This document shows positions 1 through 64,000 of a stretch of DNA of 64,000 nt, piece after piece. Both the position numbers and the translations under genes were made by a program. Source of the stretch: Euprymna scolopes (lineage: Eukaryota). Positions within the stretch are counted from its first letter, which is position 1. The number at the start of each line of letters is the position of its first letter. The notes beneath the pieces are model-generated. The model saw only the letters and a list, made by a program, of their open reading frames with translations. It had not been told where the DNA came from and searched no databases. Where the stretch lies: assembly GCA_053919585.1 (NCBI GenBank), contig CM132827.1; one strand, written 5' to 3'.

Positions 1-467
1 CCCTAATTCTAACCCTAAAACAAAACAATCAGTCAAACCCTCCCTCAAATAACCAGTATGTAATGTGCAATAACATAGGTGAAAAAAAAAATGTTTCTAC
101 TTATTTACACGAAAATAAAATAATATCTATTCATGAAACTTATGGTTCCCAGTTATTATTTTTAATTATAATAAGTATCTGATAAATGTTTTTTTCTGTT
201 TCCTAGCATTTTGTAATTTGATTGGGTTTTCTCGCATTTTTAAGACTTGATCAACACTTAACATATTCTGACAGTTTATGTTAGGTGTCAGTCAAGCCTA
301 AGCAGATATTTATGAAAAATCCGGTTCGTAATATGAACGTGCATCATGTGACGAATCAATAAGAACTATTATTATCGAATTTGGAAATGACCGCATTGTA
401 CTCAAAGGAGTTTCATGGTATTATATTCTCCGAATGGATAGTTCTTGGAAATAAACTTTGCTTATGG

Positions 468-2117
468 AAATATATTCAGTACAATTAAGTAGGAACCGTT
501 AGTTTGACTTGAAATTAAAAATTCCAAAATTCGCTATTATAATGTAGTTGCACTAATTATTTATTTATAATAATCAAAATTATTTTGTATGTATAGAAAT
601 TTTTCTTTGGTAATTTACTATCTTTTCCATTTGTTTTTAGCATCTCCTGAGACAATGGAGTTCTGTACCTCAGAGTAGTCTGTCAACAAATTTTGACTTT
701 TTGCTGTGACTGCAAGCCCATCCTGCATCGACAGGGTCAGTTGCAAATAGACACTCAAAACAATCATTGAGCTTTAAGTTTATAATTTAAATCAATGATG
801 AAAAAGTGTTTCAACATAACAATGCCTCACTGAAAAATTATTAATGACTAACCATCTGCAGCCCAAAACCAAATCTCAGCCCATGTGGTCATCAACCGGA
901 AGCCTACGACTATAATTCCCGTGTCACTCCTAATTTCCGGTACATTCTCCCTAGGTTGATACCTGTCAAACCTAACCTTTTGTGACCCTGTCAACTCGCT
1001 GATGGGAAATGAAATATATTTACATAACTTTCTATTTCTAAAACTACCTATATAGCAATTAAGCTGGGATTCCCAAAACTACACCATAAGCAAAGTTAAT
1101 TTCCAAGAACTATCCATACAGCAATTTAAATGTTATATAAACAAACATCTTGCTGGAAAACTCCCCACTTAAAATGCCCCTATACATATGGCTTTCAATT
1201 CTTAACTGCTTTAGTATCAGTGGCAAAAACCTTGTTTTGGTGAATTAAATTAAAGTAAATAGCAGCAAGGCCATCTTGCATTGCTTAAAGAGTACTTTGA
1301 AACATGTGTTCTGATTGTGTCTTTTATAGCTTTAGGTTTTCTGCCTAACTCTCAGTTAGTCATTAATAATTTTTCAGTGAGACATTTTTATGTTGAAAAC
1401 ATTTTACATGATTGATTTAAATTATAAACTTAAAGCTCAATGATTGTTTTGAGTGCCTATTTGCAACTGAGCCTGTCGATGCAGGGTGGGCTTGCACAGG
1501 CGCAGCAAAAAAGTCGCCATTCGTCGACAGACTACTCTGAGGCACAGAACTCTATTGTCTCGGGAGGTGCCAAAAACAAATGGCAAAGATAGTAAATTAC
1601 CAAAGAAAAGAGTCTATGCATACAAAATAATTTTGATTATTATAAATAAACTAGCAGGGCTACCCGGCGTTGCTCGGGACCGTATAAACAATGAAAAAAC
1701 AAAAGCAGATATTGAACATATGTTTTATTCTTAGGGGAGAGGAATCTTTCATCTCAAGTTTTAGCGTTACAAACAAACATTTGTCTTTTATATATATAAA
1801 TAATGACAGGTTTTTTGGGGGCCCCCCTCGAAGATAACTGATCAGTTGACCAACTTCTAGTGGTCCGTTTGACGTGAAATTTCGATATTTGTCATCCGGG
1901 TGATGGGGCTTCGATATGATACCAAATTTGTCAAGTTTGGTTCCGTCTTTCAAAAGTTTTAGCGTTACAAACAAACATACATACATACACACAGACGTTT
2001 GGCTTTTATATATATAGATAATTAATGCAACTACATTATAATTGTGTATTTCGGAATTTTTTATATTGAATTTCAAGTCAAGCCAACAGTTCCTTACTGA
2101 TTGTATTGAATATATTT
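468..2117. mobile_element. Foldback/MITE-like element with ~385-bp inverted arms (468-852 vs 1355-2117); right arm interrupted by a Helitron
   Basis: Long reverse-complement match, e.g. CAAGCCCATCCTGCATCGACAGG (~713) vs CCTGTCGATGCAGGGTGGGCTTG (~1472). The match resumes after 2018. No coding capacity; TSD not resolved. Confidence 0.8.
1651..2018 (-). mobile_element. Non-autonomous Helitron
   Basis: Minus strand begins TCTATATATATAAAAG and ends CCCGAGCAACGCCGGG (hairpin) TAGCCCTGCTAG. Inserted between A and T with no TSD; the empty site is visible in the opposite arm of the foldback element. Confidence 0.85.
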
Positions 2118-3153
2118 AAAAATTACGAAAAACGAAAAAGTATTAATAACTCAAAATATTAAAAACATTCCTTGATGAAAATTACTGAAAATAAAATATT
2201 TAGCTAAAAAAAAACATTAGAGAGTTCCAAAGGAGGTAAATAGTATGTAACTATTGCCAATAAAAAAAAAAAATATGTGCGATTTGCCTTGCTTTTAGCA
2301 TAACTGAGTTATTTCCCTTGTTAGTATGTCACATGTTTTAAAAAAAAAACAGCGAAAATTCATGTTTTTTTTTAAATAATGCGGTGATATGGTGCCAGTT
2401 GACACGGTTAAGATTCGGATTAAAAATTGTTATAAAAATAAATACAATTTAGGCGTGCAGTATAATTATGATTATGTTGGCGCGTGAAAAATAAAAAATA
2501 ACTCCCACGCAAATTCCGGCGTGGCCTTATATATTAAATCGACTCAAAACGAGCGGACGTAGTACAGAGCACCCCACGTGATGTTTCCGTCCAATGGGAT
2601 TTCTCCAAGGACATTTTCCTAAACTGTTCTTTTTAAGCTCGCTGGGAGCCGGTCCAAATAGTATTTAAGCACACACAAACATCAAATCTCTCTCTCAACT
2701 GTATTTTCATTCGGACGTTCCACGCGTGTTACTATCACTCTTCCATTTTCACTGCTCCGTGCGCTTCATACAATTTCACAGGCGAACATTACCTATTGCC
2801 TCTCTTAACATGTTTTAACATATGAACAGTCAACAAAAAAAAGACATTCTCCTTTTTTTTATACGAACACTTAAAAAGGACTTCTGAACTCATTATAAAG
2901 AGAATTATATTTTATTTGTTAATGGTTGGTTTCTGTGAATAAACCTCCGTTTGTTTTGCATGTAAGTCTTTTTATTTTTATTTATTTGTGGAGGAAGTTA
3001 GTTCCTAAAAAGGCCTGACGACCCCCACAATATTTAAGTACATGCAAATTAAGTAGATATTTTTTTTTTGTTGAAATTGACACAAAAAAAAAATCATTGT
3101 TTTGTTTTTTTTAATCGATTTTTTCTTTTTCCGTATTTTACCATTATACCATA

Positions 3154-3330
3154 GTTCCTGTTTGCAATGCCTCCCTCACGGGACAGAGTTAGACACCAGG
3201 GTTGTTTTTTAACGTGGAGAAAAGGAACAAAAATAAAAATTGTCTCAGTCGTGAAGGATTTCTCCTCCACTGACAGAGAACAAGAAATTGAAGTGCAGCA
3301 TCTGAAGAACAGATACTACACTTTGATCTT
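3154..3330 (-). mobile_element. U2 snRNA-headed SINE-like element, subfamily A (5'-truncated)
   Basis: Minus strand AAGATCAAAGTGTAGTATCTGTTCTT matches the U2 snRNA 5' region. Body near-identical to the copies at 25867-26036 and 27929-28113. Confidence 0.75.
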
Positions 3331-3763
3331 CATATTTAATTTATTCCGTTTAAAGAAAAAATTACAATTAAAAAAATTTCAATACAAAATTTAAAAAATT
3401 TAAAAAAGTAAAATCTCCAAAAGAAAAAACAAATTTAGGCACAAGGCCCTATAAGATCTGGGGAGGGGAGTGTTGCAGGGTCTTTGTAACTAATGTAAAA
3501 ATTGGAGCCTTTGGCGACTTTACTCTTGACTGGCAACATTTACCACAATACCTCATTCACTCTGTGGACTCTAAACTAACTAATGAAAACCCCAGCGTTT
3601 TTCGAAGGCCAAGCCAATCATGGAAACATAATTAAGAGAATGCTAAATAAATGTTCGTAAAAAAGGAGGGTTCAAAGACTCTGAGAAAGTAAAGTGTTAA
3701 TGGAAATTAATTACACATGGCATTTTTTCGGCTACCGCCAGATTCTCTATATGTTAGTACAAA

Positions 3764-4501
3764 CTAGCGGGGATGCCCGGGTGTTTGGAGGTGTGTTTGT
3801 TGGGAGGGGGGTAGATAAAAGAAAACGATATTAAACTTCTTTAAAAAATCGGAAAAACAACAACAAAACTGCACAGCGTCGCCCATGTGGTAAAAGAAAA
3901 AAAATGTTTTGGTAGGTAGGTAGGATCGAACCTGTAACCTTGAGGCGAAGGTGTAAAAAAATCCTGACATGTTACCCACTCACCCATGACGGCAGAGTAA
4001 AATAAAAATGTTTTTTTTAACAATTAAAACTTAATTGACATCAATTGCGTGAATTTAATGATAATAAGGTCAAACATATCCCGCAGTTAACTTTTGCTGC
4101 GAGGCAGTTTTTTTTTCTTTCTCCAACTTTAGCTGTTTTTTTGAGGGGGGACCAGCTCCCTAGTGCACCCATGAATAGCAATTGTCTGATATAAGGGGTT
4201 TCCCAACATTGCTTAAACCATGTTGTTTTTCTGGACCCCCCCCTGCCACGAGCGCCAAGGAGCTGGGGTTCAGTTTCACTTTTTTTATGCTGAAAAGTGA
4301 AACAAAGGTGCGGCAAGTGAAAAAAGTCTCGAAAATAGCGTGTAAAAGTCGGCAACACCAAATGTAGACGTGACCTCCCTTTGTAACTCGTAGATATTAT
4401 AATTTAGACAGTATATAAAAAGTTTTAAGAATGAGTGACCCCACTAAGCGCCCCATAAAATGCCTTTGCCGGAAATACAGAAAAAAATGCACACACACTA
4501 A
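3764..4501 (-). mobile_element. Non-autonomous Helitron (runs into assembly gap)
   Basis: Plus strand A|CTAGCGGGGATGCCCGGGTGTTTGGAGG is a Helitron 3' end on minus; similar to 18556-19270 and 19271-19791. Confidence 0.65.
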
Positions 4502-4653
4502 NNNNNNNNNNNNNNNNNNNNNNNNNNNNNNNNNNNNNNNNNNNNNNNNNNNNNNNNNNNNNNNNNNNNNNNNNNNNNNNNNNNNNNNNNNNNNNNNNNN
4601 NNNNNNNNNNNNNNNNNNNNNNNNNNNNNNNNNNNNNNNNNNNNNNNNNNNNN
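4502..4653. other. Assembly gap (N run)
   Basis: Run of N. Confidence 1.
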
Positions 4654-4762
4654 TTAAACAAAGCAGCTTAGTAAAAAAAAATCAGAAATGATAATTCATT
4701 TTTTTTGTTTTGGTTCCGACATATACAGTGAGACCCGAATATAAGAAATACGGATACTTGTA

Positions 4763-5190
4763 CAGTTTAATCAAGACATCAAAAAATGAAAATATCGAAA
4801 AAAAAAAAAGGTTATATTGTACATACCCGTTTTGAATTGAAGAATTAAAAAAAAAAATTCATTTAATTTGATCGAGTAGTTTTTTTTTTTTGTTTGTTTG
4901 TTTTTTTTTTTACAGCAGAAAAACACGCTTTTATGACAGCACGTTGAAGGTAAACAGCTTTGAATTTTTTAAATTTTTGTTTGGATTTTTAGAACATGCC
5001 ACGGGGAGATAACTCAGTTTAAAGTGCCGACACTCCCTCCCCATCTTTAATACTAGCTTTTCTCACTAAAAATCGAACCTTTTGCCCGGTATCAGAACAA
5101 ATGGGTTTTCGTTGTAAAAAAAAAAAATAATAAATAAATAAATAAATAAATACTTAATGAAATTAAGTGAATTTTTTTTTTTTTCGGAAA
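4763..5190. mobile_element. Truncated copy of Tc1/mariner-type MITE (same family as 26564-27047, opposite orientation)
   Basis: TA|CAGTTTAATCAAGAC terminus; interior is the reverse complement of the interior of 26564-27047. Confidence 0.7.
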
Positions 5191-6619
5191 ACTTAATTCC
5201 ATAAAGGAAATCTGAAGATTTTCACTGAAAATGTAAACAAGTTATTTAAGCAATCCTGTTGACGACCTGCATTTTTTCTATTATGTAATTCCCATGTTTC
5301 AGGCCAGTGATTGTATATATTCCTTTTATATAAATGTATGCATAAAACCGGAAACTCCTATTAAATAAACTCTATTTATTTTCAAAACGTTTCTTCGGTT
5401 TACTAATCGAATATCAAATCGTCCAATTATATAATTTTTTTTTTTAAACGGTTTTACATTTTTATAAGGAGGTTCAGTTTATTCTGCATGTTTAAGATCA
5501 AATTATCCTCTTGAGAAAAAGTCTGAAAATGTGAAAAATCTATTGTGAGACGTAAATAGAAACCGAAATCTCTGTACATAAATTCAACCGATGATCTGAA
5601 CAAATTATGATGTGAAAATTTGGTTCTTAATCGATAATAATCAGATGATCGAAAAAATATTGAATGACAACATATTTAGATGGAGCGAAAATATTGTCTG
5701 CAGGGAAAAATAATATCAATTTTGTATTAAGCAAATGGAACCTAATGTAAATCAATAATTAAAGGCTTCAAATGTTCCTTGTTTTTGGAATTTTTATTCA
5801 TTACTCATAGAGATTTGGTATCTGTCTGTCTAAAGCTGAAACAATACTATCACTTTTATAGAAAAGTGCTTTTCTTTCTCAATGCTTAAGTATTTTTATT
5901 GCATTAGATTCCGTCATTGGTAGTTAAAAGACGTTTAAATACTTGCAAACTTTTTTTTTTATACTTTGAAGATTATGCAAGCAACATATTTTTAGCCTGT
6001 TAAATGCGCGAAAAATATTATAGCCATTAACTTATGATAACTGCTTTATGCCACACTGGTATTTCAAAAGAATTGCAATTCTTTGTTTACAAAACTACTC
6101 GATTTTTTTTTTAGTTAGGAATAACCAACACTGTATATAATGTGTCTTTTTTTTTTTTTTAAGGAAAAAATAGAAGTTTGGGTTGATTTTAACTTCTTTT
6201 CCTCCTTAAGATTTTCCTTTCAAATGTGACTTTTATTAGGCATTCGGATGTGTTGAAAAAGACTATCGGCTTTTAATTTTCCGTAAATAAGTATTTTTTT
6301 AAGTTCTTATGGAAAAAGTAGTGGCTATTATTGTACACACAAGCAAAGCATGCTTTGGCATAATACATTTACTAGCTATTCTATACGGAGCTTAAGTGCT
6401 AGCATACTTAACATTGGGAAAATATACCTAATTTTAATTTTTTAATATAAAGTATTCCAAAATTTGAAATAGCAGACGATTAATACACCTAAGAGTTGGA
6501 CGCCATTTTGAAAAACTACATATTTATTGTAAAGCAATTTGGTTACTTAATTTGCAAAGATAAACTGGCCATTAAATAGGAAATCATTTCATGTAAAACT
6601 TATATTAAAAAAAATGTGA

Positions 6620-6657
6620 CCCGATGGGGACCGAGCGTTGCCGAGTGACCTTGCTAG
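6620..6657 (+). mobile_element. Helitron 3' terminus remnant
   Basis: CCGAGCGTTGCCGAGTGACCTTGCTAG|T resembles the other Helitron ends in the window; 5' end not located. Confidence 0.4.
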
Positions 6658-6726
6658 TCGACACAAATTCTGAGGAATTCACACGGCTGAATTCTAATGA
6701 TGGTGGTGATGATGATGATGGTTTGA

Positions 6727-7539
6727 TGTAGTTTTAAACAGAAATGTCTATGGGAGTTTGTCAGGAAGAGATAAAAACAAATAATTGTTTTTATCTCATT
6801 GTCGTTATATATCTGTTAACAACGAAAAGGTTTTTAAAACCTCTGTTGAGCGATATGAAGAGACCCAGATATCTTAGCTGACAGCTTGGGGTGGTGGGCG
6901 GGGGTGAGGGTCGCAGCCGAGTGTTGTTCGACACTAATTTGATAATAAGTAGAAACACCTCAGTGCAAATGGGGGTTAAAAATTGGGTAGAGATAAGTTC
7001 GAGAGGAGGAGTAGAAATTTTTAGGATAAAAAAAGAGAGGGAGAAGAAAAGAAAAGAAAGAATAACTCCAAAAAGACAGAGGGAGGAATTACTGATTTGA
7101 TAAAAACGAGACACTTGGCTAATCAGGGTCTTCTTTTCGCTCTGGCAGCTGATCCCTTCCTGTAGACTGACGGTAGATGAAGAACAAAGAACTTGGCAAA
7201 GGAAAGATAACTGCCAGCCCCCTAAGTTGCATGACTAGGCCAGTGCGTAACTATTATTTGTAAAGTCGAAGACAATAATCAATTCTATGTTAACAAAAAC
7301 CAATTAAGTTTGACTTTCTTTTCTTTAATTGGAAACGCTGTTGTGAATGCAATATATTTCTCCGATAGCCAAGGTGACATTTGGAAGCTGATTTGAAAGC
7401 GGAACTGGAGAGCGACCGACGACGACGATGAAGACGAATTCGACCACTAGACAAAAACACGGGTGACGACACGGATATCGGCTACGGCTGCATCTCAACC
7501 CACAAGCGTATGCACCTGAGCTGCCCTGTAGGGGTTACA
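6727..7539. mobile_element. Possible solo LTR
   Basis: GC-richer island ending GGGGTTACA, with candidate TGTA start. No TSD found and left boundary uncertain. Confidence 0.3.
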
Positions 7540-7774
7540 AAAACATTTAACAAAAAATTTGGTTATAGTCGATTAAAGTCTCTAGAGTTTTATTGCTTAA
7601 AAATCTCCTTTCAAAAATATAATTTATATTATAAAAATAAAGATTAATAAAATTTGGCTAATGTGTCTTTCAGCAGCGTAAATTATTTGATAGAAAAAAA
7701 ATTTCTAAAAATTATATATTTTTATATAAAACACATTATTAGACCCTAAGGCTGAAATAAAACCCGAAAACAAA

Positions 7775-9640
7775 AAATTAAAAACGTTTTTTTTTTTTTA
7801 AATTTTTATATAGAAAACATTAAAAACATTTTTTTAAAATGTTTATGTAGAAAACATTAAAAACATTTTTAAAAAATGTTTATATAGAAAACATTAAAAA
7901 AAATTTATAAATGTTTATATAGAAAACATTAAAAACATTTTTTAAAAATGTTTACATAGAAAACATTAAAAACATTTTTTTAAAAAAATGTTTATATAGA
8001 AAACATTAAAAACATTTTTTTTTAAATGTTTATATAGAAAACATAAAAAAACATTTTTTAAAAAATGTTTATATAGAAAACATTAAAAACATTTTTAAAA
8101 ATGTTTATATAGAAAACATTAAAAACATTTTTTAAAAATGTTTATATAGAAAACATTAAAAACATTTTAAAAAAATGTTTATATACAAAACATTAAAAAC
8201 ATTTTCTTAAAAAATGTTTATATACAAAACATTAAAAACATTTTTTAAAAAAATGTTTATATACAAAACATTAAAAACATTTTTTTAAATTGTTTATATA
8301 CAAAACATTAAAAACATTTTTTAAAAATGTTTATATACAAAACATTAAAAACATTTTTTTAAATTGTTTATATACAAAACATTAAAAACATTTTTAAAAA
8401 TGTTTATATACAAAACATTAAAAAGATTTTTTTTAAATTGTTTATATACAAAACATTAAAAACATTTTTAAAAATGTTTATATGCAAAACATTAAAAACA
8501 TTCGTTTAAAATATTTATATACAAAACATTAAAAACATTTTTAAAAAATGTTTCTAATGTTTAAAAAAATGTTTATATACAAAACATTAAAAACATTTTT
8601 AAAAGGTGTGTAAAACATTAAAAACATTTTTTTAAAAAAATGTTTATATACAAAACCTTAAAAACATTTAAAAAAAATGTTTATATACAAAACATTAAAA
8701 ACATTTTTAAAAAATGTTTATATACAAAAGATTAAAAACATTTTAAAAAAATGTTTATATACAAAACATTAAAAACATTTTAAAAAATGTTTATATAGAA
8801 AACATTAAAAACATTTTTTTTAAATATGTTTATATATAAAATATTAAAAACATTTTTTAAAATATGTTTATATACAAAACATTATAAACATTTTTTTAAA
8901 ATGTTTATATACAAAACATTTAAAACATTTTTTAAATGTTTATATACAAAACATTAAAACATTTTTTTAAATGTTTATATACAAAACATTAAAAACATTT
9001 TAAAAAATGTTTTTAATGTTTTGTATATAAACATTTTTTGAAAAAATGTTTTTAATGTTTAAAAAATTGTTTAAAAAATTTTTATATACAAAACATTAAA
9101 AACATTTTAAGAAATATTTATATACAAAACATTAAAAACATTTTAAAAAATGTTTATATACAAAACATTAAAAACATTTTTTAAAAATGTTTATATACAA
9201 AACATTAAAAACATTTGTTTAAAACATTAAAAATATTTTTAAAAAATGTTTTTAATGTTTTGTATATAAAAAATGTTTCGTATATAAAAAATGTTTTTAA
9301 TGTTTAAAAAATGTTTATAAACAAAACATTAAAAACAAATATTTATATACAAAACATTAAAAACATTTTAAAAAATGTTTATATACAAAACATTAAAAAC
9401 ACTTTTTTAAATGTTTGTATACAAAACATTAAAAATATTTTTTAAATTGTTTATATACAAAACATTAAAAACATTTTAAAAATATGTTTGTATACAAAAC
9501 ATTAAAAAACATTTTTATAAAATGTTTATATAGAAAACATTGAAAACATTTTTTTAAATATTTATAAACAAAACATTAAAAACATTTTAAAAAATGTTTA
9601 TATACGAAACATTAAAAACATTTTTAAAAAAATGTTTATA
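7775..9640. repeat. AT-rich minisatellite, ~35-38 bp palindromic unit (AAAACATTAAAAACATTTTTAAAAAATGTTTATATAC)
   Basis: About 50 tandem units; internal palindrome AAACATTTT..AAAATGTTT; local inverted units near 9005-9060 and 9245-9305. Confidence 0.95.
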
Positions 9641-10283
9641 TGAGGTGTCTTCAATAAGTTTCCAGACTTTTTCATATGGGCACTTTTATTGCTAGTACAC
9701 ACATGAAACTTTAGTCTCCTTCAAAGTAATCTCCTCTGGCTGCAATGCACTTGTACCATACCAATCACTTCTGGAAGATCTCATGGAAGTCCTCTTGTGG
9801 GAGCATGCCAATGACCCTCGTCACAGCCTCTTGCATCTCAATTGTCTCATTACCACAGCCTCTAAGGTTTTCCTTGAGCTTCAGGATTAAGCAAAAGTCA
9901 CAGGGAGCAAGGTCTGGACAATAGGGAGGGTGAGGAACTATCTTGATGCCCATCTTGGTCAAATAGTCTGTGATAAGTATGGAATTGTGGACTGGTGCAT
10001 TGTCTCAAACATCGTGCAAATCTTCCACATCTTCAGTTCCTCTTGAATAATTGTGTGTACAGTTCCCGCACTGACATCAAACTGTGCACTTATTGTCTCT
10101 ATAGACACACGACGAACCTTTATCTATCTTTATTTGGCCAATCAACTCTGATGTTGTGACTTTCTTATTTCTTTCACATATCTTATCCTCCCTCACAGAT
10201 TTCCTGCCTTCCTTGAATCTCTTATGCCACTCAAAAAATGATGGTCGATCAATGTAACATGGTTCCAAAGCAGTCTGAATCAT

Positions 10284-10574
10284 TGTTAGATGTTGAGGTC
10301 TTATGTTGAACAAAGATGGTGGAGAATCAAGGCAATCACGATCTTGAGTGTTGAGTAATTCCTAAGAACAAAGATGGCGGCGAAGAATCAATGTATTCTG
10401 GATCAGTAGTGGTTCAGTCATTTCAAAACGGAGACTGACTGTCATCCAAAATTCGTTATTTTTATAATAAGGTCAGAAGCTTCTCATTAGTTGATTGTCC
10501 TAACCCATAGTTATAAATAAGATTGTGTAAACTCTTGTAGCCATATCCTCATTATCGATCAAAAAAATTTAACA
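10284..10574. mobile_element. Probable solo LTR (291 bp) inside the mariner
   Basis: TGTTA...TAACA termini; starts exactly where the transposase reading frame is broken. Confidence 0.55.
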
Positions 10575-10790
10575 AGTGCATTTTTCACACAGTTTATTCA
10601 CCTGGGTCAGGAGTTAACATCAACAAAATATACATTATTTTACTTTATGAATATAAATTATTTGATTAGATTTCATATTTTGTTTTTATTCAAAGGGAAA
10701 ACACGTAAAATCATAAAGTTAACATTGTAAAGCATCTTTTACATGTTTTTCCAGGTGTCTGCTCAAATGCAAACTTTGTGTAAAAGTGAC
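10575..10790 (-). pseudogene. Duplicated fragment of the zinc-finger gene 3' end (last codons, stop, 3'UTR with AATAAA)
   Basis: About 215 bp nearly identical to 11152-11368, same orientation. Confidence 0.9.
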
Positions 10791-11295
10791 CATGAGTTTC
10801 TGTTGCATTTTTTTTTTCGAAGATTAAAACAGAATTTTATTGCATATCGTTCTTCTAAAATGTCCTCACGTCCAGATTGCATTTTTTGAAATTCGCCAGC
10901 TGTGACAATAAGGCTTTAGTAGGGTGTATTCCAATTCCTGCTGTAGCTGGTCATTTAAACCTGAAATCGTAAAAATGGGCCGGTCATCTCATAAAATGTA
11001 TAGGAATAACATACTGGATTTTCAAGACTCTACGATAATTATAAATGCCTGTACGGAAAGTCTGAAACTTATTGAAGACATCTCGTAAAATGGACATTAA
11101 AAATAAAAACAATAATTCAAATAAAATTCATGCAATCTTTTAGAAAACAAAAGTGCATTTTTCACACAGTTTATTCACCTGGGTCAGGAGTTAACATCAA
11201 CAAAATATACATTATTTTACTTTATGAATATAAATAATTTGATTAGATTTCATATTTTGTCTTTATTCAAAGGGAAAACACGTAAAATCATAAAG

Positions 11296-13176
11296 TTAGC
11301 ATTGTAAAGCATCTTTCACATGTTTTTCCAGGTGTCTGCTCAAATGCGGACTTCGTGTAAAAGGGACCGCGCATAGTTCACATGTAAACAATTTCTCTCC
11401 GTTATGTGATTGTATGTGTTTTTTTAAATGTGATTGCTGCGAAAAGGAATTTTTGCAGATCTCACACGTAAACGGTTTAACGCCAGTGTGAATCTGCATG
11501 TGTCGATTTAGGTTAAAGCCCCTTGAGAATGTTTGTCCACACTCCGTGCAGGCATGGGCCTTTTGTCCTGTGTGGGCTTGCATATGTTCATTCAAAGACG
11601 TCTTCCGTGAGAATGCTGCGCCACAAAAGTGACATGCATAGGATTTCTCTCCCGTGTGAATGCGCATGTGACGTTTCAAGTGCGAGCTGCACGTGAACGC
11701 AGCATTGCACACGTCACAATCGTATGGCTTCTCTCCACTGTGAATCCGCTTGTGTATCTTTAAGTTCGACTGCACCGTAAACGACGACGCACAAATGTCA
11801 CATGAATATGGTTTCTCTCCTGTGTGTGTTCGAATATGCTTTTTTAGGGAGGACGATGTTGAAAATGTGGACCCACAAACTTCGCACGGATGTTTTTTAT
11901 GAGCCGCAGCTTGCATATGTTGGTCTAAACTTGATATAGCTGTCTTGACAGATTCACATTCATCGTCAACCAAAGGTTTTACAGGTGTTTGCATATGTTG
12001 GTTTAATGCAGATATAGCCGTTTCTATGGATTCACAAGTCTCATCAGGCAACGATGTTTCAGTCGCTTGCATCTGCTGGTTTGAAGTAGATATAACTGTT
12101 TCAACAGATTCATAATTTTTATCAACAAATGATGCTTCAAGCGCTTGCATATGCTGGTTTAAAGTAGATAAGGTTGTTTTGACAGATTCAGAATTCTTGT
12201 CACCCGAAGATGCTTCAACTGCTTGCATATGCTGGTCTGAAGTAGACAAAGATCTTCCGACAGATTCACAATTTTTATCAACCAAAGATTTTGCAGTTGA
12301 TTCACAATTCTCAATAACCAAAGATTTTTTAGATGTTTGCGTATGTTGGTTTGACATAGATACAGCTGTCTCGAGAGATTCACAATTCTTGTTGACCAAA
12401 GACTTTTTAGCCACGTGCATATGTTGGTTCAATGTAGATATAGCAGTTTCAACAGATTCACAATTCTCGTCAACAGAAGATTTTTCGGGTGCTTGTTTAC
12501 CTATTGACGGTGTTAATTTTGATGCGTGCAAAATGGGAGGTCCGAGAAATTTTCGAGTATAAGGTTTTTCACCAGTGTGCGCAAGCTTATGACGCTTTAA
12601 GCTTGAACTCTGCGCAAATGCACACGCGCATTCATTGCAAACGTATGGCTTTTCGCCCGTGTGTGTTCTACTGTGTTCCTTTAAAAGCGAGCTGCTTGGA
12701 AATGCCGAGCTACAGAGATCGCAAGAATAGGGTCTCTCTCCCGTATGTCTTCGGCGATGGATTTTTAATGTCGAAATCTGCGAAAAAGCCGATTTGCAAA
12801 TTTCACAAATGTAAGGCCTCTCGCCCGTGTGTGTGCGAATGTGCGTCTGCAAGCCGCTTTTCCGAAGAAAGGCCACGCCACAAACCTCACAGGAAAACCG
12901 TTTCACGCCGCCGTGCACGCACATGTGGCGTTTCAAGTTCATCTTCAAAGCAAAGCGAGCGCCACAAATCGTGCATGTGTGCGGTTTTTCTCCGCTGTGT
13001 ACACTCATGTGTCGTTTAAGGTTCATCTTGAGGGAAAAACTGCTTTCGCAAATCTCGCATGGATATGGTTTCACAAGCAAGTGCGTTTGCAAATGTCTTT
13101 TCAGGTTCTTTTCGGTCGCAAATGAAGATGGACAAGATTTGCATGAATATTGTTTGACATTCATTCCTTGACTCAT
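11296..13176 (-). CDS. C2H2 (Kruppel-type) zinc-finger protein, ~626 aa, 14 fingers in two clusters of 7
   Basis: Uninterrupted ORF with CxxC..HxxxH fingers and TGEKPY/TGERPY linkers. First ATG at 13176 (MSQGMNVKQY; the ORF-track start at 13242 is TTG). AATAAA on minus at ~11170-11175. Confidence 0.95.
   Translation of the reverse strand: MSQGMNVKQYSCKSCPSSFATEKNLKRHLQTHLLVKPYPCEICESSFSLKMNLKRHMSVHSGEKPHTCTICGARFALKMNLKRHMCVHGGVKRFSCEVCGVAFLRKSGLQTHIRTHTGERPYICEICKSAFSQISTLKIHRRRHTGERPYSCDLCSSAFPSSSLLKEHSRTHTGEKPYVCNECACAFAQSSSLKRHKLAHTGEKPYTRKFLGPPILHASKLTPSIGKQAPEKSSVDENCESVETAISTLNQHMHVAKKSLVNKNCESLETAVSMSNQHTQTSKKSLVIENCESTAKSLVDKNCESVGRSLSTSDQHMQAVEASSGDKNSESVKTTLSTLNQHMQALEASFVDKNYESVETVISTSNQQMQATETSLPDETCESIETAISALNQHMQTPVKPLVDDECESVKTAISSLDQHMQAAAHKKHPCEVCGSTFSTSSSLKKHIRTHTGEKPYSCDICASSFTVQSNLKIHKRIHSGEKPYDCDVCNAAFTCSSHLKRHMRIHTGEKSYACHFCGAAFSRKTSLNEHMQAHTGQKAHACTECGQTFSRGFNLNRHMQIHTGVKPFTCEICKNSFSQQSHLKKHIQSHNGEKLFTCELCAVPFTRSPHLSRHLEKHVKDALQC
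11900..12480 (-). repeat. Coding tandem repeat, 78 bp / 26 aa, ~7.5 units, between the two finger clusters
   Basis: Consensus SLVDxNCESVETAISTLNQHMQA repeated in the ORF translation. Confidence 0.9.
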
Positions 13177-14000
13177 GATTTTTTTTATTAATCGTTTTGC
13201 AAGAATCAGCACTTGAGCAGATTGATATCTACTGATTTCCAAGCAACTTGACCAAGTCGATATTCTGGACTTTTTTCAAGTGTGTTTACAAATGTCATTT
13301 CAAGTTCTTTTTGATCTTAAATGAACATGGGTAAGTTCTGTATGAATACTGTTCACCATTTGTTTTTAAATAATCATTTTTATTAGGCTTTAGTTAATGG
13401 TTTACAGGCAATTGATTATCTAAGTTAAAATTGTGGTCTTTCTTCCCCAATCAATTGTGTTTGCAAATGTATTTCAAATTCTTTTTGGTTGCAAATCATA
13501 GCATTGTTTGGCATCTCTTCATTTACTCATAGTAAGCCATCAAAAAACTGTTTTGCAATAATCAGCACTTTAACAAACTGATAGTTACTGATTTCCAAGC
13601 AATTTGAATAAATTGATATAGTGGGCTTTTTTCACAATCAAGTACATTTGCAAAAACAAAGGGAAAGATTTACAATGAATATTGTTTGACATCTGTTTCT
13701 TTGATTCATCGTTTTATTTGGCTTTATCAAAAACACACAAAAAATGTTTTCTTTACAATAATATCAGCTATTGGTTTCCAAACGACTTAATTAAGATAAA
13801 AAAAAAATAGACTGCACAATCAACATCCAAATGGTTTCACAATCAAGTGTATTTGCAAATGAACACAGGCAAGTTTATATGAATACTGTTTGGCATCCAT
13901 TTCTTGACTCACTATTTTGATTACACAAAAATGTATGGCTTGCAGTAATCATCTCTTGAACAAATTGATATTTTTACTGGTTTCCAAACAACTTGACTAT
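13177..14000 (-). repeat. Degenerate ~170-200 bp tandem copies of the ZNF start region (probable 5'UTR)
   Basis: Recurring GAATATTGTTTGACAT..CTTGA(C/T)TCAT (~13145, 13343, 13500, 13677, 13881) and CTG(A/G)TTTCCAA.CAA.TT motifs. Confidence 0.65.
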
Positions 14001-14022
14001 CTGTTAAATAAAGAAAGAGACT
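14001..14022 (-). promoter_or_regulatory. Putative splice acceptor for the ZNF exon
   Basis: Minus strand TCTCTTTCTTTATTTAACAG|ATAGTC (polypyrimidine tract plus CAG) at the upstream edge of the repeated block. Confidence 0.55.
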
Positions 14023-14499
14023 TTATAATAAAAATCAAAATGGCGGCATATTTTTTTTCACGTTAGATTTATAAAAATATTATTTCGTGTCAAAACCAAT
14101 GATTGTTAATAATTCACAGAAGATAAATGGTTGTTTTACCTAAGTTTAAAATAAGAACATTTTTCACTTTTAAATGCAAACCAATAAAGCTGTCCAATAT
14201 TCATTTTGGCATTTCATGTGAACAATAAAACTTGCCGTTGGTTTTAATAATATTTTGATGGTTAAATGTGAACATTTTTCCTTCGCCTATCCTAACTATA
14301 TTAACATTAAAATGGTTTATGCTTATTTAAGTCTGTGTAGTATATATGTTCATTCCTCACAAAACCATCCTCTCGGGATTAACTTGTTTGTGCATGTGTG
14401 GGGGTTAGTGTACTATCTATTTTGCCGTCATGATATCATGCTTCCAAGTATTAGATCATTCAATATTTAACGTTCCTTCTTATTCTTTGCAAAGTGTAT

Positions 14500-15308
14500 A
14501 CTCTCAAAAATGGATGGTCACATTCAATGCTGCCAAGACTAAGCTTGTTTTTGTCAATAACTACAAGAAATCTTCTCTACCATCAATAGCAATGGCCAAA
14601 GACTCTTTATCTGAAAGTACATCTTTTAAACTCCTCTGCCTAACATTCACAGGAAACATGAGTTGGAACAATTACATTGAGAGCATTGTCAGGACCGCTG
14701 TGAAAAAGGTAGGTTCTCTCTACCGTGCTAGAAAGCTACTAACGCCCGAAAGTATCCTGTACCTCTATAAGGCCACCATTCGCCCATGTAAGGAGTATTG
14801 TTGTCATATTTGGGCTGGTGCATCTGCTACTAGTCTCTCTCTCTCCTAGACAAGGTTCAAAAGAGAGTCGCCAACCTGATAGGTCCTGAACTGTCATCTA
14901 AACTTCAGCCTCTGTCCCATCGACGAAATGTTGCATCCCTCTGCCTGTTCTACAAGTTCTTTAACGGCGAATGCTCTGACGAACTGCAAGCACTTGTACC
15001 CCCTCGATGTAAATATCCCCGACAAATCCGACAAGCATAAAAATCTCACCCCTTTACAGTAGAGATCCCTAGATGTAAGAGAGCCTTCTACTCCAGTAGT
15101 TTCTTCCCCAGAACCGCTAGACTTTGGAATTCCCTTCTGGGTTCCTGCTTCCCTAACTGTACTGACATGCAGAAGTTCAAGTGTAATGTGAACTGACATC
15201 TTGCTGCCCAACTCCCCACATAGTACCCCTGTAGCTTATGTCCCTGATAGTAGCCCCCTACATCAAAGTTGCAATGTGCGTTGTTTGGGGTGAAAATGTA
15301 ATAATAAT
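14500..15308 (+). mobile_element. 5'-truncated non-LTR retrotransposon (CR1/L2/Jockey-group), family A
   Basis: RT C-terminal motifs WMVTFNAAKTK, LYLYKATIRP..EYCCHIWAGA, HRRNVASLCLFYK; 3'UTR ending in (TAA)n; frameshifted. Confidence 0.85.
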
Positions 15309-15640
15309 TAAAAAAAAAAACTCTCGATATATTTTAAACTTTCTCTAAAAAAATGCTGGCATTTAGTTGTTTCATCTCTAACAGCGAGATGTGGAAAAAG
15401 CCTGAAAGGTTGGAAAACCAGTTCCCGTGTAATAGAATCCTGAGAGGTATAAAAAAAAGAAAAAACAAATATTCCTTGATTGGTGCATTTTACGTGATCT
15501 GCAATGAACAAATTTCTGTCTCAAAGGATGGGATCATGTCTAAAATGCTGAATCAATCCCTCAAAAAAGGGATGTAACATTTACAAAATACACATGAACT
15601 ATAAATTCTGTCGGGCAAGTTTTAAATTAGTTTCATTTCC

Positions 15641-16240
15641 ATATAAGAGCCAGATACGTCCAAGGATGGAATACTGTTGCCACATATGGGCAGGAGCTGC
15701 TAGAAAAGACTTGTCCTGCCTTGATAGGGTTCAAAATAGACTTTGTGGCCTGGTGGGAGATGTCCTTTTCTCTTCGCTGCAACCTCTATCTCACAGAAGA
15801 GATGTTGTGAGTTTGTCTCTGCTTTATCGTTATTTTCATGGAAGGTGTTCGACTGAGCTTCAATCTATGGTCCCCCCCTTTGCCAAACTTTCACAAGAAA
15901 CACTCGTCTAGCTGAAAACACTATCAATAATTCCCCCCCACTCTTTATCTGTGCCTAAACCTAAACATAGATTCCATGATCAAAGCTTCTTTCTTAGAAC
16001 TGCATGCCTGTGGAATTGTCTTCCGTTTTCCTTCTTTCCTGCTGTCTATAATATGGTTGTCTTCAAGTCCAACGTGAACCAGTTTCTGATGAGCCGTTCC
16101 ACTTAAGTTAACAAATTTACCAAACTTCCATTACTATCGATTACTATATTGTCCTTTTGACTACTCTACACTCTTTAACCCTTATCCTTGAGTGACCTAT
16201 CGGTCTTGATAAGTGGTGACGCCTAAGTAAAAAAAAAAAA
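15641..16240 (+). mobile_element. 5'-truncated LINE, family B
   Basis: YKSQIRPRMEYCCHIWAGA..SHRRDV.SLSLLYRYFHGRCS; poly(A) tail; related to 43262-43837. Confidence 0.85.
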
Positions 16241-16435
16241 GATTTCTTTATCGTTTTGAATAGGCTTAATTAAAAACACAAAAACATGATTTGCAATAAG
16301 CAACACTTGCATGAATTGATATTTTTATAGGTTTCAAAACCACTTCACTATTCATTAAAGAAACAAAAAAGACTTTATACAAAGCATCAAAATGGCCTTA
16401 TGTTCTTTTCACTTATTTTTTAGTTTGTTATTTTA

Positions 16436-16540
16436 CTAGCAGAGCTACCCAGCGCTGCTCAGGACTTTAAAATAACAATGAGAAAAATGAAGATACTTTT
16501 GAACATACCTATTACTCTTAGGATAGATGAATTTTTTTAT
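16436..16540 (-). mobile_element. Helitron 3' fragment
   Basis: A|CTAGCAGAGCTACCCAGCGCTGCTCAGGAC; similar to 1651-1750. Confidence 0.55.
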
Positions 16541-16758
16541 GTCTATATATCATTTGCTATCTCGACCAGAAGAATATTTTACCTACCCTCGGACGGGTAT
16601 TACACATGTATGAAATAATTGTACCTTGTCTAGGATAGGTAATTTACAGCACATATATGGAACAATTTTACCTTCACTAGGACGGGTAATGTACAACACA
16701 TATTTAAAATAATTTTACCTAGCCTTGGAGGGGTAAAGGAAATACATATATGAAACAA

Positions 16759-17184
16759 TCTATATATATCTATAAAAGTGAACATGTCTGTCTGTCTGTC
16801 TGTGTACATTTCCCAACGCAATAACTCTGTCAATTTTTAGTCTATAGACTCGAAATTTGAAATACCGGGTACTGAGATTTGGGAAAATCGATGTGACGGG
16901 TGTCAGCCAGAAATTTGGCTGTTAAGGGGTCAAATTTCAACGATTTGACCTTTAAGAACTCTACCAAACTCCTCCGACACTTGGTCTAGACACTTGAAAT
17001 TTTAGATATAGGTTCCTTGAACCTGGATCTAACTTAATAAAGTGATTTGAGCCCGAAACAATAAATTTTAAGGGGTCATAATAGGGGTCAAATTTTAAAA
17101 AATTAACCATTTTTTTTGTTTTTTTGCTTTTTTTGCACAGCATACACCTCCAAACACCCGAGCAACCCCAGGCACCCCTGCTAG
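16759..17184 (+). mobile_element. Non-autonomous Helitron
   Basis: A|TCTATATATATC..(TCTG)n ... CCCGAGCAACCCCAGGCACCCCTGCTAG|T. Confidence 0.8.
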
Positions 17185-17731
17185 TTTAATATAATCTCGA
17201 CAAGTATTGTACCCCATATATGAAATAATTTCTCTTCCCCCCAAAGCCACCATAATAAAAAAAAAAAAAAATGAAGTCATTTTTAGAAGATGGATCATTA
17301 GGATCTCCAAATTAATACATAAATACATTGTCTTGGTTAATGATTAGGCGACCCTTGCTTCACCATAAATTTCAACATTACTGGGTTTCTTTCCTTCTTC
17401 ATTATCGTTTATTGTTTTATGTTACTTTGCTCCAAAACCGACTTTTGCACATGATTCACAAAACATAAATTGCTGAAATAAATATGTATTAGATACATTT
17501 GAAGCCAAAAAAAACACGCATTATTACAAACTAAACAGACATTTATTTTGTTTGAAATTTATATTGAAATTTATAAATATATTTCGAAGATATACTTCAT
17601 CTTCAGTATATCTTCTTTTTTATTTTTGCCATGTTGTTGTTGGAGCATAGAATCAGTAGAAGTCCATTTGTTATTCTTATGGTAGTCTTTCCAAATGCGA
17701 GAATGGTGCATTGGTCAGCCGGAATTCACAT

Positions 17732-18002
17732 TAGGGTTTGTGTTTCTTGAATAGAAGCGCTGGTTGAGTTTGAATAAAATAAATACATATTAGATACGTT
17801 TGAAGCTAAAACAATGCATTATTACAAAATAAACAGATATTTATTTTGTTTAAAATTTATATTGTAATATATAATATAAATTTCAAACAAAATAAATATG
17901 TTTATTTTGTAATAATGCGTTGTTTTGGCTTCAAACGTATCTAATATGTATTCATTTTATTCAAACTCAACCAGCGCTTTTATTCAAGGAACACAAACCC
18001 TA
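17732..18002. mobile_element. Palindromic MITE with TAGGGTTTG termini and ACAT 4-bp TSD
   Basis: ACAT|TAGGGTTTGTGTTTCTTGAATA ... TATTCAAGGAACACAAACCCTA|ACAT; near-perfect foldback. Partial copy at ~17478-17580. Confidence 0.85.
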
Positions 18003-18397
18003 ACATAAATCGCTCTTTTAACAAACATAACGCTAAAAAATATACACACATCCGTTATAAAAAAATCCACACCAACTAAGTTGATATAGTGGTGTTTAAT
18101 TAGTACTGCCATGATTGAGGATGAATAATGAACTGTTTCTCTTTCTGTTCTCACTCCTGATTTATTATAATAGCATTTTCATTCTTATTTTCCAGTTTCA
18201 ATAATTTGCAGTTTTTACTGGTTCAGTGAAAATAACTTTCAAAAAAATCTATGGAGTTATTTCTATTCATTTCTTAAATTATTTAAAACAAAAATATTCT
18301 GACTGCATGCTTACTTATTTGAGTCCTGATGAGACCAATAGAAAATTACAGTAATTTTTTTTTACCCAAACCAGGTCACGACGATACAAACAAAACA

Positions 18398-18443
18398 ACA
18401 CACACACACACACACACGCATGTACACACACACGCACACACAC
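18398..18443. repeat. (CA)n microsatellite, imperfect
   Basis: Direct reading. Confidence 0.9.
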
Positions 18444-18555
18444 GATTGTTTTACATGATACTAAAGCGAAATATGAATGGTTTGCTTGTATAATTTTTGC
18501 TAGACGCTACATTTTAGTTGGACAGACAGAATAATTTACTTTCTTTTAGATTAAA

Positions 18556-19791
18556 CAAGCATGGGGTACCCAGCGTTGCCCGGGTGTTTGGAGGTGTGTG
18601 TGGTTTTGGGTAAATCCAAACTCGGGGGGGGGGGTAAAATATAAAAAAATAGTTTTGGTAGGTGAGTATGAGGATCGAACCCGAACCCTGGAGGCAAAGT
18701 TGGAAATTAAAGTGTGAAAAAAAAACCTGCGACGTTAACCACTGGGCCACCGCGGCATACAACGAAAACACGTTTGAATTTATTTATTTAACTATTAAAA
18801 ACAGAATTGACACGTGAGTGCAATAAAAGTTAACTCTGCTGTTTCTATTTGACCTGATTAATGAGGTCAAATAGAAGTAGCGGACTTCACCTTTTGTTGG
18901 GTTTGTTTACCCAACTTTGACTGGTTTTTCCCCAACATGTTGGGGAGGGGGAAACCAGGAGTTTGGCCCCACATTGATCAAAGCTGATTGCTTCTGGACG
19001 TTTCCTGGCGCAATGCCGAGAAGACACCGTTTGAATTTAGTTTCACTTTATTTATACTAAAAAGCAGGACAAACAGGCGACAGAGCGAAATAGCGCGAAT
19101 CTCATAAAAATCGACGTAAATAAATCTAGAGGCGACCCGCATTCCCAACTCCTAGATATTATTATCTAGGGGCTATATAAACAGTTCTAAGTGATAGTAA
19201 CGATACCGGGACCATTGGCTTAAATACACAAAATGGTCACACACATTTTGCCTTTTATATATATAGAAGACTAGCGGGGGGTACCCGGCATTGCCCGGGT
19301 GTTTGGAGGTGGGGGGGATTAAAAAAAAAGTAAGTATGAGGATCGAACCCAAACCGTTTAGGCAAAGTTGTAAATTAAAGTGTGAAAAAAAAAGTGCAAC
19401 GTTAACGATTGCCCTACCGCGAGATGCTAACGGAAACACGTTTGAATTTATTTAATTACTTGAATTTGGCAGGTACCCATTTTAATGAGTTAATGAGGTC
19501 AAGTTTGACTGCGGGATTTTTATTTTCCCAAGATGTTATAGTAAAAAGACTAACCCACATGCGGCGAGCGACAAATGTTGAATATTTATCTTCCTGAAAT
19601 CGAGCAAATTAAATAAACAGGCGAGCTTCGTTGTTAACTGTGAGATATTAAAATTTATATGTGATATAAAAAGTTTTAAAAAGTTGTTAGGCGAGCGACC
19701 GCTTCTCTGAAAGAAGCCTTTTGTAGACATACAGAAAAAGCGAACACACACATACAAACATACATACATTTTCACTTTTATATATAGAAGA
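18556..19791 (-). mobile_element. Two non-autonomous Helitrons in head-to-tail tandem (18556-19270, 19271-19791)
   Basis: Both end on plus with TTTTATATATAGAAGA (5' TC on minus). Junction TAGAAGA|CTAGCGGGGGGTACCCGGCATTGCCCGGG. Confidence 0.75.
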
Positions 19792-19849
19792 TAAAGATGC
19801 AAATTCAAGTAATGTTGTAATAGTCATTACATTTTTATCCAAGACGAGA

Positions 19850-21420
19850 AAGAAGGATCCACATATATTAATCTACCGAAAAAAATTTTGAATTTATATA
19901 TATTAATTTACTCAGACATAATTATCTACATAAATTAATCTACAAAGAAAAAAAAAGGATCTACAAACATCTACAGAGAAGGAAGAATCTACAAACATTC
20001 ATCTGCAGAGAAAAAAGAATTAACATCTACAAAGAAAGAAGGATCTACAAACATTCATCTGAAAAGAAAGAATAACCTACGAACATTTAATTACAGAGAA
20101 GGAAGGAGCTACAAACATTCATCTACAGAGAAAAAAGGATCCACATACATTCATCTACAGAGAAAGTAGAAACAACAAACATTCATCTACAGAGAAAGAA
20201 GAATCTACAAATATACATCTACAGAGAAGGAAGGATCTACATACCTTCATCTACAGAGAAACAAGGATCTACAAACATTCATCTACAGAGACAAACATTC
20301 ATCTACAGTGAAATAATCTGCATTCATCTACAGAGAAGGAAGGATCTACAAACATTCATCTACAGAGAAGAAAGGGTCTACAAACATTCATCTACAAAGA
20401 AGGATCTACAAACATTCATCTACAGAGAAGGAATAATCCACAAACATTCAACTACAGATAGATGGATCTACAAACATCCATCTATAGTGAAAGAAGAGTC
20501 TACAAACATTCATCTACAGAGAACAAAGGATCTACAAATATTCATTTACAGAGAAAAACGGATCCACATACATTCATCTATAAAGAAAAAAGGAACTACA
20601 AACATTCATCTACAGCGAAAAAAAGGATCCACATACATTTATCGGTAGAGAAAGAAGGATCTATAAACATTCATCTACAGAGAAAGAAGAATCTTCAAAC
20701 ATTTATCTATAGAAAAGGAAGCATCCACATACATTTATCTACAGAGAAGGAAGAATCTACAAACATTCATCTACAGAGAAGGAAGAATCTACAAACATTC
20801 ATCTACAGAGAAGGAAGGATCTACAAACATTCATCTACAGAGAAGGAAGAATCTACAAACATTCATCTACAGAGAAGGATCTACACACATTCATCTACAG
20901 AGAAGGAAGGATCTACAAACATTCATCTACAGAGAAGGAAGGATCTACAAACATTCATCTACAGAGAAGGAAGGATCTACAAACATTCATCTACAGAGAA
21001 GGAAGGATCTACAAACATTCATCTACAGAGAAGGAAGGATCTACAAACATTCATCTACAGAGAAGGAAGGATCTACAAACATTCATCTACAGAGAAGGAA
21101 GGATCTACAAACATTCATCTACAGAGAAGGAAGGATCTACAAACATTCATCTACAGAGAAGGAAGGATCTACAAACATTCATCTACTGAGAAGGATGTAC
21201 ATTCATCTACAGAAAAAGTATTTATACTCAAACATAATTATCTACATAAATTAATCTACAGAGAAGGAAGGATCTATAAATATTCATCTACAGAGAAGGA
21301 AATATCTACAAAAATTCATCTACAGAGAAGGAAGAATCTACATACATTCATTTACAGAGAAGCAAGGATCTACTAATATTCATCTACAGAGAAAGAAAGA
21401 TTTACATATATTATTCTAGA
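19850..21420. repeat. 32-bp minisatellite (AGAGAAGGAAGGATCTACAAACATTCATCTAC)
   Basis: Perfect units at ~20890-21185, degenerating toward both edges. Confidence 0.95.
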
Positions 21421-21476
21421 GAGTAAGAAGTTTCTACATATATGAATGTTACATGGGGTATCCATTGTTTCTTTGG

Positions 21477-21477
<1 letters not shown>

Positions 21478-21516
<39 letters not shown>
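21478..21516. repeat. (TA)n microsatellite
   Basis: Direct reading. Confidence 0.95.
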
Positions 21517-21518
<2 letters not shown>

Positions 21519-21626
21519 TTAAAACTACAAAAATTAGAGACAGATTGCAGGCTGCCAGAAAATATTGGAATCTTGACTCAAGAAAATAGTCTACTGCTGC
21601 TGATTTATTTCTATTGGTCAAGTTAT

Positions 21627-21850
21627 GGTCCTATTTATTTGGCTCCCCATGAGGGCGGAGATAGACACAAGGTCGGTTTTTAATGTGGGGAAAATCCAGC
21701 TACCCAAGAAAGGGCACTCTGGATGAGAACAAAAATAAAAATTGTCACAATCTAGAAGGATTTCTCCTCCATTCATCGAGGTCAGAAAAGATCAAGTGTA
21801 GTATCAGAACATATACTACACTTTGCTCCTGGCCAAAAGTCCAAAGAAAT
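21627..21850 (-). mobile_element. U2-headed SINE-like element, divergent variant
   Basis: Minus strand ATTTCTTTGGACTTTTGGCCAGGAGCAAAGTGTAGTATATGTTC, then an antisense copy of the U2 segment; shared tail CACATTAAAAACCGACCTTGTGTCTA..GGGGAGCCAAATAAATAGGACC. Confidence 0.65.
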
Positions 21851-24800
21851 TTTGTTTTTGCCAAGTTATGTTGTACCATACTTTACACTGTTCATAATAT
21901 TGAAAGCAATGTGAAAACTATTGAATTATGCTTCATGGATACATTCAGAAAGTCTAGCAAATAAAATAGGCATAAAAAATATGTGTGTACAAAAATGGCC
22001 ACCCATGATAACATATAGAACTACATGTGGAAAACTACTTGTTTTTCATCTAATTTTAAATTTTCGCCAATACTACACTGTGACAAGGCAGTTTGGTACG
22101 CGAGTGCACATTTAACAGTCCGTTTATGCTTGTGCATGGTGTAAATGAAGGCTAGGCTGTGAAATGGAAAATAGTCTCAGAGTTCAGGGGTTAATACCAT
22201 GCAAATGGTAAAATTGCGATGGAAACGGTTACCATATTCTTTTAAAATTTTAAATCTACAAAAAAAACATTTTTTTCTATACGAAGGTGAGACGGGCCTT
22301 AAAGTAAAATAATACTGATTTTACTTTTCTTTTAATTTCCTCATGTCTTTATTGAAAGATGAAAACAGAAAAAGAAATCGAAAAAAAAAACTTTTAGCCA
22401 ATAAACACGCAAATAAATGCCCCCCTCTCTCTGGTGACCAGAAAGTGGGTGCTCATCTTAAGTTAAATTTACATGGAAAAGTGATCACCCACCTTTCGAA
22501 AAAGTAATTTCTTCATATCATGAAAACTATTTTTTTTGCGACAGAAACGGTTTGCCGATTCATTTTTAGCACACCAAAATCTAAAAAAAAAAATATTTTT
22601 TTCTATACGAACGCGAGACTGGCCTTAAAGTAAAATTTTAGCGATTAAATAAAGTGTTAGCGCCCTAAATTCTCATAGAAAAATATGAACGAATCTCTTA
22701 GTAAAATAGATTTACCTCCCTCAGAACAATGAGTTAAACTTCAAGATTGCCTCAGAGAAAGAAAGATAATCATGCACCTATGTTACCGTTACTTTATTAT
22801 TTAGAAAGCAATTCTTAAAATTGGGAGGGAAGGGGCGTTTTGTAACTATTCTGTACTTCCACCTAACAATTTAATAAAAAAAAAAAAGGGTTGGACGTAC
22901 ACGAGTGTTACCGCTCTAGCGAAATACGTATCGGCTCCGATGTTGTACGCAGTTCGACTTAGGGAGGGCCTAATTTTTCTTATTTATTATGGCTTTTTTT
23001 TTGGCTTGTTCGGATTGTTTTTGTTTTTTTGTTTTTTTATGGATATTTTTTTATTTTGGCTTGAACTTTGCAATTTATTATTATAATATGATTTTTTTTA
23101 AATACATATTGGGATCAGTAGGAAAACTGAAATGGTCTCATGTCGATGAGGCCCTGTATAGAGAGGCTTATAACATGAAAAGTGAAAAAATTAGATAATT
23201 TTGAAACATTTTTAGAGCATGTTCATGAAAAATATGGTAATTAAAAAAAATCCCAATAAGCTTTGGGGGAAAAAACAGATTTTGAACAATTGAAATTTTT
23301 ATTTTTTATTTAAAATAATTATTAACACAAAAACAGTAGTGTTCTCGTTGAGTAGTTTTTATTTTATTCAAGAAAATAAAAGATGCTCATGCACTTATTG
23401 AGCCGTGCTGAAATAATGACATTATTTAGAAAGCTATTCTTAACATGGGGACGGGAGGGTGTCGTGTACCTATTCTGTACTTTCACCTAACAATTTAATA
23501 AAAACAGGTAACGTAAAACTTTAATTAAACTTGAAAATACTATTTAAAAATAGTGCAGATAAATAAGTGCACTAATAGCAGTGTCAGAAACCGATTTTAA
23601 GAATGCGGGGGAAAAAATTGAATAATTCGACCTCCTATTTTTACAAGCTTACAACTACTTGAAAAATGTAATTCAAACCCTAATTTTTGTTTCAATTAAA
23701 GGAACAAAGACCAAGTTTAAAAAAATAACAGGTTTAATAGCAAATTATGCAATATTTGTTTTTTTTAAATCGGCTTTCTTTAAAAAAGAGTTGAAGAAAA
23801 CCAACAAAATTTTTTTTTCTTTCGAGTATGAAAAATCGATATAAATTCCAAAAAATCACTTAACTAAAAAAATATTATTAAATGGGTAGTTCCATTCTTC
23901 ATTGTTAAGAATTTATCCATATTTATATTTTAAATTCTATTTATTTTTTAAATAAAAGAATTTTTTAAATGACTATTTGAAAAACGCGCGATCATGGAAG
24001 CATTTTTCGAAAAACCGGAAGTAATCTTTCTCCTTGCTTTGAACTATGGATGAACAAAAGGACATAAAAGCCACACGTTTATGTTAGGCGTGTAGCCTTG
24101 TAGCTGGAGAAATGTGTTCCCATAGTTTAAAAATAGTCAAATTTTACTCATAAGATTATTCCTTAAAAAAAAAAAACACTCCAGGTATTTCTTTTTTTCT
24201 TTTCTCAAAGAAATACATAAATTTTTGATTTATTATATTTTCATTCTTTTTTGTTGAGTAAAAATTTTTTTTTTTTAAATCTCTAAAAAAAGAAAATATT
24301 GAATCAAATAGAAAAAATTGTTGTTATCGTCCATGACTTACTGGACAATATAAGCAGAACATAGGCTTCCAATTAAAAAAAAAAAAAATCAACGTGGTTT
24401 AAAAAAAGGGTTTTACACTTTGGACTTTACAGGTAAATTTAAAAAAAACACTTCCTTTTTGTTTGTTTTAATTTACAATTTATTGATCTTTTATCTTCAA
24501 TTTGTGATATATAAAACTTTAGTACATTAATTATTTAAATTTAAATAGACATTTCAAAATGGGAGCGGAAATTAAAAAAAACGTTTGTCTAAAATATTAT
24601 ATTCGATTTATTGGAAAGAGCATAAAATTTCACATTGACCCTGAAAATATTGTAAAAATTGAACCAATAGAAAAATTTTGATAGATTTTTAAAGTTTAAA
24701 AATTGAAAATATTTAACTCATAAAATTCAATTGATTTTATTACATAAAAAAAATGGCTGCATGAAGGCGCTGGCACTTTGTAAACACTGTTTTTTAAAAA

Positions 24801-25866
24801 ATAAAAAATAATATTTCTATTATTTTTTCATACAACTTTAATAGTTTATTTTGGAAATATATTCCACAAAGAAAATAAATAATCCACTTTTAAAAGAGAA
24901 ATTACGAGTTTTTTAATATTTTATTCGCAGTTTTGTGTTAGGGGTGTCAAAAATCCCCCCCCCCCAATTCTGATCCACTTAGTGCACAAACACCAAATAA
25001 CATTTCACTGTGTTTTGATCGACGACATTCCATGAGCGGTAGGTATACGCTAAAGCTTTTTGTTTATTTTTGGGTGCAAGTCTATAAATGGTCCACAAGT
25101 AATCTTTTTTACTATATAAATCTGAAAAAAAAATCTTTATAATGTACGTACTTGTTACTGCATGAAAATGTCATATTCCAAAAATCACGTAAATCGATCA
25201 AGTAGTTTTTTGTATTTAAGAAAATCAAATATTATCAGACGTTTTATCAAAGATTTGCTACACGCCATCTTGTTTGAGAGATAACGGAACTTATTTATTT
25301 AATCGGGGTTCATTATGGCCGACGAAAACAGTACGTCTCGCTTAGTCAAAAACGTTGATTTTCTTGAATAAAAAACTACGTGATCAATTTATGTGATGTT
25401 TGGAATATGACATCCTCATTCTATATTTACATCGTACAGACTTTCTGGTGCCGCTTTACGTACCAATTTATATAAGCACGTTCACGTATAACTGAAATAC
25501 GTCGTACATATTTTTAAAACACTTCTTTTTTTTTTTTTTACTTTTATCTCAAAGTTAAAAAAGAAGGGGGAGGGGCTGAACGAGCTTTCCCCCTCGGGCC
25601 TGAATGCGCTTCTTCTCTCCCTGTTGTAAAATTAATTCCTTTTTACATTTTCTTATGTTTTGTTTTCCTTTCTTTTTTTTTTTGGAGATTATCGTCAAAA
25701 ATAGACTTAATTTACATATTAGCAGGATTTAAAAAAAAAAATTATTTTAAGTTCATTTAATGACTTTTAACGTGGGGGATCACTTTTCAGGTATAACGTT
25801 TTATTAAATTGATACCCCAATTTATGGTCAATCAGCTCTCCTTATTAAGGTGTCAGTAATTCAAAT

Positions 25867-26535
25867 GTTCCTATTCACAATGTCTCCCCACGGGAGAGAG
25901 TTAGACACCAGGGTCGTTTTTTAACGTGGAGAAAAGGAACAAAAATAAAAATTGTCTCAATCGTGAAGGATTTCTCCTCCACTTACAGAGAACAAGAAAT
26001 TGAAATGCAGCATCTGAAGAACAGATACTACACTTTTTATTTATTTGCTTCCCCACTGAGCAAATTAGGCAGGAGGCCGTTTTTTAATGTGGAGATAGGG
26101 GGAAAGGGGAGGGAAAGGGGGATCCAGCTCCCGAGAGGAGGGAAGTGGGAGCCAGATTAGAAACTGTTGGTATGAAGGGTTGCCCCTTCAGTGACCAAGG
26201 TCAGATATGTGGGGTTACCCCCACATATGGTCTTTGCTAGTCATTGCTAGTCTTTGCTAGTCATAGCTTTGCAGCATCTGCCGGAACAGATGGTATTTAT
26301 TTGCTCCCCCACCGAGCAAATTAGGCACAAGGCCAATTTTTAATGTGAGGAGTGAAGGGAGGGGGAAGGGAAAAAGGGGACCAGCTCCCGAGAGGTGGGA
26401 AATGGGAGCTGGTTAAAGGTCAGGCATGTGGGGTTGCCCCCACATCTGGTCTTTGCTAGTCATAGCTAGTCATAGCTTGCAGTATCTGTCGGAACAGATA
26501 CTACACTTTGATCTTGTCCCGAAGGCCAAATATGT
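25867..26535 (-). mobile_element. Three stacked U2-headed SINE-like elements (A: 25867-26036; B: 26037-26294; B: 26295-26535)
   Basis: Outermost copy starts ACATATTTGGCCTTCGGGACAAGATCAAAGTGTAGTATCTGTTC. Each (AAAT)n tail abuts the truncated U2 head of the next copy. Confidence 0.75.
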
Positions 26536-26563
26536 TATGTTAATTCAAATGTTGGTACTTCTA

Positions 26564-27047
26564 CAGTTTAATCAAGACGTTAAAAAAATGAAAATATCGA
26601 AAAGAGTTTAAATTGTATGTATCCGTTATGGAATGAAGTTCTTCGAAAAAAAATTTTTCACTTAATTTCATCAAGTAGTTTTTTTTTTTTTTGTTTTTGT
26701 TTATTTTTTTTACAACGAAAAAACAATTTGTTATGATACCGAGCAAAAGGTTCGATTTTTAAGAAGAAAAGCTAATGATGGGGGGAGGAAGTGTCGGTGC
26801 TTTTACTGGAGTTATCTCCCCGTGACGTTTCTAAACTCCAAACAAAAATCCAGAAAAAAACCAAGATGTCTGCCCTCAACGCGTTCTCATAAAACGTGTT
26901 TTTCCGCTGTAAAAAAAACCCCAAAAAACTACTCAATCAAATTAGGTGAATTTTTTTTTCCGAATATCTTCAGTTCAGAACGGATACGTGTCGTACAATA
27001 TAAACCTTTTTCGATATTTTCATTTTTTTAATGTCTTGATTAAACTG
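26564..27047. mobile_element. Tc1/mariner-type MITE with ~130-bp TIRs
   Basis: TA|CAGTTTAATCAAGAC ... GTCTTGATTAAACTG|CA (right TA apparently mutated). Confidence 0.75.
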
Positions 27048-27312
27048 CACAAGTGTTTTCGTAAAAAAATAAAAATAAATAAATAAAATAAAAAGTGCTT
27101 ACTGCGCTACTTTTAAAACTGTTTTTTTTTGGGGGGGGGGTTAAATTCAAACGTTAATGTTGAAAAGTGCCACAATAACGTTGTATATAAAATATATATA
27201 AATATAAAATATACAATATAAAAGTCATGATGTAAATAAAAAAAGAAAAAAAAAAGAAAAGAAAATTCCTGCTAAGATAAAAAAAGTTAAGTCTATTCCT
27301 ATTTACAATGTC

Positions 27313-27928
27313 TGTTTGTTTTACTCTGTACACATAGATTCGAAAAAGTTGTCACAAACAAATATAGAACAAATAAATGTTATCAAAGACAAGATAAGGT
27401 ATTTTCTATCCAACTGGATATATTTTTAGTGTTTTTATTTAATGTAACATGTTTATTCAGCTCGAAAAACATACAGTGTTTACCGATGTATTGGAAAATT
27501 TTAAATGGCGGCGGACTCTCTCTCTCTCGGAGTCGGTAAGTTTGGGAAAAGGAGTTATAAATTAAAAAAAAAAAAAAAAAAAAAGAAACAGTCAAAATAC
27601 TATTAAAAACCCGCCGAATAAATGTCAGCCTATGTCATGATAACATAACAAGAGTGAGTTTCTAACAGTATTTTGTCTGGTGTTTTATTTATAACTCATT
27701 TTCCCAAACTTACCGCCTTAAAAAGAAAGTCGGCTGCCATTTACAATTTTCCAATGCATCGGTAAACACTGTATGTTTTTCGAGCTGAATAAACATGTTA
27801 CATTAAATATAAACACTAAAAACATATCCAGTTGGGTAAACTTATCTTGCCTTTGATAACATTTATTTGTTATATATTTGTTTTGTGACAACTTTTTCGA
27901 ATCTATGTGTACAGTAAAACAAACCCTA
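27313..27928. mobile_element. Palindromic MITE (right terminus AAACAAACCCTA) inserted in the tail of a U2-headed element
   Basis: Arms TGTACACATAGATTCGAAAAAGTTGTCAC / GTGACAACTTTTTCGAATCTATGTGTACA; ATGT(CT) on both flanks. Confidence 0.85.
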
Positions 27929-28113
27929 ATGTCTCCCCACGGGACAGAGTTAGATACCAGGGTCGTTTTTTAATGTGGAGAAAAGGAACAAAAATAAAAA
28001 GTGTCTCAGTCGTGAAGGATTTCTCCTCCATTGACAGAGAACAAGAAATTGAAGTGCAGCCAGCATCTGAAGAACAGATACTACACTTTGATCTTGACCC
28101 GAAGGCCAGATGT
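27929..28113 (-). mobile_element. U2-headed SINE-like element, subfamily A, near full length
   Basis: Minus strand ACATCTGGCCTTCGGGTCAAGATCAAAGTGTAGTATCTGTTCTT; internal Sm-site-like ATTTTTG; shared tail. Confidence 0.8.
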
Positions 28114-28427
28114 CTGTTATCGAGGATAATCCGCAGAGAAAATAAATAAATAAATAAATAAGAAAACGTGAAAAGAAATTCATTTTATGACAAGAGGGGA
28201 AAGATCGTTTAGGTCTGAGGTGGGGGGGGGAGCTCGTTCAGGTCCGTCAAAAAAAGTAATTAGTGATGTTTTCAAAAAATGATCGCAATCTCTGCGATTT
28301 CAACTTACCCTTTTTACATATTTCTTTCGTGAACATGAAAACAATAAAAAGCTAACTTAAAGTAAAGATTGGAAAATAAATCCTGTTCGGGAATGACAAG
28401 AGTTGATACAAGGGAGATAATCTTTAT

Positions 28428-28540
28428 GTTTCTACTTGCATCCCTACAAGGGTAAAGTTAGACACAAGGTCTGTTTTTAACGTTAAGAAAGTCCAGTTCC
28501 CCAAAAAGGGGCATTAGGGATTGGTGCAGAAATAAAAATT
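28428..28540 (-). mobile_element. 3' fragment of the U2-headed SINE family
   Basis: GTTAGACACAAGGTCTGTTTTTAACG matches the family tail; cut by the adjacent MITE. Confidence 0.55.
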
Positions 28541-28970
28541 GGGGTTTGTATTACTATACACATAGATTCGAAAAAGTTGTCAAAAAACAGATATATAATA
28601 AATAAATGTTATCACAGGCAAGATAAGTTACTTTTCTACCCAACAACTGGATATTTTTTTTAGTGTTTTTATTTAATGTAACATGTTTATTCAGCTAAAA
28701 AAACATACAGTGTTTACCGATGTATTGGAAAATTTAAAATAGCGCACGACTCTCTCGTGGACACGGTAAGTTTGGGAAAATGAGTTAAAAATTAAAAAAA
28801 AACTGTACAAAATACTGTTAGAAACTCACTCAATATGTTACTGTGATATCATATACGCTGATTCGGTGGGTTTCTAACAGTATTTTGTATAGTTGCTTAT
28901 TTTTAACTTATTTCCCAAACTTACCGTGTTCAAGAGAGAGTCGGGCGCCATTTTAAATTTTCCAATACAT
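28541..28970. mobile_element. Partial second copy of the 27313-27928 MITE
   Basis: GGGTTTGTATTACTATACACATAGATTCGAAAAAGTTGTC arm plus a partial inverted arm. Confidence 0.75.
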
Positions 28971-29519
28971 ATTCCTCGATTTTTTAAAGATTTTAAGATC
29001 AAAAAATCACAAAAATCGATAAGGCAGAAAATGATTTATTCAAGAAAAAAAAAAAAAGAATTTGATAAAAATGATCGTAAAACACAGAAGAGCTCAAAAG
29101 GGAGGTCATTTTCTGTTTTGATTTAAGCAAGATGGGCGCAATTTTTCACTTGGTAACACGATTAAAGTTGTTTTTTCAATAATTCTGTAATATTCAGAAA
29201 ATTTCGACTGCATAAACATTATAATTTACTTGAATTGACAAAAAAAAAAAAACAATCAGTAGAAACCATTGCTTTTATTTTTTTTAATTCTGAAAACTCA
29301 ACTACAAAATTTCGTCCTAATAGTGTAGAAGCGCCGAAAAAAAAAAAAAAGACACTTGTGATTTTCAGCTTTGGAGTATTTCTTTTTTTTTTTTTTTAAC
29401 CATTTCAAGGGAGACAATTCAACTTCTTAAAGGTTATAACTTTTAATGATCATTTTCATTCATCACGAAAATATTAAACTTTGTCAAATTTCTTTCTTTT
29501 TATTGTTATTTTTTTTTAA

Positions 29520-29845
29520 CTTATTCACATTGGCACTTATGGCGGCAATTAAAAGTAAAGAAAATACGGAAAAAGGGCATTTCGATTTTATATCTTGAGA
29601 CATTTCATTTTTGCATTACTTCCCCTGTTTTCTAGACGGTGATAGCCGATTTGGCGTCCCCGACGAAAAATCTTCCAACTGATATTATAACTGAAGGAAT
29701 TTATCACATTTTTACACGAATTATTAATTATTTGTTTGACATAAGAATGATAATTTTTTGTAAAAAACATATGTCTATTTACTTTTCAGAATGCTTCGAG
29801 ATAAAAACCAAAATGCCATAAATTATTTAAGTTTTAAATATTATT
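29520..29845. repeat. Dispersed unclassified repeat (other copies 35932-36023 + 37273-37530, inverted 38445-38573, fragment ~42240-42282)
   Basis: Shared GGTGATAGC.GA.TTGGCGTC.CC.ACGAAAAATCTTCCAAC.GATATT.TAACTGAAGGAATTTAT. Confidence 0.75.
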
Positions 29846-30309
29846 GCCCCCCCCCCTAACAAAAGGAGGGCGGTGGACCTGTAAATTCACCCTTGTCCGT
29901 TCCTCTGTCCGCACTTTTCTAAATAACTACGCCTTGGAATTTTCGAAAATTTTGCACATGATATGAGTAAAAAAGTAACAGACCGAATTTTCCAGGAAAA
30001 CTCCAGTTGCCCCCTCTAGGGGTGCCTTTTGGGCTAAATTTGACACTTTTGTGCTTATTAAAAAAAATTAATGCCTTGAAAACTTTCTGAAAAGTTGTAA
30101 CTGATTTCTATATAATTTTGTTTGTTTATACTTTGCGATAACTTTGGAGTGTGCCGCCGGAGCTCTTTTAGGGCTAATAAAAACACTCCATTTTGGGGAC
30201 TATTTTACCATATTTGTCCAAAATTTTCTGCTATTTAGCAGTTTTGCATGGTGCTGAACTCAAATTTAAATATGTTAAGGGTTTTGGGGGCTAAATGGGG
30301 GAGGGGGCA

Positions 30310-30582
30310 TGTTATATTCCTAAATACTTAGGAAATAAAGACAAACGTGAGTTACACCGAGTGGTATGTGTAATGGGGTTTATTTATAATACAGAAACGT
30401 AAGGCTGCTCGCCTAAGGTAAATAGAAGTACATAGTAACAAGTATGGGGAAGAAAGTCTGATAATCAACACGTAAGACTATCCGTCTTACTGCGACTGCT
30501 TGTCTGCCGCTGTCTGCCAAACAGTCCAATATATATATACAGTTTGTAACCGGTGTATAGCCAGTTATGTTCCTTCACAACA
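30310..30582 (-). repeat. 3' LTR (273 bp)
   Basis: Matches 35444-35696 except for a 20-bp indel. Confidence 0.95.
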
Positions 30583-30881
30583 CCTCCCCCTGAAGCTGAA
30601 ATCTTCCTGATTTTAGCTTAAATACCTCTTCCTTTTAGGGTCAGGGCTTAATCTCCTGGTAACTTTTCTCTTTCTTGCGCTTTTCCTTCTGGTCAGCGTT
30701 ACCCGGGGTAAAGGTTTCTGTCCAGCCCGTATGGTCGGTTCAGGCGAAATATTCATTGTTTGCGGTACACACGCTGGTTTTGGTATATCAAAAATATCGC
30801 ACAATGTTTCCATTGGTGTCTCTTCCACATTTGGAGACAGTCTGGGACGTATTTGATTTCTGTGTCTTTTGCAGACAAAAC

Positions 30882-32012
30882 TTAATCCTTGGATGGTATA
30901 GACCATGCTCCCAATCCTTTTTTTGATAATACCTTCAACCCACTGATTTCGTCCATTTTGAAAATTTTTGAAATATACATTTTCACCTGGGGAGAAGCAC
31001 TTGGTATTAAGGTTTTCTTTTTCTCTGGTAGCAGCCTATCGAAGACAGATCTTATCTTTCTTGCAAACATTAGCTCAGCCGGGGAAGAATTGACATTATT
31101 ATTAGGATTTGGTGTCACCCTGTAAATTGCTAAAAATGTTTGAATACATTGTTCGTCTGTGTCCGTAGTAAGATTTTTCTTAAGTGCCCTTTTAAACGTA
31201 TCTACAAATTTTTCGGCCAACCCATTCGATCGTGGATGGTACACAGGTGTTGTCATATGTAGAATATTTAGTGAGTCACAGAATTCTTTGAATTCATGAG
31301 CAGTAAATGCTGTTCCATTATCGCTCACTTTTGGCACTCCAAAACGGCTAAAAATTTCATTAAGCGCACTCACAGTGTTTTTTGCTGTTGGATGTCTAAA
31401 CTTAAATATTTCTGGCCATTTTGAAAAAGAATCTACAATAATCAAGTAAAAATAACCATTTATAGGTCCCGCATAATCAATATGCAGACGTGACCAGGGT
31501 AGGTCCGTCTTTGGCCATGGCGTCGTTTTTACTGGAGGATCTCGAGCTGCTAATTGACATCCTCTGCATGTCTTGACACATTTTTCAACTTCCTTGTCCA
31601 TACCAGGCCAGTACACATATCCTCTCATAAGGGATTTCATTCTCGAAATGCCCGGATGACCTGTATGAAATTCCTTCAGAATTTTCCTCTGTAACGTTAG
31701 TGGAATTACGATCCTCTCACCATACATGAGCACATCTTCACAGATGGAAAAAGGCGTTGTTTGATCTACCTTTTTATTTTTTTTTATCCATCCCAATTGA
31801 TTTTTCATTTTCTTAATGAAAATGTCATTTACTGCCTCTTTTTTTATTTTTTCGAAAGTTACCGGAAGTTCACGTATCATATTACACATTGAACTTGTAC
31901 ATTCACTTTCGTCTTTAAGCGCAGCAATTACCGTTTCTTCGAAACTTTCGCTTCTTTTAGGGATCAACCGTGATAATGCATCTGCGTGTCCTAACTTTTT
32001 TTGAGGATACAT
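30882..32012 (-). pseudogene. pol: Gypsy integrase region (HHCC + DDE)
   Basis: HTGHPGISRM..CRGC, LHIDYAGP, SDNG, SNGLAEKFV. Frameshifted from RNase H at an A-run near 32000. Confidence 0.9.
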
Positions 32013-33117
32013 GTTCCATCTTAAACTGATAGTTTAAGAGGGTTACAGCCCATCGCTGTAATCGATTCGCAGTATGTGTGGGAATGCCTTTCTTTGATCC
32101 AAATATGGTAAGTAGGGGTTTATGGTCGGTTTGCAAAATAAAAGATCGTCCATGGAGAAATCGATTGTACTTTGTAATTCCAAATATTATCGACAACGCC
32201 TCTTTTTCAATTTGGCTGTAATTTTTCTCCGCTGCCACCAACGTTCTTGAAGCATGGGCGATAGCTTTTGTCCTACCATCCTCATACTTGTGAAGTAATA
32301 CAGCGCCAACACCGTAATCACTGGCGTCCGTTGCTAGTATTAGTTCCTTTTCTGGATTGAAATGTGCCAATGCTAAGTCTGACAGTAGACATCTTTTGAT
32401 ATTTTGGAAAGCAGATTCACATTCCTTATTCCAGTTCCATTTAACACCCTTTTTCAGTAACTCGTTAAGAGGAGCTCTTAAATTATGTATGTTAGGGATG
32501 TAAATTGCATAGTATTGAACTAATCCCAAAAACGATTTTAATTTTGTCACTGAATCTGGAGCAGGCATCTTTTCAATTGCTTCAGTCCTTTGTGGATCCG
32601 GTCTTCGACCCTCTTTGTCGATTATTTGACCTAGATATTTAATTTTTTTCATAAAAAAATCGCATTTTTCTGGGCTCAATTTAAAACCAAATTCCTGTAT
32701 TCTTTTGAATACTTCTTTTACATGCTTCTTATGATCTTGCAAATTTTCACTTTTAATTAGGATATCGTCAAGGTAGGCCATTGAAAATTCCAACCCTGCC
32801 AGCATCGTGTCCATAATTTGCTGGAAAATAGCAGGAGCAACCTTTAATCCAAAAGGAAGCCTCTTTAGCTTAAAAATGCCCTTATGAGTATTTATGCCTA
32901 AGTATTTGGAGCATTCATCGCTGATCTTAATTTGCAAGTAAGCATCTGAGAGGTCTATCTTAGAAAAAATTTTTCCTCCGTTAAGCTTAGAGAACAGATC
33001 TTCTGCGGACGGAAGGGGATAATTATGGTCCAATAGACAGTCATTTAAACCCGTTGAAAAATCTCCACAGACCCTTATTCTGTTATTTTTTTTCTTTACA
33101 TACACGGTTGGACTTGC
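31957..33117 (-). pseudogene. pol: Gypsy reverse transcriptase / RNase H region
   Basis: RVCGDF, KIDLSDAYLQI, LPFGL, YLDD, LATDAS, YSQIEKEAL, TDHKPL. Confidence 0.95.
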
Positions 33118-34803
33118 TCAATCTGTGTGGTTAACTTTTTCAATGACTTCCAGTTGTTGAAGTCTATCCAACTCTTTTTCGATTGCGTCCATCGCTGAAA
33201 AAGGCACATTCCTTTTAGGTTTGAATACTGGAGTGGCATTTTTCTTTAATTCAAATTTTGCCTCTGTCTTAATACAGAGTCCTAGTCCTTCGGCAAAAAC
33301 ATTGGGAAATTCAGTTTTCAAATCCTTCAGGAAGTCTTCCCTTTGGTTTGCTTTTTCTGCAGTTAAAACGTTACAAAACGAATTTATGGGTTTCTCCCAT
33401 AAATTAAACAGGACAATCCAATCTACCCCAAACAGGCATGTATTCTTTCCTGGTACGACGTACACTTTGGATTTATGAGTCTGGTTAGCGAATGTCACTT
33501 TGCATTTTAATTCTCCCTTGAACTCTAATCTTTTGCCGCACACACTTCTCGCCGTCTTTCTGGTTTTCGTTAATTCAGGTCGACCTATCCTTTTCCATAT
33601 ATCTTCATTTATAATACTAATATCTGCACCGCTATCCAGAAGCAATGTAACCAGATGTCCATTTATCCGAACATCAACATATTTCCGTCTTTCGCAGCTT
33701 TTTTCTTTATTCATGCGAAGCGTATTTACATTATCGGTCCCTTGTCTTTTCTTCTGGGCACAGTATGTTCCCTTGTGACCTCTGAGACCACATTCATAAC
33801 ATATTTTGTTCCTAAACCAGCAGGTCTTATTGTTGTGTCTTAAACTACCACAACATTTACACTTTAGCTTTGGGTCTTTGTATCCTTTAAGGATCCTGTG
33901 TTCTTGGAACCTGGACTTTCTTGTGGTCCCTTGCCTTTTTACTTGCTGCACCTTAAAAATATTTTTCTCTTCAATGCGAGTGTTGTCTTTCTTTATGTTA
34001 ATCAGACGTTGACACTCTTCAGTGACTTTTTGCAATGTTATGTTAGGATCCGCCTCCATAATTGTTAGGATCCGTGAACGTATATCTTTGTCCCTTGGTG
34101 CTGTGAGACCTTGTACAAAGATTAAACATTTAAATCGGTCTGCGGAAATTTCATTCAATTTAAATGATTCGCATAAACAGTTCACAGTGCAAGCATATTC
34201 TAGATAGTCTTCAGCTTCTGCCTTCTGAATGTTCAAACATTTGTATCTAGAGTGAAATAGGCTATCCCTTTTATCAAATATTTTCGACAAGGTACTAATT
34301 GTTTCCTCGAACGAAACCTCCTCCGGTTTTTTTGGTAGAATTAGATTTGCATACTTGGTGTTTTCATCAGTACCCAGTTTTTGTAGTAGCAGGGTAACTT
34401 TTTCCTCATCGGTCCAGTCTAAACATCTTTTCGTAAAAATTGTTTCGTATCTTCTGTAGTATGCAGGGAAAGTAACACCAGTATCCGGGGAGTAACGAAA
34501 TTCCGTTAGTGAATTTGAAATACCCTCGGCAGAAAAATTAGTCTTCTTCCCGGTCGACGTTAGAATTAGCTTTTCTAAATTCTTTTGCTGTGTCGACATT
34601 TGTCGTTGTAGTATGTTTGTTTGTTCTTGTTGTGCCTCTAAAGTTTTTTGTGTTCTTTCTTGTTGTTGTTGCAGCTGTTGCTGTAGCTGTTGTTGTTGAA
34701 TTTGTTGTTGTTGTTGTTGTTGCGCTAAAAATTGTTGAGTCATTTTTGTCTGTTCCTGGATGCTAAGGGCTAGAGCCTTAGTTAACTCTGCTAATTGTTC
34801 CAT
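33118..34803 (-). pseudogene. gag: Gypsy gag-protease (polyQ N-terminus, two zinc knuckles, LLDSGA)
   Basis: CKCCGSLRHNNKTC and CYECGLRGHKGTYC. Ends at an in-frame TGA replacing the conserved W of DWASP. Confidence 0.92.
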
Positions 34804-35443
34804 GTTAGCTTCTAGTACAAAAATGTCTTTTCGAATTCTACACAATAATTCCAAAGAAAAATCGTAAATTTACGTATATCGTAAATTAGTAGCAATATGC
34901 AGACACAACACGTTTCAACAAAGTTCATCCATAGTAATTCAACAGGCTTTGTAAAATAATTCTTTTTTGTTTTTTTTTTTGTTTTTTTTTCAACAACGTA
35001 AGTTCATACACAAAATATTTCTTACTTCCCACGACAAATAGTTCCAATTATTTATATAAAGGCAATAACAAACAATTAATTTTCCAAAAAAAAAAAATAT
35101 ATGGCTGCCGTTCCCACGTGGCATAAAATGGTACAATAGTCGTTGTATTTATATTTTTTCTTTCGAAACTCGTAATCCTTTAGTGTAGTTTCGAATTCAA
35201 CTTGCGACCATTTTTTTTTTTTTTTACTTGTCAAAATAAATATAAATTCCACTTTACCTTGAACATGTTTCTATAATTTCTTGTGAGTTCTTTACGAAGA
35301 AAAATCCGTACTTTTCGCTACTTTAGGTAGGAAAAATTTTTAAATTCATTGACGCACGTGGTCAAAAATCCTTGTGTATTGTACACAGTCTTTGGTACGG
35401 TAATTTATCTCTGTTAAGAGAAAGAACATCCTTTCGTCGCCAT

Positions 35444-35696
35444 TGTTATATTCCTAAATACTTAGGAAATAAAGACAAACGTGAGTTACACCGAGTGGTA
35501 TGTGTAATGGGGTTTATTTATAATACAGAAACGTAAGGCTGCTCGCCTAAGGTAAATAGAAGTACATAGTAACAAGTATGGGGAAGAAAGTCTGATAATC
35601 AACACGTAAGACTATCCGTCTTACTGCGACTGCAACAGTCCAATATATATATACAGTTTGTAACCGGTGTATAGCCAGTTATGTTCCTTCACAACA
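35444..35696 (-). repeat. 5' LTR (253 bp)
   Basis: Adjacent to the PBS; matches 30310-30582. Confidence 0.95.
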
Positions 35697-36023
35697 GGGC
35701 AAATGATGGATTTAGTCATTTTTTCTTTTTTTTTATTGCATGGTGCAGAACTCAAATTTACATATGTTAAGGCATAGAATTGCACCATTTGTTTATTTTC
35801 ACCAGGATTTGACGTCCCCTGGGGACTTTGGGGCAAAATGGGGGGGGGGGGATAATTTTGCACTTAGGCATTTTTTTATGCCTGTGCATTCACGGGGGAC
35901 CATGCATGCTTCACTTGTTTTTTTTTTGTACTTGTTCACATTGGCGGCAATTAAAAGTAAAGGAAATACGGAAAAAGGGCATTCCTGTATATATCTTGTG
36001 ATATTTCATTTTTGCATTACTCC

Positions 36024-37272
36024 TGTAGCGGACTGGTGGATATATATTATCTATATCCACAGTCGTACAAAATAGGTAAAATGAATTGCTTTGAGGAAGG
36101 AACGAGCAACGCGTTTGTTGAAATAAACAAACTAGAATTTATTTCATGAAAAAACAAATGAAAGAAAAGGGTACAGCACGTGTTTAGTTTGGCGTGCGTC
36201 TCTCACTGTTAACTGGTGAGAAGGAAAGTCTATTGTTGTAGAGAGAGAGAGAGAGAGAGAGAGTCAATACAGGCCATGGAGATAGAAAGAGTGTCAGGTT
36301 TATGTACTGTCTGTTGACTCTTGCCCCACACATAGTAGCAGGGGACTTGACGCACACAGGCGCGCGTGCCCTGAAAGGGAGCGGATGGTCCTCGACCACT
36401 CAGCTCGGAAGCTGAATCGAAAAGAAGGAAACAGCTCAGGTCTTTTGCTTTTATAGTTGTTTTCGGTTGTCTTTTGTGCATGTATGGATTTCCTTCAAAG
36501 GGGAATTGACGTTGCCCATGTGTGCGTACGTGTGCGCACATGTGTGTACGTTAGCATGTGTGTGTGTATGCACGTGTATGTGAGTATATGTACGTGAACG
36601 TGAATATATCTATGTGTGTGTACATGTGTGTGTATGTTTGTGTGCGCGTATATGTATTTGTGTCAGGTCATGTTATATGCTACTGGTACCATGTAACCCA
36701 GTACTACCTGCCTCATGATCGGGCACCGGCGACTAAACTGGTTCCCCCACCAGACTTGTTTGGTGAGGAGGGCGGCTAGTCTCCCTGAAGGATTAAAAAC
36801 AAGACCTTCCAAACGGCGAATGAATTCTTTTTCTGGGTCAATGGCCAACTAGCACCATGTATATTTGTGTGTGTGTATATGTGTATTGGGGTTGAGAGGG
36901 CTCCCGTAAGCCGTGGTGAAGGCAAACTTTCTAGGAGAAGCAAATCTCTGATTTAAAAAACCATAAAGCGGAAGACCATTACCCGCATTAAGCTGGTCTG
37001 CAGTTTAATTTGTTGCTGGCTATCTTGCTCTTGCTTGTTGCTGGATCTCAACATTTTGAACCGAGAGAGAGACTTAGCTGTCGTACAAAGCTAAGACTCT
37101 GTAACATCATATTTGTATAGATACTTCCTCAGGCATTTGGGCTCATGGATTTTAAATGTCTGAGGAAGTGGCACTCGTCTGACAAGATGTTGCAATCATC
37201 ATATGTATGGCAAGAAAAATGGCTTGAGATGTGAACGCGTGTTTTTGTGCGAGACTAGAACGGGCTCGTACA
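36024..37272. mobile_element. Solo LTR (1249 bp) with CTCC 4-bp TSD
   Basis: CTCC|TGTAGCGG ... GGCTCGTACA|CTCC; splits a repeat whose uninterrupted copy is at ~29610-29635. Contains (GA)n and (TG)-rich tracts. Confidence 0.75.
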
Positions 37273-37524
37273 CTCCTCCTGTTTTCAAGGTGGTGATAGC
37301 TGAGTTGGCGTCTCCAACGAAAAATCTTCCAACAGATATTTTAACTGAAGGAATTTATAGCATTCTTAGACGAATTATTAGAAGCATTTGTATTATTAGT
37401 ACTTGCATTATTATAAGAAGTTTGACGTAAGAATGATAATTTTCTGTAAAAAAAAACATATTTATTAACTTTTAAGAGTACCTCGAGATATATACTGGAA
37501 TGCCATAGATTATTTAAGTTTTAA

Positions 37525-37860
37525 GTATTATTATTATTATCATTGACTCACATGGAGCTTTCACACAGGTCATCATAGATCTGATTGAAAACCTGTGCTG
37601 TTCCCTGAAAGCTGAGTGACAAGAAGTCTCCCCAGTCGTCCAGCATTCTCCACCTCCTTCGATAGCATTTGCAAATAAATTTGCGTAATCACAACAGCCT
37701 CTCACCGTTGATTATTCGCTGGCAGCGGCCATTGGTCTGTACTGGAATTTGAGTGGCAATAAGCCTCCCCAAGGTCTCAGTTCTCTTTGCGCTTGTCCAG
37801 CAGAGATCTAGTCAGTGTTCTCTCCTCGGTCTTTCCCTCCTCCTTGGCCCTTCTCAGCTA
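37525..37860 (-). mobile_element. Decayed LINE 3' end (RTE-like)
   Basis: (TAA)n tail on minus; EGPRRRERPRRE resembles the RTE ORF C-terminal G.R.RGRPR motif. Confidence 0.4.
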
Positions 37861-39123
37861 TTTGGTTTCACACCTTTTTACGGGGGAAGGGAACGGTGAT
37901 GGGACAATGGGAGGGGATGCGTGATGGAGATGCAGAACTTGTTGATACGCAGCTTCAGTGTTCTTCATTCCCTTATTAAATTGAATAAAGTAGTTAAAAA
38001 AAATCATTTCATAATCGTCTAATATTGTAACTGTTAACTTTTTTTTATGTGAAACAGTCTTAAAAGTAAATAAACATATTTTTCTCAGGAAAGCATCATT
38101 CTTACACCAAACTTCTTTTAATAATACTGTTTTAAGTATTAGGGGTCTCATGGTTGATTGATTCACTGTGACTAAAAATACTTAAACACAAATAGTTCAC
38201 AAGTACATAAACACACATTTATTTCGAATTGACTGACATAAAGAATAAAGTAGCATCACAATATAGAACAATAATAATTCGGTACTCACTTTAGAAGTGG
38301 TTAGAGTTCTACTCATCTCTCAAGTGGGCATAGTTCTCACGAGAGGTAAAAGCCGGGACTCACTCTGTGTGTGTGTTCCAATGGAAGTAACTCTCCGGTG
38401 TATATCTTAACTGGTGTTCTTTGCCCATATTCCTCTACAATACAAATACTAATATTACAAATAATTCGTCTAAGAATGTGATAAATTCCTTCAGTTAAAA
38501 TATCTGTTCGAAGATGTTTTGTCGGGGACGCCAAATCAGCTATCACCATCTAGAAAACAGGGGAAGTAATGCATGAATGCCCACAAAAGTCTATCTGATG
38601 TACTTACTTGTTATGGAAGGAAGATTTCATATTTCCAAAAGGTGCTTATTCAGATTGGCACTTACAGCAATAAAAAAAAAGTGAAGAAACACTTTTATTT
38701 TGTATCTACTTGTCATGGAATGAAGATTCCAAAAGTCACAAAAATTAATCAGGTAGTTTTTTTTTTTTTTTTATTATTTACGAAAAATAAATTTGCCATT
38801 TTTTTTAACCAATAGTTAACATACGAGGCCATGTTTTACTAGAGACCATAATAAGGGGAGGTAATCAGTGATTGTTTTGGCAATTTATGTAGAAGCGTTA
38901 TCCATCCTTGTTTTGGTGATTTTTTTTTTTTATCTTCATCGAAACAGAGTAAAATGTTATTTTCTTAAATAATAAAAACAAATACTTGATCAAATTACGT
39001 GATTTTTGGAATTGTTCATCTCCGTTCCATGACTGGTACATACATCATACAGACATTTTTGCATTTGCTTTAATTTTAAATGCTTCCATGAGAGCCAGTC
39101 TGAATAAGCACCTCCGAATGTAG

Positions 39124-39345
39124 NNNNNNNNNNNNNNNNNNNNNNNNNNNNNNNNNNNNNNNNNNNNNNNNNNNNNNNNNNNNNNNNNNNNNNNNNNNNN
39201 NNNNNNNNNNNNNNNNNNNNNNNNNNNNNNNNNNNNNNNNNNNNNNNNNNNNNNNNNNNNNNNNNNNNNNNNNNNNNNNNNNNNNNNNNNNNNNNNNNNN
39301 NNNNNNNNNNNNNNNNNNNNNNNNNNNNNNNNNNNNNNNNNNNNN
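39124..39345. other. Assembly gap (N run)
   Basis: Run of N. Confidence 1.
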
Positions 39346-41247
39346 TATTTACTCAATGAATTTTTAATCTACAGACTTGAAATTTGGTATATAGGATATT
39401 AAAACATGTAGAATTTTTTAAAATTTGTTTTCAGCGAGAAAAACGGGCTGCTAAGGAGCCAAATTGCAAAATGGTATGTGGAAGTCGTCAGATTTTCAAC
39501 TATTTGCTAACTGTTTCACAAATGCGTGTGCGTGAATGGTTCACATTACAGATTTGTTATGTTAAAAATAAATAGGTCTGAAAACTCTTTTTGGAAATTG
39601 TGTTAACCTGGCCTAATGGTTATTGTACTTGACTAATCGTCTTTAGATTTTGGTTTCAATCTCAGCCCGAGTATTTTCTCTCTTTTTAACTTACAAAAAG
39701 TAAACTGTTTAGGAAAAAATAATAATTGACTGCGCATGTCTCAGTTTCTTTCCGTTTTCTTTATTTAATTTTTTTTAGAAGAAATGTAACATTATGTTTA
39801 ATACCAGGCAACGCCGAGTACATCTTCTGGTATCTCTATAAAAGCGAGAATGTGTGTGCGTGTGTGAGGACACTTCTCAACCTATATACTCAACGAAGTT
39901 GTAATTGTGGGAACATGATGAGAATTGGCAGCCAATCTGATGTTAACGCATCCACCATGAGAGACAAAATAAAAAATCGTCGTTTGCACATGGCTCCACG
40001 CATCGCTTCCGCTTGGGAAGAAAAAAATAAGATAACCACAAAAGAATTATCAACCAATGGCAGAGCTCCGCGCCTAAAATAAAGGCCTAAAATATCACAG
40101 TCACTGGGAGCCGGTTTGCGACTATAAAATGAGGGGACCAAAAAGGAGAGAGAGGAGATTCGCCCTGCTGCGTCAGTGAACGCACGGACGGATTCTCCCA
40201 CCCGACCTAAAGAGATGAAGAAGAAAAAGAAATAAGGCACCAGTGAACTGAAGCCGACTACGCTCTCATGTTATGGGCCAAAACGCCTTCAATTCTAACC
40301 AATGCCTAATTCACACAAACCAAAGAAAAAAAGGAAAAAAAAGAAAGGAGAAAAACATAGGAGGCAAAGACGCCGTGCTGCTAGCTGTTGAGGAAAGAAG
40401 TCGCCGCTCTCAAGTTAAAAGCCAGGGCACATATCACCGACAGTAGCACAACCGGCCACCCACTTACCACCCCCATCGTCCGAAAAGATAAGTACGCTTA
40501 CGAACATTCATTCTTTGTTAAATTATACAAGCCTACAAAAGTTCTTTCCTTATCAATGCATACACACCCACAAACATCCTACGAACACTTTACCTCTTCT
40601 AATTAAAACTGTCATTAATAAATAAAACCGGTTCTCAACCTTCAATATTTGTCTGTCCTTAATTGCATGGAGTCAGATTCTACATATTTCAAACATTGTC
40701 AATTAAATGTATTCTTTGTTGTGACCTCTATGGCCTCATTTCCTTCACCCCTTCTTCATCTATAAACCAACCAAATAAACCTCTGGGCCATATAATCTAG
40801 AGATTTGAAATTTAGTAGTTTAGTTTAGGTTATTCAGATATGTGGAAAACTTTGTAATATGCTTTCATACAGAAAAAAGGGCTTCTAAGGGCTCAAAATT
40901 GGAAAATTGGTACGTGAAAGTCATCAGATTTTTTTTCTGTTTTTTAACTGTTTCATGATTGCGCATGCATGAATGATTCACATTCCATTCTTTATGTTAA
41001 GTATAAGTTGGTTTGAAAACACTTTTTAAATAGCATGTCACGCTGATTGGATTGTTATCGTATTTGACTTGCTGTCTTTAGGTTTTGGTTTTGATTTCAA
41101 CTCGAGTAATTTTTTTTTTTACTTACAAGAAATGGACTGTTTAGAAAAAAACATAATACTGGCACACACATCTCACAGTTTCTGTATGAATTAAAATGTA
41201 ATATTTATGCGTAATTTATGACTGGGAAACGCCGGGCGATCTGCGAG
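39346..41247 (+). mobile_element. Two tandem decayed Helitron-like elements (~39346-39830 and 39833-41247)
   Basis: 39365-39830 is similar to 40795-41247. Ends CCAGGCAACGCCGAG..CTGG and CTGGGAAACGCCGGG..CGAG; second starts TCTCTATAAAAG..(TG)n. Confidence 0.55.
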
Positions 41248-41305
41248 TTATTTAATAAAATCGAATTTTACAGCTAAGTTAGTTGGAGTTTTTTCATCGG
41301 ACATA

Positions 41306-41785
41306 AGTCTCTCGCTCCTTGATAAGGTTCAAAAGAGAGTCACCAATCTGATAGGTCCTGAACTGTCAGCTAAACTTTAGCCTCTGTCACATCGATGAAA
41401 TGTTGCATCCCTTTGCCTGTTCTACAAGTACTTTAACAGTGAATGCTCTAACGAACTGCAAGCACTTGTGCCCCCTCGACATAAATACCCTCGACAAACC
41501 CGACAAGCAGCTAAGTCCCACCCCTTCACAGTAGAGATCCCTAGATGCAAGAGAGCCTTCTACTCCAGTAGTTTCTTCCCCAGAACAGCTAGACTTTGGA
41601 ATTCCCTTCCGGGTCCCTGCTTCCCCGACTGTACTGACATGCAGAAGTTCAAGTGCAACGTGAACCGACATCTTGCTGCCCAACTCCCTACACAGTACCC
41701 CTGATGCTTATGTCCCTGATAGTAGCCCCCTACAACAAAATGGCAATGTGCCTTGTTTGGGGTGAAAATGTAATAAAAAAAAAAA
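41306..41785 (+). mobile_element. 5'-truncated LINE, family A
   Basis: Highly similar to 14832-15305; ends TAATAAAAAAAAAAA. Confidence 0.88.
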
Positions 41786-43261
41786 TCCAATGAAATAAAT
41801 AAGGGAGAAAACTCAAATCGAAGTGTCACAAGGTTAAAAGACAGCCTTATGTTCAATGCAGTTTAAGGTCAATGTGCACTGGTTGTCCAACCTCCAAAGG
41901 GTGTTTATTCGAAAAGCCATTCTAAACATCAGGAGGTGAGGGTTATTCGGAAAGCTGTTCTTAACATGGGGAGGTTGGGGAGTGTTTATTTCGAAAGCCG
42001 TTTTTAACATGGGGAAGTCAGGGATTGTTTATTCTGAAAGACATTTTCTTATTTTCAACCTCCCCATAATCTTCTTAAGTCTTCAGGTGGTCCCCCAGTG
42101 CATTTTCATCCAGTTTAGTAATAAAATCGCTAAAAATCGTAAATTTACCACTTGATTGATTTACATAATTTTTGGAACATGACATCTTCGTTCTATAACA
42201 AGTACATACATCATACACAATTTTCTGTATTTTTTTCTTTTTTTACTTTTAATTGCCGCCATAAGTGCCAATTTGAATAAGCACAGTTTTTTTTTTGTTT
42301 TTTTTTCAAGTCATTTTTCATAAATTTTAGAATTTTCATTTTTCTAGAAAATTTGTTTTTTAAAGTCATATCTTTTGACAATTACACATATTCGCTCATT
42401 CTGGGATAGTTTACAGGAAGTAGAAAGTGGCAGTCGATTTCACATCACTTCTGAAAAAATGTCCACTAGTTATTGTTTGTCTCATTTCAATATTGACATT
42501 AATTATAATAAATAAGAATATCCATAAACTATTCTTTTTTTTTTTTTTCCAAATAAGTATGTTTACTTTGATATTTTAAAAAAATAAGTTTTAAAAATAT
42601 GAACATTCAACATATACTTAATATATGCAGTCATCAACATCAAGATATGGGCCCCAGTATCATGGGTAATATTCTTTGCTACTGGATGTCATGTTTTTGT
42701 AATCTTTAAAGCACATTCTGCCCAGTGCATGCGCGACAGATCGATTGATGGACATTTTCACATTCTCTGACGATGGTTTTGCAGCAGCCTTGGAAACCCC
42801 TGGATCAATCTTTTTTACAAAGTAAAGTCTTCATCTCACACCAGGATGACCGCCTTGTCAGTGAACAATCTTGATCTGGTCAAGCCCAACTGTGTTCATG
42901 GATGAGGAACAGGTAGGTTGTACAGGCTCGGTGTTCCTGTTAATAGCATTAAGCCACCTCTGAGACATTCTCGTCATTTGATCCACATTGTTTTGATTTG
43001 ACTAGGGATGCATCCATCGACAGCACATATTCCTTCATTAATATTATTACATTGTGAAACTAATGTCGAATGAGCATCTCACTTATAGCTTTGATTTATA
43101 CCCTGGCCCTGCTGATAAGGGAATCCGAGATCTGTTTACGGACACAAGCTGAATCAGTGATGAAGAGCAAGGTGGTCATCTTAAAGAGAATTGCCAAGTT
43201 TATTGCCTTAATAATAATGCCATAGAATTCTGCAAGGTTAATATGTTGGGAGTCCTTTTCT

Positions 43262-43837
43262 AAATGTAACCAAGCCAAGTACGTCCAAGGATGGAATACT
43301 GCTGCCATATCTGGGCAGGAGCTGCCAAAAACAGTCTATCATGCCTTGACAGAGTACAAAATAGACTTTGTGGTTTAGTGGGGGATGCCCTTTTCTCTAC
43401 CTTGCAACCTCTCTCCCACAGAAGAGATGTTGCGAGCCTATCCTTGTTTTATCATTATTTTCATGGCAGGTGCTCGTCTGAACTCCAATCCCTCGTCCCC
43501 CCCTCGCCAATCTTTCACGAAAAACACCCGTCTAGCTGAATCCACTGTGAAAAATTTCCCCCACTCTATATCTGTGCCTAAATCAAAACGCAGATTCCAT
43601 GAACAAAGCTTCTTTCTTAGAACTGCACGCCTGTGGAACTCTGTTCCGTCTGCCTGCTTCCCTCCGGACTACAACTTGGATGTCTTCAAGTCCAATGTTA
43701 ACAAATTCCTAATGAACCGCCCCCTTAAGTAAACACTTCATCAAATCTCCACACTAACGTAATGTACTTGCAATAACCCTTATCCCCGAGTGGCTTCCAG
43801 GCCTTGATAAGTGGTGACCACTGTGTGAAAAAAAAAA
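43262..43837 (+). mobile_element. 5'-truncated LINE, family B
   Basis: RPRMEYCCHIWAGA..SHRRDVASLSLFYHYFHGRCS; poly(A) tail. Confidence 0.88.
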
Positions 43838-44037
43838 GAGTTCCATATCTTTTTTTTATTTAATTGTAAGGTGAAAGTACAGAATAGTTAAAAAATACCT
43901 TCCCCATGTTAAGAATGGGTTTCTAAATAATAACGTTATTATTTCAGCATAGCAGCATAAGTGCACAATACCTTTATTTGTTATATATATATTTTTTTAC
44001 CATTAAAAAATACACAATTCTACCTAAAGTACAAGTG

Positions 44038-44160
44038 AACACTTGATCAAATCTCCACACTAACGTAATGTACTTGCAATAACCCTTATCCCTGAGTGGC
44101 TTCCGGGCCTTGATAAGTGGTGATCACTGTGTAAAAAAAAAACAACAAAAAAAAAACAAC
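44038..44160 (+). mobile_element. Second copy of LINE family B 3'UTR/tail
   Basis: Near-identical to ~43732-43837. Confidence 0.8.
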
Positions 44161-45480
44161 AAGCATCTTTTCTCATCATATACGAACGACATGCCGACAA
44201 TAGCAAAAGAGGTTGCATCAATCCATACACTAAGGTCATGGCTATCGACACACCATTTGCCCTGTGCTGGGTTTCTTTGTGAACTCTGGTGAGAACTTCC
44301 TCAATCATGGTGGTGATTAGGGTATTGTTCAGTTAGGCATCCCACCCAGTAGTGACATCAGATGCTCTCTGCTTAATAAATGCCATGGCAACACAAAGCC
44401 AACCATCTATGGGGAAAGTGCCCAACCAACTTCCATATAATGAAAATATATTTCATTATGCGAGGACACAAGGCATCTAGGATTTTGTTTCCTCTTCCAA
44501 TACAGAGGGTTACTCTTTCCCCAGACCTGCAAACCAAGCACTCGTTCACCATCCCATAGCCTCTTCAGTTCTTTGCTGGAGAAGATGAAGCTGTAGACAT
44601 ACTGCTTCAGATGCATCACAGGCACAACATTCTTTTCCACATACACGTCATCAATATAGGCACATGTTGCCTGCTGTATATGCTTGTCCTCATCAAAATA
44701 GCATCAACAATTGTTTGCATAATAGACAATGCCATGTTGAGTCCGAACCCCATGCATATCGGGCAATACATTTGTCCCTTGATTAGTTCAGTTTGATAGG
44801 GCAACAGTGATTGGTGCGTGTGTATTTGAAGGTATGTCTTGTGAAGGTCTAACATCAATACGTTCAATCCTGTTCACCGCCATTCTCTCAAATTTTCGGT
44901 GCATATATCCACGTGCGCCATAAATGGATCAACATTCTCATTTAATTCCTGATAATCGAGCACCAGCTTCACCTTTTATTTGTTCTGTTGAATGACTGCT
45001 ATTAGTGGGATCAGGCCCTTTGGGGACCCCAATTTCTCTTCTTGGTAAGGAACCAACCACCCATTATCAATCCAGGCTTGTAGCTCTTTATTGTATTCTG
45101 CACGAGCTTTTACCAGGATGTTATAATCTGGTACTCTGCTGTATAATTTGTATGGCACCTGATTACTGAACCCCTTCCCCAACACCATCCAGGATTTGGT
45201 GCATTGGTCGAACTCTACGCAAAAGTTAGGTTTTTCTAGCGCTATAATTACACTTAGAGCCATTACAGCAAAATATACCTCGCCTCTTTTGTCGATATGC
45301 ACGTCGTCATATTTCTTGATGACGTCCATTCCAGAAGGAGATCCGATTATATTAGTTTTCGTTTTACCACCAGTTTTTTTTACATACTTTCGCTTGACAT
45401 AACAACCCACTCATGACAGATGCGGAGGTGCCAGGATACACCAATGCTATTTGATCTTGTCCATTGAATTTTACTTTTAT

Positions 45481-46295
45481 TGTAACACCTTTTATGATGA
45501 AGCTGGCTAGGACCCCTGTTTATCTGGAAATCTTGGCTCGTATCGTCTAGTCCTTCTCTGAGGGTTGTTACATTGAATCCTGTATGCTGAAAGCGAATAT
45601 CGAAGCCGCAGGCAGGGAGAAAAACTAACTCGTGAAACTCTAGTCTACAGAATTAATTTCACAAACTTATGTACAAATGTTTTTACAAATATCATTCAGT
45701 TCTTAGTAAGTTTTTCAAAGTCTCAAATCTTTTTACAGACAGTGTCAGACGGGTGGATGAAGAGGTAGAGGAAGGGTCGGGTCCTCAGGGAACGGTGGTC
45801 TCTATACGATCTATTCTCCCCGAAATCAAAAAGCAATCTCTCCAAACTCTTCTCTTCTGTTCTTCTTCTCGCGCAACAGTCGTATATATAGTGAAGTGTT
45901 TTGATGGGGTGGAAGTTTCTCCAACCAATAAGATTTTGCCACGAAATTGGAAAGCCCCAGAATTGCGTATGTGCAATTCCTGAATCTGGGATCTGAGTTC
46001 TACAGACATACTAATTCTCACGACCCCCTAAGGTTAGATGTAAGTTCTGACATCCGACTTTGAGTTCACCAAGGCCAGACAATGTTATGCTTCAAGTTTC
46101 CTGTCATCAGCTTTCACTGCAAAATATATTTCTCTGGTTTCAAACAATATCTATTTTGACATGAAATAAAAAATATATATATTCTCTATTTTACATCCTC
46201 AGGTTATCTTGGCGTCACCCGGGAACGATTAGCTATCTTAGCGTAGTTATTTGACCCTCCTCGGGCCTCTGGGGGAATCTAAAGCTCCCCAATGA
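45481..46295. mobile_element. LTR-like insertion(s) separating gag from protease of the decayed element
   Basis: Begins TGTAACA exactly where protease-like coding stops; internal TGTA..TACA segment at 45581-46195. TSD ambiguous. Confidence 0.35.
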
Positions 46296-48236
46296 GGGAT
46301 TACGTCACATTATCATGGGGAGCTCTTCTTCTAGTTTGTGTGGGAAGAGAGTAGTTCTGGCCTCTCACCATTTGCCTCATTTTCTGGACATCTTGATACA
46401 ACATGTCCTTGTTGCTGGCAGAGATACAGTGTATCTTAGGGAATGCTCTTCTTGCTTTGTCCACGAGCTCCTGACAGTCTCTAGCAAAGTGATTGAGACC
46501 TCCACACTTGTGACATTGCACTGCATCCTGCTGGTTGATGATTGAAGGTGGGTCTATGATGAAGAATTCTGCGTCACTCGACCGCCACAGTAACAGGCTC
46601 ATCTACTTCTACCTCTTCTGTCATTAGAGCTCGAACACATTATTTATAGGATCATGTTTTTCATTCTTGAGAATCCATGCAACTATTGTCTAACAGAATC
46701 AGGGAGTCCGGACACCAAAGCGCAACTGAACCATCGGTCAGAGGGGTTTTCTTTAATTAGACATGCCAGGTCTTGTAGGTCACACAAGTATTCGTCCACA
46801 GTGCAAACAATAAGAGACAAACTTGTCAAATGCAGCAAAAGTGTCTGGTGCAAAGGTCAGAAATAGAGCTTGTTCCACCGGCTTTAAATCCTCCCTCTAG
46901 TCATGGGCTAAGCATCGGTATACTGTCAGAGCACCACCTCTCAACCTGAGGGGCAAAACATGCTCAACGTTGTCAACACCTCAGATTGTGTGACTGGGTG
47001 AGATGCCAGTATATTTGAGAATCAGCCTAATGTCTAATGCTTTGTCTGCAATTTGTGTTTGGTTATTTGCTGAACGAAATAGTGTGTTCTGTACAGTTTG
47101 GAGAATTATGGTTTAGAGCACTGGAACTCTTTACAAGGGCGACTTTTTTCTTTAATCAACGTTTTTTTTTCCATACGTATGGACGTCTTTTGCTGATGCA
47201 TGCACGTCTTTGGTGGATAAAAAACACCTTGTTTGTACATAAAAATCGGTTAATTAGCCCTTAAAAGCGACTTCTGTTTTATTGAGATTCTGCCTTCCCT
47301 CAACCAATTCTACGAGCGGCCGAGTCTACCAGCATCTTCACAAGAAGAAAACTACAGTCGCCTTTCAAGGCATGAACTACAACTACCATCGCCTTTCTAG
47401 GCAAGAACTACTCGCCATTTGGCAGAAGCTAAAGAGGGCACTCTTTTGCAATATGGACTCTTTTTTTACCCTTTTGTAAATAAAATTATTCTTGGATTTA
47501 AGGTGAGCCTTTGTTGCTTTTTCTGAGTCTCTTTCATTCTGCCATAGGCAAAAACGGGTAAGATAATTTCTTACACCGTTTTTATTGCAAACGAAATCCT
47601 TCCCCTCCCCCCCCTCAAATTTTCTTTTCTTATGAATAATAACGTTTTATTGCATAAGACCCCCCCCACATTATTTTGGATTTTTTTTCCTTTCATTGTG
47701 TCGCCTTTAAAAAAAATAATATATTTAATATTCATTTTTATATTAATTTGTAATGGTCCTTGAAAGACCATGTGCTTTGAAAAAAAAAAATAATATATTG
47801 AATATTCATTCTTATATTAAATTGTAATGGTCCATAAAGGAACATATTCATTGAAAATAAATATTCCTTCAATAAATTGTAACTGAAGTACATTGAAAAA
47901 AAATAAATATTATTTCATGTAAATTGTAAACTGAAGTTTTAATTCATAAAAAAAACAAACTACCTTTCAAATATTTTACGATAATTGTAATCGTTTAAAA
48001 AAAAATTATATATTGATTCTTGAATTTATAATTGATTCATTGTTGAAATGTGTTGTCGAATGTCAGTCTGAACTATTCTTATGGGTTTAAATTCCTTGTT
48101 CATTGAGAGTTTCGAATTTTGTTGACGTAACCCCCTTCAGATAGCGGTTCTCGTCGGAGAATCTTTTTCGCGCCCTTTGATTTATTTCCCCTCGTGGGAA
48201 CGGCCATTTTGTTTTCTCGTGTCGTGTCCTTCGAAC

Positions 48237-48995
48237 ATGGCAAATTCAAATCTTGTTGGTCGAATAGAAGCTAAAAAGTTTCGTATAACTGCTTCTTTGG
48301 ATTGGATGAAGGAGAGAGGAGGTGGGCGTTGTATAAATAATTTTTCTTCCGACATCGAGAAACGATTGTCTGAAATAGATGATTTATTAGATCAGTTAAT
48401 TTTAAAGTCCCCAGATGAGGAAAGACTAAATATATGTCGGGATTTCGAAATATTTAAAGCGGGAGTCCACGATAGATTGGCTGAGCTCCAGCCAGAGATT
48501 GAGAAATCAAGGGATATTGTTCCCATGAAAATGGAGTTGGAGTGCTCCCCCTTTCGTGGGGATCCAACTCCTAATAAGTTTGAGTTCCGTGGGTTCCTAA
48601 GGAAATTTGAATTCTGTACTGCGAACATGAAAAATGCAGATAAATTATTATTGCTAAAATCCAAATTATCAGGAGAGGCGTTTAATATTATTTCTAGGTT
48701 TGATGTGATTCCCGAGAATTACGAAGCTGCTTTGGAGTGTCTGAAGGAAAAATATTTAAATCCTTCAGCAATTATGAACAAAATATTCGATGACATTATT
48801 CCACAACCAGACCATTTTGCGTCTTTGAGGGATATCAGAATCTTCGTCCAGCGAGTCAAACTTGAACTGACGGAAATGGATAATTCCTTTGGCACGGATT
48901 TTCTTACAGATAAATCCACCTCAGGAAGATTAATAGCTCATATTCTGTTCGCTAAATTTCCGAACAGTGTTCGCAGAGAAATAATGAATAAATGA
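48237..48995 (+). pseudogene. gag: BEL/Pao gag (DUF1759-like)
   Basis: PF.G....F..F..KF, ADKLLLLKSKLSGEA, ENYEAALECLKEKY motifs; premature stop. Confidence 0.8.
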
Positions 48996-49147
48996 ATGCG
49001 TCAAGGTGGGAAAAATTCCCGCCAAACATGTCGGGTTCGTTGAATGCTGGAACCCTTGTGGCGAAGAATTCGGAGCCAAAACAAATCAAGTCCTTTCAGA
49101 GTAATAATAACTCTTAGTCTTTCGTCAAAAATGGCGAAAATAAATTT

Positions 49148-49395
49148 TGTAAATTGTGTCAGGTTGATGGTCACCTGACAAAAGTTTGTTCTAAATTTCC
49201 AAATTCGGAATCTAAAATTATTCGAGCGAAAGAATTAAGATTATGTCTCCGGTGCCTCGGTGAGCACTCAGAGTCCAGCTGCAGGGGGGTTAAGGGGTTC
49301 CCCTTCCCTTGCAGTAATTGTGGTCTAAAAAACCATTATTCCTTAATGTGTCCAAAAGAATCTAAGTCCTTTGTGGGACGTACTTTCGTGGCGGA
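49148..49395 (+). pseudogene. gag: BEL/Pao gag triple zinc knuckle
   Basis: CKLCQVDGHLTKVC, CLRCLGEHSESSC, CSNCGLKNHYSLMC. Confidence 0.8.
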
Positions 49396-49440
49396 TCAGG
49401 ACAAGAGTATTAGTCCTGTACTCACCAGAATTGTTGTCAT

Positions 49441-50739
49441 ATGGGAGCAAATTCAACCCTTAGCAAGGTGAGGCTATCGGGTTTTTGGATCCCCCAAGGG
49501 AGACAAGCGGTGAAGTCGGTTCTCCGTGACTGTGTTATATGTAAGAGAATTAATTCTCTACCGTACAAAGCACCCTCTGGGTCTCAACTGCCTTCTGATA
49601 GAGTAAATTTTGTCCGGCCCTTCAAATGTGTAGGGGTGGATTTTACTGGACATTTTTTTGTCAAAAACAATGATGAGGATGTCAAAATGTACATCCTACT
49701 GTTTACTTGCATGAGTTTACGTGCCATACACTTGGAATTGGTACCGGACATGAGCGCAAGATCCTTCTTGTTAGCGTTTGTTAGGTTCACCAACTTATTT
49801 GGTGTACCAACTCATATGTATTCCAACAATGCTAAATCTTTCATAGCGTCGGGTATTATATTATCAGACATATTTGTGTCTGATGAATTTAGAGAATATT
49901 TCAAATCCACTACTATTGTTCATTATACAATTCCCCTGTACTCTGCATGGCAAGGTGGAGTATGGGAGAGATTAATTAAAACTGTGAAACAGTGTCTTTC
50001 CAAGTTGTTGGGTAGGAGGAGGGTCGGTTATTTCGAGTTCCTAACCGCCGTTTCAGATGTTCAAAAGGCCATAAATGATAGGCCACTAACATTTATTTCA
50101 GCTTCTGATAGAGGCCTTGATGGGTTGACTCCCAACCATTTTTTGCAGACAGGATATCATCCCCGCTTGCTTATCAATCTTAGCGGTTCAGAGAACCCTT
50201 GTCCAGAACCTCCAAATAGAAATTCGCTCTTACATTCCCTTGAAATGAGGGATGAATTTGTCAGTAAATTTAAACATACTTGGCATAATGACTACTTGCT
50301 CTCAATTAGAGAAGTAGACGCCCACATTACAGAAAATGAAACCTCTAAAATATCAGAGGGTGAAATTGTTCTTATCAAAGCTCCTAATAAGTCCCGGCCC
50401 TTCTGGAGGTTTGGTAGGGTAGTAAAATTATTGTTCGGAAAGGACAACAAGGTTCGTTCGGCCTCAGTGCTGAAAGACGGGTGTGTCCAAATTCATTCCT
50501 TAAAAAATATTTATCCTTTAGAGATAAAACATAATCCTGAACCTGCATTAGCAGAATTTGCGGAAGAAGGAGGCCTCTTCTTTTGCCCCACGTGTTCAGT
50601 CGCCAACGACGGAACAACGCCTATGTTGTGTTGCGACTCGTGCAATGAGTGGTACCATTTTAGTTGTGTCGGGGTCGACCAACAAGTTACCGTTGAAGAT
50701 TGGGTGTGTCCGGATTGTGCGGACCAAACACCAAGTTAA
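49441..50739 (+). CDS. BEL/Pao integrase with C-terminal PHD finger (second catalytic Asp replaced by Asn)
   Basis: HQNCCHMG..FWIP..CVIC, VGVDFTG, LFTC..RAIHLELV, YSNNA, WQGGVWERL, INDRPL, LTPNHFL, DUF5641-like W..DYL/WRFGRV, then C4HC3 PHD. Confidence 0.88.
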   Translation: MGANSTLSKVRLSGFWIPQGRQAVKSVLRDCVICKRINSLPYKAPSGSQLPSDRVNFVRPFKCVGVDFTGHFFVKNNDEDVKMYILLFTCMSLRAIHLELVPDMSARSFLLAFVRFTNLFGVPTHMYSNNAKSFIASGIILSDIFVSDEFREYFKSTTIVHYTIPLYSAWQGGVWERLIKTVKQCLSKLLGRRRVGYFEFLTAVSDVQKAINDRPLTFISASDRGLDGLTPNHFLQTGYHPRLLINLSGSENPCPEPPNRNSLLHSLEMRDEFVSKFKHTWHNDYLLSIREVDAHITENETSKISEGEIVLIKAPNKSRPFWRFGRVVKLLFGKDNKVRSASVLKDGCVQIHSLKNIYPLEIKHNPEPALAEFAEEGGLFFCPTCSVANDGTTPMLCCDSCNEWYHFSCVGVDQQVTVEDWVCPDCADQTPS

Positions 50740-51139
50740 TAATTGTATATTCCTTTTATAGACTCATCAGTAGAGTCATACCTTTTATTACTAATCAATT
50801 CTCTGTTTGCCATAGAGAGATCGTTATAAGTTCAGATTGACAACAGACACACATTGAATTTAATTGCTATTATTGTGTTAATATTAAGTCCTTTGGGACA
50901 GAATTTCATTGTAATAACTTGTCCAAATAGGCAACAATCCTTAATTTCCCGATAAAAAAGAAAGAAATGAGTATCCATTTCTTTCTCTTCCTTCCTATGG
51001 CAGTGTGTTAGAAATTTCAGAATGCAAGGGCGATAACCGCGTGATTGTAGATCACGCGATTATTTCAACCAATGGTATTGCGTTGTTCAGTTGCTAAGGA
51101 GGATTAAGAATTGGCGGGAATTTTGTGTTTCAAAAAACA

Positions 51140-54100
51140 GATTTCAACAGGACGCCGAAAAGGGTGGACGCTCGTAATCTCGCTCCGTGTCTATTGAACT
51201 AAGGCATGGTTCTAAAACAAGATTTCAACTCGGCGCCGAAGAAGACGGGCGCATGTAATCTCGCTCCGTGTCTATTGAACTAAGGCATGGTTCTAAAACA
51301 AGATTTCAACTCGGCGCCGAAGAAGACGGACGCATGTAATCTCGCTCCGTATCTATTGAACTAAGGCATGGTTCTAAAACAAGATTTAAACTCGGCGCCG
51401 AAGAAGACGGACGCATGTAATCTCGCTCCGTGTCTATTGAACTAAGGCATGGTTCTAAAACAAGATTTCAACTCGGCGCCGAAGAAGACGGACGCATGTA
51501 ATCTCGCTCCGTGTCTATTGAACTAAGGCATGGTTCTAAAACAAGATTTCAACTCGGCGCCGAAGAAGACGGACGCATGTAATCTCGCTCCGTGTCTATT
51601 GAACTAAGGCATGGTTCTAAAACAAGATTTCAACTCGGCGCCGAAGAAGACGGACGCATGTAATCTCGCTCCGTGCCTATTGAACTAAGGCATGGTTCTA
51701 AAACAAGATTTCAACTCGGCGCCGAAGAAGACGGACGCATGTAATCTCGCTCCGTGCCTATTGAACTAAGGCATGGTTCTAAAACAAGATTTCAACTCGG
51801 CGCCGAAGAAGACGGACGCATGTAATCTCGCTCCGTGTCTATTGAACTAAGGCATGGTTCTAAAACAAAATTTCAACTCGGCGCCGAAGAAGACGGACGC
51901 ATGTAATCTCGCTCCGTGCCTATTGAACTAAGGCATGGTTCTAAAACAAGATTTCAACTCGGCGCCGAAGAAGACGGACGCATGTAATCTCGCTCATTGC
52001 CTATTGAACTAAGGCATGGTTCTAAAACAAGATTTCAACTCGGCGCCGAAGAAGACGGACGCATGTAATCTCGCTCCGTGCCTATTGAACTAAGGCATGG
52101 TTCTAAAACAAGATTTCAACTCGGCGCCGAAGAAGACGGACGCATGTAATCTCGCTCCGTGTCTATTGAACTAAGGCATGGTTCTAAAACAAGATTTCAA
52201 CTCGGCGCCGAAGAAGACGGACGCATGTAATCTCGCTCCGTGCCTATTGAACTAAGGCATGGTTCTAAAACAAGATTTCAACTCGGCGCCGAAGAAGACG
52301 GACGCATGTAATCTCGCTCCGTGTCTATTGAACTAAGGCATGGTTCTAAAACAAGATTTCAACTCGGCGCCGAAGAAGACGGACGCATGTAATCTCGCTC
52401 CGTGCCTATTGAACTAAGGCATGGTTCTAAAACAAGATTTCAACTCGGCGCCGAAGAAGACGGACGCATGTAATCTCGCTCATTGCCTATTGAACTAAGG
52501 CATGGTTCTAAAACAAGATTTCAACTCGGCGCCGAAGAAGACGGACGCATGTAATCTCGCTCCGTGTCTATTGAACTAAGGCATGGTTCTAAAACAAGAT
52601 TTCAACTCGGCGGCGAAGAAGACGGACGCATGTAATCTCGCTCCGTATCTATTGAACTAAGGCATGGTTCTAAAACAAGATTTCAACTCGGCGCCGAAGA
52701 AGACGGACGCATGTAATCTCGCTCCGTGTCTATTGAACTAAGGCATGGTTCTAAAACAAGATTTCAACTCGGCGCCGAAGAAGACGGACGCATGTAATCT
52801 CGCTCCGTATCTATTGAACTAAGGCATGGTTCTAAAACAAGATTTCAACTCGGCGCCGAAGAAGATGGACGCATGTAATCTCGCTCCGTGTCTATTGAAC
52901 TAAGGCATGGTTCTAAAACAAGATTTCAACTAGGCGCCGAAGAAGACGGACGCATGTAATCTCGCTCCGTGTCTATTGAACTAAGGCATGGTTCTAAAAC
53001 AAGATTTCAACTCGGCGCCGAAGAAGACATACGCATGTAATCTCGCTCCGTGTCTATTGAACTAAGGCATGGTTCTAAAACAAGATTTAAACTCGGCGCC
53101 GAAGAAGAAAGACGCATGTAATCTCGCTCCGTGTCTATTGAACTAAGGCATGGTTCTAAAACAAGATTTCAACTCGGCGCCGAAGAAGACGGACGCATGT
53201 AATCTCGCTCCGTGCCTATTGAACTAAGGCATGGTTCTAAAACAAGATTTCAACTCGGCGCCGAAGAAGACGGACGCATGTAATCTCGCTCATTGCCTAT
53301 TGAACTAAGGCATGGTTCTAAAACAAGATTTCAACTCGGCGCCGAAGAAGACGGACGCATGTAATCTCGCTCCGTGTCTATTGAACTAAGGCATGGTTCT
53401 AAAACAAGATTTCAACTCGGCGCCGAAGAAGACAAACGCATGTAATCTCGCTCCGTGCCTATTGAACTAAGGCATGGTTCTAAAACAAGATTTCAACTCG
53501 GCGCCGAAGAAGACGGACGCATGTAATCTCGCTCATTGCCTATTGAACTAAGGCATGGTTCTAAAACAAGATTTCAACTCGGCGCCGAAGAAGACGGACG
53601 CATGTAATCTCGCTCCGTGTCTATTGAACTAAGGCATGGTTCTAAAACAAGATTTCAACTCGGCGCCGAAGAAGACGGGTGCATGTAATCTCGCTCCGTG
53701 CCTATTGAACTAAGGCATGGTTCTAAAACAAGATTTCAACTCGGCGCCAAAGAAGACGGACGCATGTAATCTCGCTCCGTGTCTATTGAACTAAGGCATG
53801 GTTCTAAAACAAGATTTCAACTCAGCGCCGAAGAAGACGGACGCATGTAATCTCGCTCCGTGCCTATTGAACTAAGGCATGGTTCTAAAACAAGATTTCA
53901 ACTCGGCGCCGAAGAAGACGGACGCATGTAATCTCGCTCCGTGCCTATTGAACTAAGGCATGGTTCTAAAACAAGATTTCAACTCGGCGCCGAAGAAGAC
54001 GGACGCATGTAATCTCGCTCCGTGCCTATTGAACTAAGGCATGGTTCTAAAACAAGATTTCAACTCGGCGCCGAAGAAGACGGACGCATGTAATCTCGCT

Positions 54101-57100
54101 CCGTGCCTATTGAACTAAGGCATGGTTCTAAAACAAGATTTCAACTCGGCGCCGAAGAAGACGGACGCATGTAATCTCGCTCCGTGTCTATTGAACTAAG
54201 GCATGGTTCTAAAACAAGATTTCAACTCGGCGCCGAAGAAGACGGACGCATGTAATCTCGCTCCGTGCCTATTGAACTAAGGCATGGTTCTAAAACAAGA
54301 TTTCAACTCGGCGCCGAAGAAGACGGACGCATGTAATCTCGCTCATTGCCTATTGAACTAAGGCATGGTTCTAAAACAAGATTTCAACTCGGCGCCGAAG
54401 AAGACGGACGCATGTAATCTCGCTCCGTGTCTATTGAACTAAGGCATGGTTCTAAAACAAGATTTCAACTCGGCGGCGAAGAAGACGGACGCATGTAATC
54501 TCGCTCCGTATCTATTGAACTAAGGCATGGTTCTAAAACAAGATTTCAACTCGGCGCCGAAGAAGACGGACGCATGTAATCTCGCTCCGTGTCTATTGAA
54601 CTAAGGCATGGTTCTAAAACAAGATTTCAACTCGGCGCCGAAGAAGACGGACGCATGTAATCTCGCTCCGTATCTATTGAACTAAGGCATGGTTCTAAAA
54701 CAAGATTTCAACTCGGCGCCGAAGAAGACGGACGCATGTAATCTCGCTCCGTGTCTATTGAACTAAGGCATGGTTCTAAAACAAGATTTCAACTAGGCGC
54801 CGAAGAAGACGGACGCATGTAATCTCGCTCCGTGTCTATTGAACTAAGGCATGGTTCTAAAACAAGATTTCAACTCGGCGCCGAAGAAGACATACGCATG
54901 TAATCTCGCTCCGTGTCTATTGAACTAAGGCATGGTTCTAAAACAAGATTTAAACTCGGCGCCGAAGAAGAAAGACGCATGTAATCTCGCTCCGTGTCTA
55001 TTGAACTAAGGCATGGTTCTAAAACAAGATTTCAACTCGGCGCCGAAGAAGACGGACGCATGTAATCTCGCTCCGTGCCTATTGAACTAAGGCATGGTTC
55101 TAAAACAAGATTTCAACTCGGCGCCGAAGAAGACGGACGCATGTAATCTCGCTCATTGCCTATTGAACTAAGGCATGGTTCTAAAACAAGATTTCAACTC
55201 GGCGCCGAAGAAGACGGACGCATGTAATCTCGCTCCGTGTCTATTGAACTAAGGCATGGTTCTAAAACAAGATTTCAACTCGGCGCCGAAGAAGACGGGC
55301 GCATGTAATCTCGCTCCGTGCCTATTGAACTAAGGCATGGTTCTAAAACAAGATTTCAACTCGGCGCCAAAGAAGACGGACGCATGTAATCTCGCTCCGT
55401 GTCTATTGAACTAAGGCATGGTTCTAAAACAAGATTTCAACTCGGCGCCGAAGAAGACGGACGCATGTAATCTCGCTCCGTGCCTATTGAACTAAGGCAT
55501 GGTTCTAAAACAAGATTTCAACTCGGCGCCGAAGAAGACGGACGCATGTAATCTCGCTCATTGCCTATTGAACTAAGGCATGGTTCTAAAACAAGATTTC
55601 AACTCGGCGCCGAAGAAGACGGACGCATGTAATCTCGCTCCGTGTCTATTGAACTAAGGCATGGTTCTAAAACAAGATTTCAACTCGGCGCCAAAGAAGA
55701 CGGACGCATGTAATCTCGCTCCGTGCCTATTGAACTAAGGCATGGTTCTAAAACAAGATTTCAACTCGGCGCCAAAGAAGACGGACGCATGTAATCTCGC
55801 TCCGTGTCTATTGAACTAAGGCATGGTTCTAAAACAAGATTTCAACTCGGCGCCAAAGAAGACGGACGCATGTAATCTCGCTCCGTGTCTATTGAACTAA
55901 GGCATGGTTCTAAAACAAGATTTCAACTCAGCGCCGAAGAAGACGGACGCATGTAATCTCGCTCCGTGTCTATTGAACTAAGGCATGGTTCTAAAACAAG
56001 ATTTCAACTCGGCGCCGAAGAAGACGGACGCATGTAATCTCGCTCCGTGTCTATTGAACTAAGGCATGGTTCTAAAACAAGATTTCAACTCGGCGCCAGA
56101 GAAGACGGACGCATGTAATCTCGCTCCGTGTCTATTGAACTAAGGCATGGTTCTAAAACAAGATTTCAACTCAGCGCCGAAGAAGACGGACGCATGTAAT
56201 CTCGCTCCGTGCCTATTGAACTAAGGCATGGTTCTAAAACAAGATTTCAACTCGGCGCCGAAGAAGACGGACGCATGTAATCTCGCTCCGTGTCTATTGA
56301 ACTAAGGCATGGTTCTAAAACAAGATTTCAACTCGGCGCCGAAGAAGACGGACGCATGTAATCTCGCTCCGTATCTATTGAACTAAGGCATGGTTCTAAA
56401 ACAAGATTTCAACTCGGCGCCGAAGAAGACGGACGCATGTAATCTCGCTCCGTGTCTATTGAACTAAGGCATGGTTCTAAAACAAGATTTCAACTCGGCG
56501 CCGAAGAAGACGGACGCATGTAATCTCGCTCCGTGTCTATTGAACTAAGGCATGGTTCTAAAACAAGATTTCAACTCGGCGCCGAAGAAGACATACGCAT
56601 GTAATTTCGCTCCGTGTCTATTGAACTAAGGCATGGTTCTAAAACAAGATTTAAACTCGGCGCCGAAGAAGAAAGACGCATGTAATCTCGCTCCGTGTCT
56701 ATTGAACTAAGGCATGGTTCTAAAACAAGATTTCAACTCGGCGCCGAAGAAGACGGACGCATGTAATCTCGCTCCGTGCCTATTGAACTAAGGCATGGTT
56801 CTAAAACAAGATTTCAACTCGGCGCCGAAGAAGACGGACGCATGTAATCTCGCTCATTGCCTATTGAACTAAGGCATGGTTCTAAAACAAGATTTCAACT
56901 CGGCGCCGAAGAAGACGGACGCATGTAATCTCGCTCCGTGTCTATTGAACTAAGGCATGGTTCTAAAACAAGATTTCAACTCGGCGCCGAAGAAGACGGA
57001 CGCATGTAATCTCGCTCCGTGCCTATTGAACTAAGGCATGGTTCTAAAACAAGATTTCAACTCGGCGCCGAAGAAGACGGACGCATGTAATCTCGCTCAT

Positions 57101-60100
57101 TGCCTATTGAACTAAGGCATGGTTCTAAAACAAGATTTCAACTCGGCGCCGAAGAAGACGGACGCATGTAATCTCGCTCCGTGTCTATTGAACTAAGGCA
57201 TGGTTCTAAAACAAGATTTCAACTCGGCGCCGAAGAAGACGGGCGCATGTAATCTCGCTCCGTGCCTATTGAACTAAGGCATGGTTCTAAAACAAGATTT
57301 CAACTCGGCGCCAAAGAAGACGGACGCATGTAATCTCGCTCCGTGTCTATTGAACTAAGGCATGGTTCTAAAACAAGATTTCAACTCAGCGCCGAAGAAG
57401 ACGGACGCATGTAATCTCGCTCCGTGCCTATTGAACTAAGGCATGGTTCTAAAACAAGATTTCAACTCGGCGCCGAAGAAGACGGACGCATGTAATCTCG
57501 CTCCGTGCCTATTGAACTAAGGCATGGTTCTAAAACAAGATTTCAACTCGGCGCCGAAGAAGACGGACGCATGTAATCTCGCTCATTGCCTATTGAACTA
57601 AGGCATGGTTCTAAAACAAGATTTCAACTCGGCGCCGAAGAAGACGGACGCATGTAATCTCGCTCCGTGTCTATTGAACTAAGGCATGGTTCTAAAACAA
57701 GATTTCAACTCGGCGCCGAAGAAGACGGACGCATGTAATCTCGCTCCGTGCCTATTGAACTAAGGCATGGTTCTAAAACAAGATTTCAACTCGGCGCCAA
57801 AGAAGACGGACGCATGTAATCTCGCTCCGTGTCTATTGAACTAAGGCATGGTTCTAAAACAAGATTTCAACTCAGCGCCGACGAAGACGGACGCATGTAA
57901 TCTCGCTCCGTGTCTATTGAACTAAGGCATGGTTCTAAAACAAGATTTCAACTCGGCGCCGAAGAAGACGGACGCATGTAATCTCGCTCCGTGTCTATTG
58001 AACTAAGGCATGGTTCTAAAACAAGATTTCAACTCGGCGCCGAAGAAGACGGACGCATGTAATCTCGCTCCGTGTCTATTGAACTAAGGCATGGTTCTAA
58101 AACAAGATTTCAACTCAGCGCCGAAGAAGACGGACGCATGTAATCTCGCTCCGTGCCTATTGAACTAAGGCATGGTTCTAAAACAAGATTTCAACTCGGC
58201 GCCGAAGAAGACGGACGCATGTAATCTCGCTCCGTGCCTATTGAACTAAGGCATGGTTCTAAAACAAGATTTCAACTCGGCGCCGAAGAAGACGGACGCA
58301 TGTAATCTCGCTCATTGTCTTTTGAACTAAGGCATGGTTCTAAAACAAGATTTCAACTCGGCGCCGAAGAAGACAGACGCATGTAATCTCGCTCCGTGTC
58401 TATTGAACTAAGGCATGGTTCTAAAACAAGATTTCAACTCGGCGCCGAAGAAGACGGACGCATGTAATCTCGCTCCGTGCCTATTGAACTAAGGCATGGT
58501 TCTAAAACAAGATTTCAACTCGGCGCCAAAGAAGACGGACGCATGTAATCTCGCTCCGTGTCTATTGAACTAAGGCATGGTTCTAAAACAAGATTTCAAC
58601 TCAGCGCCGAAGAAGACGGACGCATGTAATCTCGCTCCGTGCCTATTGAACTAAGGCATGGTTCTAAAACAAGATTTCAACTCGGCGCCGAAGAAGACGG
58701 ACGCATGTAATCTCGCTCCGTGCCTATTGAACTAAGGCATGGTTCTAAAACAAGATTTCAACTCGGCGCCGAAGAAGACGGACGCATGTAATCTCGCTCA
58801 TTGCCTATTGAACTAAGGCATGGTTCTAAAACAAGATTTCAACTCGGCGCCGAAGAAGACGGACGCATGTAATCTCGCTCCGTGTCTATTGAACTAAGGC
58901 ATGGTTCTAAAACAAGATTTCAACTCGGCGCCGAAGAAGACGGATGCATGTAATCTCGCTCCGTGCCTATTGAACTAAGGCATGGTTCTAAAACAAGATT
59001 TCAACTCGGCGCCAAAGAAGACGGACGCATGTAATCTCGCTCCGTGTCTATTGAACTAAGGCATGGTTCTAAAACAAGATTTCAACTCAGCGCCGAAGAA
59101 GACGGACGCATGTAATCTCGCTCCGTGCCTATTGAACTAAGGCATGGTTCTAAAACAAGATTTCAACTCGGCGCCAAAGAAGACGGACGCATGTAATCTC
59201 GCTCCGTGCCTATTGAACTAAGGCATGGTTCTAAAACAAGATTTCAACTCGGCGCCGAAGAAGACGGACGCATGTAATCTCGCTCATTGCCTATTGAACT
59301 AAGGCATGGTTCTAAAACAAGATTTCAACCTGGCGCAGAAGAAGACGGACGCATGTAATCTCGCTCCGTGTCTATTGAACTAAGGCATGGTTCTAAAACA
59401 AGATTTCAACTCGGCGCCGAAGAAGACGGACGCATGTAATCTCGCTCCGTGCCTATTGAACTAAGGCATGGTTCTAAAACAAGATTTCAACTCGGACCCA
59501 AAGAAGACGGACGCATGTAATCTCGCTCCGTGTCTATTGAACTAAGGCATGGTTCTAAAACAAGATTTCAACTCAGCGCCGAAGAAGACGGACGCATGTA
59601 ATCTCGCTCATTGCCTATTGAACTAAGGCATGGTTCTAAAACAAGATTTCAACCTGGCGCCGAAGAAGACGGACGCATGTAATCTCGCTCCGTGTCTATT
59701 GAACTAAGGCATGGTTCTAAAACAAGATTTCAACTCAGCGCCGAAGAAGACGGACGCATGTAATCTCGCTCATTGCCTATTGAACTAAGGCATGGTTCTA
59801 AAACAAGATTTCAACCTGGCGCCGAAGAAGACGGACGCATGTAATCTCGCTCCGTGTCCATTGAACTAAGGCATGGTTCTAAAACAAGATTTCAACTCGG
59901 CGCCGAAGAAGACGGACGCATGTAATCTCGCTCCGTGCCTATTGAACTAAGGCATGGTTCTAAAACAAGATTTCAACTCAGCGCCGAAGAAGACGGACGC
60001 ATGTAATCTCGCTCCGTGCCTATTGAACTAAGGCATGGTTCTAAAACAAGATTTCAACTCGGCGCCGAAGAAGACGGACGCATGTAATCTCGCTCCGTGT

Positions 60101-63100
60101 CTATTGAACTAAGGCATGGTTCTAAAACAAGATTTCAACTCGGCGCCGAAGAAGACGGACGCATGTAATCTCGCTCATTGCCTATTGAACTAAGGCATGG
60201 TTCTAAAACAAGATTTCAACTCGGCGCCGAAGAAGACGGACGCATGTAATCTCGCTCATTGCCTATTGAACTAAGGCATGGTTCTAAAACAAGATTTCAA
60301 CTCGGCGCCGAAGAAGACGGACGCATGTAATCTCGCTCCGTGCCTATTGAACTAAGGCATGGTTCTAAAACAAGATTTCAACTCGGCGCCGAAGAAGACG
60401 GACGCATGTAATCTCGCTCATTGCCTATTGAACTAAGGCATGGTTCTAAAACAAGATTTCAACTCGGCGCCGAAGAAGACGGACGCATGTAATCTCGCTC
60501 CGTGTCTATTGAACTAAGGCATGGTTCTAAAACAAGATTTCAACTCGGCGCCGAAGAAGACGGACGCATGTAATCTCGCTCCGTGCCTATTGAACTAAGG
60601 CATGGTTCTAAAACAAGATTTCAACTCGGCGCCAAAGAAGACGGACGCATGTAATCTCGCTCCGTGTCTATTGAACTAAGGCATGGTTCTAAAACAAGAT
60701 TTCAACTCAGCGCCGAAGAAGACGGACGCATGTAATCTCGCTCCGTGCCTATTGAACTAAGGCATGGTTCTAAAACAAGATTTCAACTCGGCGCCGAAGA
60801 AGACGGACGCATGTAATCTCGCTCCGTGCCTATTGAACTAAGGCATGGTTCTAAAACAAGATTTCAACTCGGCGCCGAAGAAGACGGACGCATGTAATCT
60901 CGCTCATTGCCTATTGAACTAAGGCATGGTTCTAAAACAAGATTTCAACTCGGCGCCGAAGAAGACGGACGCATGTAATCTCGCTCCGTGTCTATTGAAC
61001 TAAGGCATGGTTCTAAAACAAGATTTAAACTCAGCGCCGAAGAAGACGGACGCATGTAATCTCGCTCCGTGCCTATTGAACTAAGGCATGGTTCTAAAAC
61101 AAGATTTCAACTCGGCGCCGAAGAAGACGGACGCATGTAATCTCGCTCATTGCCTATTGAACTAAGGCATGGTTCTAAAACAAGATTTCAACTCGGCGCC
61201 GAAGAAGACGGACGCATGTAATCTCGCTCCGTGTCTATTGAACTAAGGCATGGTTCTAAAACAAGATTTCAACTCGGCGCCGAAGAAGACGGACGCATGT
61301 AATCTCGCTCCGTGTCTATTGAACTAAGGCATGGTTCTAAAACAAGATTTCAACTCGGCGCCGAAGAAGACGGACGCATGTAATCTCGCTCCGTGTCTAT
61401 TGAACTAAGGCATGGTTCTAAAACAAGATTTCAACTCAGCGCCGAAGAAGACGGACGCATGTAATCTCGCTCCGTGCCTATTGAACTAAGGCATGGTTCT
61501 AAAATAAGATTTCAACTCGGCGCCGAAGAAGACGGACGCATGTAATCTCGCTCCGTGCCTATTGAACTAAGGCATGGTTCTAAAACAAGATTTCAACTCG
61601 GCGCCGAAGAAGACGGACGCATGTAATCTCGCTCATTGCCTATTGAACTAAGGCATGGTTCTAAAACAAGATTTCAACTCGGCGCCGAAGAAGACGGACG
61701 CATGTAATCTCGCTCCGTGACTATTGAACTAAGGCATGGTTCTAAAACAAGATTTCAACTCGGCGCCGAAGAAGACGGACGCATGTAATCTCGCTCATTG
61801 CCTATTGAACTAAGGCATGGTTCTAAAACAAGATTTCAACTCGGCGCCGAAGAAGACGGACGCATGTAATCTCGCTCCGTGCCTATTGAACTAAGGCATG
61901 GTTCTAAAACAAGATTTCAACTCGGCGCCGAAGAAGACGGACGCATGTAATCTCGCTCATTGCCTATTGAACTAAGGCATGGTTCTAAAACAAGATTTCA
62001 ACTCAGCGCCGAAGAAGACGGACGCATGTAATCTCGCTCCGTGTCTATTGAAATAAGGCATGGTTCTAAAACAAGATTTCAACTCGGCGCCGAAGAAGAC
62101 GGACGCATGTAATCTCGCTCATTGCCTATTGAACTAAGGCATGGTTCTAAAACAAGATTTCAACTCGGCGCCGAAGAAGACGGACGCATGTAATCTCGCT
62201 CCGTGCCTATTGAACTAAGGCATGGTTCTAAAACAAGAATTCAACTCGGCGCAGAAGAAGACGGACGCATGTAATCTCGCTCATTGCCTATTGAACTAAG
62301 GCATGGTTCTAAAACAAGATTTCAACTCGGCGCCGAAGAAGACGGACGCATGTAATCTCGCTCCGTGCCTATTGAACTAAGGCATGGTTCTAAAACAAGA
62401 TTTCAACTCGGCGCCGAAGAAGACGGACGCATGTAATCTCGCTCATTGCCTATTGAACTAAGGCATGGTTCTATAACAAGATTTCAACTCGGCGCCGAAG
62501 AAGACGGACGCATGTAATCTCGCTCCGTGCCTATTGAACTAAGGCATGGTTCTAAAACAAGATTTCAACTCGGCGCCGAAGAAGACGGACGCATGTAATC
62601 TCGCTCCGTGCCTATTGAACTAAGGCATGGTTCTAAAACAAGATTTCAACTCGGCGCCGAAGAAGACGGACGCATGTAATCTCGCTCATTGCCTATTGAA
62701 CTAAGGCATGGTTCTAATACAAGATTTCAACTCGGCGCCGAAGAAGACGGACGCATGTAATCTCGCTCCGTGCCTATTGAACTAAGGCATGGTTCTAAAA
62801 CAAGATTTCAACTCGGCGCCGAAGAAGACGGACGCATGTAATCTCGCTCCGTGTCTATTGAACTAAGGCATGGTTCTAAAACAAGATTTAAACTCAGCGC
62901 CGAAGAAGACGGACGCATGTAATCTCGCTCCGTGCCTATTGAACTAAGGCATGGTTCTAAAACAAGATTTCAACTCGGCGCCGAAGAAGACGGACGCATG
63001 TAATCTCGCTCATTGCCTATTGAACTAAGGCATGGTTCTAAAACAAGATTTCAACTCGGCGCCGAAGAAGACGGACGCATGTAATCTCGCTCCGTGTCTA

Positions 63101-64000
63101 TTGAACTAAGGCATGGTTCTAAAACAAGATTTCAACTCAGCGCCGAAGAAGACGGACGCATGTAATCTCGCTCCGTGCCTATTGAACTAAGGCATGGTTC
63201 TAAAACAAGATTTCAACTCGGCGCCGAAGAAGACGGACGCATGTAATCTCGCTCCGTGCCTATTGAACTAAGGCATGGTTCTAAAACAAGATTTCAACTC
63301 GGCGCCGAAGAAGACGGACGCATGTAATCTCGCTCATTGCCTATTGAACTAAGGCATGGTTCTAAAACAAGATTTCAACTCGGCGCCGAAGAAGACGGAC
63401 GCATGTAATCTCGCTCCATGTCTATTGAACTAAGGCATGGTTCTAAAACAAGATTTCAACTCAGCGCCGAAGAAGACGGACGCATGTAATCTCGCTCCGT
63501 GCCTATTGAACTAAGGCATGGTTCTAAAACAAGATTTCAACTCAGCGCCGAAGAAGACGGACGCATGTAATCTCGCTCCGTGTCTATTGAACTAAGGCAT
63601 GGTTCTAAAACAAGATTTCAACTCGGCGCCGAAGAAGACAAACGCATGTAATCTCGCTTCGTGTCTATTGAACTAAGGCATGGTTCTAAAACAAGATTTC
63701 AACTCGGCGCCGAAGAAGACGGACGCATGTAATCTCGCTCCGTGCCTATTGAACTAAGGCATGGTTCTAAAACAAGATTTCAACTCGGCGCCGAAGAAGA
63801 CGGACGCATGTAATCTCGCTCCGTGTCTATTGAACTAAGGCATGGTTCTAAAACAAGATTTCAACTCGGTGCCGAAGAAGACGGACGCATGTAATCTCGC
63901 TCCGTGCCTATTGAACTAAGGCATGGTTCTAAAACAAGATTTCAACTCGGCGCCGAAGAAGACATACGCATGTAATCTCGCTCCGTGTCTATTGAACTAA
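51140..64000. repeat. 81-bp satellite array, ~159 units, continues past window end
   Basis: Unit GATTTCAACTCGGCGCCGAAGAAGACGGACGCATGTAATCTCGCTCCGTG(T/C)CTATTGAACTAAGGCATGGTTCTAAAACAA; period 81 (51221 to 51302); first unit divergent. Confidence 0.99.

What the first reader, a model, noticed from the sequence alone, without database searches (positions are those of the whole stretch)
27929..28113. Dispersed SINE-like family with a U2 snRNA-derived head
Seen: six minus-strand copies (3154-3330, 21627-21850, three in 25867-26535, 27929-28113) carry all or part of GGCCTTCGGG(T/A)CAAGATCAAAGTGTAGTATCTGTTC, and there is a tail-only piece at 28428-28540. They have at least two different bodies and one shared 3' tail (CAC(A/G)TTAAAAA..G(A/G)CC(T/C)..TG(T/C)CTAA..GTGGGGAG..AAAT). 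Known: this head matches the U2 snRNA 5' end (GGCCTT..GGCTAAGATCAAAGTGTAGTATCTGTTCTT), including the GUAGUA branch-point recognition sequence. U2 stem IIa is missing, so these are not ordinary U2 genes. snRNA-headed SINEs (SINEU) were described from crocodilians. Inference: an independent, probably high-copy U2-headed SINE family in an invertebrate, mobilised by a LINE that shares the tail. Subfamily A also keeps an Sm-site-like ATTTTTG.
Basis: partly seen in the sequence, partly recalled or inferred. Interest (0 to 1): 0.85.

Follow-up and report, generated by a model that had tools for sequence, protein, structure and literature searches.

The report
U2-headed short retroposon family
The flagged stretch is one copy of a family of short, non-coding jumping elements whose front end was copied from the spliceosomal U2 RNA, a rare element type published only from crocodilians, here in an invertebrate (probably a cephalopod mollusc) and already met many times in this scan.

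Summary
Observation confirmed. The window holds six head-bearing units and one 3' piece, all on the minus strand, and no others. The head matches U2 snRNA nt ~11-47; the head alone scores 29.2 bits (E 6.7e-5), and no copy reaches Rfam's gathering score. The bodies without the head give no U2 match.

The copies are retroposed. Two insertions have clear target-site duplications (13 bp around the whole three-unit chain, 9-11 bp around copy C) and two have weak 7-bp candidates. Some units are 5'-truncated. All share a stem-loop tail ending AAATAAATAGG, with no poly-A.

There are no A/B boxes and there are internal T-runs, so Pol III is unlikely.

New details:
- The arm after the head is an inverted copy of U2 itself.
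- The focal copy's last 16 nt lie 616 bp away, beyond an inserted inverted-repeat element.
- One of two chain junctions falls at the Keno/Utopia U2 site (nt 38|39).

Not testable here: the LINE partner, copy number, and the species' own U2 gene.

The scan found this family before on other DNA of this genome (more than 30 notes); those follow-ups report tens of thousands of copies and a U2-homing LINE. Papers searched describe SINEU only from crocodilians.

Verdict: a real new variant of a known kind, of moderate interest.

The parts
27928..28111 (-). Focal A-type unit, main part: ATCT, then the U2 head, inverted arm, body and tail stem-loop, up to ...GGGGAGACATT
28070..28107 (-). U2-derived head, GGCCTTCGGGTCAAGATCAAAGTGTAGTATCTGTTCTT. 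It matches the Rfam U2 consensus at 33 of 37 aligned positions with one inserted A. It includes the top of stem-loop I (here with a UUCG loop) and the GUAGUA branch-point box.
   Evidence: 29.2 bits, E 6.7e-5 for the head alone
28052..28069 (-). Fold-back arm. It is an inverted copy of U2 nt ~27-43, here carrying a 4-nt GCTG duplication, and it pairs with the branch-point box.
28013..28030 (-). GNRA-loop hairpin UGGAGGA-GAAA-UCCUUCA. It is shared by A, C and B2. B2 reads GAAGGG-GCAA-CCCUUC, with one compensatory pair change.
27989..27995 (-). Sm-site-like ATTTTTG, present in A and C only. Homology to the U2 Sm site is not demonstrable.
27928..27983 (-). Shared tail stem-loop: UUUCUCCAC, a 34-nt loop, then GUGGGGAGA. 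It is cut after ...ACATT by an inserted element.
27314..27927 (.). Interrupting element with ~210-bp terminal inverted repeats (87% alike). It is flanked by AGACATT on both sides and is not part of the family.
27298..27313 (-). Displaced last 16 nt of the focal unit, AGACATTGTAAATAGG. It matches the 3' end of unit A at 25870-25885 at 15 of 16 positions.
28429..28541 (-). C-type 3' part (74% identical to copy C). Its 5' edge abuts the terminus of a partial second copy of the inverted-repeat element.
25870..26540 (-). Three-unit head-to-tail chain: B1 26294-26540, B2 26038-26291, A 25870-26036. Only the first unit has a complete head. B2 starts at U2 nt ~38/39 and A at nt ~29.
26541..26553 (-). 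5' copy of the 13-bp target-site duplication AACATTTGAATTA that flanks the whole chain
25857..25869 (-). 3' copy of the same 13-bp target-site duplication
21628..21861 (-). C-type unit. Its head keeps the canonical UUUU loop of U2 stem-loop I, and its arm is an 18 of 18 inverted match to U2 AAGATCAAGTGTAGTATC. It is flanked by CATAACTTG (21862-21870 and 21619-21627).
3157..3330 (-). A-type unit, 5'-truncated at AAGATC (U2 nt ~24). A weak 7-bp duplication AA(A/C)TATG lies at 3331-3337 and 3150-3156.

Best explanation
These are copies of a family of short (about 170-250 nt), non-coding retroposons that depend on a LINE for movement. The first ~40-47 nt descend from the 5' end of U2 snRNA: the top of stem-loop I plus the branch-point box. 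An inverted copy of that U2 segment follows, then interchangeable hairpin modules (types A, B and C). All types end in one shared 3' stem-loop followed by AAATAAATAGG.

Shown:
- U2 ancestry of the head.
- Strong predicted RNA structure.
- Insertion with target-site duplications of 7-13 bp at targets that begin AA(C/T/A).
- 5'-truncated units.
- Mixed head-to-tail chains inside a single duplication.
- No A/B boxes, and internal T-runs.

Inferred: a transcript is made by Pol II or by read-through, not by Pol III. It folds, and its 3' stem-loop plus AAAT repeats is recognised by the reverse transcriptase of a 'stringent-type' LINE. That enzyme copies the transcript into a nicked target by target-primed reverse transcription. 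In this window I cannot tell whether the head was captured from U2 RNA or is the co-transcribed flank of a U2-homing LINE.
For: - Head: exact 24-mer in 3 copies, 0 expected by chance. Rfam U2 gives E 1.6e-4, 4.9e-3 and 0.086 for full units and 6.7e-5 for the head alone.
- Retroposition: a perfect 13-bp duplication around the 671-bp chain, 9 bp (11 bp with one mismatch) around C, and 7 bp with one mismatch around two A copies.
- 5' ends: U2 nt ~1, ~24, ~29 and ~38/39.
- Family structure: seven tails with nhmmer E <= 4e-15 and three body types joined to the same head and tail.
- Age: A copies are 93.7-95.6% alike, mostly differing by transitions.
- Structure: z-scores of -4.6, -5.0 and -2.1 against dinucleotide-preserving shuffles, and one compensatory change in the GNRA hairpin.
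- Polymerase: no box B, and runs of T4-T5 inside A, C and B1 (B2 has none).
- The chain is not a tandem duplication: B1 and B2 are 69% alike.
Against: - No LINE with this tail, and no LINE ORF at all, is in the window.
- Copy number and dispersal beyond 64 kb were not measured by me. Two metagenome scans and a protein search with a SINE-derived ORF found nothing.
- The species' real U2 gene is not in the window, so the head was compared only with the Rfam consensus.
- Two of the four target-site duplications are short and imperfect.
- There is no expression evidence.
Confidence: 0.8

Rival explanations
1. Self-homing derivative of a U2-targeting LINE (Keno or Utopia type). On this reading the U2 head is not a captured snRNA. 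It is the target-site flank co-transcribed with a LINE that inserts at U2 nt 38|39. The short elements keep that leader, and new copies land in the U2-like heads of older copies, which builds the chains. This refines the best explanation rather than excluding it.
For: - Utopia and Keno share one 3' junction, with U2 resuming at nt 39 (PMC4640811).
- Chain junction 1 reads ...AAATAAATA-CC-A|TCTGTTCC, so it resumes at nt 38/39.
- The head ends at nt ~47, as expected if a ~9-bp duplication of TCTGTTCTT accompanies insertion.
- The whole chain has one outer target-site duplication, as expected if later units entered an already inserted element.
- Crocodilian Tx1 LINEs share U1/U2 heads with SINEU (PMC4494074).
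- Earlier scan notes on other windows report such LINEs; I did not check them.
Against: - Chain junction 2 resumes at nt ~29, not 39.
- All four duplication-flanked insertions in the window sit at non-U2 sites that begin AA(C/T/A). Their similarity to the U2 site is not significant (empirical p 0.06, 0.09, 0.22, 0.90).
- Internal junctions lack the terminal GG seen at duplication-flanked 3' ends.
- The single outer duplication is equally explained by template switching between element RNAs within one insertion event, or by retroposition of an array transcript.
Confidence: 0.35
2. Independent chimeric retrocopies: U2 RNA joined to other RNAs by template switching, one event per copy, rather than a propagating family.
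For: Template switching onto snRNAs is documented for L1 (discussed in PMC4494074).
Against: - The head/arm/body junctions are the same in all three A copies, which are 94-96% alike.
- The same tail occurs in seven units.
- The three A copies have separate 5' ends, and their flanks (one of them the chain's) carry different duplications.
Confidence: 0.03
3. U2 snRNA genes, variant U2 genes or plain U2 pseudogenes.
For: A U2-like 5' end. Infernal can also force a global alignment that places hairpins and ATTTTTG opposite stem IIb, the Sm site and stem-loops III/IV.
Against: - All copies score below the gathering threshold.
- Stem IIa is replaced by an inverted U2 arm.
- The bodies alone give no U2 hit.
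- Three unrelated bodies occur, along with target-site duplications and truncated units.
Confidence: 0.02
4. A family of structured non-coding RNA genes, or a local satellite, rather than mobile DNA.
For: Strong predicted folds and GNRA/UUCG loops.
Against: The copies are dispersed at four loci over 25 kb, each with its own flanks and duplications. Units are 5'-truncated. The chain mixes units that are only 69% alike.
Confidence: 0.03

Closest known systems
SINEU (SINEU-1, -2, -3) of crocodilians, Kojima 2015 (PMC4494074)
   Same: Short non-coding retroposons with a U2 (or U1) snRNA-derived 5' region, no recognisable Pol III promoter, internal oligo-T runs, subfamilies with swapped parts, and variable 5' extensions.
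   Different: - All SINEU end in poly-A, whereas this family ends in a stem-loop plus AAATAAATAGG.
- This family carries an inverted U2 arm that folds back on the head.
- The host is an invertebrate.
- SINEU prefers a Mariner element as target and is tied to Tx1-Mar LINEs; neither could be tested here.
- The 2015 paper states that no SINEU was detected outside crocodilians.
U2-targeting LINEs Keno (Tx1 clade, AP-type endonuclease) and Utopia (NeSL clade, restriction-like endonuclease), PMC4640811
   Same: They use U2 nt 38|39 as their landing site. One chain junction here resumes exactly there, and Utopia-1_NVit also occurs in tandem within U2 genes.
   Different: Those are autonomous, protein-coding elements found inside real U2 genes. 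The units here are non-coding, and in this window they lie at non-U2 sites or inside each other.
Stringent-type SINE/LINE pairs whose tail is a stem-loop plus short repeats (for example UnaL2 and its SINEs); recalled from general knowledge, not tested
   Same: A 3' stem-loop followed by a short repeated motif in place of poly-A.
   Different: No sequence relation was tested and the partner LINE is unknown.
R2 elements that retain a stretch of 28S rRNA at the 5' end of the processed co-transcript (cited in PMC4494074's discussion; details recalled from general knowledge)
   Same: A leader made of target sequence that could help rejoin the 5' end to the target. This is the analogy behind the self-homing reading.
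   Different: R2 is autonomous and strictly site-specific. No ribozyme and no real-U2-gene insertion was seen here.

Membership tests
SINEU (snRNA-headed SINE) | Short (<500 bp) non-coding retroposon | tested here: met
   Units are 167-252 nt. No Pfam domain was found in overlapping ORFs. Target-site duplications are present.
SINEU (snRNA-headed SINE) | 5' region derived from U1 or U2 snRNA | tested here: met
   Rfam U2 scores 29.2 bits (E 6.7e-5) for the head alone, and 33 of 37 aligned positions are identical to the consensus.
SINEU (snRNA-headed SINE) | 3' poly-A tail (stated for all SINEU groups) | tested here: not met
   All seven tails end in a stem-loop plus AAATAAATA(GG) or CATTGTGAATAGG. 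No A-run is present.
SINEU (snRNA-headed SINE) | Partner Tx1-type LINE sharing the head and the target preference | not testable with these tools
   No LINE is present in the window. Public scans found nothing.
Classical SINE (Pol III, internal promoter) | Box A and box B in a tRNA-, 7SL- or 5S-derived head, with no internal terminator | tested here: not met
   No box B at up to 2 mismatches in any unit. Box A-like hits occur only in tails. T4-T5 runs lie inside A, C and B1.
U2 snRNA gene (Rfam RF00004) | Score at or above the gathering threshold, with stems IIa/IIb, the Sm site and stem-loops III/IV | tested here: not met
   There are 0 hits at gathering score. The best score is 36 against a threshold of 46 bits. 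The bodies alone give no U2 hit.
Non-autonomous derivative of a U2-homing LINE (Keno/Utopia type) | 3' junction at U2 nt 38|39 | tested here: inconclusive
   One of two chain junctions fits. None of the four duplication-flanked insertions lies in a U2-like site (p 0.06-0.90).
Non-autonomous derivative of a U2-homing LINE (Keno/Utopia type) | 5' and 3' ends shared with an autonomous LINE of the same genome | not testable with these tools
   Only this window is readable. Earlier scan notes claim such LINEs exist, but I did not check them.

The most novel reading that the evidence does not exclude
The U2 leader, together with its inverted copy, is a working homing device. Element RNAs carry the landing site of their own U2-homing LINE. 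Their cDNA re-anneals to the U2-like head of a resident copy, so new units enter seamlessly and build mixed head-to-tail arrays. In that case snRNA 'heads' in general, crocodilian SINEU included, would be target-site leaders of snRNA-homing LINEs rather than captured snRNAs. That would answer the open question of where such heads come from and how promoter-less SINEU are transcribed.
Probability: 0.3. Interest if true: 0.7.

Novelty: new variant of a known kind. Interest (0 to 1): 0.5.

Why it matters
SINEs headed by a Pol II snRNA are known from a single vertebrate order, and how they acquire their heads and get transcribed is an acknowledged open question (PMC4494074). A second, independent family has a different tail, an inverted U2 arm and stacked arrays. 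Its host is an invertebrate whose genome reportedly carries it in very large numbers. That gives a system in which the capture and target-leader models can be told apart by counting junctions genome-wide. It also matters for annotation: these units score as weak U2 hits and could be mis-called as U2 pseudogenes.

Tried and rejected
- **Rfam at gathering score:** no hit in the window.
- **Rfam on the bodies without the head:** no U2 match on the element strand, so 'the whole element is a remodelled U2' is not supported. The only extra hit is the inverted arm on the opposite strand.
- **LINE partner in the window:** Pfam scans of 28 ORFs found only Gypsy, BEL/Pao, zinc-finger and zinc-knuckle domains. 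nhmmer with the tail profile found no eighth tail.
- **More copies elsewhere:**
  - Two metagenome scans, one with the head/arm junction and one with the tail, found 0 matches.
  - A protein search with the ORF that runs antisense through the element found no candidate.
  - Three long ENA contigs carrying related Gypsy proteins gave no DNA.
  - A 21.8-kb Argonauta hians locus and a 5.5-kb ENA contig hold no copy.
- **Host identification:** the zinc-finger ORF was uninformative. The Gypsy gag-protease gave only an octopod as nearest named relative, at 47% identity.
- **U2-like target sites:** similarity of the insertion sites to the U2 site is not significant.

Full report
**Observation**

The 24-mer AAGATCAAAGTGTAGTATCTGTTC occurs exactly at 3307-3330, 26492-26515 and 28072-28095, and with three mismatches at 21807-21830. 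All four are on the minus strand, and none is expected by chance. All-against-all blastn and nhmmer profiles of the head and tail find exactly six heads and seven tails in 64 kb. Every one is on the minus strand, and nothing else resembles them.

The MAFFT alignment shows three body types:
- A: three copies, 93.7-95.6% alike, differing mostly by transitions.
- C: one copy plus a 3' piece. It is 75-79% like A over the front body.
- B: two units, only 69% alike.

The types are mosaics. A, C and B2 share a GNRA-loop hairpin. C and B share a further hairpin. All seven share a tail: UCUCCAC, AUUAAAAA..GRCC..UGYCUAA, GUGGGGAG, then AAATAAATA(GG).

**U2 ancestry**

Rfam finds no U2 gene at gathering score. 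With E-value reporting, three full units hit RF00004 at 36.0, 29.7 and 24.5 bits, against a gathering score of 46 (E 1.6e-4, 4.9e-3 and 0.086). The head alone scores 29.2 bits, E 6.7e-5. In the alignment, 33 of 37 head positions equal the U2 consensus from the top of stem-loop I through GUAGUAUCUGUUCUU, with one inserted A.

Copy C keeps the canonical UUUU loop of stem-loop I. A and B have UUCG instead.

The bodies without the head give no U2 match on the element strand at E <= 10. The body adds only about 7 bits to the forced global alignment. U2 descent is therefore shown for the head only. The 'retained Sm site' ATTTTTG cannot be told apart from chance in AT-rich sequence.

Inside the target-site duplications, 4-19 nt precede GGCC. 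They resemble U2 nt 1-10 only loosely; C is the best case, with TTCTTTGG.

**The inverted U2 arm**

The sequence after the head is not random filler. It is an inverted copy of U2 itself.
- In C, the reverse complement of the arm reads AAGATCAAGTGTAGTATC. That is 18 of 18 against the consensus and closer to it than C's own forward head.
- In A, the arm covers about nt 22-43. It has two A-to-G changes that keep G-U pairs.
- In B, the arm covers about nt 31-43.

The result is an 11-14 bp hairpin that buries the branch-point box.

Whole units fold far better than dinucleotide-preserving shuffles, with z-scores of -4.6 (A), -5.0 (B1) and -2.1 (C). The GNRA hairpin shows one compensatory pair change between A/C and B2. 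This is weak but positive evidence that structure matters in the source copies.

**Retroposition**

- The 671-bp chain (25870-26540) is flanked by a perfect 13-bp duplication, AACATTTGAATTA.
- Copy C is flanked by CATAACTTG, or 11 bp with one mismatch.
- The A copy at 3157-3330 has a weak 7-bp duplication, AA(A/C)TATG, read.
- The focal copy has a weak 7-bp duplication, AA(C/T)AGAC, read.

Each duplication-flanked 3' end reads A(T/C)AGG and is followed by a target that begins with AA or AC. Units start at U2 nt ~1, ~24, ~29 and ~38/39. These are the marks of LINE-mediated target-primed reverse transcription.

No unit has a box B. Box A-like matches lie only in tails. A, C and B1 contain T4-T5 runs. 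Pol III transcription is therefore unlikely, as Kojima argued for SINEU.

**The focal copy is split**

A 614-bp element with ~210-bp terminal inverted repeats (27314-27927) sits in the tail. It is flanked by AGACATT on both sides. The element's last 16 nt, AGACATTGTAAATAGG, lie at 27298-27313. A partial second copy of that inverted-repeat element abuts the 5' edge of the 'tail-only' piece. That piece may therefore be interrupted rather than truncated.

**The chain**

Only the first unit has a whole head. B2 resumes at A|TCTGTTCC, which is U2 nt 38/39. The A unit resumes at AAAGTG, about nt 29.

Because B1 and B2 are 69% alike, this is not a tandem duplication. A single outer target-site duplication fits three histories that I cannot separate with two junctions:
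1. Later units entered the head of a resident copy.
2. The reverse transcriptase switched between element RNAs within one insertion event.
3. An array transcript was retroposed as one piece.

Utopia and Keno LINEs insert so that U2 resumes at nt 39 (PMC4640811). Junction 1 fits that site and junction 2 does not. The four duplication-flanked insertions are at non-U2 sites. Two have a GTGTAG-like motif just upstream, but the similarity is not significant (p 0.06 and 0.09).

**What could not be tested**

- The window has no LINE ORF. It holds only Gypsy and BEL/Pao elements, a C2H2 zinc-finger ORF and a zinc knuckle.
- Attempts to fetch further copies or a partner from public collections failed.
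- The host is not identified. GC is about 33% in most of the window. The nearest named relative of the Gypsy gag-protease is from the octopod Argonauta hians at 47% identity. This is compatible with a cephalopod but proves nothing.

**Comparison with what is known**

The closest described kind is SINEU. The shared features are short length, no coding capacity, a U2-derived 5' end, no Pol III promoter, internal T-runs, and variable 5' extensions. The differences are the tail (all SINEU have poly-A), the inverted U2 arm, the host, and an untested partner.

In the papers I could search, SINEU is described only from crocodilians, and the 2015 paper states that none was found elsewhere. Repbase and Dfam could not be consulted.

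**Earlier findings of this scan**

The same family has been noted on other DNA of this genome more than 30 times. Follow-ups there report tens of thousands of copies, a 47-nt U2 leader, LINEs carrying the same leader, and stacking at one fixed point. I could not check those counts or the LINEs.

This window agrees on the head, the fold-back and the single duplication around an array. It agrees only half-way on the 'one fixed point', since one of two junctions fits.

**Verdict**

This is a real, fairly young U2-headed retroposon family and a new variant of a known kind. The finding repeats earlier ones from this scan, so its marginal value lies in three details: the inverted U2 arm, the non-U2 target sites with duplications, and the split focal copy.

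Noticed in passing
window 27314-27927 and 28538-28970: A ~614-bp element with ~210-bp terminal inverted repeats (87% alike) is inserted in the tail of the focal retroposon, with AGACATT on both sides. A partial second copy lies 600 bp away, and its terminus touches another retroposon piece. Two copies of one element both landing in these retroposons may point to a target preference or to a local rearrangement.
   Followed up: partly
window 30882-34854 (-): Gypsy-type LTR retroelement with ORFs for gag/protease (DUF7083, aspartyl protease), RT-RNase H and integrase. The nearest named relative of the gag-protease is from Argonauta hians, at 47% identity.
   Followed up: partly
window 48177-50739 (+): BEL/Pao-type ORFs (DUF1759, DUF5641, integrase zinc-binding domain). 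The last one ends in a PHD finger.
   Followed up: no
window 11296-13242 (-): A 648-aa open frame made almost entirely of C2H2 zinc fingers. Its homologues are generic across animals.
   Followed up: partly
window 3431-3448 (-): A 16-18-nt match to the B-type tail core, GGCCTTGTGCCTAAAT, about 100 nt upstream of the A copy at 3330 (nhmmer E 0.22). It is either a relic of an older unit or chance.
   Followed up: partly
window 3157-28541: All five independent insertion events of the family are on the minus strand (p about 1/16). No host gene was identified that would explain an orientation bias.
   Followed up: no
window 52001-64000: GC rises to about 46% with a steady AT skew of 0.13. This fits the long satellite that another first-reader note describes there.
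   Followed up: no
window 4502-4653 and 39124-39345: Two runs of N, left untouched.
   Followed up: no
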